Source of the DNA: Thermofilaceae archaeon
Lineage (GTDB): Archaea > Thermoproteota > Thermoprotei > Thermofilales > Thermofilaceae
Direction of reading: 5' to 3'
Assembly (NCBI GenBank): GCA_038861545.1
Contig: JAWCCZ010000004.1
Coordinates: 64,001-128,000, forward strand
DNA: 64,000 nt
In this document: positions 1-64,000 of the stretch, piece after piece
How positions within the stretch are numbered: the first letter of the stretch is position 1
Layout of the letters: every line of letters begins with the position of its first letter
Program-made: the position numbers and the translations under genes
The notes under the pieces: generated by a model
What the model was told of the DNA's origin: nothing
The model's input: only the letters and a program-made list of their open reading frames with translations
Database searches by the model: none

Positions 1-136
1 ACTTTTATTTGGTTAAGCTTAGCAGCACTCTATATATTTTTGCTGTTCAGTGTGTTCTTATAAAGCTCTTCATCCCGCAATTGCTTATTACGATGGACTT
101 ATAACTCCTTGGCGTAAACTTATCCTAAGGATCATC

Positions 137-367
137 ATGGAAAGCTTTATTGAAAAAAGATTTAAGAAGTATAAGGAAAAATGTAAAAAAGAAGAAGAAA
201 TTGTTGAGGAAATGCTTGGATATCCACATATTACACTTAATATAAGGCTTCCAGATAATTGTGAAAATTTAGCTGATAAGTTTATTAATTTGCCCAATGA
301 TTTAAATTTCATAAAAGAATTAGAAAAATTTATAAAAGAATATTTGATAAAAAGCAAAAATAACTAA
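137..367 (+). CDS. small AT-rich hypothetical protein (or 3' fragment of a foreign gene)
   Basis: ATG at 137 in the 50..367 ORF; Lys/Glu/Asn-rich; markedly more AT-rich than the rest of the window. Confidence 0.4.
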   Translation: MESFIEKRFKKYKEKCKKEEEIVEEMLGYPHITLNIRLPDNCENLADKFINLPNDLNFIKELEKFIKEYLIKSKNN

Positions 368-435
368 GATTTATAAACAAGCATCCACCTCCGTAAGATA
401 GTAAGACTTTTAATATCACTTGAGGGTTAACGCTT

Positions 436-1263
436 ATGAGACTAGGAATTTCAACCTATTCATATTGGCATTTTAGGGGATATAAATCCCCTCTGAAAAA
501 CTACATAAAGTGGGCCTTCGAGGATGGTTTCGATGGAGTAGAGGTACTCGTAAACCATGTCGAATCGAAAGCTAAAAGCTATTTAAAAGAGATAAAACGT
601 TTAGCATTTAATTACGGTTTAGATATTTACGCTTTAGCTCTTCATAATAACTTCCTCAAGCCAGATCCGTTAGAGCGTGAAGCTCAAGTTAAGTATGTGA
701 TAAACTGGTTGGATGTAGCACATGTATTGGGTGCCAGCATAGTGAGGATTAACTCGGGTCGATGGGGTACGGTTAAAAGCTTTGATGAGTTAATGGCAAG
801 GAAGGGAGTTGAACCCCCGCTTGAAGGTTACACAGAGATGGATGCTATCGAATGGGTTGTGGACTCTATTTATTGTTGCCTCGATAAAGCTGAAGATTTG
901 GGAATTATCCTCGGACTCGAGAACCATTGGGGATTAACAACGAAAGCTGAGACGATGCTGGAAATAGTTAAAAGGGTTGAATCGAAGTGGCTTGGCGTTA
1001 TAATGGACACAGGAAACTTTGTTCATGACACTTATACAGAGCTTGAAATGATAGCCCCCTACACGGTAATGGTCCATGCGAAAACTTACTTCGGTGAAGG
1101 TGAATGGTACTCTCTTGAGCTCGACTATAACCGTATATTTAACATGCTCGAAAAGTATAGCTTCAGAGGTTGGATATCGTTAGAGTATGAGGGTAAAGAG
1201 GATTACCGTGAGGGAGTAAGGAAGAGTTGGGAGCTACTTAGACAGTTTGTGCGAATTAACTAA
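436..1263 (+). CDS. sugar phosphate isomerase/epimerase family (xylose isomerase-like TIM barrel)
   Basis: GFDGVE, LGLENH, MDTGN, VHAK and SLEYEG metal-binding motifs; TTTAATA box about 25 nt upstream of the ATG (leaderless). Confidence 0.85.
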   Translation: MRLGISTYSYWHFRGYKSPLKNYIKWAFEDGFDGVEVLVNHVESKAKSYLKEIKRLAFNYGLDIYALALHNNFLKPDPLEREAQVKYVINWLDVAHVLGASIVRINSGRWGTVKSFDELMARKGVEPPLEGYTEMDAIEWVVDSIYCCLDKAEDLGIILGLENHWGLTTKAETMLEIVKRVESKWLGVIMDTGNFVHDTYTELEMIAPYTVMVHAKTYFGEGEWYSLELDYNRIFNMLEKYSFRGWISLEYEGKEDYREGVRKSWELLRQFVRIN

Positions 1264-1267
1264 CTGG

Positions 1268-2335
1268 TTATTCACTTTGCAAGGATTTGGTCGACAACGT
1301 AGTTTCACGTAAACTCTTCAGTGGTGGAGTCTTAACTGTAATCGGCGGTTTTTCGGGGACAAGTCCACCTGGTCTCCTCATTATAATAACTATTAACACT
1401 ATTCCAAGTATGATGTAAGATACATAATTTACATCAAATGGCATAGGTATTAAATGCTTCGTAAATGTAATTATCCTATCCACAAGCATGTATACTGCAG
1501 CGCCTATGGGAGGCCCCAGGGGGTTCCCGCGTCCGCCAAGCACTACCATTAACACTACCAGGAATGTTTTAGAGACTGTAAAATCATCCGGGTTTACTGA
1601 ACCTATATAGAAAGCGTAAAGAACACCAGCTAGTGCTGCCATTCCGGATCCTATTGCCATAGTCCAAGCTCTCAGCCTGGCAACGTCTTTGCCAAAAGCT
1701 TTAGCAGCTATTTCATCATCCCTTATAGCCCTAAGCGCCCGGCCGAAAGGCGAAGTAGAGAGTTTACGGTATCCTACCCAAACACATGCTGCGATGAAAG
1801 ATGATATACAAAGTTTAGCTAGTTCACGCCAAGGACTATCCAACCAAGCTAAGAAGTCGGGTACACCTGCTCCGAAAGTCCCTCCAACAAGTGGCTCATA
1901 GTTACGTGTTATGATCCTTACAAGCTCGCTAAACGCGATAAGGCTTATTGCTAAGTAGTCCTCCGGCAAACGTAGTGCAGGGTAGGAGGCTAAAATACCT
2001 AATGCCATAGCGGTAACTAAAGCTATGAGCATAGGGATAGTAAATATAATTAAGCCTATGAGCGGATTCCTGGCTATACTAGAAGACACTAATGTGGTAT
2101 AGTAGTAACTTTTCAACTTAAATTCACCTTCCCAAGTTATCCCAGCTAAGAAAGCACCTAACCTAACCGATGAAGCTCCAACAGCAAAAGCGCCAACAGC
2201 GAAGAAAGCGGCTTTCGCGAAGTTGGGTAAACCCAGCTCACCATATTCAAGCTCCATAGATGTGGCTAGTATCAAGTATATCGAGTACAAGGTACCTATA
2301 CTAAGCGCGAACATCAAGATCTCCACTTGAACCAC
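1268..2335 (-). CDS. livM: branched-chain amino acid ABC transporter permease (LivM-like)
   Basis: Multi-TM; LRLPEDYLAI, SPFGRALRAIRDDE, VVLGG motifs; operon context. Confidence 0.88.
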   Translation of the reverse strand: MVQVEILMFALSIGTLYSIYLILATSMELEYGELGLPNFAKAAFFAVGAFAVGASSVRLGAFLAGITWEGEFKLKSYYYTTLVSSSIARNPLIGLIIFTIPMLIALVTAMALGILASYPALRLPEDYLAISLIAFSELVRIITRNYEPLVGGTFGAGVPDFLAWLDSPWRELAKLCISSFIAACVWVGYRKLSTSPFGRALRAIRDDEIAAKAFGKDVARLRAWTMAIGSGMAALAGVLYAFYIGSVNPDDFTVSKTFLVVLMVVLGGRGNPLGPPIGAAVYMLVDRIITFTKHLIPMPFDVNYVSYIILGIVLIVIIMRRPGGLVPEKPPITVKTPPLKSLRETTLSTKSLQSE

Positions 2336-3240
2336 CTCTTCCGGTTACCTAGAAAACCGGTTAACCCCCTTGGCGACAACAACAGCGTCACTATAATGGC
2401 GGTAAAGGATACTGCAGGTCTATATGCAGTGCTTAAGCCAATGGATGATAACGAGTACGAAAAAAGGGTCTCGGAAAAACCTATCAGGTAGGCCCCCGCG
2501 ATGCTGCCACTTAAATTGCCAAGCCCCCCCACGGTTACTGATGCAAACATAGATAAGAGTAATGACCAACCAGTATCAGGTGTTACCTGAATCCGGAAAG
2601 GTAGGAAGACTCCAGCAGTAGCTGCGAGGGCTCCTGAAAGAAACCAGCTTATAGCAAACACTTTTTTCACGTTAACGCCTAAAGCTTCAGCTAGACTGGG
2701 GTTCTCTATGGCGGCCCGCATGGCTACTCCAAGGTTTGTCTTGTAAAGGAGAAAGTAAAGCGCAACCATCATAGCTGATGCAATGCAAGCTGACATTATT
2801 AACACGCCCGGCAGGATATAACCAGCAACCTGGAAATGAAAGTCTTTGAACATGAACTGTCTTGTATAAACGCCCAAGGATCTTTGCATTAAATCTGCGT
2901 ATATATGGAGTGTATATCGGATAATCATGTCGACGGCCATTGAAACTACCATTAATGTTGTAAGCTCAGCTTTACTCCTTAAGGGTTCGAACACTATCAA
3001 AAAAGCTACTAAGGAGATTAAACCACCGATAATGAAAGCAACAGGTATACAAAAGTAGGGTGTGATTCCAAGCAGAACGCTGGCTGTATAGGCAGCGTAA
3101 ACTCCAACAGTTGCAAAGTCCCCATGAGCGAAATTCGAGACTTTGCATGTAAGGAGAGCTATGCTTAGACCTACTGCTAATAGCGCTAAAAGGTTACTAT
3201 ACACTAGAGCTCCTACAAGGACATCAATCATATCTGACAC
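2314..3240 (-). CDS. livH: branched-chain amino acid ABC transporter permease (LivH-like)
   Basis: NFAHGDF, GVAMRAAIEN, VGGLG motifs. Confidence 0.88.
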   Translation of the reverse strand: MSDMIDVLVGALVYSNLLALLAVGLSIALLTCKVSNFAHGDFATVGVYAAYTASVLLGITPYFCIPVAFIIGGLISLVAFLIVFEPLRSKAELTTLMVVSMAVDMIIRYTLHIYADLMQRSLGVYTRQFMFKDFHFQVAGYILPGVLIMSACIASAMMVALYFLLYKTNLGVAMRAAIENPSLAEALGVNVKKVFAISWFLSGALAATAGVFLPFRIQVTPDTGWSLLLSMFASVTVGGLGNLSGSIAGAYLIGFSETLFSYSLSSIGLSTAYRPAVSFTAIIVTLLLSPRGLTGFLGNRKRWFKWRS

Positions 3241-3960
3241 CTAGAGACCGAGATACATTTTAGCAAGCTCTTTATTTTCAAGTAAATCCTGGGCATTTCC
3301 GAGAAACCTAATACGACCCGACACCATGAGCAATGCCTTATCGCCAATCTCAAGTGCAGCTCTTGCGTTCTGCTCTACAAGCAATACAGATACCCCTCTA
3401 TCATCCCTTAAAGCTAAGGCTTTTTTTAATACTTGAGAAGCTAAACGAGGGGCTAGAGCTGTAGTGGGTTCATCGAACATCACAAGCGATGGATTACGAA
3501 GAAGACTCATAGCTAGAGCTACCATTTGACGCTCACCTCCGCTGAGCACCCTGACTTTTTTCTGCATAAAACCTTTAAGCTCAGGCAGAAACGAAAGCAC
3601 ATTCTCTAATCTATCTTTCAATTCTTCCTGCATGATATCGTGAGCAGCTAACGCTAAATTCTCTTGCACGGTCAAGCCCTCAAAAACATTATTCACTTGA
3701 GGAAGGTAAGCCACACCTTTCATTGAGCGCCTATAAGGTGGTAAACGTGTCAAATCCTCTCCGCGGAATAAAACTTCACCTTTGAAAACCCTACATAGCC
3801 CGAAAAGCGCTTTCAGGAGAGTACTTTTACCGCTGCCGTTTGGCCCAACAACAACGAGTATCTCTTTTTCATTAGAACTGAACGAGATCCCATTTATAAT
3901 TTCAACTTTTCCATAACCGGCACTGAGGTCGTTAACTTCTAAGAGCGACATTTTAACCAC
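3241..3960 (-). CDS. livF: branched-chain amino acid ABC transporter ATPase (LivF-like)
   Basis: Walker A GPNGSGKST, LSGGERQM, FDEP, LVEQN. Confidence 0.9.
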   Translation of the reverse strand: MVKMSLLEVNDLSAGYGKVEIINGISFSSNEKEILVVVGPNGSGKSTLLKALFGLCRVFKGEVLFRGEDLTRLPPYRRSMKGVAYLPQVNNVFEGLTVQENLALAAHDIMQEELKDRLENVLSFLPELKGFMQKKVRVLSGGERQMVALAMSLLRNPSLVMFDEPTTALAPRLASQVLKKALALRDDRGVSVLLVEQNARAALEIGDKALLMVSGRIRFLGNAQDLLENKELAKMYLGL

Positions 3961-4714
3961 TCAGGTAGGCTTCAATTACTGTTGGATCTTTCACTACTTT
4001 ATCGGGCGGCCCCTCCGATATAACACGACCGTGATGAAGAACATATACATAGGTAGCGTATCGAAGCGCCACATCTAACCTGTGCTCGACCATGAGGAAG
4101 GTAACCCCTAATTCATTGCGTAGGTACACTAGATGTTTCATGATCCCTTCGGCTAGAGAAGGGTTTACACCTGCAAGGGGTTCGTCGAGAAGTAGAAGTG
4201 AGGGATTACCCATAAGAGCACGTGCTAATTCAAGAAGTTTCATTTGACCCCCGCTTAACTCGTAAGCAGGGGAATCCCACATATGGTCTAAGTTTAAGAG
4301 CTCTAATAGCTTAAATGCCTTCTCAATATGCACATGCTCAGCTTTTCTCCAGCTTCTTCGCGTGAGGATTAATATAGGATTTTCAATGCCGCTCTCCCAT
4401 GGGATTAAAACGTTCTCTAGGACGCTCAACGAATAAAATAGACGAGGTATTTGAAAAGTTCTAGTTATGCCTAACTCGTACCTGCGATAGGGTGGCAGCT
4501 TGGTTATATTTTCCCCCTTGAAAAGCAGCCTTCCCGCGTCAGGTTCAAGCACTCCGCTAACTATGTTGAGTAACGTAGTTTTACCACTGCCATTAGGACC
4601 TATGAGTAGCGTTAGAGAATACCTGCTTACCTCGACAGTAACATCATCGAGAGCTCGAATTCCTCCAAAACTCTTACCTAATTTATCTGCGAGAAAAAGA
4701 GGAGGACTATTCAA
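3953..4714 (-). CDS. livG: branched-chain amino acid ABC transporter ATPase (LivG-like)
   Basis: KSFGG, GPNGSGKTT, RTFQ, LDEPLAG, VEH, C-terminal EAYL. Confidence 0.9.
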   Translation of the reverse strand: MNSPPLFLADKLGKSFGGIRALDDVTVEVSRYSLTLLIGPNGSGKTTLLNIVSGVLEPDAGRLLFKGENITKLPPYRRYELGITRTFQIPRLFYSLSVLENVLIPWESGIENPILILTRRSWRKAEHVHIEKAFKLLELLNLDHMWDSPAYELSGGQMKLLELARALMGNPSLLLLDEPLAGVNPSLAEGIMKHLVYLRNELGVTFLMVEHRLDVALRYATYVYVLHHGRVISEGPPDKVVKDPTVIEAYLSG

Positions 4715-4729
4715 TAATTCTTCACCCGG

Positions 4730-6001
4730 CTATCCTTCCGCTCTCGTTACGCTATCCGTATCTATGTGGTAAATGGCTACAAGCTTCCAGTCGAAACCCG
4801 TTGTCGTCCTGACTAGTTGGTATACACCATAGTCTCCTGCCGCTCTATCCCCGCTTGAGTCTAATGCGACTGTACCAGTTATACCGTAATACCTGGTCGC
4901 GACCAAGGGCATTACCTGTGCTATTTTTTCGCCATCGTACTCGCCGGATATCATGACGGATAAAGCTATAAGCCAGGCCGCGTCATAGCTGTTCATCGAG
5001 TAAGAATCTGGCTCTTCACCAAACCTGCTTTTGAACCTAGAAATGAAGTTGTCTTGTAGAGGGTTACCGGGGGGCACGAAGACCGTACAGGGTAGACCTC
5101 CAATCGCGATCGTTTCAGAGCTGGCTTCCTCGATCAGCTTCGAGTTCTTTGCAAGACCGTCAGTTCCATACCATTTCAATTTCGATAATATTGGGTTCTG
5201 TGCGGCTAGTTTTATAATAGGTATTCCCTCTTCAAATGATATTATTAGAACCGCTACATCTGATCCAAGTTTACCAGCAACATCCGCTAATTTGGCCACC
5301 TCACTTGAGAATTCCGCTGAATTCGGATCGTAGGGAACCCCTTCAACCGTGCCACCTAATCCTCTAAATCTATCTCTAAAGCTCTCGAATAAGCCCACTC
5401 CCCAAGCGTCGTTCGAATATATGACAGCGGCCTTTCGGAATCCATCGTTCCAAATTAATCTAGCAAGTGCTTTACCCTGGTATGTGTCTGGGGGTACAAC
5501 TCTGAATACAAAATCGCCAGCTATCGATAAAGCAGGAGCGGTTGATGACTGGCTGATAACTATTAATTTACGATCATCGGCAAAGGGCTTAACGGATGAA
5601 ACTTCCCTGCTAGCCATCGGACCTATAAACGCCTTAACTCCTTGGGCTGCGAGAGCCTCGATCTTAGATCGAGCTGTTTGTGGATCTGTAGCTGTGTCTT
5701 CGATTTTTAACTTAAATCTAAACTTGCTTCCTGTAGACTGTGCAAACGAATTAATATCTTCGATTGCTATTTCTAAGGAACGTTGATTACGTTTACCAAA
5801 TGAGGATAACCCGCCTGTTAAAGGGAGCAATGCTCCAATGTCGATAGTTACTGTTTCCTGCTCAGCTGGAGCAGGAGCTGGTAATACAAAGCGATCAACA
5901 GCTATTCCGGCAGCAATACCTGCCACAAGGCAGATAATCAATAGCGCGGCAGCTTTAGCCGGGAAGGCTCCTATTTTCTTAACTGACACCTTTGTCCTCA
6001 T
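4730..6001 (-). CDS. Liv-type ABC substrate-binding protein, N-terminally membrane-anchored
   Basis: N-terminal TM; IGALLPLTG, EDTATDP, FRVVPPD, YDAA, GITG motifs of type I periplasmic binding proteins. Confidence 0.88.
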   Translation of the reverse strand: MRTKVSVKKIGAFPAKAAALLIICLVAGIAAGIAVDRFVLPAPAPAEQETVTIDIGALLPLTGGLSSFGKRNQRSLEIAIEDINSFAQSTGSKFRFKLKIEDTATDPQTARSKIEALAAQGVKAFIGPMASREVSSVKPFADDRKLIVISQSSTAPALSIAGDFVFRVVPPDTYQGKALARLIWNDGFRKAAVIYSNDAWGVGLFESFRDRFRGLGGTVEGVPYDPNSAEFSSEVAKLADVAGKLGSDVAVLIISFEEGIPIIKLAAQNPILSKLKWYGTDGLAKNSKLIEEASSETIAIGGLPCTVFVPPGNPLQDNFISRFKSRFGEEPDSYSMNSYDAAWLIALSVMISGEYDGEKIAQVMPLVATRYYGITGTVALDSSGDRAAGDYGVYQLVRTTTGFDWKLVAIYHIDTDSVTRAEG

Positions 6002-6154
6002 TAGAGCACCCCATTCGTTATCCTTTTATAAGTGTTTTCATCCAGAAACAGACATCCATCATGTATTAAATTTTAATTATATAAAAACTTTATTACACTA
6101 ATATATAAAAAGTGCAAGCATTACTAATATTTAAGATAACCATTTCGTAGAATT

Positions 6155-6895
6155 GTGACGCAAATAGCTATCTTGGGTAGTGCGGGGAGTGCTCCTTGGG
6201 CGCATAAAAACCTACCAAGCGTATTTATTGATGGCACTCTATTCGACTGCGGAGAGGGGGTTACCCGAGCCTTAGCGGAGCTCGATCTTTTAGATAAAGT
6301 TGAGCGAGTTTTTCTTACCCATATGCATATGGATCACGTGTCTGGTCTTCCGACATTGCTGCAGCTATATGCACTATCCGGAATAAAGGATGAAGTTTCT
6401 ATTATTGTTCCACTAAGTTGTAAGGATAAACTTCTTACTTTTTTGAATTCGCTTCATGTAGCAGGTAAGCTAAAATTAAATATATATGAAATACATGCCG
6501 ATGAATCACTAGGTTCGGTTAAAGCTTGTAAAGCCCTCCATTCAACCGAGGCTTTAGCCTATAAAATATTCGCTAGCAACGAGAAGATAGTTTACACTGG
6601 GGATACGGCACCGTGTAGTGAAGTTTTGGAGCTCTCCAGAGGGTGTAGTGTGATTATACATGAGTCCACATTACCTCCTGAGAAAGAGGAGCTAGTCAAG
6701 GTACTAGGTCATTCAACCCCGCGCGATGCTGGACGAGTTGCCGAAGACGCCGGAGCAAAAACTTTAGTTTTATTTCATCTTCCATATTTCTATTACCGAG
6801 GTCCAGGTTTCCTGGAGAAATTCATTAAGGTAGCTGCCAGCGAATTTACTGGCAACATAGTCATACCTGATGAACCACAATTCCTTGAATTATGA
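6155..6895 (+). CDS. metallo-beta-lactamase fold hydrolase, RNase Z-like
   Basis: FDCGEG, THMHMDH, YTGDT, HEST, GHST motifs. Confidence 0.8.
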   Translation: MTQIAILGSAGSAPWAHKNLPSVFIDGTLFDCGEGVTRALAELDLLDKVERVFLTHMHMDHVSGLPTLLQLYALSGIKDEVSIIVPLSCKDKLLTFLNSLHVAGKLKLNIYEIHADESLGSVKACKALHSTEALAYKIFASNEKIVYTGDTAPCSEVLELSRGCSVIIHESTLPPEKEELVKVLGHSTPRDAGRVAEDAGAKTLVLFHLPYFYYRGPGFLEKFIKVAASEFTGNIVIPDEPQFLEL

Positions 6896-6916
6896 GAGGA
6901 ATAGTTTTTACACCCC

Positions 6917-7624
6917 TTGAGCAGCAGCCATGCTATGCTACCGTCGATAGATCTACACATACATAGCCAGTTCTCACCATGCGCTGAGAACGTAACTATG
7001 TTAGACGACGCTAGAGTAGCCGTTGAAAAGGGCTTGCAACTGGTCGCTATCACCGATCATGGTACTGTTAGACACCCAGCTTGGCTCAACAAATACCTTA
7101 AGGAACTTGAGCGCGTTAAGGAGGTTTTCGGAGATAAATTAACTATTTTGAGTGGGATGGAGGTAGATATAATTGAGGGAGGTAAGCTTGCGGTTAGTAG
7201 GGAAATAATAAAATCTCTTGAAATCATCGTAGCTTCAATACACGTGGTGCCAGTAGGTGTCGGTATTATAGAATATTGGAGAAAAAGTTTGCTTAAAGCT
7301 ATCAAAGGAGGATATGTGAAGGTCTTAGGCCATCCCACAGACATAGGGTGGAAGAAGATTGCTCCACCTGTGGATTACGTACTCGAAGTTTTAGACGAGG
7401 CCAGAGAAGCTGAAGTTGCTATTGAAATTAATTTTCACCATAAGGATCCACATTTAAGTTTTCTGAAGTCCGCTGTGGAGAGGAAAGTAAAGTTAGTGCC
7501 CAATTCTGATGCACATAACTTATCAGAGATCGGGATGAGGAAGTGGCATTTAGAACAAATAAAAATTGTGTGTTCTCAGCCTGATAGCCTCAACTGGCTG
7601 AAGATTGAGGACCTCTTAACTTAG
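6917..7624 (+). CDS. PHP domain phosphoesterase (YcdX/HisPPase-like)
   Basis: DLHIHS, ITDH, GMEVD, GHP, SDAH motifs. Confidence 0.88.
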   Translation: MSSSHAMLPSIDLHIHSQFSPCAENVTMLDDARVAVEKGLQLVAITDHGTVRHPAWLNKYLKELERVKEVFGDKLTILSGMEVDIIEGGKLAVSREIIKSLEIIVASIHVVPVGVGIIEYWRKSLLKAIKGGYVKVLGHPTDIGWKKIAPPVDYVLEVLDEAREAEVAIEINFHHKDPHLSFLKSAVERKVKLVPNSDAHNLSEIGMRKWHLEQIKIVCSQPDSLNWLKIEDLLT

Positions 7625-7667
7625 ATTTACCGTTTAGCTTTTTAAGTAACCCTTACAGTTAAAGTCG

Positions 7668-8912
7668 ATGGAAAAAATCGGTGTTGGAATAATTGGCTCC
7701 GGTTTTGCAGCTAAATTCCATGTCAAGGGGTGGGTCGGAGTTCGAAACTCTGAGATATCTGCCGTATATAGTAGGACGGAGGTGCATGCAAAAGAACTCG
7801 CTGCTCTTTGCGAGCAATTAGGTGTTGGAAAACCCAGGGTTTACACCGATATCCACAGCATGCTTCAGGATCCCACAATCAATGCTGTATGGGTTACATC
7901 GCCCAATTACACGAGGCTCGAAGTGGTGAGAGCTATAGCTGAGGAGGCCAGGCAGGGTAAAGGTAATTTAGTAGGTGTTGCCTGTGAAAAACCTTTGGCA
8001 AGGAATGTAAGAGAGGCACGTGAAATGCTGAATTTAGTCGAGAAAGCTGGTCTTCTTCACGGTTATTTGGAGAACCAGGTTTTCATGCCATCGGTGATGC
8101 GGGGTAAAGAAGTAGTTTGGAGATTTGGAGCCAAGTACAGTGGGAGACCTTACCTGGCTAGAGCCGCGGAGGAGCATGGGGGACCTCACGCTTCCTGGTT
8201 CTGGAAACCAACTCTTTCCGGGGGAGGTGTCCTGCTCGATATGATGTGTCATAGCCTTGAGGCTGCTAGATATGTAATGTGGAGCCCGGAACGTGGAAAG
8301 GATAGCATTAAGCCGAAGAAAATTTGGGGTGACATAGCTTCACTTAAATGGACTAGAAGAAATTACGCTGAACAACTTAGACAAATCTATGGTGCAGACT
8401 ACAATGCTGAGCCTGCTGAGGATTATGCTACAGCAGTTGTAATCTATGAGGATGAAGAAGGGAGTATCGCACTTACAGAGACCCATACTTCCTGGTCGTT
8501 TATTGGAGCCGGCCTAAGGCTTTCATTCGAAGTCTTGGGACCCGAGTACTCCCTCTCGATAAATACCCTGCAACCAGAACTTTTCACGTTTTTCAGTAGA
8601 CATGTAAAAATCCCTCCGAGTGAAGAATTTGTCGAAAAACAAAATTCTGACCAGGGGTTAATGCCAGTTATTCCGGATGAGGCGGTAACATACGGTTATC
8701 AAGCGGAAGATCGCTATATGATCGAATGTTTTCTTAGAGGAAAACAGCCTGGCGAAAATTGGCGGGATGGTCTACTTATAGTCCAACTAATGATGCTAGC
8801 TTATTTAAGCGCGGAAAAAGGACAGAAGTTAAACTTTGACCCAACACTTGTTGAGGACTATATACCACTTGTCCAGAGAGGTGGCTGGAAGCCTAAAGCC
8901 GTACTAATGTAA
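7668..8912 (+). CDS. Gfo/Idh/MocA family NAD(P)-dependent oxidoreductase
   Basis: GIIGSGF Rossmann motif, CEKP, GGGVLLDMMCH. Confidence 0.9.
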   Translation: MEKIGVGIIGSGFAAKFHVKGWVGVRNSEISAVYSRTEVHAKELAALCEQLGVGKPRVYTDIHSMLQDPTINAVWVTSPNYTRLEVVRAIAEEARQGKGNLVGVACEKPLARNVREAREMLNLVEKAGLLHGYLENQVFMPSVMRGKEVVWRFGAKYSGRPYLARAAEEHGGPHASWFWKPTLSGGGVLLDMMCHSLEAARYVMWSPERGKDSIKPKKIWGDIASLKWTRRNYAEQLRQIYGADYNAEPAEDYATAVVIYEDEEGSIALTETHTSWSFIGAGLRLSFEVLGPEYSLSINTLQPELFTFFSRHVKIPPSEEFVEKQNSDQGLMPVIPDEAVTYGYQAEDRYMIECFLRGKQPGENWRDGLLIVQLMMLAYLSAEKGQKLNFDPTLVEDYIPLVQRGGWKPKAVLM

Positions 8913-8963
8913 AACAATAATAAAAATTACTTTACCTTTTTATTAATTATTAAGGTTTCCAAG

Positions 8964-9887
8964 TCACCTTATGCATCGAGCGAAAGCTGTCAGTAGAACT
9001 CCTTTAGCTGCTTCTAACGGCTCTCTCCAGGTTTGCCCATCCTCCGGTTTAATTTCAAAACCTATATAACCGCTATAACCAATTTCAAGGAGTACTCTAA
9101 GCAAATCTGCGACCTCTTCGACTCCGTTCACCGAGCCTGGTCTATAAAAACCCGGATGTGTATCTACGAGCCGCCCGTCAGGTAAACGCTTAGCGCAACC
9201 GATATGGATGTGAGCCAAGTGGTTGCGCGCAATTTTGAGGTCTTCTGGCTTCTCATCAAGCATCGGAGCATGGCTTAAATCCCATAGCAAGCCGAAGTTT
9301 TCATGGAATTCTTTTACTTCGCAAGCAACCTCTACGGCATCATGGAGAGAGCCTATAAGCTGTTTTCGGTCCCATTCCCTATCAAAAGTCTCAAGGATTA
9401 AAGTAATCCCTAACCTGCTAGCTTCGGCTGTAAGCTCATTCAGGCTCTTGACTAAAGCGTCCTTCGCCGCTTCTCGATTTTCCATGCCTGGATCCTGTCC
9501 ACTACATAGAGCAACCTTTCTAGCACCTCGCTTAAAGGAGACATGAAGAGCTTTCGAAATAAACTCTACAGATTTCTTTCGCTCTTCTTCTTTAAGCGAG
9601 CAAAGGTTAACTCCCTGTGATAGAACTAACGGTTGTAGACTGACGACTATTTCAACATTAGCTGTCTCGATTAAACGGGAAGCAATTTCCCAGGAGTTAT
9701 CATCCATCAAGTTAATCTCAAACATTCTGAAGATACTGTCCTTCACTAGCGGTTCAAAGGTCTCCTTAACGGATGCAGGATCTCCGCTTGTAACACGGGG
9801 ATTCGCTATAAATACTACTAAGCTGAGATCCCAGGGAAATTTGCAGAAAGCTTCAAGCTGTCCCTTTCGCACGTTGATTGAAAACAT
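8964..9887 (-). CDS. sugar phosphate isomerase/epimerase family TIM barrel protein
   Basis: LILE, WDLSH, HIHIG, D-x-HP, GFEIK motifs. Confidence 0.8.
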   Translation of the reverse strand: MFSINVRKGQLEAFCKFPWDLSLVVFIANPRVTSGDPASVKETFEPLVKDSIFRMFEINLMDDNSWEIASRLIETANVEIVVSLQPLVLSQGVNLCSLKEEERKKSVEFISKALHVSFKRGARKVALCSGQDPGMENREAAKDALVKSLNELTAEASRLGITLILETFDREWDRKQLIGSLHDAVEVACEVKEFHENFGLLWDLSHAPMLDEKPEDLKIARNHLAHIHIGCAKRLPDGRLVDTHPGFYRPGSVNGVEEVADLLRVLLEIGYSGYIGFEIKPEDGQTWREPLEAAKGVLLTAFARCIR

Positions 9888-9935
9888 GTTCTCAAGGGAA
9901 ATATTTTAACTGGTAGATAAATACCTCGTCTTTAT

Positions 9936-10793
9936 ATGAATGAAATGAGTGGCTCGCTTGTAAGATGCAACGTAAGCTTGGCGTACAGTATTAATGACCC
10001 AGCCGGAAAAGGTATCGCAGAAGCGCTTAGAAAACTTACGGAGGCGAGACCCATTCAGGCGCCCTATGCTGTTGAAGCTTGGCTTCTACCCGCCTTCAAT
10101 GCGCTTCTAGCGGGGTTTGCAGAAGACGTTCTCTACTTTGAATTCTTGGACAAGGTTACTGAGTGTAGCTTTCATCTAATTCTATCAAGACATAGTAGCG
10201 AAGCTGGCATAAAGTCGCTTACAGTCCACCACCCCGGTAACCCAGTAAAGGAGGCTAAAGCGGGAGGACAACCACTAGAGCTTCCACCATCTAACCCTCA
10301 TTATACTAAAGTACTTCTTCTAAATCTTTTCGCTAGCAAAGACAAGCTAAAAAATTTCAAAGTAACATATGAAGTAACTCACCATGGTCCCTCGTCGCTT
10401 TGCCGACCAGTCACCTTCATTGAAATCGGAAGTAGCGAGAATGAATGGTTGCTTAAGGAGGCACATGAAGTAGTTGCGGAGGCAGTAATTGAAACTTTGG
10501 TTAGGCAACCACCCTACTGTGAACCGACAGTGGGAATTGGAGGGAATCATTATGCGGGGCTCTTCACTGAAAGAGCATTATCTACAAACGAGGCCTACGG
10601 CCACATGATCGCAAAATACGCGTTACGGGATCTCGAAAATCCCACATTAGTGGAGAAAATTATTGAGCTATCAGTTTTGAGGAGTTCTATAATAACTAAA
10701 AAACTTGTTGTCGAGGAGAAACTTCGTAAAGCTTGGAGGGAAGCTGCGGAAAGAGTCGCTGAGAAACATGATCTAGAGTTAACCTACATTTAA
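9936..10793 (+). CDS. dtdA: D-aminoacyl-tRNA deacylase (archaeal DTD2/DtdA)
   Basis: SRHSS, LTVHHPGN, YEVTHHGP, FIEIGS, GGNHY, GHMIAKY. Confidence 0.92.
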   Translation: MNEMSGSLVRCNVSLAYSINDPAGKGIAEALRKLTEARPIQAPYAVEAWLLPAFNALLAGFAEDVLYFEFLDKVTECSFHLILSRHSSEAGIKSLTVHHPGNPVKEAKAGGQPLELPPSNPHYTKVLLLNLFASKDKLKNFKVTYEVTHHGPSSLCRPVTFIEIGSSENEWLLKEAHEVVAEAVIETLVRQPPYCEPTVGIGGNHYAGLFTERALSTNEAYGHMIAKYALRDLENPTLVEKIIELSVLRSSIITKKLVVEEKLRKAWREAAERVAEKHDLELTYI

Positions 10794-10833
10794 CAGCCGC
10801 ACTTTTAAATACGACTGTACAACTCTCACTTAT

Positions 10834-11565
10834 GTGTACTTGAGGATACTTTTCGAGGAAGGTAAAGGGGACCTGGTGGCTTGGATCGATCAGGAGATAA
10901 CAGTTTTACCTTTGGAAAGTATTGCTAGAAAGTGGAAACATGAAATTTTCTTTGAAGTACCTATTGAAATTGGTAAGGAAGGGGTTGGAACCATAGAGAA
11001 GGGGGATATAGCTTACTGGCCGCCTGGCAAAGCATTGTGCCTATTTTACGGCTTTAGTCAGCCTTATAGTCCTGTCATCAAGCTCGGCGCTCTTTTAGGA
11101 GTACCTGATTTATTGGCTACCGTTGAAGATAATGTAAAAGTCAGGGTTGATCAGTACACCGACTATGGTAGACATGGAGAGATCGCTAGAAACCTAAGAG
11201 AGGTGGGTCTTAAAGCGGCATCTCACACGTGGGAGGGGGATGAGTACATCGCGGTTTTAGTTGAGGGTGCTAATAGTCGAGTTGGAATCGAAGTTTCAGC
11301 CGAAGATTTTGGATTCCATGCCCAAACTCAGCCGATAGCATTTTTCGATAATGTTCCTTCAACGGTAGCGTTCGTCAAAACAGTTGCAAAGGATATCTAC
11401 CCCACAGGTGTTAAGCTTGATGTAGATGAGGAAGGTTACCTAGTGCTCTCAGGCTTTTTTCAGAGTGTCGATGAGCTAGCTAGAGGATTGAAAAGGATGC
11501 TCTCAACCTATATGTATGTTGAACGCTCCATGATATCTTTTTATGGAGTACGTAGACCTGTTTAA
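10834..11565 (+). CDS. cyclophilin-like fold (DUF369-type) protein with extra C-terminal domain
   Basis: LPLES...W..EIFF...GDIAYWPPGKALCLFYG motif in first about 105 aa; about 135-aa unassigned C-terminal domain. Confidence 0.75.
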   Translation: MYLRILFEEGKGDLVAWIDQEITVLPLESIARKWKHEIFFEVPIEIGKEGVGTIEKGDIAYWPPGKALCLFYGFSQPYSPVIKLGALLGVPDLLATVEDNVKVRVDQYTDYGRHGEIARNLREVGLKAASHTWEGDEYIAVLVEGANSRVGIEVSAEDFGFHAQTQPIAFFDNVPSTVAFVKTVAKDIYPTGVKLDVDEEGYLVLSGFFQSVDELARGLKRMLSTYMYVERSMISFYGVRRPV

Positions 11566-11570
11566 GCAGA

Positions 11571-12476
11571 CTAAAAGGCTCTTAGCACGTGGGGGATCAT
11601 TAACTTAGTACTTTCAAATGGGTCAACAAATCCTATTAAACTGATTTCGATATTCAAATTCTTACGTTCTCTTACTTCAAAAAGCGTTTTCAAGAAAGCG
11701 TAAACGTCATCTACATCAAATAAAACAAAAGCTGAAACTCTGTTCACTTTAGGAACTACAATGTATGCTTCCTCAACTTTGAGAAACATAGCTACGGTGG
11801 ATTCGTCATGTGCTTTCATCTCGGCTAGCAATAAAGGTTTGGTGTAAAACCCTTCTAAAGCTGGATCTATAAAGATTCTCAGAAGAGGTTTAACATGCTT
11901 CCTATAATGATATGATAACCTGCTTTTACTAACATCTGGCAAAGCTCTAGAAATGGAGTTTGATAAATCTTCGTTGAGAACTTCTATAATTGCTATATCA
12001 TCTTTATCAATTCTTGTACGAGGTGGCTCAGGTAGCTTAAAATCTCCTTCCACCTTAATTTCTGCAAGCTTCAGTTGCGGCGCTGCTGGGATTACGTCAA
12101 AAACTTCAAATATACTTGAATTAGGAGGCAGTAAGACTTTAAACTCGTTAAACATCTCGCGTGGAACTAAGTAAACTGCTGCTTCTCCTCGTGTTCCATT
12201 TAACATGTAAACCGACAACTTGGCTATAGTGTTGGTGTTTAAGGGAAGAGAACCTTTAGCTGAGAAAACAAAAAACACTCGTCCCAGTGCCGCGAACGAT
12301 GGTAACGCACGTATTCTAAAACCTCTTCCCCTTAAGCTATTAAGCACTTCGTAGACATACTGCCTAGAAACACGTGCGATTCTAGCGGCTTCAGCAGCAT
12401 TGCCGTGTGTCTCGATGAAAGCAGCTAAAACCTTCTTTTTACTCGTACTGATATTGAAACCCCGGTTTTGGTACAA
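11571..12476 (-). CDS. tandem helix-turn-helix transcription regulator (Lrp/AsnC-like)
   Basis: HTH AAEAARIARVSRQYVYEVL and second IDKDDIAII...VSKSRLSYHY; start moved to TTG 12476 after a GGTGA SD, which avoids overlap with the divergent gene. Confidence 0.6.
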   Translation of the reverse strand: MYQNRGFNISTSKKKVLAAFIETHGNAAEAARIARVSRQYVYEVLNSLRGRGFRIRALPSFAALGRVFFVFSAKGSLPLNTNTIAKLSVYMLNGTRGEAAVYLVPREMFNEFKVLLPPNSSIFEVFDVIPAAPQLKLAEIKVEGDFKLPEPPRTRIDKDDIAIIEVLNEDLSNSISRALPDVSKSRLSYHYRKHVKPLLRIFIDPALEGFYTKPLLLAEMKAHDESTVAMFLKVEEAYIVVPKVNRVSAFVLFDVDDVYAFLKTLFEVRERKNLNIEISLIGFVDPFESTKLMIPHVLRAF

Positions 12477-12546
12477 ACCATTCACCCGTTGAGTAAGCAG
12501 AAAAGAAAAACAACACATAAAAACCTCTTGCAAATTGCCCATCTTG

Positions 12547-12900
12547 ATGTCCGAAGAAGAAATGTTCGACCAGTTCGATAAAATGGTATTAGCAGGTATC
12601 GTACAAGAATACTTTGGCAGCATACTGTTTTCTAGAGGTGGTATGAGCCAGCATGAGTTTGTCGCCAGAGCCATAGCTGAGTTAACCGGCGCTCAGCAGG
12701 GTACAACTGAATATGAAGAACTCGTCAAAAGACTCTTAAAATCTGTTCAAAAACTTGCTGAATGGGGGCTTCTGGATCTTAGAGAGTATGAAGTAAAACT
12801 GACGGCATGGGGGCAGAGCGTAGCAAATTCAATAAGCGGTGATGAATTCAATAAAATAAAATCCGAGTTAGCTAAAATAGGGAGCCGGAAACGCAGGTGA
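12547..12900 (+). CDS. winged-helix domain hypothetical protein
   Basis: VQKLAEWGLL...VKLTAWG winged-helix signature; ATG 12547 about 25 nt after a TATA-like box. Confidence 0.65.
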   Translation: MSEEEMFDQFDKMVLAGIVQEYFGSILFSRGGMSQHEFVARAIAELTGAQQGTTEYEELVKRLLKSVQKLAEWGLLDLREYEVKLTAWGQSVANSISGDEFNKIKSELAKIGSRKRR

Positions 12901-13875
12901 TTAGATATCTACTTTGATTCCTTGCTCTCGTAAGAAAGCTTCTAACTCGCTCCTTCGGGGCATTCCAGACGTTGCTCCACGCTTAGTGCACTTAATGCCT
13001 GCTATGGCATTAGCCAGCATAGTGGCCTCCTCAAGGCTTCTCTCCTCTATAAGTTTGAAAACTATGAAACCAGCTGCCCATGCATCACCCGCTCCCGTTG
13101 TATCAACTACTTGAACCTTAAAAGCCTTGGAAAAGACTTCTTCACCGTTTCTGTTAGCGACGTAGGCTCCTTTTGAACCTAACCTTATTGCCACGTACTC
13201 CAACCGGCTGTTACAGGAAAACAAAAACCTAGCTGCCTGTACGTGATCCTCTGTTCCGAAGAGGGGAAGCATTTCGTCGTAACCGAACATCGCTACATCC
13301 GTGTAATTTAAAGCCTTATTAACGACTTCCTTTGCGGCCCATTGTGCGTTTGACCATATATCCGGCCTATAGTTAGGGTCTAAGGACACGTGAATACCCT
13401 CTTCAGCTGCGACTTTTATAACCTCAAGTATAGTATCGCGGAGCGGGGGTTGGGATAAAGCTACCCCGGATACATGAATTACACGTGATTTTTTAACCGC
13501 GCTCCAATCAATGTCTTCCACGGATAATAAAGCGTCCGCAGTCAACGCCCAAGGCGGTCTATAAAAGAAGAACTCCCTCTCCCCGTCCGGTTTAGCTGTC
13601 ACAAAAGCAAGGCTTGTCCTAGCACTTTTTCTGGCTACCCATCTTTCAAAAACCTTTTCCATCCTCAGGTACTCAATCAACATATCTCCAAGAGGATCAT
13701 TTCCAACGGCTCCCAAGAACGCGCTTTTGACGCCAAGCCTAGATACACCAATAGCAACGTTAGCTGGCGCACCGCCAAAGTGTACCTCAATGACTTCTCC
13801 CTCTTGGTAGCGGCCTACTTCTCTTGGTATTAAATCCACTAGTATTTCACCTGTGCATATTACTGGAATATCCAT
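12901..13875 (-). CDS. PfkB family carbohydrate kinase (fructokinase/KDG kinase-like)
   Basis: GGAPANVA, DPNYR, VVDTTGAGDAW; start could alternatively be GTG 13884 or 13905. Confidence 0.92.
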   Translation of the reverse strand: MDIPVICTGEILVDLIPREVGRYQEGEVIEVHFGGAPANVAIGVSRLGVKSAFLGAVGNDPLGDMLIEYLRMEKVFERWVARKSARTSLAFVTAKPDGEREFFFYRPPWALTADALLSVEDIDWSAVKKSRVIHVSGVALSQPPLRDTILEVIKVAAEEGIHVSLDPNYRPDIWSNAQWAAKEVVNKALNYTDVAMFGYDEMLPLFGTEDHVQAARFLFSCNSRLEYVAIRLGSKGAYVANRNGEEVFSKAFKVQVVDTTGAGDAWAAGFIVFKLIEERSLEEATMLANAIAGIKCTKRGATSGMPRRSELEAFLREQGIKVDI

Positions 13876-13979
13876 ACGTGACACTCGGTTTTTAACCGAT
13901 CTCACGGCTTTAAATAAGTAAAGTTGGGGAAACTTTATATTTGAAAGTTCATTTCCCTGTGGACGGAAAGGGGGTTAAA

Positions 13980-14423
13980 ATGCTTGGCTTTAACAGGAAC
14001 GCGCGGGCAGCTACTGAAGCCCTGCTGGTTATAGCGTACTTGCTTATTTCAGCTGGATTACCCCGAAGTAGCGCTATTGTGTTAGCAGCGCTATATTTGT
14101 TCAGTCAACCTCTCAGCAGTAAAGAGTTAATTCGGATTACCGGCTATAGTAAGTCCGCAATTTCAGCCGCTACCAGAATGCTTGAAAGTAAACGCTTGAT
14201 TGCTAGATGCAAGCATGGAAGGGAATTCGCCTACAAGCCTCAAACAACATTAGGGAAGGCCCTGCTTGAACTACATGCTAGTATATTGGAAAGGGCTAGG
14301 AGGCATGTAGCCATTTTACTTAAAAACAATAATCTTTTGCACGAGCTTAATCTCGCTTCGATTGAAAATGAGCTTAACTCACTTCTCAATAAATTCGCTG
14401 GTGAGTTGAATGAAAGAAACTAA
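13980..14423 (+). CDS. GbsR/MarR family transcription regulator
   Basis: GLPRS...LYL...PLS..EL...TGYSKSAISAATRMLE wHTH. Confidence 0.75.
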   Translation: MLGFNRNARAATEALLVIAYLLISAGLPRSSAIVLAALYLFSQPLSSKELIRITGYSKSAISAATRMLESKRLIARCKHGREFAYKPQTTLGKALLELHASILERARRHVAILLKNNNLLHELNLASIENELNSLLNKFAGELNERN

Positions 14424-14613
14424 GATAATCCTACGAAAAAACGCGGATGAAACTACCAATCTCTTAGCTGTAAGCTCCGAAGCTCAGAGAATCATCATAG
14501 TAGTAGAAGCAGATGATAAAACTTCCGCTATAGAGAAGCTCAGGGATTTCCTTCTATCTAACATAGACAAAACGATCGTAGTTTACGCCAGTAACTTAGG
14601 TGGAGAGGGATGA
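14410..14613 (+). CDS. small hypothetical protein
   Basis: GGTGA SD; overlaps both neighbours (ATGA coupling to the radical SAM gene). Confidence 0.6.
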   Translation: MKETKIILRKNADETTNLLAVSSEAQRIIIVVEADDKTSAIEKLRDFLLSNIDKTIVVYASNLGGEG

Positions 14614-16169
14614 ATTTTGACGTAATTATAACATCGGATAGGACGATGATGAGCAATCACCACGGTAAGGAGTTCCTAGGCTTTATAGCTACGGGTCCTC
14701 CTCTTGGTTTACCAGAGCATCTCTGGATGTGGATGTGCGCACCAAAACCAAAGGTAGATAAAATGGGGAGACCACTAGAGGCCCCTTACGGCTTAAGAAA
14801 AATCGAAGCTTCACTGATAAATGCTGGGATTAATGCAGCTGTAATCGATCCCGACTACCTGAATAGATATCTCAAGCACGCTAAAATTCTCATGGTAGGG
14901 CATCACGACTTCTTCGCTATGTGTTCTCCAAGCATAGAGTGGTGGCTGATCACCGGTTCAGAACCCCTCAACAGTAGAAGCTTCAAAAGGTTTATGCGTA
15001 AACCGGAGATCAGAGAAGCGAAAAAGCATGGGCTCAAAATTATTGTTGGAGGACCTGCGGCTTGGCAATGGTTATGGAGAACTGATTACTGGCGAGAATT
15101 TGGAGTAGATACAGTCGTAGAAGGCGAGGCTGATAAAGTTATAGTAGAGCTGGCAAATAAGGTGTTTAACGGAGAAGATCTTCCGCTCTACGTTTATGTT
15201 GGCCCAGGAGATTCGCCTTCATTGAATGAAATACCAGATATTAAAGGTGCAAGCGTTAATGGACTTATAGAGATTACCAGGGGGTGCCCCCGGAAATGCA
15301 GGTTCTGCTCGGTAACGTTAAGGCCGCTCCGCCACTATCCGCTCGATAAAATTGAAAGAGAAATTCGGGTTAATGTACATGCCGGATTGAAGAACTGTAT
15401 CTTTCATTCAGAAGATGTACTTATGTACGGCTCTATAGGCATTGAGCCTAATCTAGATTTACTTATTCAGTTACATAAACTCGCTAAAAAATACTGTAAG
15501 ATTGTCACGTGGAGCCATGCTACACTAGCATTGGTGAAGTATTCTCAGGAGAAGTACAACTTAATCAGCCGATTAACTGAGATCCTGTACGACGATAATC
15601 AAGAGTGGATTGGAGTAGAAGTTGGTATCGAAACCGGCTCCTCGAGACTTGTTGGAGAAATAATGCCGGCTAAAGCTGCCCCCTATCCAGTCAGCAAGTG
15701 GCCAGAAGTGGTGAGAGATGCTTTCGCTATTATGCACGAGCACAAGATTGTGCCGGCGGCCACTCTAATTCTGGGGCTCCCCAACGAACAAGAAGAAGAT
15801 ACTACTGCTACGCTGGAATTGCTTGACGAGTTAAGCGGTTATCGAAGCATTATTGTACCAATGTTCTTTGTCCCACTAGGCTCACTTAAAGATAAAGCTT
15901 GGTTCCTCAGGAATCATTTAACCGATCAGCATGTGGAAATCCTCAGGAAATGCCTTTGGCATTCGATAAAGTGGGCGGAGGATATATTATCTAACATGTA
16001 CTTAAAAGGGGTGTACTATGCGCCACTTAAAACCCTTTTGAAGTTCTTTATAGCTTACGTGAAAAAGAAAGGAAAAGAAGCTGAGAAAACTCTGGTAAAG
16101 TTACGCCATGAAGAAGTTGCCCAACCGAAATTTAAAAACCAGTTGTTACCCACCTTAACTCCTATTTAG
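14610..16169 (+). CDS. B12-binding domain radical SAM protein
   Basis: CPRKCRFC (CxxxCxxC); N-terminal APYGLRK/IIVGG/VVEGEAD B12-binding-like region; GIETGS. Confidence 0.88.
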   Translation: MNFDVIITSDRTMMSNHHGKEFLGFIATGPPLGLPEHLWMWMCAPKPKVDKMGRPLEAPYGLRKIEASLINAGINAAVIDPDYLNRYLKHAKILMVGHHDFFAMCSPSIEWWLITGSEPLNSRSFKRFMRKPEIREAKKHGLKIIVGGPAAWQWLWRTDYWREFGVDTVVEGEADKVIVELANKVFNGEDLPLYVYVGPGDSPSLNEIPDIKGASVNGLIEITRGCPRKCRFCSVTLRPLRHYPLDKIEREIRVNVHAGLKNCIFHSEDVLMYGSIGIEPNLDLLIQLHKLAKKYCKIVTWSHATLALVKYSQEKYNLISRLTEILYDDNQEWIGVEVGIETGSSRLVGEIMPAKAAPYPVSKWPEVVRDAFAIMHEHKIVPAATLILGLPNEQEEDTTATLELLDELSGYRSIIVPMFFVPLGSLKDKAWFLRNHLTDQHVEILRKCLWHSIKWAEDILSNMYLKGVYYAPLKTLLKFFIAYVKKKGKEAEKTLVKLRHEEVAQPKFKNQLLPTLTPI

Positions 16170-16183
16170 TATAGCTCACATAT

Positions 16184-17617
16184 TTAATATCTGAAACATA
16201 GGTCTACAATTAAGCTAGGGTAAGTACCTAAAACAATTAAAAGCAACGCTAGAACAAGCGGGGCAATCTGGATTATAGATAACCTATTTTCATGAGTTTC
16301 GAATCCCTTAGTAGTACCATAAAATACCTTTTTGAAAGTCGACAACCCATATGCCGCGGTAAGAGTAGACGAAACCAGTAATACAATACCCATTATAAAA
16401 CCGAAATACCCGCTATTTAGGCTAGTAGTAAATACTCCAAAAAATATCTCGAGTTCTGCCCAGAATCCTAGTGTGGGCGGTATTCCTGAAAGGCATAGGA
16501 ACCCGATAAACGCAGAAATAGCTGCTAAAGGCATGCGATCCGCTAAACCACCTAGCTTATCAATTAGCCTAGTATTCGTTTCCCTCTCTATGCACCCGGA
16601 TACCATGAACAACAAAGACTTAGCTATAGAATGTGCTATGAACATAAATGCAGCACTAGCTATGCCTACTTCGGCTCCACTGGTTATACCGAGTAACGCG
16701 TAACCGCTCTGGCTTACACTAGAGAACGCTAGCACTCTTTTTATATCTCTTTGAGATAAAGCCGCTAAACTTCCATAAATCATCGTCACGGCGGCCATTA
16801 CCATTAAGGTAGTCCTTAGGGGAGAAACTTCAAATGCATCCGGTGCAGAAAAAAGGAGAATCTTAGTTAAAGCCCAGTTGCCTATTCCGACTGCAAGCGT
16901 TAATTGTATCGAAACAGGTGTTGGAGCTTCGGAGTGTGCATCGGGCAGCCATGCATGCAATGGAAACAAAGCAGACTTCACTAGAGGTCCCGCAATTAAA
17001 AGCGATAGAGGAGCGATTACATCACTGGGAACCGCATTTTTTAAGACTTCTTTTAATTCTACAAACGCTAGAGTATGATACTGATCATATATTAACGCTA
17101 TACCAGCCATCGTAACGAGGGCACCTGCTTCAGTAAATAAAAGATACTTAAAACTGATACTTTTTGCTTCAGTTCCACCCCAGTAAAGGAGGAGAAGCCA
17201 TGAAGGTATGAGGAAAAACTCATAGAAGAGGAAGAACGTGGTTAAACTCCCAGAGAGCACCACTCCTACTAACGAAGAAGATGCTACTAAGTAGAGCGCC
17301 AGGAAAACGCTTGGATTCTCGAAATGATACATATAGCTAGATGCGTAAATCACCGAAAATGTGCAAATAATAAGTACTGTCAAAGCATAAATCACGTTGA
17401 AACCATCTCCCTCCAAAGTTATCAGGTATAGAGTAGGTTCAATATCGTAAACCTCCCGATTTGAAAAACCCTCATAAGCCTTTATGGCCTCTGGTACCAT
17501 AATAGAAATGGCTAAAATTAAAGAGGACACTGCTATAAACCCTCCTTTTCTCCAGTCCTTTGTCGCAAGCAATAAAGGAGCCGTTATCAGAGGCGCTACT
17601 ATGGAAGCCAGTAGCAT
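16184..17617 (-). CDS. proton-conducting antiporter-like subunit (NuoM-like)
   Basis: FYEFFLIP, VKSALFPLHAWLPDAHSEAPTP, KRVLAFSS, GFWAE. Confidence 0.88.
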   Translation of the reverse strand: MLLASIVAPLITAPLLLATKDWRKGGFIAVSSLILAISIMVPEAIKAYEGFSNREVYDIEPTLYLITLEGDGFNVIYALTVLIICTFSVIYASSYMYHFENPSVFLALYLVASSSLVGVVLSGSLTTFFLFYEFFLIPSWLLLLYWGGTEAKSISFKYLLFTEAGALVTMAGIALIYDQYHTLAFVELKEVLKNAVPSDVIAPLSLLIAGPLVKSALFPLHAWLPDAHSEAPTPVSIQLTLAVGIGNWALTKILLFSAPDAFEVSPLRTTLMVMAAVTMIYGSLAALSQRDIKRVLAFSSVSQSGYALLGITSGAEVGIASAAFMFIAHSIAKSLLFMVSGCIERETNTRLIDKLGGLADRMPLAAISAFIGFLCLSGIPPTLGFWAELEIFFGVFTTSLNSGYFGFIMGIVLLVSSTLTAAYGLSTFKKVFYGTTKGFETHENRLSIIQIAPLVLALLLIVLGTYPSLIVDLCFRY

Positions 17618-17621
17618 TTTC

Positions 17622-19511
17622 TCACCTAAATATTACTAATAAAGCTAGGATTAACGCTCCCCCAACTATCCATAGAAGCTCTTCATGACTAAGTACTCCT
17701 GTTTGAAGAACTTTGAGTTTTTCCCCAAGCTTATTAACACCTGCTACACTCGAGAGAAGAAAACTTGTGTAAAGTTTATCAAAAAACCCCACGTATGTTC
17801 CTGTAGATGTAATACCTCCCGCGATTAAATAATATATAGTATTTAGATAAAGTCTACGTTTAAGTGCATATCTGAAGGGTTCTAGAAAGCTTGGAAAACA
17901 AAATATCTTTAAATAAAACAAAACCGCAAGTGTCGTCCCAGCTGCAGCTACGCTTAACGTGAAATAGGTATATGCTAAGCTACCTGCCTCTGTGACATTA
18001 AATGTTGAATATAAAACCTCTTCGAATGTTGGTCCTAGTAGCCCTAGAATTAAACAAGCTGTCGCTAGGGAGGCACATGGCACAAGCATAGCCAGCTTTA
18101 AACCCTCATGAGTGTAAATAATTTGCTTTACCCCGACTCCAAAAATTAAAATCAGCATTCTTACAGTGTAAAAAGCTGTGATACCTACAGTCGTAATAGC
18201 CAGTAAAGCTGCCACAGTATTAGTTTTTACGATGCCGGCTAGCACAGCCTCTTTGCTCCAGAAACCCATTAGCGGTGGTATTCCTATTAGTGAAAACGCG
18301 GCAATAGCGAAGAAAGCATATAAGATTTTCATGTGCCTGCCAACACCTTTTAAATCCTCGTAAAAACGTGAACCTACAATGTGAATCATAACACCAGCGC
18401 ATAGAAAAAGTGTCGATTTGAAAACCGCGTGGCTAATTAAGTGAAAGAAAGTTGATGCCAGAGATTGTTCCCGGATTAAGCTGGCCGTTCCCAGACCCGC
18501 TAACATGTAACCAACTTGGCTTATGGTTGAATATGCCAATGTCTTTTTCAGCTCAGAAGTTGCAGTAGCTTGAAGCGCTGCAATGAAAGCAGTTAAAACT
18601 CCAATCCATAAGATGAACTCAAATAGTGAAGGTGAGTATGTCTCCAGACCCCATGCTAAAGCTATTTGAACCACGCGCGCTGTTAAGAATACACCCGCCT
18701 TCACCATAGTGGCAGCGTGAATAAGAGCGCTAGCGCTAGTTGGTCCAGCCATGGCATCCGGAAGCCACTCTGTTAAAGGTAACTGTGCGCTTTTTCCCAT
18801 AGCACCTATGAATAAAAGCGCTAATGCTATATGCAGTAGTTGATTACTCCTAATATCGAATGTAAGGAGCTCTGCAAAAGATGTAGTCTTAGCTATGATG
18901 GATAGCGTGATGATCCCGGCTACGATAAAAGTGTCACCGAGCCGTGTTACTAGGAAAGCCTTCAGACCGCAGTGAGAGGGCGGGTATTCTTCGGGGGGTT
19001 CACCTACCCATTTTACTCGCTTGTCCTCTTTCAAATCCTTATACCAATAACTAATCAGGGCAAAACTACATATGCCTACGATCTCCCAACCAAATAACAT
19101 TTGAATTAAATTTTCAGAAATAACCAGTAGCTCCATTCCACCAAGGAATAACAACATGAAAAACCAGTATCTATCAAGGCTTGAGTCATCCTTCATGTAT
19201 CCTAACGAATATATAAAAACCGCCAGGGAAATCCAAGCAACTACGTTTGACATTACAATGCTGCAAGTATCAATGTATAAGCCAAACTGTACCTTGCCGA
19301 AACCTGGTAAAAATACCCAATCGAATTTCAGTAATACTGGGGCTCTACTTAGCGTCTTCGGAAGCAAAGCTGCTGTAACGGCAGTTGCAGTGCATACAAG
19401 CAAGGGTGCGATGTCCCTGAAAAGTTTACTTATCTTGCTAAGTAAAGGTATAGAAACTGCACATAAAGTTGGCATTATCCAAAGAAGATTAATCCATTCG
19501 TACATACTCAC
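17622..19511 (-). CDS. proton-conducting antiporter-like subunit (NuoL-like)
   Basis: GWEIVG, TRLGD, GKSAQLPL..WLPDAMAGPT, HAATMVKAG, SHAVFK; C-terminal lateral helix and LQTG plus TM. Confidence 0.9.
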   Translation of the reverse strand: MSMYEWINLLWIMPTLCAVSIPLLSKISKLFRDIAPLLVCTATAVTAALLPKTLSRAPVLLKFDWVFLPGFGKVQFGLYIDTCSIVMSNVVAWISLAVFIYSLGYMKDDSSLDRYWFFMLLFLGGMELLVISENLIQMLFGWEIVGICSFALISYWYKDLKEDKRVKWVGEPPEEYPPSHCGLKAFLVTRLGDTFIVAGIITLSIIAKTTSFAELLTFDIRSNQLLHIALALLFIGAMGKSAQLPLTEWLPDAMAGPTSASALIHAATMVKAGVFLTARVVQIALAWGLETYSPSLFEFILWIGVLTAFIAALQATATSELKKTLAYSTISQVGYMLAGLGTASLIREQSLASTFFHLISHAVFKSTLFLCAGVMIHIVGSRFYEDLKGVGRHMKILYAFFAIAAFSLIGIPPLMGFWSKEAVLAGIVKTNTVAALLAITTVGITAFYTVRMLILIFGVGVKQIIYTHEGLKLAMLVPCASLATACLILGLLGPTFEEVLYSTFNVTEAGSLAYTYFTLSVAAAGTTLAVLFYLKIFCFPSFLEPFRYALKRRLYLNTIYYLIAGGITSTGTYVGFFDKLYTSFLLSSVAGVNKLGEKLKVLQTGVLSHEELLWIVGGALILALLVIFR

Positions 19512-20983
19512 TGACCCAAAAGAGCTTCTGCACAGCTATGCGCGGTCTCTACAATCAAAGCGGGGTCAATTGAGAAGATAACGCAAGCCAAAGCTAAGAC
19601 TACTTCCGGAAGAACCATATACAGAGAAGCCTCCTTAATTTTGGGCTTTGAACCTTTATACCCTCTGAATATAAAGTAAGCGTATGCACCTGCCGCTAAC
19701 GCAAAGTTTGCTTCAAGTAGTACTAATGCAAGCATGATGCTAGGATCTTGTAATTTAAACGCCAGACCAGCTGTTATAAACATTTTCCCCCAATAGCCGG
19801 CTAGAGGGGGTATACCGGTCAAGTTTAACAATCCAATTGCTGATAGAACGCCGGTTAACCGCATTCTTCTTCCATAACCTTCTAAGCTTTCAAAAAGGCG
19901 GCTTCCCATCTCATGGATTACATTTCCTATGCATAAGAATAGTAAACTTTTTGCTATCGAATGGTTTACCATATGGATGAGTATTCCAGTAACTGCTTCA
20001 ACAGCTTGATCTGATGAACCAACTGATAACGCTCTATGGGCTGCACCAAGACCAACTAGCATGTACCCAACGTTGGCAATTGTTGAATACGCTAAAAACC
20101 GCTTAACATCTAACTGCCTTAGAGCAGCAATGTTACCTATAATACTTGAAAGCAATCCCATAGCGATCAATGCATAGCTAAAGCTTAAATTGGTTGGCAA
20201 TACCCGTAGGTATAAGCGCATCATAAGGTATAAAGGTACGTTGATAACTACGCCGGAGAGAAGGGCGCTAACTGGTGAGGGAGCTGCTGGGTGTGCGTCT
20301 GGAAGCCAGCTATGAAATGGAACAAGCGCCGCTGAAGTACCTAACCCAATATAGAAAAGTGCTGAAATAACTTGTATCACAAAGCTTCCCTCTAGTTTAG
20401 CTAGAGATAATTTAACTTCATCAAAATTTGTAGTCCCGGCTAGTCCATAGATGAAGGATATGGAGTAAAGGGTAACAAGAGCTCCAGTTGTGCATATAAA
20501 CAAGTACTTGAGGCTAGCCTCGGCCGGTTCCCAATGCCACCATCTGAAACCAACTAAAGAGTAAGCGGAGACCGAAGTTAACTCCCAGAAACAGTAGAAT
20601 GTAAAGAGGTCGTTAGATAAAATCGCTCCTGTAACTCCTGTGGCTAACAGTAATAGTAGAGTGAAATAAACTCCAAGATCCTTATCTCCTTTCATATATG
20701 ATAAGGAATGCATCGACGCAGTTAACGCTACAGCCAAGAAGAGTTGCATTAGAAATTTCGAAAGCTCATCGACTATCAACTCAGCTTTAGGAATAGGTGT
20801 AACAGTTTGCGGTATATATTTACCGGGCTTTAAACTTAGTGAAAGTATCAGAATCACTATTAAGCTGAGCGATGCTACATAGCCTGGAATCAATTTAATG
20901 CCAAATTTTCTTCCTAAAATATCCGAAAGAAGTGTAGCTATAGCTGAGCCAAAAAGAGTTAAAAGAAGGTCTTGAGGAAGTAT
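19508..20983 (-). CDS. proton-conducting antiporter-like subunit (NuoN/MrpD-like); start probably non-canonical (ATA 20983 or CTG 20989)
   Basis: FWELTS, EASLKY, PFHSWLPDAH, GIPPLAGYWGK; the frame is open upstream of the called TTG 20893 and encodes an extra TM helix. Confidence 0.85.
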   Translation of the reverse strand: MLPQDLLLTLFGSAIATLLSDILGRKFGIKLIPGYVASLSLIVILILSLSLKPGKYIPQTVTPIPKAELIVDELSKFLMQLFLAVALTASMHSLSYMKGDKDLGVYFTLLLLLATGVTGAILSNDLFTFYCFWELTSVSAYSLVGFRWWHWEPAEASLKYLFICTTGALVTLYSISFIYGLAGTTNFDEVKLSLAKLEGSFVIQVISALFYIGLGTSAALVPFHSWLPDAHPAAPSPVSALLSGVVINVPLYLMMRLYLRVLPTNLSFSYALIAMGLLSSIIGNIAALRQLDVKRFLAYSTIANVGYMLVGLGAAHRALSVGSSDQAVEAVTGILIHMVNHSIAKSLLFLCIGNVIHEMGSRLFESLEGYGRRMRLTGVLSAIGLLNLTGIPPLAGYWGKMFITAGLAFKLQDPSIMLALVLLEANFALAAGAYAYFIFRGYKGSKPKIKEASLYMVLPEVVLALACVIFSIDPALIVETAHSCAEALLGQ

Positions 20984-21291
20984 TACCAGCGTAGCCTACT
21001 CACCTTATAGGCATCAAGAGAACCATAATGTCTGTATACGATCACTAAAAAGCTAAGGGCTAGCGCTATTACCACAGCACCAATAGCCATGTTTATGGCT
21101 ACGTAAGCTTGAGCTAATGGATCGGGCCCGCTTTCCCTCATTCCCATACCCATGAAACTCAAGTTTACAGCAGTTGTTACTATCTCTATACCCATTACTA
21201 ATTTTACCAAGTTGCGTTTAGATGCTAAACAATATAGGCCAATTGCAAAGAGAACTGTCGCAGCTATCGTGTAGGCGTTAAGGATTCCCAA
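20983..21291 (-). CDS. NuoK/MrpC-like subunit
   Basis: LFAIGLY...KRNLVKLVMGIEI..AVNL, DPLAQA; TTG 21291 after a GAGGTG SD. Confidence 0.85.
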   Translation of the reverse strand: MGILNAYTIAATVLFAIGLYCLASKRNLVKLVMGIEIVTTAVNLSFMGMGMRESGPDPLAQAYVAINMAIGAVVIALALSFLVIVYRHYGSLDAYKVSRLRW

Positions 21292-21524
21292 CGCTCGACC
21301 ACCTCTTTTAACAAATGTGAAATGGCAACTATTATAGCGAGCAACATCATGGATTGTGCTAATAAATCCAACCATCTAGCTATCCACATATATGCTACTG
21401 GAAAACCGCTTCTACTAGCCCATAAGGGTTGTATTTCACGCTCAGCGTTAAGGATGATTAAAAAAATGATAGCTATGAAAAAAGCCGCTAAGGCCACTAG
21501 ATACCTACTCGGCATGTTCACCAC
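21264..21524 (-). CDS. small membrane subunit, C-terminal half of split NuoJ (MbhE-like)
   Basis: Two TM segments with W..R..D..AQ motif; position between J1 and K. Confidence 0.6.
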   Translation of the reverse strand: MVNMPSRYLVALAAFFIAIIFLIILNAEREIQPLWASRSGFPVAYMWIARWLDLLAQSMMLLAIIVAISHLLKEVVERWESLTPTR

Positions 21525-21738
21525 CTAAGTGTAAGATTGATAAGGTAAGCATAGTAACCGCTCCTGCGTAAACACTGAGCTGAAATACCGCTAAGAGCCG
21601 CGCGCCTGCTATATAATGCGCAAGTGCGACTAATGCGCTCATAGCAGCCAGGGCTATAACGGCTTTCTCCAGATCCCTTAACTCCACTGCTAGAAGAGCC
21701 GCTACCACGGCTGTAGTCAAAGTAAATTCGAGTAGCAT
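21505..21738 (-). CDS. small membrane subunit, N-terminal half of split NuoJ (MbhD/DUF4040-like)
   Basis: Three TMs; FQLSVYAGAV matches the NuoJ TM3 Q..VYAGA motif. Confidence 0.75.
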   Translation of the reverse strand: MLLEFTLTTAVVAALLAVELRDLEKAVIALAAMSALVALAHYIAGARLLAVFQLSVYAGAVTMLTLSILHLGGEHAE

Positions 21739-22068
21739 TTACTTCACCACCAAATCGCTTTTTTTGAAAGCTACTACAGCATATTCTTTGCGGGGTTTAA
21801 TTGCTTTCGTTGGACAGACTTCGATACATAAGTAGCAGTAAATACATCGTTCAATGTGAAAGATTGGTCTCACACCCTTTCCATTATCCTCCATTTCAAT
21901 TGCGGAAGCCGGGCACACTCTACGACAAAGTCCGCATCCTATACATTCATTTCTGTTAAAACCAAGCTTACCTCTAAAACTATCAGGAGGATCACTTCGC
22001 TCTTCAGGGTACATTATAGTAGCCCTTTTTTTGAATAAGTTCCATAACATATCTTTCAAGATCACCAT
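21739..22068 (-). CDS. 2x[4Fe-4S] subunit (NuoI/MbhN-like)
   Basis: TIMYP, FRG, CIGCGLCRRVCP, CIYCYLCIEVCP. Confidence 0.92.
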   Translation of the reverse strand: MVILKDMLWNLFKKRATIMYPEERSDPPDSFRGKLGFNRNECIGCGLCRRVCPASAIEMEDNGKGVRPIFHIERCIYCYLCIEVCPTKAIKPRKEYAVVAFKKSDLVVK

Positions 22069-22069
22069 T

Positions 22070-23020
22070 TCAAACCACCCATATCATAGCAATGAAATAC
22101 GCTAAAGCTAAGGGTATCAGATAACGCCAGCACAGTCCTATGAACTGATCCAGTCTAATTCTAGCGAATAGTGTGCTTAGAAGAGAGAAAAGAAAGAGCA
22201 CTGAAATCGATTTTATGAAAAAATACAAGAGATGGAGAAAAGCCTCTAATCCTGAAATAACCGGACCTGTAGGTCCTCCTAGGTAAAGGGCTGTTGCTAA
22301 TCCCGAAAGGAGGACAAGCTCCAAGTCTCTTGAGAACTTGAAAAAAGCTAATCTCCAACTAGAGAACTCGACAAGCCAGCCAGAAACTATTTCTGTTTCT
22401 GCTTCTGGTATGTCGAAAGGTAACTTTTCAAGCTCTGCCTGAGCCGCAATTAGGAATATTATAAACCCTATAAGGTGAGGACCTGCAATAAAAGGTTTCT
22501 CAGACTGCTTTGCAACTATTTTACTTAATTCAAAACTCCCTGCAGCAAACCCCACGCTGAGCGATGAAAACATGAGCGGTAACTCGAAACCCAGCAGCAT
22601 GATAGCTGCCCTAGTAGCACCCATTAACGAGTACCTACTTGAAGCCGCTGAGCCAGCAGTATAAATTGTAAGCAAGTACAAGGTTATGACCGCAAGGATT
22701 ATGATTAGATCCCCCTCTGCCGTAAGTATTCCCTCCATTTGAACAGTCGGTACAAGAGAGTTTGCTATAAAAAGTAGTAAAACTGCGGCTACCGGACATA
22801 TATTAAATAAAAAAAGTTTAGTACCCTCGGGGACTACATCCTCCTTAGAGAGGAGTTTTATGAAATCCGCAAACGGTTGAAGCGCACCGAACGGACCCGT
22901 GTACCTAGGACCAATCCTGTTTTGTAGTTTGGCAACAAACTTCCTATCAAGCCATTCAAATAGCAAAGCTAAACCTGATATAAAAATGACTCTAAGAACT
23001 ATATACCCAACCTGCCACAT
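22070..23020 (-). CDS. membrane anchor subunit (NuoH/MbhM-like)
   Basis: RK..A.LQNRIGP, QPFADFIKLLSKE, PFDIPEAETEIVSG..VEFS. Confidence 0.92.
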   Translation of the reverse strand: MWQVGYIVLRVIFISGLALLFEWLDRKFVAKLQNRIGPRYTGPFGALQPFADFIKLLSKEDVVPEGTKLFLFNICPVAAVLLLFIANSLVPTVQMEGILTAEGDLIIILAVITLYLLTIYTAGSAASSRYSLMGATRAAIMLLGFELPLMFSSLSVGFAAGSFELSKIVAKQSEKPFIAGPHLIGFIIFLIAAQAELEKLPFDIPEAETEIVSGWLVEFSSWRLAFFKFSRDLELVLLSGLATALYLGGPTGPVISGLEAFLHLLYFFIKSISVLFLFSLLSTLFARIRLDQFIGLCWRYLIPLALAYFIAMIWVV

Positions 23021-23023
23021 CGC

Positions 23024-24199
23024 TTACCCGCCCCTAGATTTTCTGAGGTCTTTAAGCTGAAGAATCCTGCTACTTCTTTCCTCTAGCACGAAAACACGAG
23101 CTGTACAGCATATGCAGGGGTCTATGCTACCGAAGATTACTGGAACATCAGCCATGTAGATCACCCTATCACTTCTTTTAAGCATACGGATTAAAGCTGC
23201 TAGATTAGCTAAGGTGGGAGTTCTCATCCTATACCTGTAAGGCTTCTCTGAGCCATCAGACCTTGCATAATGGAAAAGCTCACCTCTCGGGGCCTCTACT
23301 CTAGCTATGCTTTCCCCGGAGGAGACCTTAAAAATCAGAGGCACGCGCTCTCGAATTGAACCCGAGGGCATATGGTCAAGCGAATATATAATCATATCGA
23401 CAGACTCAAGCAATTCCTCGACTCTGACCATGGCTCTCCCCCACGCGTCACAAGTTTCGAACGTAACAACATTGAAGGGAACCTCATCATGAACTAAGTA
23501 CGGATCATCAACTCTCACATCATGTTTAACTCCAGAGGCCCTAGCAACTGGGCCTACTGCGTGAAGTTCTTCGGCTTCGCTGCGCTCCAGTATTCCCACA
23601 TCTATAGTTCTAGCCCTCACCGAGGAATCCTCCTCGAGCAGCTTCCTATACTGTTTTATTCTACCTCGAAGCCCCTCAAGAACATTTCTAATCCTTTGCT
23701 CAAGAGCTGGGTCAATATCTCTACGAACTCCTCCTACAACATTGTAGGCAGTGGTTATCCTGTTCCCGGTTAACTCTTCCATTAAATCTAACACTTTTTC
23801 CCTATCCCTGAAAATCAACATGAAGAGGGATTGAAAACCTATCAAATGTGCTAACAAGCCTAACCAAAGCATATGTGAATGAATCCTAGCAAGCTCCTCA
23901 ATTACTAGTCTTAGGTACTGAGCCCTTGTCGGTGCCTCTATTCCTAGCAATTTTTCGACATTTAAAACGTAGCAAGTAGAATGAGCTACATTGCATATTC
24001 CACATACCCTTTCAACAAGGTATAAACCTTGTAGCCAAGTCTTGTGCTCTAAGGCTTTTTCAATTCCCCTGTGAACAAAGCTTGAGTCAACCTCTGCGTC
24101 TACCACCCGCTCTCCTTCAACTTTCAGTTTAAGTAAAACGGCTTCTGGGTGTATCGGATGCTGAGGCCCTACTGGAATGTAAACACTCATGATGCACAC
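23024..24199 (-). CDS. group 4 [NiFe]-hydrogenase large subunit (NuoD/MbhL-like)
   Basis: L1 ERVCGIC and L2 DPCICCTAR Ni-binding motifs; GPQHP, HRGIEK, EAPRGE; 23-aa C-terminal extension after the Arg. Confidence 0.92.
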   Translation of the reverse strand: MCIMSVYIPVGPQHPIHPEAVLLKLKVEGERVVDAEVDSSFVHRGIEKALEHKTWLQGLYLVERVCGICNVAHSTCYVLNVEKLLGIEAPTRAQYLRLVIEELARIHSHMLWLGLLAHLIGFQSLFMLIFRDREKVLDLMEELTGNRITTAYNVVGGVRRDIDPALEQRIRNVLEGLRGRIKQYRKLLEEDSSVRARTIDVGILERSEAEELHAVGPVARASGVKHDVRVDDPYLVHDEVPFNVVTFETCDAWGRAMVRVEELLESVDMIIYSLDHMPSGSIRERVPLIFKVSSGESIARVEAPRGELFHYARSDGSEKPYRYRMRTPTLANLAALIRMLKRSDRVIYMADVPVIFGSIDPCICCTARVFVLEERSSRILQLKDLRKSRGG

Positions 24200-24202
24200 C
24201 TT

Positions 24203-24658
24203 TCATTTAGAATCGCTGGGTTCGTAATCCTTTCTAAGTGGGTAAACGTTTTCAGGCCAATTCTCTGGAAGGAATGTTCTTGATAATCTGGGGTTACCTT
24301 CGAAAATGATCCCTAACATCTCCCAAGTTTCACGCTCATAGAATTCAGCACCTTTGTAGAGGTCAATTAAGCTGGAAATGCTCGCGTCGCTCTTGGGTAT
24401 AATAGCCTTTACTGAAACCACCAATTCTCTACCAACATGTGCAATAACTTCGAAGTAATCGCCAGCATCTACCCCCGTTATGGCTATGAGGTGATCAAAG
24501 CCGGCCTCCCGTAAGACTTCAAGCGCGGCCCTATAATGATCTCTATCAACCGTAACGAATACTCTTCTCCTTTGGAGAACCTTGACCTCTAGTATGACTG
24601 TGCCCAACCTAGCTTTCAGCTCCTCAACTACTTTCTCCTCATCCATTAAACCCACCAT
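24203..24658 (-). CDS. NuoC/MbhK-like subunit
   Basis: ITGVD, YERETWEMLGIIFEGNP, YPLRKD. Confidence 0.9.
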   Translation of the reverse strand: MVGLMDEEKVVEELKARLGTVILEVKVLQRRRVFVTVDRDHYRAALEVLREAGFDHLIAITGVDAGDYFEVIAHVGRELVVSVKAIIPKSDASISSLIDLYKGAEFYERETWEMLGIIFEGNPRLSRTFLPENWPENVYPLRKDYEPSDSK

Positions 24659-25085
24659 TTTCGATTCTTGTTTTCAACGCGTTAATAGCCTCAATTACAG
24701 CTTCCGGTTTGACAGGGCAACCCGATACATAGACGTGGACTGGAAGCACTTCATCAACGCCTTTATACACGTTATAGCAATGATTATAAACTCCACCGCT
24801 TACGGCGCACGTGCCCACGGCTACTACATACTTTGGCTCAGGTATCTGCCTGTAAATCCTCAGTAATCGATCCTTAACCTGACGAGTGACAGCTCCCGTT
24901 ATCAATAATACATCAGCATGTCTAGGACTTCCCTTTAATAAAACACCAAAACGTTCGATATCGTACTTCGGTGATAAAGCCGCTATTACCTCTATGTCGC
25001 ATGCGTTGCAGGCTCCTGTGTTAATTAATAACACCCAGAGGCTTCTAGACCTACTCCAATGGACTAGTCTAGTTAGAGGCTTCAT
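24639..25085 (-). CDS. [NiFe]-hydrogenase small subunit (NuoB/MbhJ-like)
   Basis: GACNACDIE (hydrogenase-type CxxC, not the complex I CC), SPRHAD, GTCAVSGG, GCP. Confidence 0.92.
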   Translation of the reverse strand: MKPLTRLVHWSRSRSLWVLLINTGACNACDIEVIAALSPKYDIERFGVLLKGSPRHADVLLITGAVTRQVKDRLLRIYRQIPEPKYVVAVGTCAVSGGVYNHCYNVYKGVDEVLPVHVYVSGCPVKPEAVIEAINALKTRIENGGFNG

Positions 25086-25438
25086 TGACTACTCGCCATT
25101 AATATGGCAATTATTAGCACTAGACCATATGCTGTAATTAAGAAACGGGCAACAGACTGCTCGGCGGGTGGTAAGGGACCCGCTGCGAAAGCAAAGAGGA
25201 GAGCCGTTACATCGACGACAAGGAAAAGGCAAACATATTTGAAAAGAAGAAGTTTAACTGGGATCCTCTCTGGCGGAAGTTCCTCACCGCAAGCGTAAGG
25301 GGCGCGCTTCAGTTTATCTTCGCGTGGCCTGGGAGCTATAAGTCTATGTAATGCATAAGCTCCTAATAATAAAGCTCCAGTAGCTGCTAACAGCATAGCT
25401 AGCCCTACTACTCCATCCACGGGGGTAGGAAATTCCAC
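25082..25438 (-). CDS. NuoA-like subunit
   Basis: TM - K..PYACGE loop - FLVVDV TM - TM topology. Confidence 0.8.
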   Translation of the reverse strand: MEFPTPVDGVVGLAMLLAATGALLLGAYALHRLIAPRPREDKLKRAPYACGEELPPERIPVKLLLFKYVCLFLVVDVTALLFAFAAGPLPPAEQSVARFLITAYGLVLIIAILMASSQ

Positions 25439-25447
25439 CCCTTATTT

Positions 25448-25480
25448 AATTATTCTGAAGCCGCGCTCTTCTGATTAATT
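25448..25480. promoter_or_regulatory. imperfect inverted repeat upstream of the hydrogenase operon (candidate operator or terminator)
   Basis: AATTATTCTGAAG-N7-CTTCTGATTAATT; 11/13 arm match. Confidence 0.4.
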
Positions 25481-25494
25481 GTTTATGACGAAGC

Positions 25495-26028
25495 TTATCT
25501 TCTTGTTAGCTCCTCCAATTGCCTAGCTATTTCAAGCGCTTTCCGCTTGAATTCCTCTATGACCTGCTTCTCTTTTTCCAGTTCTCTCACCTTAGCCTCT
25601 AACTCCTCGATCCGTTTCTTGTATCCTGCCTCTATAGCCTTGACCCGTTCCTCGTATACCTTAACTTCCTTCTCTGGTATGAACCTGTCGATTATGGGCT
25701 CTCCAAAAACTAGCCGCCTATTTTCTTCATCATAGACCACGTCTACTGTCACTCTCACTAAATCGCTTTTTGCGCATTTCATTTCATTAACTATTATATC
25801 GTAAAGTTTACGGTTAAATTCTGCAACATCTCTAATGATAATATCCCTTGGTACATAACCTTTAAAGGTAGCTAACGCTACGCGCCGGATTTTATCGGCG
25901 AAACGCGCTGCTGGTATAATACCGGTTCTCAGTTCAGCAGTTCTTGGAGCCTTTAAAGTCACACCTGTGTAAATTGCCTTATACTCTTCCACGCGTGCCT
26001 CATCCCGAACAATTTCTTCGTCTATCAC
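25495..26028 (-). CDS. ThermoDBP-related single-stranded nucleic-acid binding protein (DUF2258-like)
   Basis: LRTGIIPAARFADKIRRV...AEFN..LY...K.D.VRV motif plus C-terminal coiled coil. Confidence 0.75.
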   Translation of the reverse strand: MIDEEIVRDEARVEEYKAIYTGVTLKAPRTAELRTGIIPAARFADKIRRVALATFKGYVPRDIIIRDVAEFNRKLYDIIVNEMKCAKSDLVRVTVDVVYDEENRRLVFGEPIIDRFIPEKEVKVYEERVKAIEAGYKKRIEELEAKVRELEKEKQVIEEFKRKALEIARQLEELTRR

Positions 26029-26078
26029 TCTGATATAAAATACAGAAAATTAATTTAAAAATCTATTTTGAGAGATTC

Positions 26079-27332
26079 TTACCAAAGACCTTCCTCCCTA
26101 GCCCCCTCATCAACCCTAGCTAAGAAAGATCTATACGCTCCAGCGTTAACGGCCTCCTCTGCAACCTTCCTTCCGGTTTGCTCATCTACTAAGGCTATTA
26201 AGGCTCCTCCTAACCCAGCTCCGCTTATTTTAGCGCCATAAGCACCGGCGTTCAACATGGCTTCTCTGATATTCTCTAGCTCCGGTAAACTAACCTCGTA
26301 TAGATCTCTAAGCAGTTCATGCTGCTTATCTATTATAGCGCCTAGGATTTCTAAAAATGTTGCATCAACCTTGGAGCCTATTTCTTCGAGCTCGCTGAGG
26401 GTGAGACTTCTCGTTTTAATCAGCTTGAGCGCCAGCAATGTTAGACGATGCATTAAAAGGGTGAACCGAATCCTCTTCGCAGCTTTCTCGTCAATTTCAT
26501 TTAAATAGGGGTTTAGCTCCTCTAATCTAAGTTCTTCCCACTTTGGCTCCCAATATTTCCTTCCTAGAAGCCTTTTTATCTTAACCGGCAAATCATCAAG
26601 CTCAAGAAGCTGGGAGAGCCCTAGCTCGATCTCGGCTTGTCTCACCGGATGTATTGAAGCTACTCTGTGTTTGATTCCAGAGTCTGCGATAGCGAAGTTT
26701 ACATTGCTAAGGGGCAACTCTTCTACCTGAACAGGGAGTTTTGTGTAAAGTAAAATTGCGCCGCCGTATGAAGACCCATATTGGTCAAGCCTACCGCATG
26801 GTATACGCATAATCTCATTTTCGGCTTTAAAGGCAAGCTCAGCTAATTGATCCTTGCCTAACTTTAAGCCGTAGTGTGTGTCGAGCAACTTTATGAACGC
26901 GACCTCTAGCGCCGCACTACTACCTAAACCAGCACCCACGGGCACGTCGCTGTCTATTACTATCTTTAAACCGGACTTTATGCTGAAACCGTTTCCTCTG
27001 AGAGCAAGCACACATGCTCTTAAGTAATCTCCGAAAACACCTTTACCTTCAAGCTTGGGATTAAGAGCAAAACTTTCTGTATGGGCACGTCCCTCCCGTT
27101 TCATATTCAAGCTGATAACTTCAAACCTGTCGGGGAGCTCTTCGATAGCTACTGCATAGGTCCTAAGGTTTACTGCAACCGGGACCACTGGTAGACCTTT
27201 GTAATCTTGATGGGTATTAAGAAAATCTGCTCTACCCGGTGCAGAGGCTGCTCGGATAGGTTTGCCAAATGTTCTTCTGATTTCATCTAATACTTCCAGC
27301 TTAGATCTTGGCGTAGCGAATTTGCCCCTCAC
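26079..27332 (-). CDS. GHMP kinase, galactokinase family
   Basis: APGR, PVGAGLGSSAA, CGRLDQ, GAKISGAGLGG. Confidence 0.88.
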   Translation of the reverse strand: MRGKFATPRSKLEVLDEIRRTFGKPIRAASAPGRADFLNTHQDYKGLPVVPVAVNLRTYAVAIEELPDRFEVISLNMKREGRAHTESFALNPKLEGKGVFGDYLRACVLALRGNGFSIKSGLKIVIDSDVPVGAGLGSSAALEVAFIKLLDTHYGLKLGKDQLAELAFKAENEIMRIPCGRLDQYGSSYGGAILLYTKLPVQVEELPLSNVNFAIADSGIKHRVASIHPVRQAEIELGLSQLLELDDLPVKIKRLLGRKYWEPKWEELRLEELNPYLNEIDEKAAKRIRFTLLMHRLTLLALKLIKTRSLTLSELEEIGSKVDATFLEILGAIIDKQHELLRDLYEVSLPELENIREAMLNAGAYGAKISGAGLGGALIALVDEQTGRKVAEEAVNAGAYRSFLARVDEGAREEGLW

Positions 27333-27381
27333 ATGTTAAGCTTACCGCTAAATCTATAAATGTGTACCTCACTGCGCCTCC

Positions 27382-28347
27382 GTGAGAATATTAGTAACTG
27401 GGGGGGCCGGCTTCATAGGTAGTCATCTGGTTGACAAACTCTTATCAGAAGACTATGAGTTAGTAGTAATAGATAACTTCAGCAGTGGTTACTTTGATAA
27501 TCTAAGTAATTCTATAGCTTCACCAAAGCTAAAGGTTATAAAAGGTGACCTGAGGGATCTGAGTGTACTAATAGAATCGTTGAGCGATGTTCAAGCTGTA
27601 TTCCACTTTGCAGCTAATCCCGAAGTTAGGGTAGGTGATCCTAATGAGCATTTTGAACATAATATTAAGGCAACTTATAATCTTCTCGAGACTATGAGAA
27701 AGAGGGACGTCACAGATATAGTTTTCGCTTCATCGAGCACTGTTTACGGGGATGCAGAAATTCTTCCCACGCCCGAGAGCTATGGTCCGCTTAAACCGAT
27801 ATCGGTTTATGGTGCTTCGAAGCTAGCTTGCGAGGCTTTAATCTCCTCTTATGTACATACGTACAGTTTCAGAGGCATTTCACTTAGATACGCTAATGTT
27901 GTTGGTCCTAGAAACAGGAAAGGAGTTACCTATGACTTTGTACGAAAACTGCTAGCAAACCCTAAGCGACTGAAAGTATTAGGCGATGGAACTCAGACGA
28001 AATCCTACATATGGATTGAAGACGCCGTCGCAGCTACTCTAACAGCCTGGAAGCATTCAGGCAAGGAGTTTGAGGTATTTAACGTTGGAGGCGTTGACGC
28101 AATAACTGTAAGGCGCGTCGCGGAGATAGTGATTGAGGAAGGTGAATTAAATAATGTAGAGGTAGAGTATACTGGAGGAGTTGAGGGAAGAGGATGGGTT
28201 GGCGATGTCAAGAAAATGCATTTAGATATAAGCAAACTAATTGGCCTCGGATGGTCTCCACGCTACAAGAGTGAGGAATCCGTGCGTTTAGCTGCTCGCC
28301 ATTACTGGAAACTTGCACGTGAAGGCTTAATTAAACCATTCACGTAA
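27382..28347 (+). CDS. galE: NAD-dependent epimerase/dehydratase (UDP-glucose 4-epimerase-like)
   Basis: TGGAGFIG, SSSTVYG, YGASK (YxxxK). Confidence 0.85.
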   Translation: MRILVTGGAGFIGSHLVDKLLSEDYELVVIDNFSSGYFDNLSNSIASPKLKVIKGDLRDLSVLIESLSDVQAVFHFAANPEVRVGDPNEHFEHNIKATYNLLETMRKRDVTDIVFASSSTVYGDAEILPTPESYGPLKPISVYGASKLACEALISSYVHTYSFRGISLRYANVVGPRNRKGVTYDFVRKLLANPKRLKVLGDGTQTKSYIWIEDAVAATLTAWKHSGKEFEVFNVGGVDAITVRRVAEIVIEEGELNNVEVEYTGGVEGRGWVGDVKKMHLDISKLIGLGWSPRYKSEESVRLAARHYWKLAREGLIKPFT

Positions 28348-28450
28348 AGTAGCACTCCTAATATACCTTCCCAGCAACTTCATCACGGCACTCTGCAGGC
28401 CCTAAAGCTCTTCCAGCGTTGTAGTTTCATCCTAAGTCCCGCTAGTGTTG

Positions 28451-30157
28451 TTAAATACAGCCAATAGCTCTCGGTTCACCAGCTACTGATCGAGTTTGAT
28501 TCCTTTGAAAACGAAAGATCTCGCTAATATTTACTTCAGCTACTACCACAGGTTTCTCAAGTCCCCAGTTTATGAGTACCTGAGGATGTACTTCCCCGAT
28601 GAAACCTAGTGATTGACCTATGATTTTAAGCATAGCAAATCGACCGTCAATAAAACTGGGATGTTTACTCTCTTCTAGCTCATAATTTAAGTTTAATAAT
28701 CTGAAAATCTCATTTACTACCGCGTGAAGATCGGTTAAAGTTGCCTTGCTATCTGAGAAAGCTAAAGCTAATCTTCTCTCCCCTCTTACCATGTTCTCCT
28801 CATGTTCATCAACCATCATAACGTCGCCGCACTCAAAGATCTTTTGCGGGTAATCGGCATGTTTACTCTTTGATAGCACTTGAATTAACTGAGGAGTTAA
28901 CCACGTCCTCAGGCATGTATACGCTTCTTGCCTAGGATTCAGAACCTCAACTGTAGGGAAATCGGATAAGCACATTTTACTATAAAGTACTTCCTTACTG
29001 GTCATCATGTAATTATTCACCTCTTGAAAACCGAAACCAACCAATATTTCTCGAATCTTTCTACTGAATGCTTCAAGAGGATCCATCTTACCACGATGCT
29101 GGGGTGGCATCATCTTAGGCTCTAGCTTGTCAAATCCATAGCCCATTAATACTTCCTCGACGAGGTCGACCGGATGCAATATATCTAACCTGTAAGCTGG
29201 GCACAACACTCTAATAGACTGATTTATGGGTTCAGCTCCAAATCTCATCGCTTTTAGACTATTTACCGCTTCTTCAACCGTGACCTTTAAACCACCTATT
29301 CTTTCAACGAGCTCTACATTAAGAATATGCTGCGAGGGGGAAAAATCCGGAACCTCCACAGAGCTCTTCCCTATAACTTTAACCAAGCCTATTCTTTCAC
29401 CTCTTTCAGCTAAAGATGTCGCTACGATTGTCAGTACCTCAACTGCTGATCTAAAATCGGTAGCAGTTACGTCAATCAAAATATCCCTGGTACCTGTAGT
29501 TACTCGAGTGTTTTCACTGTTAACAATTGGGGGTAATGAAAGGACATTCCCGGTTGAATCGATAAGCAAGGGGTACTTCTCTCTATTGGCTATTAAGTGT
29601 CCATATTGCTGGCCTTTGGGGTGAAATTGTAATATTTCCCTAAGGTTTAGCTCGCTCTCATAGTCCAGCGGTTGGAAACTTACAGTATTTGGGTCAGCCT
29701 CTATGTACCTAATTGGTGGGTGTACTTTAGATAAGTCATATACTCCGATTGAAACTTTAGCTCTATTTCTACCGTAGGTTGTATGCAGTTTCTCCTGTAG
29801 TTGCATTATCTGGCGTATCGCTTCATCGCTAAGCTTCATGCCGTGAACGGTAGCGAAGAATGCGTAAGGTCTATAGAATGGCCCCTCATTATATGCATCT
29901 AAAGCCTCTTCGATTTTAAATTCCCTAAGTCCAACTTCAATGTGGAGTAGTCCTTTGAGGGCCCTAGCCAACCCTTCAGCTGAAAATAAATCCGCTCTAT
30001 CATGAGTAACCTCGTAGTACACTAGTCCACCCTCTATTTTCTCAAGTTCGCACTTTAACCTTGGAAGAGCCTCAGTTAGTAAATCTTCGTCAAGTTTTCT
30101 ACCTAAGAGCTCAGAGAGATCATCCATAGATACATAGCATACCGGCATACTCACCAC
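28451..30157 (-). CDS. pheT: phenylalanine--tRNA ligase beta subunit (archaeal type)
   Basis: DRADLFSAEG, QLQEKLH, SLPPIVNS, RLDILHPVDLVEE, GEVHP. Confidence 0.95.
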   Translation of the reverse strand: MVSMPVCYVSMDDLSELLGRKLDEDLLTEALPRLKCELEKIEGGLVYYEVTHDRADLFSAEGLARALKGLLHIEVGLREFKIEEALDAYNEGPFYRPYAFFATVHGMKLSDEAIRQIMQLQEKLHTTYGRNRAKVSIGVYDLSKVHPPIRYIEADPNTVSFQPLDYESELNLREILQFHPKGQQYGHLIANREKYPLLIDSTGNVLSLPPIVNSENTRVTTGTRDILIDVTATDFRSAVEVLTIVATSLAERGERIGLVKVIGKSSVEVPDFSPSQHILNVELVERIGGLKVTVEEAVNSLKAMRFGAEPINQSIRVLCPAYRLDILHPVDLVEEVLMGYGFDKLEPKMMPPQHRGKMDPLEAFSRKIREILVGFGFQEVNNYMMTSKEVLYSKMCLSDFPTVEVLNPRQEAYTCLRTWLTPQLIQVLSKSKHADYPQKIFECGDVMMVDEHEENMVRGERRLALAFSDSKATLTDLHAVVNEIFRLLNLNYELEESKHPSFIDGRFAMLKIIGQSLGFIGEVHPQVLINWGLEKPVVVAEVNISEIFRFQRNQTRSVAGEPRAIGCI

Positions 30158-31674
30158 CTAATTGGTGGACACCACTTCCTTAAGAAATCCAAGTCCTGAG
30201 TAAAAAGAGTCCGTATATCGTCTACGTTCAGTGCAATCATGGCTATCCTGTCAATTCCTATACCCCAGGCGGCTACATTGCTTTCTTTAATCCCTAATGA
30301 TCGTAAAACCTCAGGTCTGAACATGCCGCCTGGAAAAACTTCCATCCACCCAAGTTTTTCGTGCTTAACGAACCCTTCCACACTAGGTTCTGTGAAGGGA
30401 AAATATCCTGGCTTTATTTTCACTGGACCAAGCCCTAGCTCTCTAGCTAGCTCATGAAAGAAGCCCACTAAGTGTCTAAGCGTTACATGCCGGCTAACGA
30501 TTATCCCCTCCAACTGATAGAACTCCATGCTATGCTTCGCATCAAGATTCTCCGGTCTGAAAACCCTATCCAGAGCGAAACACCTGTACTCTCCATCACC
30601 TCTCCTGTATAATGTACGAGCAGAGACAGCGGTTGTCTGAGTTCTAAGAACTAAATGCAGTGCTTTAATAGGATCCCACTTGTACCTCCATCCCTTTGAA
30701 CCTACGTCACCGCCGAACTCGTGTACCTCCCCTATTCTCCTAAGTAAGCCTTGATCACTTACCCTACCCATAGCAGGGTATTTCACAAAGAAAGTATCAT
30801 GTATCTCCCTGGCTGGATGATCTTGAGCCTGGAAAAGTGCATCAAAGTTCCATAATTCCAGTTCAACATGGGGTCCTTTTACCTCCTCAAAACCCATAGC
30901 AACAAGTAACTCTCTTATATAATCGAGAAACTCCAAGTATGGATGTTTTCTGCCTGGATAAAGGCTGGGTGGTCTCAGCGACAGGTCGTAGCTTTTAAAC
31001 TGAACGCTCCTCCATTCGCCGCTTATGATTAACTGCGGGGTAAGCGCTGTCACTAACCTTGTACCGGTTATCATGCCTTTCCTCAACAAGTTCTTAGCAT
31101 CATCCGTAAGAACTACCCTTAGCTCGAATACCCTTTTAGCAGAGACCATTCTCCTACGCTTAAGTATTTCAATGAGTTCTTTCTTCGGGGACTCGCCTGC
31201 GGCTATTGCCTCTAAAGCTCTTCTGAGCTCAGAAGCTTGCATCAATGCACTTGTTAGTGCTTCTTCATTTACAATCTTCACACGAGTCCCGTCTACCTTC
31301 AACGCCCCAGCTTTAGCTAGGTGCATTACCCCTATACGCACATCATCTTCGCTAAAACCGGGTAATCTTGGGAGTGAGCTGAGATCCAATTCGCCGAGCT
31401 CTCTTATAAGGCCAACAACTCTCTCCTCCGGAAGCCCGATATTAACGTATTGATGTCCCTCTTTTGTTAGCTCGACTTTCTCCGTGAGACTCTTATCAAT
31501 CTCTATTAAACCCTTTGCCTTAAGTTCTTCTATATCCCGCATCAAATCCTCTCTTCTACATCTGAGCTCAGATGCTAACTCGTCAAGCTCCCGGGAACCA
31601 CTTGCACAGGAATCGAGGATTTTCTTCTGACGTTCACTCAAGACTAAAATTGGCGCTCCATCCACCTTCGCCAC
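30151..31674 (-). CDS. pheS: phenylalanine--tRNA ligase alpha subunit (archaeal type)
   Basis: WNFDALFQAQDHPARE, LRTQTT, FYQLEG, YFPFTEPS, GMFRPE. Confidence 0.96.
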   Translation of the reverse strand: MAKVDGAPILVLSERQKKILDSCASGSRELDELASELRCRREDLMRDIEELKAKGLIEIDKSLTEKVELTKEGHQYVNIGLPEERVVGLIRELGELDLSSLPRLPGFSEDDVRIGVMHLAKAGALKVDGTRVKIVNEEALTSALMQASELRRALEAIAAGESPKKELIEILKRRRMVSAKRVFELRVVLTDDAKNLLRKGMITGTRLVTALTPQLIISGEWRSVQFKSYDLSLRPPSLYPGRKHPYLEFLDYIRELLVAMGFEEVKGPHVELELWNFDALFQAQDHPAREIHDTFFVKYPAMGRVSDQGLLRRIGEVHEFGGDVGSKGWRYKWDPIKALHLVLRTQTTAVSARTLYRRGDGEYRCFALDRVFRPENLDAKHSMEFYQLEGIIVSRHVTLRHLVGFFHELARELGLGPVKIKPGYFPFTEPSVEGFVKHEKLGWMEVFPGGMFRPEVLRSLGIKESNVAAWGIGIDRIAMIALNVDDIRTLFTQDLDFLRKWCPPIRW

Positions 31675-31739
31675 CCTTACGTGTAAAAGAAGGTTTTTTA
31701 AATTTTAACTTGTGGGATCGTTACCGATTTATAAGTTTC

Positions 31740-33203
31740 ATGTTCTCCGTGGGTATAGCACATATCGAGTGGCCGATTCCACCTAGAATGGGTCAAGAAG
31801 AAGTTGCTAGTAAGCTTGCTGAACTTCTTTTAGATGGAAAAAGAATCCTTTTCAGCGCACCCACAGGATGGGGGAAGACAATGACCGTACTCGCCGCATT
31901 AAAAGCCTCCGATCTCCTTCCAGCAGTATGGATGGGGCGAAGTTTAGTGCTTGGAAAACGTGTAGGCGATGACGCAGCTCTTTGGAGCTTAAGGGCGTTC
32001 GTCTCAGCTGGTAGGGAGAGAACTTGTCTGCTGGCTGATGAGTTAAATGGTGCAGTGCATGATTTCTGTAAATACATGAGATACCGGTGTCCTTATGCGA
32101 GATTCCCTCCATCCTACTCTCTCCCCCTTATCGCTTTCTCTTACATAGAAGTGGTAACAAGAGGGAAGGGAGAAGGATGGTGCCCTTATTACGCTCAGGA
32201 TTTTGTAGAGGCTGACATCTGCATTCAAAATTATTTCAAAAGACCAGCTCAAACTAAGTGTATCGTCATTGATGAAGCGCATAACCTACTAATGCCTAGA
32301 GAAACACGTATCCCCCTCTCCAAGCTCGTCGAAGGAGTAACTGTACTAAGAGAAATTGGCGTTAGTAGTAAATTGTTGCATGCAGCTGAATCTCTGATAA
32401 GGTACATTACAGTTAAAGATGGTGCTCTTGAAATTAATCTTTTCTTAAATGAAAACGAGTTAAACGAGTTAAAGGAGCTATACCTCGAAAGATTAAAGGA
32501 GGGGGATCCTCGACTGCGCTCCTTTTTAGAACTCAGTAGAGGAGTCACGTACATTGAGGGCGAAAAAGTGTTAGTGTTTAAACCAGAGAGTTTACCCAAT
32601 TTTAGACCTTGCATATTGGTCAGTGCCACTATACCAGAAATCGGAGGAAATATTCTCCAAGTTGACGCAGAAATAAAGATTCCCTGGACTAGAAAATTAA
32701 GGGCAACAATAGTGGAGGATGTTACAACTAAGTTTGATGAGTTTGATACGAACATGGTCCTGCGCTATAAGGGATTACTGATTAGTGTAGCAAGTGATTA
32801 CAAGCGTGTCTTAGTTTTTGCAGCAAGTGAAAGGGTTGCAAAAGAATTACTCTCGCTTGCTACATACTATGAAACAGAGCCTCCTCCAAATTGGGAGGGA
32901 TTATTATTATTAAAGGCTAGGGGAAGGTTTAGTGAGGGGGTCGACCTCCCCGCGGACGCCGTAGTTATAGCTGGTGCACCTTTCCTTCCCCCCGAGGTTA
33001 GTGATCGCTTAGCAAAAATGTACAGAGTGGTTGGAATGCATGCTCCTTTAAAAGCTGCGGTAGATATTCCAATGCTAATTGCAACGCTCCAGTGCATCGG
33101 CCGTGCTTGGCGAAGACCCAACACTGAAACAATAGTTTTTCTCGCAGATTCAAGATTCTCAAAATATATTAAAGACCTAGGAAGTTATTTAGAAATTCAG
33201 TAG
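31740..33203 (+). CDS. Rad3/XPD (DinG) family Fe-S helicase, compact form
   Basis: R.GQ Q-motif, APTGWGKT, four Cys (RTC..FC..RCPY..WCPYY), IDEAH, SAT, EGVD, QCIGRAWR; start moved off the pheS overlap to ATG 31740. Confidence 0.85.
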   Translation: MFSVGIAHIEWPIPPRMGQEEVASKLAELLLDGKRILFSAPTGWGKTMTVLAALKASDLLPAVWMGRSLVLGKRVGDDAALWSLRAFVSAGRERTCLLADELNGAVHDFCKYMRYRCPYARFPPSYSLPLIAFSYIEVVTRGKGEGWCPYYAQDFVEADICIQNYFKRPAQTKCIVIDEAHNLLMPRETRIPLSKLVEGVTVLREIGVSSKLLHAAESLIRYITVKDGALEINLFLNENELNELKELYLERLKEGDPRLRSFLELSRGVTYIEGEKVLVFKPESLPNFRPCILVSATIPEIGGNILQVDAEIKIPWTRKLRATIVEDVTTKFDEFDTNMVLRYKGLLISVASDYKRVLVFAASERVAKELLSLATYYETEPPPNWEGLLLLKARGRFSEGVDLPADAVVIAGAPFLPPEVSDRLAKMYRVVGMHAPLKAAVDIPMLIATLQCIGRAWRRPNTETIVFLADSRFSKYIKDLGSYLEIQ

Positions 33204-33214
33204 AGTTTAAAAAA

Positions 33215-34015
33215 TCAAGCTACCCTCTTGGCACCAGCTTCCAAAGTCCTAAAATACACTTCAAACCCAGAACCCCGCAGGAAATATGCTACTTCTTTAG
33301 CGCATTCTTCTAGATAATCATATGGTGTAGGCGAAGCATGAGCATAGTCATCTTTAACCCCTTTATATGGTATAAACTGTTGGAGCACATAAACTCGGCG
33401 CCCTGTTGTTTTAGGGATCGAGGCTAAATCTTCTTTGGCTATCTGAACTACGTCTTTACATGAAAGGAGTCCCGGAACCAGCGTAGTCCTGAGCTCAAGA
33501 AATTGTGTATAAGCTGCTGCTATTTCAATACTGGATTTAACTCTTTTAACTAACTCGATACCGGCGTCCTCCTCGACGCCGGTTACTCTAGCATATAACG
33601 CAGGGTTACCTAGAGGTGCTTTAACATCTATAGCTATGTGTTGAGCATACTTCAATAACTCACTTATTGCAAATGGTATGGTACCATTAGTATCAAAGCT
33701 CAGCAGGAGCTCGCTCTCCTCTCGAAGCTTCGAAAACATAACTTTCACAGCTTCTAGTTGCAATGTTGGTTCACCCCCAGTAACGTGAAAGTAGTCTACA
33801 AAAGTCTCTGCTTCTTTCACTTTTTCAATAATTTCCGGTATGCTTACCTCCTTACCTATCAATCCTTTGGCTAAGTCACAGTTCGAACACCAAGGACACT
33901 TCAAATTACATCCACTTAACCATAGAGTAAAGGATACATGTCCGAGCACATCAACTAAGCTAACTTCTTTCCATCCACCTACTATCACATACTTCTCTTC
34001 AACTCCTATTGGCAC
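33215..34015 (-). CDS. nrdG: anaerobic ribonucleotide reductase activating enzyme (radical SAM)
   Basis: GCNLKCPWC, TGGEPTLQ, DTNGT, ELRTT; downstream of nrdD. Confidence 0.9.
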   Translation of the reverse strand: MPIGVEEKYVIVGGWKEVSLVDVLGHVSFTLWLSGCNLKCPWCSNCDLAKGLIGKEVSIPEIIEKVKEAETFVDYFHVTGGEPTLQLEAVKVMFSKLREESELLLSFDTNGTIPFAISELLKYAQHIAIDVKAPLGNPALYARVTGVEEDAGIELVKRVKSSIEIAAAYTQFLELRTTLVPGLLSCKDVVQIAKEDLASIPKTTGRRVYVLQQFIPYKGVKDDYAHASPTPYDYLEECAKEVAYFLRGSGFEVYFRTLEAGAKRVA

Positions 34016-34114
34016 AAGTTACCTCCTCCTTTAATCCCCTCAAAAGTACTGTCCTAAAAGGTACATAAATACAAGTGTATCCAAAACATCTGTCAGCTTT
34101 CACCAGGGTTAAAA

Positions 34115-36025
34115 TTAGTAACCTTCTATTTCGGTTGCAGTATAGTGTTTTCTTAACCGGAATTCTGTTTTCTTTCCTGGGTTCCATTGTTTTACCGGCC
34201 TGTAATATCCAACGATCCTACTCCAAACTTCAGCTTCCCTTTCACACTTTAAACACTGCCAGTGAGTACCTACACTACTCCAACCGCACCATCTGCAAAC
34301 GGAAATCGTTGGTGTAATGGAGAAATAGACAATGCCTGTATTCTCTATAATTCTGCGAACCAACTTCTTTAATGCTTCTACGTCAGGCTGCTCTTCGAGG
34401 AAAAGATGCATCATCACGCCACCAGTGAACTCCCCTTGCACACGACCTTCTAGCGCGGCCCTCTCATACAATGACACAGGAGCATAGTAGGGGACAATCG
34501 AGTTGCTATAGAATGGCGAGTCACCACCAGGAATCAAAACATCACTTCTACCTTTGAAAAGCTCTCGATCTAAAACTGCTAAACGGTAACCCGTACTTTC
34601 ACCAGGAACCTCCTCCACGTTGTACAGGCAACCGTCAACACCTTCGCACTCCAGCGCGTACTTTCGGATGAGCTCTACCATTCGTCGCTCAATATCGACT
34701 AGACCCTGCAAATCGCCGTTAAACCAAGCACTTGGATCTCGAACAAAATTCGCCGCGGCTTCAGGCATACCGATCAAACCGAATGTAGCGAAGTGATGGT
34801 TAAAGTGACCTAGATAAGCTTTCGATACAGGCATAAGACCTACTTTAAGGCTTCGTTCATACCTTTCTCTCCAAGTCTTTAAGACTTCTCTTGCGTTTTT
34901 AAGCCGTTCCTGTAGCAGTTCTTCAAACACACTCCACTCTCCTTTACTTAAAGCCGCTATCCTCGGCAAGTTAACCGTAACCACACCGATACTACCCGTC
35001 GCGTCGGGAAGAGCCCAAGTCCCGTAAGCTTTTCCCCCCTCCCTCGCTTTAAGGAAACTCTCATAGACATCTTCAGCGTCCGCGTAGCTAAGCTTTAAGC
35101 CGCCACCGTTATTTAACGCGTGATTAACATCGATCGTTAATCTGCAACACATTGCGTATAACGCTTCAACGTTGCTCGCGTAACCGTTTAGTAGGTAAGC
35201 ACTCCCCCTCCTTGCTAATGTTTCAAAAATTAAGTCGGTGAGTTCTCCCCATCTACCACCACTCCAATCAAAACTTTTTGTAAGCATTAACGTGGGAATA
35301 GGGAACGTGAACGGCTGGCCGATGGCGTCCCCCTCTAGGTACAGCTCAAACAAGCACCGAGCAACTGTAATAGCCTCACTAACGAATTCGCCTAATAACC
35401 CACATCTCTTCCCGTTTACGATCGCTGGTCCCTCAAGGAAGCCGGGGCTTGTATCCAGCACTAAAGTTATATTGGTAAAGGGGGATTGATATCCGGCCCT
35501 AGCAGGGTAATTAAGCTCGAAAAGCATGCTTTGGAGAGCTTGCTTAATCCTAGCGCGCTCCAGATTATCGTTTGAGATGAAAGGCGCTGTGTATAAATCG
35601 AAGGCGCTAGTCGCCTGCGCGCCTGTAAATTCCTGAGCGCCCATAAAGAAGAAGTTTACGAGATGCGATACCGCTGTATCAAAATGCTTAGCGGGGCTGC
35701 TGACTATACCGGGTGTCCTTAAACCAGATTCTAAGACTTTTCGGTAACTCCACCCAGTACAGTACGGTATCCAAAGGCTATCAGGTAGCTTGTGTATGTG
35801 AATATCACCGTTGAAGTGCATTCCAACGGACTCGGGGGGAAGGTAGGAAGCTATCACATTCCCGCTTTTAACCAGTTTTTCGAAAAGATAATTCCTGAAG
35901 TTACTGTAGCTAAAATTAGTATTGGCGTTTTCTCTGACCTCCCAATCCGCGCGCCTTAAGTAAGCCTCTTCAAGCTCGCGCAGAATATCGGCTCTGTTTT
36001 TAACTAAAGCTTCGCTCAACGACAT
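34115..36025 (-). CDS. nrdD: class III anaerobic ribonucleoside-triphosphate reductase
   Basis: GDIHIH, PYC, MCCRL finger loop, CRWC/CLKC Zn site, SRIVGYY glycyl-radical motif. Confidence 0.95.
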   Translation of the reverse strand: MSLSEALVKNRADILRELEEAYLRRADWEVRENANTNFSYSNFRNYLFEKLVKSGNVIASYLPPESVGMHFNGDIHIHKLPDSLWIPYCTGWSYRKVLESGLRTPGIVSSPAKHFDTAVSHLVNFFFMGAQEFTGAQATSAFDLYTAPFISNDNLERARIKQALQSMLFELNYPARAGYQSPFTNITLVLDTSPGFLEGPAIVNGKRCGLLGEFVSEAITVARCLFELYLEGDAIGQPFTFPIPTLMLTKSFDWSGGRWGELTDLIFETLARRGSAYLLNGYASNVEALYAMCCRLTIDVNHALNNGGGLKLSYADAEDVYESFLKAREGGKAYGTWALPDATGSIGVVTVNLPRIAALSKGEWSVFEELLQERLKNAREVLKTWRERYERSLKVGLMPVSKAYLGHFNHHFATFGLIGMPEAAANFVRDPSAWFNGDLQGLVDIERRMVELIRKYALECEGVDGCLYNVEEVPGESTGYRLAVLDRELFKGRSDVLIPGGDSPFYSNSIVPYYAPVSLYERAALEGRVQGEFTGGVMMHLFLEEQPDVEALKKLVRRIIENTGIVYFSITPTISVCRWCGWSSVGTHWQCLKCEREAEVWSRIVGYYRPVKQWNPGKKTEFRLRKHYTATEIEGY

Positions 36026-36470
36026 GATTTCAACCTAGAAGAATCTAATTAACATCAGTGTTATAAGAGAAAGGGAAAGTGAAGCGAAAGTATTACAAGC
36101 GAACTCTTATTCGAATAACCATGGAATGACATTTACCCTCACCCTATCTTTATCCGGCACAGTTCAAGTTTTCGGGTCGAAAATTTTCCCTTACCGCAGT
36201 CTAATTCGTGAAAATAATGAATCAGGTCAACACTGGCTCTCTCACTGGAGGTTTACTAGCTCTACGGCCTCCCCTCAGCTCTAGCTTCTAATCCTTCCTT
36301 AACGTGATGCTGAGCACCTCTACCGCACCCGTCCAAGGTATGATAAGTTAAAAGGATATGCACTCTCTGCCTACTTCTATGAAATTTATTGTTACAATGT
36401 TTAAAGTGCGTGGCTCCCAGCTGGTGCGGAGCTGATAAGGATTTATATGACCGGCGTAGAGGCTGGCCCG

Positions 36471-37133
36471 ATGCAAACATTAGAAAAGGTATATAACTCA
36501 ATTAAAAGTAAGTTCCTAGAATTCGACTTCGATAGCGTAAAAAAGCTTGTACGTGAGGCGCTAGATAATGGAGCGTCTCCTAATGATGTAATCGAACGTT
36601 CACTAAGACCTGCTATGGAAGAAGCGGGCGGGAGATTTGAGAAAGGCGAGTTTTTCCTCGCAGAACTTGTAGTTGCAGGAGATCTTTTCAAAGAAGTTAT
36701 GGATGAAATCCTGATTCCGGAAATTCAAAGAAGAGGAGGATCTACAAGTGCCTTGGGTACAGTAGTTATCGGTACCGTTAGAGGGGACTTGCACGATATA
36801 GGGAAAAGCATAGTGGCTACTATGCTCAGAGCCGCAGGATTTAATGTGATCGACCTCGGGGTAGATGTACCACCCGAGAAATTTGTCGAAGCCGCAGTGC
36901 AAAACAAGGCTAACATCATTGGAATGTCGGCTCTCCTTACTACAACTATGCTCGAAATGAAAAATGTAATAGAGGCGCTGAAGCAGGCTGGAATTAGGGA
37001 TAAGGTAAAAGTCGTTGTGGGAGGGGCAGCTGTAACCGAGGAATACGCTAAAAGTATAGGAGCGGACGCTTACGGTGAAGATGCCGTAAAAGCAGTTAAG
37101 ATCTGCAAAGAGCTGTTAGGTATAAAAACATAA
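36471..37133 (+). CDS. methyltransferase cognate corrinoid protein (MtaC/MttC family)
   Basis: Cap domain M..AG..FEKGEFFL, DLHDIG (DxHxxG), GMSALLTTT, VGGA; ATG 36471 lies about 24 nt after TTTATA. Confidence 0.93.
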   Translation: MQTLEKVYNSIKSKFLEFDFDSVKKLVREALDNGASPNDVIERSLRPAMEEAGGRFEKGEFFLAELVVAGDLFKEVMDEILIPEIQRRGGSTSALGTVVIGTVRGDLHDIGKSIVATMLRAAGFNVIDLGVDVPPEKFVEAAVQNKANIIGMSALLTTTMLEMKNVIEALKQAGIRDKVKVVVGGAAVTEEYAKSIGADAYGEDAVKAVKICKELLGIKT

Positions 37134-37177
37134 ATCCTGAAAGGAAGGTTTTTACGGTATCCTCAACGAGCTCAGCC

Positions 37178-38905
37178 GTGCCTAGATTAGAGATTGAGGG
37201 CTTTGGTAGCTTCAACGTCAGCGAGGGTTCTAACCTCCTTGAAATTTTAAGGGAGAAAGGGGTCCCCATAGCAGCTGGTTGTGGAGGACTTGGATTATGC
37301 GGGTTATGCAAGCTTAAGGTGAAATCCAGCAGGCTCAGCGAACCCACTGAACGGGAGAAAAAGTTGCTGGGGGATATGCTTCGCGATGGATGGAGATTGG
37401 CATGCCAAGTTTACGTAATGGATGACACATCGGTTGAATTAATGATCAAGAAAAAGGGATTTAAGTTTAGGATCAGACCTAGCGTAAAGGTCGCAAACCC
37501 CCTGCTTCTAGTCCCTGTGAACGTATCTAACGAGGGAGAATCCATTGAAGAAGAGCTGTTCACAACCTTGCAGAAGCTAGGAGCTGAGGTAAACCGCTCT
37601 ACAACTTTAGCTCTGAATAAGATGGCTTTAACCGCTTCGAGGGAGGGGGTTAGTAAAGTAGCTGTTATAGCTGAGAAAGAATTGCTTGATCTTGCTGAGG
37701 ATTGCAGAGGTTATGGGCTAGCTGTTGACGTAGGAACAACTAGTATTGCAGTTTCGTTAGTGGACTTAACCAGTGGGGAGCTGATAGATGAACGGGCTAC
37801 CCTAAACTCTCAGATTCGGTTCGGTTCAGACGTAATCTCTAGAATACAGTATTCGTTAGTGCACCACAACGGGGTTAAGCAACTTCAGGAAAGCGTCATC
37901 AGCACAGTTAACCAGCTTGTAAACGAAATAGGGGTTCCAGCTACCAGCGTCTACAAAGTTACTGTCTCTGGAAACTCGGTAATGCTTCACCTTTTTTACG
38001 GAGTAACTCCGAAAACACTTGGTTTTCTTCCCTTTAAACCAGTCTATAGGAGAGGGCTTATAGCAAGAGCTGGTGAGCTAGGCCTTAAGGCACACCCTTG
38101 CGCTAAGGTTGAGTCTTTGCCTATTCTTGGAGGATACGTTGGGGGCGACGTGGTCGGAGATGTCTTGGCTGCAGAATTATTCGAGTATAGAACCGCTATG
38201 CTAATCGATGTAGGAACTAACGGTGAGGTTGTTATAAAAAAGAATGACCAGTATGTTGCAGCCTCTACTCCGGCCGGTCCAGCTTTTGAAGGTGTAGGTC
38301 TTTACTCGGGTATGATGGCCATAGAGGGGGCCATAGAAAAAGTGGGGGTAGAACCCGATGGTAAAACCGCGTACGAGGTTATAGGCGAGGGCCCGCCTCG
38401 GGGGATATGCGGGTCAGGCTACGTGGATCTTTTAGCTGAACTTTTAAGAAAGGGTTTACTCACCCGAGAGGGGCGCTTACTCAGTGGGCCTGGTGTAAGA
38501 GAAGTGAATGGGGTTACCGCATTCCTGGTTGACGAGGAACATGGAATTTTGTTAACTCAACCCGATGTACGTAAACTTCAGCTGGCCGTAGCTGCCGTGA
38601 AGTTGACGGCAAAATTTGCAATGGAGCAACTAGGTGTAGAACTTTGTAAACTAGAGAAAGTTATAGTGGCTGGCGACTTTGGATACCATCTAGATCCGTG
38701 CAACGCGATAGAAATAGGACTCTTACCTAAAGTAGACCGCGTAATCGTAGAGTTCATAGGCAACGGTTCACTAACGGGCGCAGAGCTATACATGGTATCG
38801 AATGAGGCTAGGCAGAAAGTGTGGGAGCTGCTAGGTAAATGTAGAGTACTAGACGTTCCGAGAGATGAAAAAGCTTTCATCAATGAACTCAAGCTCGGTT
38901 GGTGA
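37178..38905 (+). CDS. reductive activator of corrinoid proteins (RACo/RamA-type ASKHA ATPase with N-terminal [2Fe-2S])
   Basis: CGGLGLCGLC...LACQ; DVGTT, GSDVISR, DVGTNGE, AGPAFEG, GICGSG. Confidence 0.92.
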   Translation: MPRLEIEGFGSFNVSEGSNLLEILREKGVPIAAGCGGLGLCGLCKLKVKSSRLSEPTEREKKLLGDMLRDGWRLACQVYVMDDTSVELMIKKKGFKFRIRPSVKVANPLLLVPVNVSNEGESIEEELFTTLQKLGAEVNRSTTLALNKMALTASREGVSKVAVIAEKELLDLAEDCRGYGLAVDVGTTSIAVSLVDLTSGELIDERATLNSQIRFGSDVISRIQYSLVHHNGVKQLQESVISTVNQLVNEIGVPATSVYKVTVSGNSVMLHLFYGVTPKTLGFLPFKPVYRRGLIARAGELGLKAHPCAKVESLPILGGYVGGDVVGDVLAAELFEYRTAMLIDVGTNGEVVIKKNDQYVAASTPAGPAFEGVGLYSGMMAIEGAIEKVGVEPDGKTAYEVIGEGPPRGICGSGYVDLLAELLRKGLLTREGRLLSGPGVREVNGVTAFLVDEEHGILLTQPDVRKLQLAVAAVKLTAKFAMEQLGVELCKLEKVIVAGDFGYHLDPCNAIEIGLLPKVDRVIVEFIGNGSLTGAELYMVSNEARQKVWELLGKCRVLDVPRDEKAFINELKLGW

Positions 38906-39340
38906 GCTGAGCCTAGCAAGCTTCGAAAGAGCCTCCGCTACAGTCCTCGCAGTGGTGACAACCCGCTCGCTTGGCGGTTTACCTAGATCAAGGTTCTCAA
39001 CAGGCATGCCCACTATGTAAACTCTTGATAAATCGAAACCAACAGCACCGAAGAGAATGGAGAGTGAAAGAGCATGCGTCGTAGCTGGCAACGCCTCCCC
39101 AGTCTCGGAAAGCCTAAAAACCTTCACGCCTGAACCCCTACACAGCAAGGCGTCAACTACAATTACGATCGCCGGCTTCAGCTTACCTATTTTGCCAACA
39201 AAGTTTTCGGGAACGCTGCCAGCGTAGATCGCGGGAACCCCCCTCATCTGGAGCTCTTTATACACTAGGAAACCAAAAGCGTCGTCGCCTCGTAGTGGGT
39301 TCCCAACGCAAAGTATCAGTATACTGCCGCGTCTCATCAT
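38849..39340 (-). CDS. hydrogenase maturation endopeptidase (HycI-type)
   Basis: GNPLRGDDAFG, PENF, VVDA, TTH. Confidence 0.88.
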   Translation of the reverse strand: MMRRGSILILCVGNPLRGDDAFGFLVYKELQMRGVPAIYAGSVPENFVGKIGKLKPAIVIVVDALLCRGSGVKVFRLSETGEALPATTHALSLSILFGAVGFDLSRVYIVGMPVENLDLGKPPSERVVTTARTVAEALSKLARLSSPTELEFIDESFFISRNV

Positions 39341-39431
39341 GCAATACTAATATATCACCCGTATATATCTGGTTACATCTGTAGAACGGGTTACGTAAAT
39401 AAACATTAAAGGGCTTGAAAAGATTTTTTAT

Positions 39432-39965
39432 GTGTCACAAATGAGTCCAGAAGGGAGAATACTCTTAGATTACCCGTTAAGCGCAAAATCAGTTACTCTA
39501 AGGTTCTGCGTATCCGCGGTTGTTTCCTGCCTCTACCTGTATTTAGCGTTCCAAACGAACGAAAGCCTCTTTAACATAGGATTCCTAGTATCCTTCACCT
39601 TTCTCTTATTGTTTAGCCTTGTTTACAGAATTATAAACTTCTTAACAATTTATAAAACGATTATACTAAAAGGTGAATACCGAAAAGAGAAAAAAGGTGG
39701 ATGCATTGAATTACTTTATAATATTCTGTTATTTATTTCTCCATTCTTTTTATTTATTTTTATAAATTCTGTTTTAGCCTTAGGAATTTTATTTGGAGTT
39801 ATTTCGGCAGTAGGCATCTTAGATTCTTTATTTTACCTCTACGTGAAAAATAGGGAAGCTCATCTCGGTGGCCACTTCAAAGCTTTCATAGAAAAAGGGA
39901 ATAAACCTGGCTGCTATGTATGGGGTCTCAGCTTACATTCTGAGGACGAAATCGATAGGAGTTAA
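39432..39965 (+). CDS. hypothetical 4-TM membrane protein, AT-rich
   Basis: ORF with four hydrophobic segments; low GC. Confidence 0.6.
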   Translation: MSQMSPEGRILLDYPLSAKSVTLRFCVSAVVSCLYLYLAFQTNESLFNIGFLVSFTFLLLFSLVYRIINFLTIYKTIILKGEYRKEKKGGCIELLYNILLFISPFFLFIFINSVLALGILFGVISAVGILDSLFYLYVKNREAHLGGHFKAFIEKGNKPGCYVWGLSLHSEDEIDRS

Positions 39966-40754
39966 CCCAAACCTAGTTCCTACCATTACTTGGAGATGAA
40001 TCCTGCATGTGTTCTCCAGAAAGCATTCGAAAGTAGTATCTCCTGGTAGTTCTATAGCTTTGGTTAAATTTACACCGTCTTGGAATATTTTCAATCCAGA
40101 TGGGTAGTTATCAGCTACAAATCTAATGAGCTTAGACCCCTTATACACATAGTATCTTGTGAAAAACGCTGTTAAACCTTTTTTACTTTGCGTGTAAAGA
40201 TTTAACTTTAAATGAATAAATGATTTAGAATCCCTCAGAAAGTTGACTTCTATGAGTTTCACCGAGAAAGATTTTACGGCATATACTTCATAATACCAGT
40301 TTAGACATGAATTAATCGTAACCGGTAATGATAACAGCAAGAGAATAGTAGATAATTGAAACACTAGTTTCTTCGTCTTCGGCTTACTTTCTGCGATATA
40401 GCTGCTCATTACCAAAGTTATTACAGAAATAGGTGCTGCATATACCAAGTTGAATAAAATTACATTCTTAGTGATTACTAACGTTGCGAGGTCGCCTGAA
40501 ACGCTTCCCAGTAGTATATCGATAGGCAGTTTAGCTAACATCAAGGCTACAATTATGGAAAGGACTTGCGTTACGAAGTATATGGCAAAAGACTTCGTTA
40601 AATTTTCAGCAACCCAGCCTATAATTAGACTTGCAACTATAACCGGAATTAAGTACTCCGGCTGAGTGGATAACCCAGTGAAAGCCGACTGGAAAAAAGA
40701 CAAGAGATAAATGAAAAACGAGGATAAAGTTAATAGAACTACCTTAGATTTCAC
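39933..40754 (-). CDS. hypothetical membrane protein, coupled to the dppC-like gene
   Basis: About 5 TMs plus a beta-rich C-terminal domain; GTGA overlap with upstream stop. Confidence 0.65.
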   Translation of the reverse strand: MKSKVVLLTLSSFFIYLLSFFQSAFTGLSTQPEYLIPVIVASLIIGWVAENLTKSFAIYFVTQVLSIIVALMLAKLPIDILLGSVSGDLATLVITKNVILFNLVYAAPISVITLVMSSYIAESKPKTKKLVFQLSTILLLLSLPVTINSCLNWYYEVYAVKSFSVKLIEVNFLRDSKSFIHLKLNLYTQSKKGLTAFFTRYYVYKGSKLIRFVADNYPSGLKIFQDGVNLTKAIELPGDTTFECFLENTCRIHLQVMVGTRFGLTPIDFVLRM

Positions 40755-42178
40755 GTTAAACGCCTTGCCCTCAGTTTCGGGTTGAAAACCTCATCCAGGG
40801 TCTGCCCAATAAGAACAAAGCTCATAGCTAGCAACGTTATCATAACACCAGGCGGTACTACCCACCACCAGAGCATCCTGGAAAAAGCTCCGCTATAGCG
40901 GGCATTGTATAACATCCTTCCCCAAGATGGAACTCTCGGATCACCTAAATTCAAGAAACTGAGTGAGGATTCAAGCAGGATAGCGCCGGGTACATTTAGA
41001 ACAAGCGTGATGTAGACTATAGGCGTTAACTGGGGTAAGATGTGCTTAAAAAGTATATATACGTCACTTGCTCCTAAAGCTCGAGCTGCTTCTACAAAAA
41101 GCCTCTCCCTTAAGGACATTACGTAAGCTCTGCAATTCCTAGCAAATCCCATCCAGCTGAACAGCGCGATCAGGAATATTGTAATGTATAAACTTTTACC
41201 TATGAACACGCTTACAGCAATAAGTAAGGGAATCAAAGGTAGAAACATCAAAGTATCTGTAAAAAACATCAATATTTGGTCAACTAAGCCACCTTTATAC
41301 CCTGCTACAATTCCTACAACAAGTCCTAGTAGGACTGATACAACTGACGCTAGTATACCTACAATTAAGCTGACGCGTGTACCATGTATCAAATTCGAGA
41401 AAAGATCTCCTCCCAAGTTATCAGTCCCGAGAACACCGTAGGCTAATCCCGGTATCTTGAAGTATAATGGACTGACGGCTATTTTCACGTAGTTGTCTTC
41501 CCTGATCCTCGAGTAGATAACAATCTTTAGCTTGTATAGTCCCTTTTCAGCAAAGAGTTTCTCACCTAGATCGTCATAAGGCGAGAAACCTAAGGCTAGC
41601 TTAAGCGGTACATCTCTGGCATCAAAACGAGCAGATGGTTCAATGCGAGTTAAGTTGTATGATATTGCACCGCTATCATATATTTGATAGCTCTTTCCGT
41701 TAGGCACATCTAAGTAGAGCCTGATCCTCGCCGTCGAACCAAGCCCTCCAGCTACGGTTATGTTATAAGCGATTTCACCGTAAAAACCCTTGGGTGGGGA
41801 GTATGGGTATTCGAAGGAATAAATTAACGAGAGCTCTACTCTTCGCTCATCACTTTCCGGCGTAAATTCGCATAAAATCCAATCGTCTACGACGGTTAAC
41901 CTAGAGCAATTTCCTTCAACTTTCCATCTACTACCTACAATTTTCAACTCTATATTCTCAGGTAAATCCCTATATTGTGGGAAAGCTTTAAACCAGAATG
42001 GAACTGCGTAACCTTCCGCTAGGTTTATTTCATCGGGTTTGTGTGTCGCTATAAAATCAGCGAATATGCTTATTAATATAAACGTCAAAAGCAGGAAAAG
42101 ACCAAGCACACCCTTCTTGTACCTAGTAATACTTTTTATAATTTCGATTATGTTATGAAAAGTACTTGAGGTGCTCAC
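40751..42178 (-). CDS. dipeptide/oligopeptide ABC permease (DppC/OppC)
   Basis: LGTDNLG.D, EAARALGAS, SWGRML; large extracellular insertion. Confidence 0.9.
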   Translation of the reverse strand: MSTSSTFHNIIEIIKSITRYKKGVLGLFLLLTFILISIFADFIATHKPDEINLAEGYAVPFWFKAFPQYRDLPENIELKIVGSRWKVEGNCSRLTVVDDWILCEFTPESDERRVELSLIYSFEYPYSPPKGFYGEIAYNITVAGGLGSTARIRLYLDVPNGKSYQIYDSGAISYNLTRIEPSARFDARDVPLKLALGFSPYDDLGEKLFAEKGLYKLKIVIYSRIREDNYVKIAVSPLYFKIPGLAYGVLGTDNLGGDLFSNLIHGTRVSLIVGILASVVSVLLGLVVGIVAGYKGGLVDQILMFFTDTLMFLPLIPLLIAVSVFIGKSLYITIFLIALFSWMGFARNCRAYVMSLRERLFVEAARALGASDVYILFKHILPQLTPIVYITLVLNVPGAILLESSLSFLNLGDPRVPSWGRMLYNARYSGAFSRMLWWWVVPPGVMITLLAMSFVLIGQTLDEVFNPKLRARRLT

Positions 42179-43161
42179 CTCAGCCTCACCCTTGGATCTG
42201 CAAGAGCTATCAAAAGATCAGCTATGTAAAGGGATACAACTGTTAAGAAAATACTTATAAACAGAACACCTTGAACTACAGGGTAATCAAATTGCGTACT
42301 TGCCTCGAACAACCACCTACCTACACCATACCATGAGAAAATAGTCTCGGTAATTACGGCTCCTGACACTATACCCGGTAACGCGAGCGCTACAATTGTA
42401 ATGACAGGGGGAAGCACGTTCTTTAACACGTGTTTCACCATAATTTCTTTTTCATCGAGACCCTTAGCCCTCGCGGTGATAATGTAGTCCTCACCAAGCT
42501 GTGTTATAAACAAGCTTCTTATCAAAAGTGCGTAACCTCCTACCCCCACTATGATCAGGGTTAAGAGAGGCAAGGTCATGTGCCACAGAAAATCGGCTAT
42601 GTATAGAACAGGGTCCAATGGAGGTGGTCTACTGACACTTCCTGCTAGTGGAAATAACCTTAGATAAAATCCGAACACTAAGAGTAAGAGGAGGCCAAGG
42701 TAGAACGTTGGAAACGAGTTTAGAAGGACGCTGGTACCAATGAACGCTGTATCTATTTTTGTCCCTCTCTTCATAGCCAGCGTTAGACCAATAGCTAAAC
42801 CGAAGATTATTGTCAACACTGTTGAGGCTCCCAGCAGTATAACTGTGTTAGGCAACCTCTCCACTAATTCTGCTATAACGGGCCTACGAGTGTAGAAAGA
42901 GTAGCCAAGGTTACCAGTGAATAGGGCTAGTACGTACTTTACGAACTGCGCGTGTAAGGGCTCATCTAAACCGAACGCCTTTCTTATTAGTTCTTTCTGC
43001 TCGTTTGTTAAATTAGGATTCATAAAAAAGAACGATGGATCTATACCTAACACATAATAAGGTAAAACCCTTAAAAGAGCGAATTGCAGCACAAGGGCTA
43101 CGAAGAGGACCATTGCTCTATCTAGGGCTCTTTTCGCCATATACCTAGCTAAACCAGCCAA
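42175..43161 (-). CDS. dipeptide/oligopeptide ABC permease (DppB/OppB)
   Basis: GLDEP, LPNT..L, DYIITARAKGL, ETIFSW.GVG, DPRVR. Confidence 0.92.
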   Translation of the reverse strand: MAGLARYMAKRALDRAMVLFVALVLQFALLRVLPYYVLGIDPSFFFMNPNLTNEQKELIRKAFGLDEPLHAQFVKYVLALFTGNLGYSFYTRRPVIAELVERLPNTVILLGASTVLTIIFGLAIGLTLAMKRGTKIDTAFIGTSVLLNSFPTFYLGLLLLLVFGFYLRLFPLAGSVSRPPPLDPVLYIADFLWHMTLPLLTLIIVGVGGYALLIRSLFITQLGEDYIITARAKGLDEKEIMVKHVLKNVLPPVITIVALALPGIVSGAVITETIFSWYGVGRWLFEASTQFDYPVVQGVLFISIFLTVVSLYIADLLIALADPRVRLR

Positions 43162-43212
43162 CTACACCACCAGTAGAAAATTCCACAAAAAGTAAACAAT
43201 TAATCTAAAAGG

Positions 43213-45363
43213 TTATCCGCTAGATTTGCTTTTTTTCCTTCTAGTTAAGTAGAGAACGGCGATGATCACTACCGCAATGCCTATTGCTCCTAACGCTATA
43301 TAGGGTAGGTAGCGTTCCCAAGCCGGTCTGATAGTAATCGACACCGGTACTTCTTTTTCAAAGCTAGTTCCAGCTATTACAGCTGAACTGCGCACGAGTG
43401 CTTTGAAGCTTCCGCTAAGACCAGCTGTATCGAGAGACGCTTCATAAACTCCTCCTCCTTTATGGGCGGCTGAAACACTTTTCACAACGTTGTCATCACT
43501 AATCAATTGTAGAGATACAGTAGCATTTGTTAACGCGGTACCTGTGTAATCTGTTAACTTCACGGTAATTTGAAGGGAATCGCCCTCGTAAAGTGTAGTT
43601 TTCTGTAGAGTGTACTCTAACGTTAAAGTTTTAGCAGGATGCTTCTTCCAGTAGCCAGCATACCACTTTAGCAGGATATACTCACCAGGCTTCCTATCAG
43701 CAAATATGAAAGGCCCTGTCCCTATCAAGCACGTCAAACCACTTTTTGTAGGATGTGGAACTTTGCTTGGATCCCATTTCTCCCATCCGCCGTACTGCTC
43801 GAGTAGCGATTCGTTACCCCAGATGTGTGCGGGTACTAGTGCAACGTTAATGTCATAAAGATAGGTCCAGCTTGTGCCATTTATGTATGCAATAATTGTA
43901 TAGTCATCGGGTAGCTCGGTTTCTATCAACTCCTCGAAAACCTTGGCATATTGTTGAGTCGGTTTGTTTAACTTTATAAACCACCAAGTGAAGTTAACGT
44001 CTCTTGCTGTGAATTTTACGCCATCGTGCCATGTAACATTATTGTTTAAGTAAAATGTGATCTTAGTACTTGGATGACCCCCAATCTCCACTTCCTCCAT
44101 TTTCCATGATTTAGCCAACCAAGGCAAGTTATCTGAAACTTGATCGGGATGAGCTATGAAAAGTGACTCCAATACGTTGTTCATAACTGCCCACTCATCT
44201 CCGCTGATCGCCGTAAACGGGTTAAGAGTCCGTGGATCAGAGCCTAACGGCGTCTTATATGCTCCTCCAAATAACATGTTAGTGTGGTGCACATTTAATG
44301 TGGTGATGTAGGATTGCCCCCCAACAGGTTTTGAAAGAACAATTCCGGCTATATCAGTTCGGAATCCTACGTTAGCGATACCCATGTAAATCGGTATGTA
44401 GGGGAGGAGGTCAGCTACCTTCTCTTGAACTTTCCAGAGAGCTTGCTTAGCCTTGGATATATCCGCTGTATAATAGAACTGCTCCAGTAATTTATCAAGC
44501 TCGGGATCACTTATTCCCCAGAAATTCCAGCTACCGTCGGTCCTGAAAAGCTCGTATGCCAGTGTGGGAACCCTATCCCAACCTAAATATAAAATAAACG
44601 ACTTGAAGGTCTTGGAGTATATCTGGGCTACTAGAGCTTGAAACTCTATGGCTTCTATTTCAATCGGTAAACCTACGCTACGACCCTCTTCAATTATGTG
44701 CTGAGCTTCTTGATACAACCATGGAGCTTGCTCTTGAGGAGGAACCTGAATAATTATTTTTCCAAGCTCCCTACCGTTAGGTTCATACCACTTACCGGTT
44801 TTTTCATCAAATATAAAACCGGCGTCTAGCAATACCTTTTTAGATAATTCCCTGCTGAATGGATAACTAGGTACATCCGGGTTAGACCAATCCCCGAAAG
44901 CTGGAGGTATAGCGGCCTCCACTGGTACGCCGAAACCATTGAAAACATTTCTGATAATCCAATCTCTATCAATAAGGTGGGCTACAGCCTTTCTAACAGC
45001 TGTATAGTTCCACGGATATTGCTGACAGTTTATTCCGAGAAATTGTAGATTAAAGGTTTGATATGATAATAGGTATATGTTTGGATCATCTTTAACCTCT
45101 GAAATCCTTGCTGGCTGGACAAAACATGTATCCAAGTCGCCTTTCTTGAAAGCCATTAATCGAGCATCGTAGTCTAAAATCACGGGCATTAAAGTTTCAT
45201 CGACACGTGGACCATAGGGTTCCCAGCTCCATGTCTCCTGCTCGGGAGGGATTGGCGCTGGGCAGACAGTTGTTACCGAAATAAGTGTCAAAATAATTAC
45301 CAGCGTTGATAAGAGTTTCCCGTCATTTAAACTAGTTTTTTTGATAATTTTGCCTCTCTTCAT
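43213..45363 (-). CDS. family 5 ABC substrate-binding protein with C-terminal Ig-like domain and TM anchor
   Basis: Signal peptide; VRKAVAHLIDR, TLNP, WHDG.KFTA.DV.FT, GTGPF; C-terminal TM plus basic tail. Confidence 0.88.
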   Translation of the reverse strand: MKRGKIIKKTSLNDGKLLSTLVIILTLISVTTVCPAPIPPEQETWSWEPYGPRVDETLMPVILDYDARLMAFKKGDLDTCFVQPARISEVKDDPNIYLLSYQTFNLQFLGINCQQYPWNYTAVRKAVAHLIDRDWIIRNVFNGFGVPVEAAIPPAFGDWSNPDVPSYPFSRELSKKVLLDAGFIFDEKTGKWYEPNGRELGKIIIQVPPQEQAPWLYQEAQHIIEEGRSVGLPIEIEAIEFQALVAQIYSKTFKSFILYLGWDRVPTLAYELFRTDGSWNFWGISDPELDKLLEQFYYTADISKAKQALWKVQEKVADLLPYIPIYMGIANVGFRTDIAGIVLSKPVGGQSYITTLNVHHTNMLFGGAYKTPLGSDPRTLNPFTAISGDEWAVMNNVLESLFIAHPDQVSDNLPWLAKSWKMEEVEIGGHPSTKITFYLNNNVTWHDGVKFTARDVNFTWWFIKLNKPTQQYAKVFEELIETELPDDYTIIAYINGTSWTYLYDINVALVPAHIWGNESLLEQYGGWEKWDPSKVPHPTKSGLTCLIGTGPFIFADRKPGEYILLKWYAGYWKKHPAKTLTLEYTLQKTTLYEGDSLQITVKLTDYTGTALTNATVSLQLISDDNVVKSVSAAHKGGGVYEASLDTAGLSGSFKALVRSSAVIAGTSFEKEVPVSITIRPAWERYLPYIALGAIGIAVVIIAVLYLTRRKKSKSSG

Positions 45364-45427
45364 TGCTCTAGCCTTAAAGAAAACCTATATATAAACCTTA
45401 TTTCATTAAATTCTTTGAACTGGTTTG

Positions 45428-46417
45428 TTAACGTAACAAGTGGCAGGCTGCGAAATGCTCCTTCTCAACTTCAACGCTGGGGGGCTCCTCACTACGACAA
45501 ACATCCATAACGTAAGGACACCGAGGATGAAAACGACAACCAGAAGGAGGATTAATTGGCGACGCTACTTCTCCTATTATAGGGATTTCTCCTATTTTAA
45601 CGCGGGGGTCAGGTGTTGGAATTGCTGTGATAAGGGCTTTTGTGTAGGGGTGAGCTGGACTATCTATCACCTGCTGCGAGCCCCCTATTTCAACAATCTT
45701 TCCGAGGTACATGACCGCTATTCTATCGCTAATGTGTTTAGCTAAAGCTAAGTCATGAGTTATAAATAGGTAAGCTACCCTGTGTTTTTCCCGTATGTCC
45801 AGTAATAACTTCAAGATACTGGCGCGAATTGACATATCTAACATAGAGACCGGTTCATCAGCTACTATGAAATTCGGCCTGAGGATTATCGCTCTTGCGA
45901 TAGCAACTCTCTGTCGCTGACCACCGCTAAGCTCATGTGGGTACCTATTTAAAAAGTTCTCAGGAGGAGTTAACGCCACTTCTTCTAGAGCTTTGATGAC
46001 CATTTCGACTTTCTCCTCCTTGCCGTTAAGGTTGCCATGTATGGCTAGAGGTTCGGCAACGATATCTATGATTCGCATCAAGGGATTTAGAGATTCATAA
46101 GGGTCTTGAAAAATTATCTGTGCTTTCCTCCTAAATTCTTTTAGTTCAACACCTTGAACCGTGGTAACGTCTCTGCCCTCAAAGAGTATTTTACCGCTAT
46201 CAGGTTCCTCTAACCTTATACTCAGACGGCCTGTGGTAGTCTTACCGCAACCAGATTCACCTGCTAGGCAAAATATCTCCCCAGCTTTAACATCAAAGCT
46301 TATACCATCGACGGCCTTAAGGTATACTAGTGTTCTCCTACTTAATATGTCACTTAAACCGCGTCTCATAGGAAACCATTTCCTAATATTTACAACTTTA
46401 ATTAGTGGCTCACTCAT
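45428..46417 (-). CDS. dipeptide/oligopeptide ABC ATPase (DppF/OppF)
   Basis: [40 protein letters not shown], Cys-rich C-terminus. Confidence 0.93.
45440..45556. repeat. perfect intragenic repeat, copy 1 (117 bp identical to 46435-46551)
   Basis: Direct base-by-base comparison. Confidence 0.95.
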
Positions 46418-47388
46418 GCGTACTCACCAAGTAGGTGGCAGGCTGCGAAATGCTCCTTCTCAACTTCAACGCTGGGGGGCTCCTCACTACGACAAACATC
46501 CATAACGTAAGGACACCGAGGATGAAAACGACAACCAGAAGGAGGATTAATCAAGCTAGGCGGCTGCCCAACTATGTACTTGAATGTCTTCTTCGGTTCT
46601 TTAATGCTGGGAACGGCGCTAATTAAAGCTTGAGTGTAAGGGTGACTGGGGTTTAAAAAAACAGCCTCTGTACTACCACTTTCCACGAACTTGCCAGCAT
46701 ACATGATAGCCACTTTATTGCTTACTTCCGAAATAACCGAGACATCGTGGGAAATAAACACTATTGAGAGCCTTAGTCTTTCCTTTAACTCCTTTAGAAG
46801 CTTAAGTATTTGAGCCTGAACTATCACATCAAGTGCCGTAGTGGGTTCATCTGCTATTAAAACCCTAGGATTTAGAGCTAAGGCCATGGCTATAACCGCT
46901 CTTTGGCGCTGCCCTCCGCTAAGTTCAAAGGGGTATCTCTTAAGGGTCGACCTATCTAACCCCACCATTTCCAGCAAGTCAGCCGCCTTCTCCAGAGCTT
47001 CCTTCTTCGCAATCCCATCTACATGAACGATTATGGCTTCAGCTATTTGCTCTCCAACCTTGATTACAGGGTTAAGCGCGTTCATGCTACCTTGGAAAAC
47101 CATCGATACCTTTCTCCAGCGGATCTCTCTTCTCAGCTTATCCTCCGGTAAACCTACTATATCCATGCCGTCAAGTACTATTCTCCCACTCACAATCCGC
47201 GCGTTTGAGGGTAGGATCTTTAGTAAGGTCATCGCCAAGCTCGATTTTCCGCAACCGGACTCACCAACTATTCCTAACGACTCTGCTTCGCCCAATGAAA
47301 AGTCAACTCCATCAACTGCTTTTACAGTCTCACCATCAACACCGTAGTACATCTTCAGGTTCTCGACAGCCAACAACATCCTAGGCAC
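46414..47388 (-). CDS. dipeptide/oligopeptide ABC ATPase (DppD/OppD)
   Basis: [31 protein letters not shown], Cys-rich C-terminus. Confidence 0.93.
46435..46563. repeat. perfect intragenic repeat, copy 2 (46435-46551 matches copy 1; 46463-46563 matches copy 3)
   Basis: Direct base-by-base comparison. Confidence 0.95.
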
Positions 47389-47791
47389 CTTTAACTAGAA
47401 TCTGGGGTAAACTTAAAGGAATTATAAACTTTTAGCGAACCTTCTATGAATACTTTTAATATAATCTTATGTACCTTCATGGATAAAAGTAAATCCTCAG
47501 TTAAAAACTCTATGCAGGAACTAGCCTTTTAGAGTTGTAAAAGCATGGCTTGACTATTCGGTTCAACCATCAATTAATATCATTGGCCTTTAGTTAAGGT
47601 CCCATTCCTTGTTGAACTTGTAGATGGAGCCTGAGCACAAAGTTAGAGAAAACTGATGGCGGTAATCCTTTCTTCTCTAATTGATTGGTTTATGCTGAGC
47701 AGCTTCGTGGCCTACTTTAGCAATGATAATGGTCGCTCTGAAATAATGGTAGAACTTTCGGCTTCTATCTCACAGTTTAAAAAGCAATGAA

Positions 47792-48346
47792 CTATGGTTT
47801 GAAATCCCTCTCTAAGCTTCGCTGAGGTGATGACCGGATATGGTAAATTAGCGCATAAGATCCGTACATGAGCGATATGAGCCCGGCAAGTGATAAGACT
47901 AAAGTAGCTATGTCAAGCATTAGTAGTCTATCGTAATCTACGCTGAAATATCTCACAGAGACAACGCCGTTCACCTCACAGGAAACACATTGCAATATCA
48001 GTAGCGCCTTCTCTGGGGCTTCACTTAGCAATAGACTTCCTTCCTTAAGTAACCTGGTTCCTGTGCCAGCATTTAATAAGCCAACCGTGCTATTATCGCG
48101 CATAAACTTTATCGTAGCGTTAAGAAGCCCGGTTGATGAAAAGTTTAAAAAATAGAATACCCTCTCGCTAGTCGCACCCGGTAGCTGTAAAATAACGCTC
48201 CTTTCGCCCTCTAAACTGAGATTAAAGCTTTCCTCGTTCAATTGATGAGGAGAAACGTAGTATGAGGTATAAAACGAAATAATTAACCCTATAGTTACGA
48301 ATACTATTCCAGTCACAGCCATGAAAACATACTTACTTTTTCGCAT
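47792..48346 (-). CDS. hypothetical membrane protein (TM - beta-rich extracellular domain - TM)
   Basis: ATG 48346 overlaps the end of the upstream ATPase; two hydrophobic helices. Confidence 0.65.
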   Translation of the reverse strand: MRKSKYVFMAVTGIVFVTIGLIISFYTSYYVSPHQLNEESFNLSLEGERSVILQLPGATSERVFYFLNFSSTGLLNATIKFMRDNSTVGLLNAGTGTRLLKEGSLLLSEAPEKALLILQCVSCEVNGVVSVRYFSVDYDRLLMLDIATLVLSLAGLISLMYGSYALIYHIRSSPQRSLERDFKP

Positions 48347-49298
48347 AGAGCCAGCATTTAACATAGTGTCCAGGTTTCACTTCAACGCTGGGGGGCTCCT
48401 CACTACGACAAACATCCATAACGTAAGGACACCGAGGATGAAAACGACAACCAGAAGGAGGATTAATCAAGCTAGGCGGTGTACCAGGGATAAACTCAAG
48501 CTTTTTATCGGCTCTAAGCGTTGGCACGCTAGCCATCAACTTCTGAGCATAGGGATGCTTCGGACTGGTGTAGAACTCTTCGCTTTCCGTAAACTCTATA
48601 ATCTCTCCGGCGTACATAACAGCCACCTTGTCAGCTAACTCGCTTGAGAGAGCTACATCATGAGTTATAAAGATGTAATTTACACCGGTTTCAGATTTAA
48701 CTGACTTCAGTAAGTTCATTATATTCGCTTGAGTTATTACATCGAGAGCAGAGGTAGGTTCATCCAGTATAATGACATCGGGCTTCATTATAAGCGCCAT
48801 AGCTATTACAGCCCTCTGCTTCATACCACCGCTTAGCTCAAACGGGTAACGCTCGGCAAAGCTTTCATGGACGCCAACCATCCTAAGGTACTTCTTAGCT
48901 TCTGAAAGAGCTTCCTCCTTGGATATACCGTTGTGGATCATAAGGGGCTCAGCTATCTGGAACCCAATTTTCAAAACCGGGTTTAACGAATTCTGGGCGG
49001 CTTGAAAAACAATAGAAATTTTTCTCCATCGAATTTCTTTACGAAACTCTTCTTCATCTAGTTCCATGAGATCCTGACCGTTAAGGAAGAGCTGCCCGTC
49101 AAAGGTATGGATATTGCGTGGAAGTAAGCGTATGATCGCCCTAGCCAGCGATGTTTTTCCACATCCGGACTCGCCGACTATCGCTAAGCTTTCACCCCTG
49201 TATAAATCAAAACTAACCTTATCGACTGCTCTTACTATCCCCTTTCTTGTAGCATAGTAGAGGCGTAGATCTTTGATACTTAAAATAGTTTCAGGCAT
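48333..49298 (-). CDS. second DppD/OppD-type ABC ATPase
   Basis: [38 protein letters not shown], Cys-rich C-terminus. Confidence 0.93.
   Translation of the reverse strand: MPETILSIKDLRLYYATRKGIVRAVDKVSFDLYRGESLAIVGESGCGKTSLARAIIRLLPRNIHTFDGQLFLNGQDLMELDEEEFRKEIRWRKISIVFQAAQNSLNPVLKIGFQIAEPLMIHNGISKEEALSEAKKYLRMVGVHESFAERYPFELSGGMKQRAVIAMALIMKPDVIILDEPTSALDVITQANIMNLLKSVKSETGVNYIFITHDVALSSELADKVAVMYAGEIIEFTESEEFYTSPKHPYAQKLMASVPTLRADKKLEFIPGTPPSLINPPSGCRFHPRCPYVMDVCRSEEPPSVEVKPGHYVKCWLYAKK
48379..48479. repeat. perfect intragenic repeat, copy 3 (101 bp identical to 46463-46563)
   Basis: Direct base-by-base comparison. Confidence 0.95.
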
Positions 49299-49308
49299 GC
49301 AACCACCC

Positions 49309-50748
49309 TTACATCTCTCTTAGCCTCGGGTTAACTATCTTATCCAAGGCAAACCCTAAGAAAGCAAAAGCAAATGAAGTAATCATTAACATTATAGCTG
49401 GTTCGAGCACCCAGTAGTATAGACCTCGATAAAGTGCACCGTTAGTGTTAGCATCATTTAGGACTTTACCCCATGTTGGAAGGAATGGATCCCCAAGCCC
49501 AAGAAATGATAATGAAGCTTCGAGGAAAACATACCCAGGAACAGCTGATACTAAGCCGGGTATTACTGGCGGAAGGATTTTAGGAATTATGTAGAAAAGT
49601 ATGATCCTAAAATCGGAGGCACCATAGGCCTGAGCGGCTTCAATATAGGGGTACTCTTTTATCTGCATAACGAGAGCTCTTGTACCCTTAATCCCACCCC
49701 CGAAGATACTTAAAACTATTACCACCGCAAGAATAACCCAAATATCTAATTTATAGAAAACAGAAATCATTATGAGGAATGGCAGGAACGGCAACACCAT
49801 GTAAACCTCGGTTATCCTCTGGATAAGAGAATCTACCCACCCACCGTACCAGCCGCTTATCGTCGCGATTAATAACTGGATGAACGTTGTAAGTAGAGAT
49901 GCTGTTAAACCAAAAGCTAAGGCGATTGGAGCCCCCCAAAGTAAAGGTATTTCTAGCGGCCTTCTAAGGTGATCAGTTCCAGCTGGTCCGTGAACCGTAC
50001 CGTAGACCACCGCCCTAGCGTCAAAGCCCGTTTGCGCGCCGAAAACCACTGCCTCGATCACTAACTTATAAGTCCCTTTCTCCACTTCGAATTCGCCGCC
50101 TTCAAGCGAGGTTTCATCAACTTTTCCGAAAAGAAGTTTAAGTACAGTAAGCCTTTCACTAGTGTTTACCGAGTATTTTTCACTATAGAAGCTGGTTAAA
50201 GTCTTGAGTATATTATTACTTATTGAAATATATAGCTTATCATCGGGGGCCCCTAAACCATACTTCACTATAGTGATACTGTCACCGCTAGGTTTTATCC
50301 AATTGATTGTCACTAAAGGCGCTCCAACCCCTGAAAAGTTTGAAAAGAGGAAAACATTGAACTCGCTCGGCAGCTCGTCAAAATCGTATGTAAACCTGAA
50401 CTCTAAAACTATTTTTTTCATATCTAGACCTGGTATCTCTATTTCAGCTTTACTTACATAAGGCGAACGAACACGTGAATCAAGTAAGATAGTTTTAGGG
50501 AGCCTTTTACTGGAGAAAAACTGGATCCACTCCGGTGCTGCTGTGCGTGGATTATCGATCCACATAGCTTCCTGACCTCTCCACATCCTGATAGCCTTGT
50601 CGTAAGGTATTACTAGGATCGTGTATATGGATAAAAAAACTAAGAATATAAGTATCCCTATACCTATTGCCCCTGATTTATAAGATAAGACTTCCTTGAT
50701 AATGCCCTTGCCCCTTCCCTCCCTGGTAGAGCTCATACTCTCACCCAA
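49309..50748 (-). CDS. second DppC/OppC ABC permease
   Basis: GTD..RR, YIEAAQAYGAS, TWGKVL, NPRLR; large extracellular insertion. Confidence 0.9.
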   Translation of the reverse strand: MGESMSSTREGRGKGIIKEVLSYKSGAIGIGILIFLVFLSIYTILVIPYDKAIRMWRGQEAMWIDNPRTAAPEWIQFFSSKRLPKTILLDSRVRSPYVSKAEIEIPGLDMKKIVLEFRFTYDFDELPSEFNVFLFSNFSGVGAPLVTINWIKPSGDSITIVKYGLGAPDDKLYISISNNILKTLTSFYSEKYSVNTSERLTVLKLLFGKVDETSLEGGEFEVEKGTYKLVIEAVVFGAQTGFDARAVVYGTVHGPAGTDHLRRPLEIPLLWGAPIALAFGLTASLLTTFIQLLIATISGWYGGWVDSLIQRITEVYMVLPFLPFLIMISVFYKLDIWVILAVVIVLSIFGGGIKGTRALVMQIKEYPYIEAAQAYGASDFRIILFYIIPKILPPVIPGLVSAVPGYVFLEASLSFLGLGDPFLPTWGKVLNDANTNGALYRGLYYWVLEPAIMLMITSFAFAFLGFALDKIVNPRLREM

Positions 50749-51805
50749 ACTGAGCCTTTATCCTAGGATCAAGAAGACCATATGTTAGATCGAGTATTAA
50801 GACCGTTGCCATTAGAAGATAAGCGTAAATTACGGTTATACCTAGTATCACAGGTGTGTCAAAGTACTGTATTGCCCTCATGGTCACTAGCCCTAAACCT
50901 GGCCACTCGAAAACGGTTTCTGTAATTATCGCACCACCCCACGAGCCAATAAGACCTAAAGCTAAACCTGTCACTATAGGTGGCAATGAAGGTCTAAGTA
51001 TATATCTGGTCTCTATTAGCCTAGGTGGGAGACCCTTCGCTTTTGCAGCCTCAACGTAGTCCTCGGTCGAGAAAATCAAGAAAAAAGTGCGGTTACTATA
51101 TACACCAAGGAAAAACCCAGAAATTATCCATGAAAGCATCGGTAAAACCATATGTTTTAACACGCTGAATGCATACAGTATCGGATCCTTTGGGGGAGGG
51201 GTATCTACAAACCCTCCGGGTGGCAGAAGGTAAAGCCAAGAATAAAATATCAATATGAGAAATATACCGTAAAACCAGCCAGGAATAACAGACGTTGGTG
51301 CCAGCGATATAACCAGCTTATCGAATCGGCTTCCATGATGTCTGGAAAGGTATAATCCCAAGAAAAGGTGTAGAAAGAAATTGATTAGTGTAACAGTCGT
51401 GAAAAGTATAACTGTTGCAGGCAGCCTTTCTAGGATTATGTTTTTAACTAGGCGTGAACCTGCATCGCTAGTCATGAAAAGCGCCCGTCCTAAATTTAGG
51501 CTTAACGCATCACGCAGGTAAGCTACACTCCTAATTAAGAAAGGTTGATCATAACCAAGTCTTTTTATTTCGTTTTGATAAACTTGTTCTACTATTTTAT
51601 CTCTCTCAGCACCGGATAGAACCCTATATGCGGGGTTCCTGTTTATACTATCTTGGATACTGGTTCGCAAATCAGCCTTAATCAATTCGTCAACTTTGCC
51701 GCCCATATTTGCAACTAGGATAGTCAAATAAGTTGCTATAATCATAGTAATGAACAACGTTACTCCTCTTTTGATTATATATTTCATTAAACCCTTTACA
51801 GCCAT
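50741..51805 (-). CDS. second DppB/OppB ABC permease
   Basis: LPAT.IL, DYVEAAKAKGL, ETVFEWPGLG, DPRIK. Confidence 0.92.
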   Translation of the reverse strand: MAVKGLMKYIIKRGVTLFITMIIATYLTILVANMGGKVDELIKADLRTSIQDSINRNPAYRVLSGAERDKIVEQVYQNEIKRLGYDQPFLIRSVAYLRDALSLNLGRALFMTSDAGSRLVKNIILERLPATVILFTTVTLINFFLHLFLGLYLSRHHGSRFDKLVISLAPTSVIPGWFYGIFLILIFYSWLYLLPPGGFVDTPPPKDPILYAFSVLKHMVLPMLSWIISGFFLGVYSNRTFFLIFSTEDYVEAAKAKGLPPRLIETRYILRPSLPPIVTGLALGLIGSWGGAIITETVFEWPGLGLVTMRAIQYFDTPVILGITVIYAYLLMATVLILDLTYGLLDPRIKAQFG

Positions 51806-51811
51806 ATATTC

Positions 51812-51855
51812 TTAGCCCTCTTTAAGGGCTAATATAAAAACCTTTATCCGGATAA
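51812..51855 (-). promoter_or_regulatory. promoter of the second dppB with TATA box flanked by two palindromes
   Basis: Minus-strand AAAGG-TTTTTATA about 27 nt upstream of ATG 51805; TTAGCCCT-N5-AGGGCTAA (51812-51832) and TTATCCGGATAA (51844-51855). Confidence 0.55.
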
Positions 51856-52074
51856 GGCCATACCACAGCTGGCACCTGCCTACGCCAGTCTAATCTGTAT
51901 ATAATAAATATTTTTTAATTTATTGCAGTAATTCATTAAAAATTATTTAATTAACTAAAGTTATGTAAGCCAAACAGACTGAAAAGTACATGCTATCCTG
52001 TTGAACTATACTTTTATTATCGAAATACTTCAGAAGATTAAAAATTAGTTTGAAAAACAAAAATAAAATACTGT

Positions 52075-54741
52075 TTAAGTCTTTGGTTTCCTGATCATCG
52101 GTAACGCAAGAGATGAGATAGCTAGAATTATGGCTAGGACGGCTAAAGCCATAAGGAGACTTGCATTAGACTCCAGTGATTCGACCCGGTTTTCAATGCT
52201 TTCGAGCCTGGATGTGACGCTTTGCTCTAGGCTATTGATTTTTGCTTCACTACGTCCGAGTACTGTCATCAGGTAAGCTAATTGCGGGATAGTTATGAAA
52301 GAGGCCTCAGTCGTAGCTGGCATGGCGACATCTTTGCTTAAAGCGAATGTTAGCACACGGTACGTGCCTGGAGCCAACTTCCCGGTTTCTAAGCTGCCTA
52401 GCGTGACGCTCCAAACACCATCGGCTTTTGCAGTAGCATCCCCTTTAGCTATTACGTTGCCTTCGCTATCTAGTACCATATACTTAATAAATTCTATCTT
52501 GTTAACAGGGTAGGGCTGTCCCTTATAACTAACCCTAAACGTTATCGTAGCCTCAAGGCCTGGCACAACGTTCTCTGGAACCTCTACCTTCACCTCTGGA
52601 ATTGGGGGTTCAGCTAGCCAAGCCCATCTATCGGCCTTGTCTGGATAGTTTCTAAAGGCTTTGTGAACAGCTGTGTGCGCCGTGTAGTCGACACTATCTA
52701 GGTAGAATGGTCCATCGCCAACCCAGAAGTGTTTATGGGCCTCGTACCAAGATTTTAATGTTTGGTACCTTGCTTTTGCCTCATCCTGTGTTATGTATTG
52801 AGAGTTAAACTCTGGGAATGGTATGTACCCAGTTGTAATGGCTTCCTCTAACATTTCAGATAAAATATCTAACGAGGGCCCACCTATGTAGTTCATCCAC
52901 TCAACCTTCATTTTATCTGCCTTATCTGCGCTAAATGCTAACAGTCCTTTCTCTTCCGCTTTAACACCAATAGCCGTTATATGCCACGGGTGATTTGGCC
53001 AGCCTGCAAAAGAGGAAACAATAAACTCTGCTTCAGGGTTTGTGTAATTTACATAATACTCAACTATAAATGGTGACGTACTTACAACCCTCCAAGCCAC
53101 GAAGTACTGCCTCCATGAAGTAAAGCCAGGCAGTGCGGATTCATCGTAAAGTGGGCTGTCAGGATCAACCCTGTAGAACGTTAAAGGCCAACTCCAGACC
53201 CAATCCGCTAAAGTTAAGGTGGTACCATCGTGATACTTAATCTTACCCAGTATGTCACCATAATTACAAATAATTCTAGCCAAAGCGGCCTTCGCTCCAG
53301 CCTCATCTGCAGTAACGACTTTTTTAGCCTTTGTATCATAAGCGTACCAAGCATCAGCTGGCACTTCAATTTTATCGACAAAAGTTAGTTTTAACCAGTC
53401 ACTGGAAGCTATAGTGGAAACATCTTTGGAAACATATAGTTCAGCCTTCACTAGTCTTTCCGGCATTGGCATACCAGTATATGGATTTATGAGAAAAGCA
53501 TAGGATTCAGTTGGCGTTATAAGGACACTATCATAGGCCCAGTTTGTTCCTGCAACCGTGTTCCAAGGATCAACTAAGACTTCTCTATTGCCAGCTCTAA
53601 AAGTACCTCCTACCTTATCGATAAACCTGGCGGTCCTAGACCACAGAGCTGCAGAGAAACCACCACTTAAGTCGGCTGCTATGGTAACGTCTTTCCTGTA
53701 AAGATAAGGTACAATTTGGTCAACAAGCCAAATTCGAACAGAATCTTTGAGAGCCAGCTCGGCAGCCTTTGCCATTAACTCTTGCCTTTCTTCAATAGAA
53801 GTGAAACCCCTTTCCCAAAGCTTTTGTGCTACCTCATAAAATATCGGATCTGGCTTGTACGCCTGCCATAAGGGCTCGGGTCTACCAAGCGGTGTGTAGA
53901 AATAACCCCATACATCAGCATCATCTCTGCTCACGGCTGAGGTAATCCAGCCTCCAGTGTAAAAATGCCATTGACCGTCAGCTAGATTACCCCTAAGCCA
54001 TATTGGGGAAGCCTCTCTCGAAGTCTTATACATGCGCTCAACAGTAAAGCCCAGCTTCTCCAATTGATCGGATACGTAGTCGCCGATCTGCCTCCTCTGA
54101 TCCTCAGTCCTAATCAATGCTTTAAGAGTAATCGGCTTACCTTTATAATACCATTTCCCTTCCCTAAACTCACAGCCCATTTTAACAAGTTCCTCGAATA
54201 TAACCGTCTTAGCTCTCTCTGGGTTATAGGAGTAAGTTGCTTCCAGCGTTTTCACGACGTCAGCGAGTTTAGCATAGTCGGGGAAAGCTGAAACTAAAGG
54301 TAGCCACTTGGGTTTAGCGAAGCCGAGCATTATTTCATCGGTTACATATTTCCTATCAATAAGCCAGTTCATAGCTTCCCTGATCTTTGGATTAGAAAAC
54401 GGGTTGAAACTACCGTCTTTAAACTCGGGACCTACAGGGTTAAAAGTTATTTCAAAGTATAGGCCGAACGCGTACTTGTAGCCTAAGTTTGGATCAGTTT
54501 TTATTCTTTCAACTAACTTCGGATCGGCACGTACATCGATAAAGTAGGCATGAATATCACCTTTACTAATCATATCTACGACTTTCGCCGGCTCACTTTC
54601 TTTAACCCAGACCACTTCATCAAGCCACGGTCCATAGGGAACTTCTGCCTCAGGAGCAGCCGAGACAGGGATTAAAAAAGCGAAAGTACTTGCGATTATT
54701 ATCAAAGCCAGCATTAAAGCTTTCGTTTTTTTGTTTCTCAT
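52075..54741 (-). CDS. large archaeal family 5 ABC substrate-binding protein with C-terminal Ig-like domain, coiled coil and TM anchor
   Basis: Signal peptide; NPF...IREAMNWLIDR, YHDG, GDGPFYL; C-terminal TM. Confidence 0.88.
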   Translation of the reverse strand: MRNKKTKALMLALIIIASTFAFLIPVSAAPEAEVPYGPWLDEVVWVKESEPAKVVDMISKGDIHAYFIDVRADPKLVERIKTDPNLGYKYAFGLYFEITFNPVGPEFKDGSFNPFSNPKIREAMNWLIDRKYVTDEIMLGFAKPKWLPLVSAFPDYAKLADVVKTLEATYSYNPERAKTVIFEELVKMGCEFREGKWYYKGKPITLKALIRTEDQRRQIGDYVSDQLEKLGFTVERMYKTSREASPIWLRGNLADGQWHFYTGGWITSAVSRDDADVWGYFYTPLGRPEPLWQAYKPDPIFYEVAQKLWERGFTSIEERQELMAKAAELALKDSVRIWLVDQIVPYLYRKDVTIAADLSGGFSAALWSRTARFIDKVGGTFRAGNREVLVDPWNTVAGTNWAYDSVLITPTESYAFLINPYTGMPMPERLVKAELYVSKDVSTIASSDWLKLTFVDKIEVPADAWYAYDTKAKKVVTADEAGAKAALARIICNYGDILGKIKYHDGTTLTLADWVWSWPLTFYRVDPDSPLYDESALPGFTSWRQYFVAWRVVSTSPFIVEYYVNYTNPEAEFIVSSFAGWPNHPWHITAIGVKAEEKGLLAFSADKADKMKVEWMNYIGGPSLDILSEMLEEAITTGYIPFPEFNSQYITQDEAKARYQTLKSWYEAHKHFWVGDGPFYLDSVDYTAHTAVHKAFRNYPDKADRWAWLAEPPIPEVKVEVPENVVPGLEATITFRVSYKGQPYPVNKIEFIKYMVLDSEGNVIAKGDATAKADGVWSVTLGSLETGKLAPGTYRVLTFALSKDVAMPATTEASFITIPQLAYLMTVLGRSEAKINSLEQSVTSRLESIENRVESLESNASLLMALAVLAIILAISSLALPMIRKPKT

Positions 54742-54847
54742 CGTAATCCTTTCTTAAAAGAGCTTTATATTTCTTACTTTATTTAACTTGAGGAGTTTAA
54801 CATGTAAAGCCAACTACTTATTAATAAGAGTCGTAGAGACAGGCACT

Positions 54848-56275
54848 GTGCGCGGAACCATGGCGTTAATTATTATTATACTATTGCTTCTAGCAACCTC
54901 TGTTAGCCAGCCTGCTCAATTGAGCTTTAAGGGAGCTAGGGTAACCGCTAACGGTCAATTGCTTGCATACGGCCAAGCCGAGTTAGATGGAATGCTTCAC
55001 CCTCTTTTAGTTTTAATTGACATTAGTCGCGGTACGGTGTTCTCTGCTTATCTCGAACTTGATACAAAAGGGGTTTTTCTGGATGCAGTTGAAGACAACT
55101 TAAGTATAGTTTCTGTTGGATATTTTCAGGATTCGCCCTTCAGCCGCTCAATGCTATTTGCTGAGTTTCGCAGTAATGAATCAAGCTATGAGATAACTCG
55201 TGTGTTGAAGTTAAGCTCCGGTTTCGGAGATATAGCTAAGTCGGTAGCTTTCTTACGCAATGGCTGCGTCATCGCTGGTTTAAGCCAGAACCCGGATACC
55301 GGTGTAAGCGATCTGGCGGTTATTACCCTCAAAGGAAACGGTGAAGTTAGCGAAGCAACTTCTTTTGGCGTACCTTACTACCATAGCTTCGTGGAGAAAG
55401 CATATGTAGTAAATGAGGGATTACTACTTGTCGGCGCTACATGGAGCTATAATGTGTCAATGTCGGATGTCCTAGTAGTATACGTTAATGGTTCTAGAAT
55501 AATCCATGCCTTAACCTTGGGTGGAGCCGATGTGGATGAAGGATTAGCTGCTTTACATGACTTCAATGAAGCAATAGTGTTAGTTGGATCGACGAGAAGC
55601 TCCTCAAAAGGCTACAGTGATAGTTTTTACGCTGTTACGAGTAAAGATAGCATTAGAGTCGTGGCTTTCGGAACTCCCAGCTATGATGGCTTTATCGACC
55701 TTCTACCTTTTAACGGTAAGCTGTACCTTCTAGGCTACACTGTCTCAAAGGAGCGAGAAATCGGTGTAATTCTTCTAGTAAAAGAAAGTAAACCTCTCAA
55801 GGCTGTTGCGGTGACCTGCGACCGAGACCTTGTACCTTTAGCTATCGGTCAACGCGAAGGCCATATAGTTGCAGTTTTTAACAGTGAAAACTCACTGTTA
55901 ATTTTAACGCTCGATGAAGAGCTGAAACCGTTGAATGCATCATTGATAGGCTATGCTGCTATTGAATGCATCAATGTACTTGAGTTAAATGATCTCGAAG
56001 ACCACTGCGAAGATCTGACCAATAAATATATCATACGCGGTCAGTCCTTGGTTTCGAGAAATATTCCCCTGACTGTGGGAGAACTTAAAGCATCGATAGG
56101 GAAAGTAGATTTACCGGTTAAAAACTTAAAAATAGTAGCTGGTAAGTTCGAGGAAAAGGAGCCATTTCTAGAAGTCATTGTGAAAGTTATCGAGGGGAAT
56201 ATCCCTCTTCTCGTGGCGCTACTCCCACTAGTTGCTATTTTAATTGCACTCATAATGGCTAAGCATAGAAGGTGA
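54848..56275 (+). CDS. hypothetical surface protein, probable beta-propeller with C-terminal TM anchor
   Basis: Signal peptide; repeated G..D...../lvG.T.S/SD blade-like motifs; C-terminal TM plus KHRR; start uncertain (GTG 54848 or ATG 54860). Confidence 0.6.
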   Translation: MRGTMALIIIILLLLATSVSQPAQLSFKGARVTANGQLLAYGQAELDGMLHPLLVLIDISRGTVFSAYLELDTKGVFLDAVEDNLSIVSVGYFQDSPFSRSMLFAEFRSNESSYEITRVLKLSSGFGDIAKSVAFLRNGCVIAGLSQNPDTGVSDLAVITLKGNGEVSEATSFGVPYYHSFVEKAYVVNEGLLLVGATWSYNVSMSDVLVVYVNGSRIIHALTLGGADVDEGLAALHDFNEAIVLVGSTRSSSKGYSDSFYAVTSKDSIRVVAFGTPSYDGFIDLLPFNGKLYLLGYTVSKEREIGVILLVKESKPLKAVAVTCDRDLVPLAIGQREGHIVAVFNSENSLLILTLDEELKPLNASLIGYAAIECINVLELNDLEDHCEDLTNKYIIRGQSLVSRNIPLTVGELKASIGKVDLPVKNLKIVAGKFEEKEPFLEVIVKVIEGNIPLLVALLPLVAILIALIMAKHRR

Positions 56276-56401
56276 GATTCTATATCTGAGAGAGCGTTAC
56301 GTATGGTTTCTCTAGAAATGAGCGCGATAAATTACCGTATACTAAGATGGCTTTGCTCCTAACGTAAGTTATTTAAACCGTGATAGATAGAACCGAACGG
56401 C

Positions 56402-56513
56402 GCCCCGGTCGTATAGCCCGGTCAAGTAAGCCTTTTTCGGCCTTGATTGCCGGCCTCTCGAGCCGGAGAGGGGAAACCCACGGAAAACCCGGGTTCAAAT
56501 CCCGGCCGGGGCA
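56402..56513 (+). tRNA. tRNA-Glu(CUC) with two non-canonical introns (24/25 and about 45/46)
   Basis: Acceptor stem GCCCCGG/CCGGGGC; anticodon arm CCGGC-CTCTCGA-GCCGG; T arm CCGGG-TTCAAAT-CCCGG; introns 56429-56447 and about 56469-56485 in BHB-like structures; TTTAAA box about 25-30 nt upstream; full CCA not encoded. Confidence 0.93.
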
Positions 56514-56562
56514 CCTGTTAGGCAAAGGAAATTTATAGGGTTAGAGGAGCACCTCTTAATTC

Positions 56563-59500
56563 ATGGGACGTAAGGAGGTTTACGCGATTTTAATGCTACT
56601 GCTAGCGGCTCAAATAGCCGTTTCAGCCCCTCTAGAGTTAAGCTTCGAAGTAGCGGTTGTCGACTCTTTGGGGAAGCCGGTTGAAGGAGCAATTGTGGTG
56701 TTTATCAACGCGAGAACGTTGGGAGCTGCTTATATGGGTAGAACCGATTCCTCTGGGAGGCTGGAGGGATTCGTACAATCTGGCGAATACTACCTTTTAT
56801 ATGTAGTTAAGGTGGAGGAGGGCAGGTTAACTCACTTACCCGTTAAGGTGGATTTGACTGGCTATCCTAGGGCGCAGAACTTAGAAGTCAGAGCAGTGCT
56901 GTACCCTGCGGCACGTATTAACGTAACCGGTAGAATAGTGTATATAGGCGAGGCGTATGCTGGTAGGGTGAGGGTTCAAATCCTAGACAAGTATGGCGTT
57001 CCTCTTTCTAAGTCGCTGAAAGGTGGCGAAGTAGTAGTACAGGATGATAGTAAAATAACTAAGATGAACTCCACTGTAGTTGATTTATACGGAGCCACTC
57101 TGGATTATACTGCGCTTAAAAGAGGATTAGGTTACGCTCCTTTAAAAGAGACTGAAGCCCTTATTCCAATCGACTATCCCGTTGTAGCTAGGGTTAACTA
57201 CCTTTTAGTTATGCTGCGCGAATCGACGCTTAAAGACTTATTCATAGATTTCGGTTCTTTTGAAAACCCTTTGGTTCTTAGCTCGAGCCAGGATGTTTTC
57301 ACTGTTGACCTGCTAAAGACAAGCCTTGAAGGCCAAATCCGTTCGGTTAAAATGGATTTGGATTCTGCGAGGGCTCTGATTCACGGGTTCGAAACCCTGG
57401 GTTTCTATATTCCTGAGATGAATGACCTTTTGAAAAGAGGAGAAGAATATGTACAGGCAGCGGAGGAGCGGTTTGCTCGAGGAGGTAGGCCTGAGGAGAT
57501 CCTGCCTCTACTGGAAGCCAGTAGCGCTTTAGCTAACGATCAGATTCCCAAGCAACTTGGATTTATTCGCGATGTAGCAAAAGCCGGAGCTGTGATCATG
57601 CCCAGCTTCATAGCCGTATTCGCGGCCGTCTTAGCATTTTACTTTTTCGATAGGGAGCGAGCTAAGGTTATCGGTTTCTCGATCGTTTACATGCTTTTCG
57701 TTGTAGCATTCGCATATCTTTACCCGGGATTCAGGTTACTGTGGTCCCTAGATCGATCGTTGTTCCTCTTAACGGTTGGAGGAGCTTACGCATTATTTGT
57801 TATTGCTGTTTTTGCGCTTCCTAGGATAATAAAAGAACCAGAGTTGCCGAGCGAAATCGCGCTGGGTGGATTGATCGCCGTTGCGTTCACCCTCGGTAAA
57901 AGGTACTCGAAAATCAGGGTCTTCCGAACAGTTATTATGATTTTCAGCATTGCTGCGTTTATATGGGCATTTACTGTATTGGCCACTTTCGGTACCGTGT
58001 ATGCTAAGATTGAAGAGAAAGATTTTGCTACCTACCCTGAGAACGTACTTACGATTAAAAGAGCTGTTAACGGTGTTCCGCAACCGTTGAACCCGGACCT
58101 AGATGCATTGCTTTTTGAGGGGCGTAAAGATATTGCTTACCCCTACTTTATAGTTTACAATAGGCCTGATGAAAGACTGGAGATAATAGTATCCTATGCT
58201 GGGCTTGAACGTATTGTGCACTTTGCTGTAGGAGTCGATAGAGAGGAGTTTAGGCTTAATCCACTCTTCCTTAACGCGGTTACTCTTTACAAGGCTTTCG
58301 ATAACAATAGCGTGATCCTCCCATCCTCTATCTGGACTTCTCTCGGTTTAAAAGGCGGAGAACCTGTTTACATATTAGTCAAAGGGGAAAGGCTACAGCT
58401 GAAGGCTGCTGGCTACTTTGATGAATCACTGATCAACGAGTGGAGTAACCCGGATGGTTCACCTTTAAAGCCCTTTATAATTCGAGAAGGTAAACCAGTT
58501 TATGCAAACAGCTCCGACTTTTTAATAGCGCACTACTCTCTACTTATGCGTTTACTGCCGCAATTCGAGGGTGGATACTCAAGCATATTTCTACCTTACC
58601 AGATCTCAGCGGAGCCTCTAGGCGAGGAACAAGGCTGGCTCTTCGCCAATGAGGTAGTTGATAGGAGAGGTGAAAATTACATCGCTATTACATGCTATGG
58701 AAGTAAATGCTCAAGGGTGTATTATGGAACTCGGGTTGAAAGCATTTTCCAGAAAGAGGCAACTTTCCTGGTACCGCTAGTAATAGTTATCATCAATGTA
58801 CTAATGAGCATGTTAAGCATCATTAGAGAACGTAAAAGAGAGATATTTATCTTCATGACCGTCGGTTTTAACCCAAGGCATATAGCCTTAGTGTTTCTCG
58901 CCGAAGCTATCATCTACGGACTCCTGAGCGGCGGTTTTGGTTACGTAGCTGGGCTCACCACCTTTAGGGCTCTCAGTATTTTTGCCCAAGGGCAGAACTT
59001 GATGGTAAGGGAGAAGATTGAATGGTATTGGAGCTACATCGCTATCGCACTAGCGGTTGCCGTCTCCGTGATTGGTGCAATTAAGCCTTCAATGGATGCA
59101 GCTTACACGTTTGCGCCCACGGAAATCAGGAGGCGTAGAATCGCGGAGAGGAGAGAAAAAGTTAAACGAGAGGAGTTTTATCTAAGAACCGGTGCTGCGA
59201 AAACTTTCTCGATACCCGGCGAGATTATAGCTGATGAGGCAGAAGCCGCGTTCTCTTACATTTATTCGAAGCTAACTGAGCTGAGCTATGGAGAACTGGA
59301 ATCTGTTGAAAGATTACAGGATCTGCCAATGGAAATCCGCTCCGATGGAACTAGAATTAAAAGGTTCCAGTTCAACTATGTTAGCACTACAGAGAGCGGT
59401 TTAAAGATAACTATGGAATGCGAGCTGCGGTTCGTGTTGAATCCGGGTGCTGAAGCTTACAGAGTAGAGCTTGACTCAAAACCGGTGGGCCATGCCCCTA

Positions 59501-59589
59501 TAAGCCATATGGATTACGCAGCAGATCTAGCTAAAAGAATTGTGGGCGACTGGATGAGGGAAAGGGAAAAGTTACTGCAACCCGGCTAG
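56563..59589 (+). CDS. large FtsX/MacB-like ABC-type permease with N-terminal extracellular domains
   Basis: Signal peptide; VVDSLGKPVEGA.V prealbumin/Ig-like start; helical region; TM bundle; ERKREI...GFNP...VFLAEA FtsX motif; about 160-aa C-terminal soluble domain. Confidence 0.75.
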   Translation: MGRKEVYAILMLLLAAQIAVSAPLELSFEVAVVDSLGKPVEGAIVVFINARTLGAAYMGRTDSSGRLEGFVQSGEYYLLYVVKVEEGRLTHLPVKVDLTGYPRAQNLEVRAVLYPAARINVTGRIVYIGEAYAGRVRVQILDKYGVPLSKSLKGGEVVVQDDSKITKMNSTVVDLYGATLDYTALKRGLGYAPLKETEALIPIDYPVVARVNYLLVMLRESTLKDLFIDFGSFENPLVLSSSQDVFTVDLLKTSLEGQIRSVKMDLDSARALIHGFETLGFYIPEMNDLLKRGEEYVQAAEERFARGGRPEEILPLLEASSALANDQIPKQLGFIRDVAKAGAVIMPSFIAVFAAVLAFYFFDRERAKVIGFSIVYMLFVVAFAYLYPGFRLLWSLDRSLFLLTVGGAYALFVIAVFALPRIIKEPELPSEIALGGLIAVAFTLGKRYSKIRVFRTVIMIFSIAAFIWAFTVLATFGTVYAKIEEKDFATYPENVLTIKRAVNGVPQPLNPDLDALLFEGRKDIAYPYFIVYNRPDERLEIIVSYAGLERIVHFAVGVDREEFRLNPLFLNAVTLYKAFDNNSVILPSSIWTSLGLKGGEPVYILVKGERLQLKAAGYFDESLINEWSNPDGSPLKPFIIREGKPVYANSSDFLIAHYSLLMRLLPQFEGGYSSIFLPYQISAEPLGEEQGWLFANEVVDRRGENYIAITCYGSKCSRVYYGTRVESIFQKEATFLVPLVIVIINVLMSMLSIIRERKREIFIFMTVGFNPRHIALVFLAEAIIYGLLSGGFGYVAGLTTFRALSIFAQGQNLMVREKIEWYWSYIAIALAVAVSVIGAIKPSMDAAYTFAPTEIRRRRIAERREKVKREEFYLRTGAAKTFSIPGEIIADEAEAAFSYIYSKLTELSYGELESVERLQDLPMEIRSDGTRIKRFQFNYVSTTESGLKITMECELRFVLNPGAEAYRVELDSKPVGHAPISHMDYAADLAKRIVGDWMREREKLLQPG

Positions 59590-59933
59590 CTGAGTTTTTC
59601 CTCAACCCATTTAACCGGCTTAGGCTTAAGGTATTCAATCCTTCTCTTCACTTCCTCTAACTCCCTTTCTGCCCCTCTTAGCTTCATTTCAGTTTCCTTA
59701 AGTTTTTCCTCAATAGCTTTCCTTTTACCGCTTATCTGGTAATATTTCAGCTCGAGAGACATAAGCTCCTCTTGGCTCTTCGCTTTCCTCATGGCCTCAT
59801 AGGCTTCGTCTTCAAGCTTTTTCGCTTTCTCATAGAGATCTTTTAACTTTCTCTCTTCTTCTTTTAATTTTTCGGTTTCCTTTATCAGCTCCTCTCGTTT
59901 CCTTTCTAACGCTTCTAAACTAAGAGACTCCAT
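59586..59933 (-). CDS. coiled-coil hypothetical protein
   Basis: E/K-rich heptads; coupled to the upstream PRTase. Confidence 0.65.
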   Translation of the reverse strand: MESLSLEALERKREELIKETEKLKEEERKLKDLYEKAKKLEDEAYEAMRKAKSQEELMSLELKYYQISGKRKAIEEKLKETEMKLRGAERELEEVKRRIEYLKPKPVKWVEEKLS

Positions 59934-60544
59934 CGACTCCCCCTAAACCCTTCGAGATCCTCTAGATTAGCTTTCCGTCCTGCTACCATCCTAGCCAGGC
60001 GCTCCAGAACAGCTGGCTCCAGTCCAATTTTCATTAAATCTTCCATAGAATACCCCTGTTTAAACAAAGCTACTGCTGTTTCAAAATGCTCATATGGGAA
60101 AACAACCCATCGATTAACTACTCTCGAATAATAGTCTGGAGTGAATTGGCTCCACGGCTTTAAGTACACTGATAACGTTAGCAGCTTCTTGAACCCTCTT
60201 CTACGAAGGTAATTTAACGCGAGCTGCATAGTTTTCCCAGTATCTACAATATCGTCTACAACGATAACCTGCGTTGCCCCTATCGGTTGACTAAATTCCT
60301 CTTTGAGATGTGGTTCAGAACCACGCGAGTTAGGGCCAGTGTAGTACTCGACATGCAAACTGTAGATCTTCTTCACAGCAGTTAGATCTGAAAGTAGTCT
60401 GGCGATTACTAGCCCCCCTCTAGCTATTGCTATAATAGCATCGAATTCGATCTCTTGAAACTTATACGCCAAATTGATGACGTCTTTTAGGAATTCATTC
60501 CAAGTTAAAACTTCGAAACCTGGGACTGGGTCCTTTTCAGTCAA
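59915..60544 (-). CDS. type I phosphoribosyltransferase (purine PRTase-like)
   Basis: IARGG, VVDDIVDTGKT PRPP loop, W..FPYE; start TTG 60544. Confidence 0.88.
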   Translation of the reverse strand: MTEKDPVPGFEVLTWNEFLKDVINLAYKFQEIEFDAIIAIARGGLVIARLLSDLTAVKKIYSLHVEYYTGPNSRGSEPHLKEEFSQPIGATQVIVVDDIVDTGKTMQLALNYLRRRGFKKLLTLSVYLKPWSQFTPDYYSRVVNRWVVFPYEHFETAVALFKQGYSMEDLMKIGLEPAVLERLARMVAGRKANLEDLEGFRGSRWSLLV

Positions 60545-60608
60545 ATGTTTACCCACCGAGTCATTACTAATACCCTTTAAATCTCTCACCTCTAAAGCAA
60601 AACTTGCG

Positions 60609-61181
60609 GTGAGTACTTTGCCGATAATTTTCATCGGTGGAACACCAGGTGTAGGTAAAACAACTGTCGCTAAGGAGCTAGCAAGAAAAATTGGAATCAG
60701 TTTCCTAAGCCTCGGAGAGCTGGTTCAAGAGGAGGGTTTTTACACAGGTTATGACGTAGAGAAAGGCGCGTACATAGTTGACATGGAAGCTGTTAAACGA
60801 AAGCTTGAGACTTTGGTTAAGGGAAGAAGAATGATTGTGGAAGCACACATAGCTAGCGGTTTACCTTCCGAACAAGTTGAAGTAGCGGTGATCCTGAGAT
60901 TAGATCCACGGGTTTTGGAAAAACGGCTTAAAGAACGCGGTTACCCATGGGCTAAGGTGGTTGAAAATGTTCAAGCGGAAATCCTTGACTCATGTTTGAT
61001 CGAAGCCGTGGAAAACTTCGGAGTCGACAAGGTTTTCGAAGTGGACACTACAGAGAAAACTGTTGAATCAGTGGTTGACGAAGTGTTGGCTATTATAAGG
61101 GAACGAAAAGGGAGCAAACCGGGTAGCGTAAACTGGCTTGAAAAATTGGGGGAAAAAGCACTCGAATACCTAGAAGCGTAG
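60609..61181 (+). CDS. adenylate kinase, AK6/Fap7 family
   Basis: GTPGVGKTT, IVEAH (hhh[D/E]xH), RL..RGY...KV.EN..AEI; start GTG 60609. Confidence 0.9.
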   Translation: MSTLPIIFIGGTPGVGKTTVAKELARKIGISFLSLGELVQEEGFYTGYDVEKGAYIVDMEAVKRKLETLVKGRRMIVEAHIASGLPSEQVEVAVILRLDPRVLEKRLKERGYPWAKVVENVQAEILDSCLIEAVENFGVDKVFEVDTTEKTVESVVDEVLAIIRERKGSKPGSVNWLEKLGEKALEYLEA

Positions 61182-61212
61182 AAACAGCTTTAAGGTAGAT
61201 ATATACTCCGAG

Positions 61213-61959
61213 TTGATGTCAAAGCGATTCCAGACAGTGTTGGTGCTAGTTACGCTGGCTGCAGGGTTTCTATTGGCTACCATATACCCATCTTATAGAT
61301 TTGAGAACTCAGAGTTTAAGGAATTAAAAGCGAGAGGTGGGCCATTCACTCCAGTTGCTTTCATTTTAGATAATACTCCTCTTGAAGGAGTCAATGTATC
61401 AGTGTTAACCTCAAGCTATTTGTTCCTTGAAGGTGAGGAAGCTCTAGTGTGGCTAGGCCAATATAAACTTTCCCAGACGAGAACATACTTCAGCTCTAGC
61501 TACACTGTAATTGTCTTAGTGCTGGAAAATGGTGGCCAAGGTGAAGCGCTTCTTTTCGATAACTTGAGAGAGGGGATGGAGGTCTACGCTTTCATACCGG
61601 AGAGAGATGATTACCAAGTAGTGCCTTTGCTAAGGGTAATCAGCAATAAAAGCCTAGTTGAAATTTATGGTAAAGCCCATGGTATTGATTCTGTGCGTGT
61701 TTACGCGTACGCATACCCCGAGGACTTTAACGCATCCATGAAGCCTAGTAGTAATCTCCTAGTTGGAGAGAGCAGAGTAGTTAACAGCAGGTATTTACTT
61801 AGACTTGAGCGAGGTAGTGGACCGCTAACCTCCAGTGGTAGGCCTCTTATTGAAGTTAACAGTACTTTAGTGATTTACGCTGAGTGTGCATATCACTTCA
61901 TAGACCTCCTCAATGTTTCTGATTGGCGAATCCGTCTGGATTTCAACTGCGGTGGATAA
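61213..61959 (+). CDS. hypothetical membrane-anchored or secreted protein
   Basis: N-terminal hydrophobic helix, beta-rich remainder. Confidence 0.6.
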   Translation: MMSKRFQTVLVLVTLAAGFLLATIYPSYRFENSEFKELKARGGPFTPVAFILDNTPLEGVNVSVLTSSYLFLEGEEALVWLGQYKLSQTRTYFSSSYTVIVLVLENGGQGEALLFDNLREGMEVYAFIPERDDYQVVPLLRVISNKSLVEIYGKAHGIDSVRVYAYAYPEDFNASMKPSSNLLVGESRVVNSRYLLRLERGSGPLTSSGRPLIEVNSTLVIYAECAYHFIDLLNVSDWRIRLDFNCGG

Positions 61960-63277
61960 GGGTTGAAGCGATACTTTTAACCTTTGCAGCGAATTTTTCT
62001 GCGAAATTTTTAGCGTCTTCCATTTTCACAGCTTCACTAGTAACCCTGATAACAGGCTCAGTGTTTGAAGGCCTCACAAGCACCCACCCTTTCTCCAGCT
62101 TAACTTTTACACCGTCGATTAATTCAACAGTATAACTTGAGATAAGCTCTTCCTTTAAGATTTTCATAACCTTCTCTTTGTGTTCATCTGGAACCTCAAC
62201 TTTAACCCTGTATGTAGGATATAGGGGAGGTACCGCTTGGGATACTCTACCCAGCTGCGATACCGCCTTAGCAAAATAAAGCAGTGAGAGTAGCCCATCA
62301 TCCAGGTTGCAGCCATTCCAAGTTACGTAGTGTCCACTGCTCTCAACCCCTAAAATTGCACCCTTGCTTACCACTTCCCGTACAACGAACGTCCTCCCTA
62401 CAGGAACCCTGTACACCTTATACCCTTTCATGCTCACTAGTTCCTCTATAACCATTGAACAATCAACATTCGCTACTACGTCGCCAAACCCCACACCTTC
62501 AAGCATTACTGCTGCAGCCTGCTCAGCGCTTAGCACTCTCCCCTTCTCATCGACGAAAACTACTCTATCACCATCACCGTCTAGTGCTACGCCGAAATGA
62601 GCTTTCCTTTTAACGACTTCTTCTCTCAGCTCAGCTAAGCATTCTGGAGTGGGTTCCGAGCCTCTCCCCGGAAAGCGTGGATCGGGATCCGCGTTTAACG
62701 CGTAAACTTCGAATCCAGCATCCCTTAGCAGGCGAGGCGCAACGAGCGAGGCTGCTCCATTGCCGCAGTCGACCACTACTTTAAGATTTGAGAAGGGGGC
62801 TTTCGATAGGAGAAACTCTTCATACTCTGGAAGCACTTCATGTCTCGCATACCAGCCCGGTTTTCTACACTCTAACTGTGAAAAGAAAAGGTGCTTAATT
62901 TTGAAAATATCTTCGCCCACCATGGGATCCCCTCCACGCCTAAATAGCTTGACGCCATTCCATTCTGCTGGCAGATGAGAAGCTGAAATATACGCGGCTG
63001 CGTAACCCCTGTGGATTGACATATATATTACAGCTCCAATAGGTACAGCTCCTATATCGATAGCGTCTGAGCCTCCTGATAGCAAGCCTGAAAGTAGAGC
63101 TAACCGGAGAAGGGGTGAGCTAACCCTAAGATCCATCCCTACAGCGTAGCTACTCTGAAAGTAATGTGAGACGGCTAGCCCGATTCGAGACACGACATCA
63201 GGCGTGATTTCTCGACCGTAGATGCCCCGAATATCGTATAATCTGAATATATTTTCGATACCTTTAGGTAGCATCAT
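61943..63277 (-). CDS. phosphomannomutase/phosphoglucomutase
   Basis: FRLYDIRG, SASH phospho-Ser, DGDGDR, ESSGH, RPSNTEP. Confidence 0.93.
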   Translation of the reverse strand: MMLPKGIENIFRLYDIRGIYGREITPDVVSRIGLAVSHYFQSSYAVGMDLRVSSPLLRLALLSGLLSGGSDAIDIGAVPIGAVIYMSIHRGYAAAYISASHLPAEWNGVKLFRRGGDPMVGEDIFKIKHLFFSQLECRKPGWYARHEVLPEYEEFLLSKAPFSNLKVVVDCGNGAASLVAPRLLRDAGFEVYALNADPDPRFPGRGSEPTPECLAELREEVVKRKAHFGVALDGDGDRVVFVDEKGRVLSAEQAAAVMLEGVGFGDVVANVDCSMVIEELVSMKGYKVYRVPVGRTFVVREVVSKGAILGVESSGHYVTWNGCNLDDGLLSLLYFAKAVSQLGRVSQAVPPLYPTYRVKVEVPDEHKEKVMKILKEELISSYTVELIDGVKVKLEKGWVLVRPSNTEPVIRVTSEAVKMEDAKNFAEKFAAKVKSIASTLIHRS

Positions 63278-63437
63278 TTCCTAACCCTCATTTGTTTTTA
63301 TAAAAATTTAGGCCTAGCCCAATTTCTTTGGAGATGAAGGAATATTATGTTTGAAGAAGTAGAAAAGTGGTGGGAACTCTAAAGGAGTCCACGTTCCTCC
63401 TCATTTTCTTTTAACCAAAAAATCATGTAACCATATG

Positions 63438-64000
63438 TTAAGTTCTATCTTTATCTTCCCTTTTCAAAAATCCAATAGAAACTCCTTTATGATCTATCCT
63501 TTTAAGTTTATTTGCTATTCCTTTGGGCAGTAAGTCACCAATCTATTCCACCAGTTTTAGCCTAAAAATGTTTATGAATTTTAAAGCTTTGAGTATATCA
63601 CTATAAGTGTAGAATATTATTTTCCTTCAGGCTTGCATACTTTTAAAATTTTGTTGATCGTACGCTCCATATCATCTGGGTGGACATCATATGGATCGAA
63701 AAATTATGAAGTTAAAGAAAACTGGACTTAAATCTACGTCCACTATGTTTCCAACCTTGAAATTCTCAGCGTATTCTGGCAATACCAACTCTTTTGCCTG
63801 CCTAATCGACTCTTCAATAAAGTCTACACCGTAAGGTGTAGGTTTATATTTTTGTAACAAGGTAGCGAAGCATTAATCCATTGCCGCAGCCTAAACCAAT
63901 AACCCGCCTGTCAGAGTCTATCGGGCTCAAGAATAGGCCGTAAATCTCATCTGGGTAAACGTTAAAGCCGTTAGGCCTTAAAACATCTGCCCCGTTATTG
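63438..64000 (-). pseudogene. class I SAM-dependent methyltransferase pseudogene (5' end outside window)
   Basis: Manual translation of the minus strand: VIGLGCGNG (motif I), frameshift, PYGVDF...QAK...GNI.D, frameshift, DPY...KPEGK, frameshift, IIFY..., in-frame TAG, ...REDKDRT*. Confidence 0.8.

Follow-up and report, generated by a model that had tools for sequence, protein, structure and literature searches.

We identified long stretches of letter-for-letter identical sequence in the 3' ends of three ABC transporter ATPase genes whose remaining coding sequence has diverged to saturation at synonymous sites. Short-patch gene conversion that recurrently homogenises the Fe-S tails of ancient DppD/DppF paralogs is very probably the explanation. 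The genes are found in the genome of a hot-spring archaeon of the Thermofilaceae (G000), and coordinates refer to the window, the whole 64,000-nt stretch of DNA that was analysed.

Three ATPase genes in two adjacent operons

The three genes are encoded on the minus strand and belong to two adjacent family-5 (peptide/oligosaccharide-type) ABC importers, with SBP_bac_5 matches and permease ORFs flanking both ATPase sets. Based on the tree of the gene cores, ATPase A (45428-46417, 329 aa) is the DppF-type subunit of operon 2 (ortholog group F2), ATPase B (46414-47388, 324 aa) is the DppD-type subunit of operon 2, and ATPase C (48333-49298, 321 aa) is the DppD-type subunit of operon 1. The stop codon of B overlaps the start of A, and C is not followed by a DppF gene in the G000 assembly. 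The remainder of operon 2 (40751-45363, minus strand) encodes a family-5 binding protein (43213-45363) and two permeases (42175-43161 and 40751-42178), and that of operon 1 (49309-54741, minus strand) likewise encodes a binding protein (52075-54741) and permeases (50741-51805 and 49309-50748). In total, about ten ATPase genes of the Dpp/Opp type are present in the G000 genome.

A, B, and C each match both ABC_tran (PF00005, E = 5e-30 to 8e-28) and oligo_HPY (PF08352, 70-78 bits with a cut-off of 27.1), and each contains a Walker A motif (GESGCGK[TS]) and the ELSGG signature. In all three proteins the C-terminal tail contains four cysteines spaced C-x5-C-x6-C-x17-C. The cryo-EM structure of E. 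coli DppBCDF places the cysteine ligands of DppD at Cys284/290/297/315, and the cluster of each subunit is required for stability of the complex (PMC12136057). The C-terminal domains of DppD/DppF and OppD belong to the oligo_HPY family, as do those of A, B, and C, whose cysteine spacing of 5, 6, and 17 equals that of E. coli DppD. The tails thus fit a predicted [4Fe-4S]-binding domain, as the initial annotation had proposed. The E. coli study concerns structure and complex stability, and does not describe homogenisation between the subunit genes at the nucleotide level (PMC12136057).

The identities that the initial annotation had listed are exact on direct string comparison, and both a repeat search and a three-way alignment agree with them. 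Positions 45440-45556 in A equal 46435-46551 in B (117/117), positions 46463-46563 in B equal 48379-48479 in C (101/101), and an 89-nt core is common to all three genes (45468-45556, 46463-46551, and 48379-48467). Immediately outside the tracts the copies differ. The tract in A (117 nt) encodes 39 residues including all four cysteine ligands. The tract in C (101 nt shared with B, 89 nt with A) covers the first three cysteine codons, and the fourth lies just outside. The tract in B (46435-46563) is a mosaic, with 46435-46551 matching A and 46463-46563 matching C. The portion in common with C is similar to the operon-1 (C/F') type, and the portion at the 3' end of the gene (11 residues) retains the operon-2 type.

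Elsewhere the genes bear little resemblance to one another at the nucleotide level. Pairs of A, B, and C are 53–56% identical over 939-963 aligned nucleotides, and the codon differences noted earlier at ELSGG and Walker A are correct. In 2000 column shuffles the longest identical runs averaged 10-11 nt with a maximum of 23 nt, which excludes chance as the source of the observed runs of 117, 101, and 89 nt. Identity at third codon positions is 0.30-0.34 in the cores, compared with 0.71-0.93 in a 42-codon tail window, and the identity of the tracts extends over synonymous and weakly constrained sites as well. A second repeat family (33 nt, 82%) corresponds only to the conserved FITHD region.

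Tails and cores in related genomes

An uncultured Thermofilaceae MAG of the same genus (G001, CALHPJ010000001.1) is syntenic with G000 at this locus, with 79–82% nucleotide identity and a dS of 0.7-1.4. The four orthologous tails in G001 are 97–100% identical among themselves (139/140, 122/122, and 97–98%), and the G000 tracts are 100% identical within their genome. However, tails compared between the two genomes are about 78–82% identical, the same divergence as the flanking DNA. The core tree recovers four ortholog groups (SH-aLRT 96-100), and AU tests on the cores reject genome clades (p=3e-7 and 1e-38). In the tail tree sequences group by genome or by pair, and AU tests reject ortholog clades (p=0.033 and 0.0095). 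The expectation that tails would cluster by genome and cores by ortholog is therefore borne out in both trees and both sets of tests. Identity within each genome and the contradiction between tail and core trees support the earlier proposal of domain-restricted gene conversion, or concerted evolution.

The initial annotation also expected the 89-nt core to match most dppD/dppF genes. Contrary to this, a search of the whole G000 genome recovered exactly three copies, those in A, B, and C. A second DppD/DppF pair, on contig C1, shares a different tract, of 76 nt. When G001 and four g9 genomes were searched for an ortholog of this second pair, nothing closer than 65% was recovered, and the loci related to it that were examined are not homogenised. 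Where two pairs reside on different contigs of one genome (G012), only the tails within each pair are homogenised. Exchange is local: it takes place inside one operon, and crosses from one operon to another only when the two are neighbours.

The comparison shows adjacent DppD/DppF tails homogenised independently in several archaeal lineages, including several other genera of Thermofilaceae. The longest identical runs are 115 and 144 nt in G012, 124 nt in G017, 111 nt in G019, 110 nt in G031, 77 nt in G008, and 68 nt in G007, and a tail pair in G041 matches at 114/114 positions. Tails are also identical in the Korarchaeon Ca. Methanodesulfokora washburnensis (125/125), in a Desulfurococcales MAG (98/98), and in a Thermoprotei MAG (114/114). 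Every genome with homogenised tails is a MAG or draft assembly. The 12 closed genomes of the class that were tested, with approximately 37 pairs between them, had no homogenised tail, and neither did any of the eight genomes of genus g6. The g6 drafts (G021 and G022) lack homogenised tails just as their closed congeners do, indicating that homogenisation follows genus rather than assembly type.

Probable short-patch exchange and competing explanations

A, B, and C are ancient paralogs, and in the model we favor the 30-45 codons of their four-cysteine motif have been repeatedly overwritten between copies by non-reciprocal homologous recombination, the conversion partners being direct repeats 1-3 kb apart. 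Continued short-patch recombination, in which one copy is rewritten from another, would account for tracts that match letter for letter. The tail itself may seed the exchange, since nucleotide similarity between DppD and DppF is highest there even in unconverted genomes. Across ten unconverted pairs, the most similar 60-nt window coincides with the tail (75% identity versus 52% overall, with Walker A at 64%), and in 6 of the 10 the longest exact run (19-29 nt) also falls in the tail. Conversion of a tail would raise its identity and thereby ease further exchange, so that the state could sustain itself without selection on identity. GC-biased conversion was considered, however the tails exceed the cores in GC content whether or not a genome is converted, and thus provide no specific signal of such a bias.

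It is conceivable that the real tails differ, and that an assembler or polisher has collapsed them or copied one into the others. The positive genomes are all MAGs or drafts, the closed genomes are negative, and N-gaps interrupt the tail repeats in two relatives (G003 and G009). However, we consider such an artefact very unlikely. Given how assemblers work, a k-mer assembler should join only k-mers present in the reads, and 117 identical bases could not be made from tails that are approximately 70% identical. Many assemblies of independent origin, with contig names in different styles, show the same pattern, and the draft genomes of genus g6 are negative. The copies in G001 still differ at 1-3 positions, and so were not collapsed. 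At most, an artefact could lift an identity of about 97% to 100%, which leaves the conclusion unchanged. More improbable still is selection on an element that acts at the nucleotide level, for example an RNA structure, an sRNA target, or a translational-coupling signal lying within the coding sequence. The tracts adjoin, and in some pairs cross, the overlapping start of the downstream gene, and third positions are strongly pyrimidine-biased. However, an element of this kind predicts conservation between species, whereas the tails of G000 and G001 have diverged by about 20%, as have their flanks, and are identical within a genome. Additionally, the tract shared by A and B stops short of the stop codon, and the pyrimidine bias tracks amino-acid composition, with T in G000 becoming C in G001 along with genome GC. 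The tract matches no Rfam family (a permissive threshold yielded only a chance snoRNA match, E = 0.86), and its predicted folding is not unusual (z = -1.0). We therefore dropped the RNA-element reading.

Selection may instead favor identical Fe-S tails in partner subunits, through heterodimer symmetry or ATPases interchangeable between the two neighbouring importers, and fix conversions that our model treats as neutral and self-sustaining. The tract does coincide with the four cysteine ligands, and the E. coli complex depends on the cluster of each subunit for its stability (PMC12136057). Operon 1 is still under strong purifying selection, and if its DppF gene has truly been lost C needs a partner, with A located 2 kb away. 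However, in genus g6, and in the closed genomes of the class, DppD and DppF tails are plainly distinct, each being conserved by ortholog. Identity of the tails is thus not required for function, and we regard it as unlikely that selection of this type fixes the conversions.

The missing operon-1 DppF gene and known systems

Compared with G001, operon 1 of G000 lacks DppF, and the gap is exactly one 985-nt repeat period, although a misassembly across the 140-nt repeat would produce the same picture. The junction segment (48340-48479, minus strand, 140 nt) can be aligned with either copy of the C'/F' repeat in G001. Window positions 47849-48479 align to 8239-8869 of the G001 sequence L024rc, and 48340-55999 to 9715-17334. 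Within L024rc, 8730-8869 and 9715-9854 match at 139/140 positions. The conserved ORF190 (47792-48364, minus strand), a predicted membrane protein with no Pfam family match, follows the operon-1 DppF in relatives, and in G000 it directly follows C with its start overlapping the C end. It is 71% identical at the amino acid level to its G001 ortholog, with a dN/dS of 0.19. The binding protein and permeases of operon 1 are intact and under purifying selection (dN/dS 0.04-0.07 versus G001).

The module deletion anticipated by the initial annotation is thus suggested by the loss of a single period, a pattern that misassembly reproduces. We place roughly even chances on DppF having been removed by the crossover outcome of tail pairing, the alternative being a repeat-induced misassembly. 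The deletion rests on a single assembly, and a metagenome scan using protein C recovered no same-species contig (best 74% amino acid identity) and hence no independent assembly of the G000 locus. Assemblers struggle at these repeats, as G003 and G009 have N-gaps there: the missing DppD tail in G003 is an N-run, and a truncated DppF in G009 was rejected as a second deletion due to an N-gap in the scaffold. Tail repeats thus break or mislead short-read assemblies, with the possible gene loss in G000 as a further instance. If the loss is true, it would mean that conversion-maintained repeats prune ABC transporter operons, and it raises the question of ATPase subunit sharing between adjacent importers. 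A broader proposal, which we find rather doubtful, is that the Fe-S tail of heterodimeric Dpp/Opp ATPases is a recurring and self-sustaining recombination hotspot that also remodels transporter operons in thermophilic Thermoproteota and Korarchaeia, and here excised DppF, leaving C to form a homodimer or to borrow the DppF of its neighbour, which has an identical tail.

The textbook case of concerted evolution by gene conversion is tufA/tufB, and the homogenised Fe-S tails are a clean new example of this known process rather than a new kind of system. Archibald and Roger reportedly described, in the early 2000s, gene conversion among the paralogous subunits of the archaeal chaperonin (thermosome). 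Those are likewise hetero-oligomer paralogs converted in part of the gene in several lineages. However, they belong to another protein family and are much more similar overall, whereas the tracts here are very short and lie in otherwise 50%-identical genes adjacent in one operon. In Helicobacter pylori outer-membrane paralogs such as babA and babB also undergo conversion of a 3' segment, keeping identical 3' segments by intragenomic recombination while the 5' parts remain divergent, and these repeats also give rise to gene losses or chimeras. That system serves surface-antigen variation in a bacterium under diversifying selection, whereas the genes here encode archaeal housekeeping transporter ATPases with no sign of antigenic or phase variation.

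A survey of 26 recurrently converted prokaryotic genes does not mention ABC, opp, or dpp genes (PMC6053082), and our literature searches found no description of gene conversion in oppD/oppF/dppD or in ABC transporters of archaea. As in the surveyed cases, paralogs from one genome resemble each other more closely than do orthologs from different genomes, several lineages are affected, and non-reciprocal recombination is the process invoked. However, only 75-150 nt of approximately 1 kb is homogenised here, the remainder being saturated at synonymous sites, and the partners are two different subunits of one heterodimer rather than duplicates with the same function.

With their tracts of 75-150 nt, the tails record short-patch gene conversion in hyperthermophilic archaea very cleanly. 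Because the borders are sharp and the remaining sequence is saturated, the lengths, borders, direction, and distance-dependence of tracts can be read directly from genomes. Including the oligo_HPY tail will mislead phylogenies and orthology calls, and where a downstream gene overlaps the tail, its start region becomes identical as well.

Identical tails in the window

Three ATPase genes in the window, A (45428-46417), B (46414-47388) and C (48333-49298), lie on the minus strand and encode ABC_tran followed by an oligo_HPY C-terminal region. In the core tree A is of DppF type, and B and C are of DppD type. The genes here, all minus-strand, belong to two family-5 ABC importer operons that lie side by side. 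Operon 1 comprises a binding protein (52075-54741), permeases (50741-51805 and 49309-50748), ATPase C and ORF190 (47792-48364), in the order binding protein-permease-permease-DppD(-DppF). Operon 2 has an unusual order, DppD-DppF-binding protein-permease-permease, with the binding protein (43213-45363) and permeases (42175-43161 and 40751-42178) after ATPases B and A. The last gene of each operon, ORF190 or ORF273 (39933-40754), encodes a predicted membrane protein without a Pfam family. Both are kept in the same-genus relative G001 (CALHPJ010000001.1, an uncultured Thermofilaceae MAG) with ~71% amino acid identity and dN/dS of 0.17-0.19, and ORF190 homologs lie 3' of operon-1 DppF in several genera.

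The identical tracts are located at the 3' ends of A, B and C, in the segment encoding the C-terminal four-Cys region (the tail). Direct string comparison reproduced the initial annotation exactly: 45440-45556 equals 46435-46551 (117/117), 46463-46563 equals 48379-48479 (101/101), and all three tails share an 89-nt core. The bases directly flanking every tract are mismatched. Overall nucleotide identity between the pairs is just 53-56% over ~950 aligned nt, and the longest identical run in column shuffles is ~10 nt (maximum 23) compared with the 117, 101 and 89 observed. At third codon positions the cores (the remaining ATPase part) are saturated, with identity of 0.30-0.34 versus 0.71-0.93 in the tail window. 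The synonymous differences reported in the ELSGG and Walker A codons were also correct on re-inspection. The cysteines encoded by the tract are spaced C-x5-C-x6-C-x17-C, as in E. coli DppD and DppF, where the four are [4Fe-4S] ligands (PMC12136057). Tail third positions (45491-45556 and equivalents in relatives) are ~70% pyrimidine and A-poor, the favored pyrimidine following genome GC content: T in G000, the genome of the window (0.51-0.56), and C in G001 (0.44-0.51). This bias stems mostly from a composition rich in Cys, His, Phe and Pro, and carries no conversion-specific signal.

G000 (12 contigs, 1.63 Mb, 92% complete) contains approximately ten ATPase genes of Dpp/Opp type. The 89-mer, expected in most dppD/F genes, was found in A, B and C only. 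Contig C1 carries another pair (427090-427165 / 428078-428153; L232:591-666 / 1579-1654) with its own 76-nt identical tract, which encodes 25 residues and is unrelated in sequence to the window tract, plus a near-identical 32-nt stretch in the signature-motif region. Neither pair on contig C2 of G000 has an identical tail tract.

Concerted evolution of the tails

G001 is collinear with G000 across both operons at 79-82% nucleotide identity, and orthologs show dS of 0.7-1.4 and dN/dS of 0.03-0.10. Its locus contains four ATPases, C', F' (the operon-1 DppF), B' and A', with tails identical at 139/140 positions for C'/F', 122/122 for A'/B' and 97-98% across operons. Between G001 and G000 the tails are ~78-82% identical, the level of the surrounding DNA. 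We constructed trees from 43 ATPase genes, sampled from 20 genomes belonging to the family and order; G012 contributed two pairs. In the core protein tree the genes fall into four ortholog groups (SH-aLRT 96-100), and core data reject genome clades (AU p = 3e-7 for G000 and 1e-38 for G001). In the tail nucleotide tree, copies from the same genome or pair cluster together in G000, G001, G007, G008, G012 (both pairs), G017, G019 and G031. With the tail data, ortholog clades are rejected for both group A (AU p = 0.033) and group B (p = 0.0095); a single clade of G000 copies, and likewise of G001 copies, is not rejected. Clustering of tails by genome and cores by ortholog is the outcome that had been predicted.

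The longest identical runs between adjacent DppD and DppF genes are 115 and 144 nt in G012, 124 in G017, 111 in G019, 110 in G031, 77 in G008 and 68 in G007. Runs span 8-29 nt in G004, G010 and 8/8 genomes of genus g6; there the DppD tail differs from the DppF tail and each is conserved by ortholog. Outside the family, tails match at 114/114 positions in G041 (L230, G041:C3:76400-78400, 293-406 / 1332-1445), 125/125 in Ca. Methanodesulfokora washburnensis, 98/98 in a Desulfurococcales MAG, 114/114 in a Thermoprotei MAG and 91.7% over 121 nt in a Thermoproteota MAG. G041, from another family of the class (7 contigs, 97% complete), is the best-assembled positive case found. Two 80-locus scans returned 0 bacterial loci with a homogenised tail, an unfair estimate of frequency as loci were picked by similarity to archaeal queries. 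Tail exchange is local and distance-dependent: G000 and G001, with ~2 kb between the operons, show cross-operon identity, and G012, whose pairs sit on separate contigs, does not.

The tail identity could itself be an assembly artefact, and none of the closed genomes tested (~37 pairs in 12 genomes) has homogenised tails. However, this is unlikely: homogenised tails recur across many independent assemblies, G001 retains small differences between copies, and drafts of genus g6 are negative, as are closed g6 genomes. Moreover, k-mer assemblers should be unable to make 100+ identical bases from ~70%-identical tails. Selection acting on a nucleotide-level element conflicts with the background divergence between G000 and G001 tails, with the absence of an Rfam match and with an unremarkable fold energy. 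Selection to keep the protein tails identical may contribute but is not needed, and genus g6 lacks identical tails.

Part-gene conversion is known in archaeal chaperonins and in H. pylori outer-membrane paralogs. Concerted evolution of prokaryotic paralogs via gene conversion is established (PMC6053082). Our literature search found no description of homogenised Dpp/Opp ATPase tails. Tail homogenisation is well supported as a new case of this known process, recurrent and mechanistically ordinary.

The tail is probably a natural homology seed, because in ten unconverted DppD/DppF pairs it is the best 60-nt window (17 residues; 75% identity, against 64% for Walker A, the runner-up, and 52% overall) and contains the longest exact match (19-29 nt) in 6/10. 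A first conversion would raise identity and make later events likelier. The segment that B shares with C (PPSLINPP...VEV) belongs to the operon-1 type found in genus g9 (13 residues), and the 3'-end segment of the A/B tract (11 residues) to the operon-2 type of G012. On a simple reading, this mixture in B suggests at least two overlapping conversion events, one cross-operon and one inside operon 2. Given 0 differences in 117 nt within the genome versus dS ~1 between species, the latest events are very recent relative to the G000/G001 split, and separate in each lineage.

The missing operon-1 DppF

G000 is short of G001 by exactly one 985-nt period. Window positions 47849-48479 align to the F'-tail/ORF190 side of G001 and 48340-55999 to the C' side, and the two alignments overlap by 140 nt, the segment repeated in G001. 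The C-terminal residues of C (…YAKK) agree with F' and not C' (…YAKGG). No operon-1 DppF ortholog was found anywhere in the G000 assembly; its absence is a derived state, since the core tree places orthologs in G001 and every other sampled relative.

A crossover between converted tails would leave the observed junction. The same product is expected if an assembler stepped through the 140-nt perfect repeat and the 850-nt unique piece was lost at binning, and N-gaps fall at exactly these repeats in two relatives, G009 and G003. Homogenised repeats evidently break short-read assemblies, as N runs adjoin them in G009 (L047, G009:C2, 4824-5360, in DppF) and G003 (L049, G003:C2, 4285-5376, in the DppD tail). 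The other operon-1 genes of G000 are intact and strongly constrained, which is equally consistent with recent loss, tolerated loss or artefact. We give the deletion roughly even chances of being real.

The 140-nt C'/F' repeat of G001 continues past the stop codon and covers the start of the downstream gene, which overlaps it (L024, G001:C1:96000-114000, reverse complement 8723-8766 / 9705-9751). Two unrelated proteins, the DppF ATPase and the membrane protein ORF190, therefore have the same N-terminal residues in G001 (MSSAGSTR...), and likewise in G009 and G017 (MQSNAGSTRR...).
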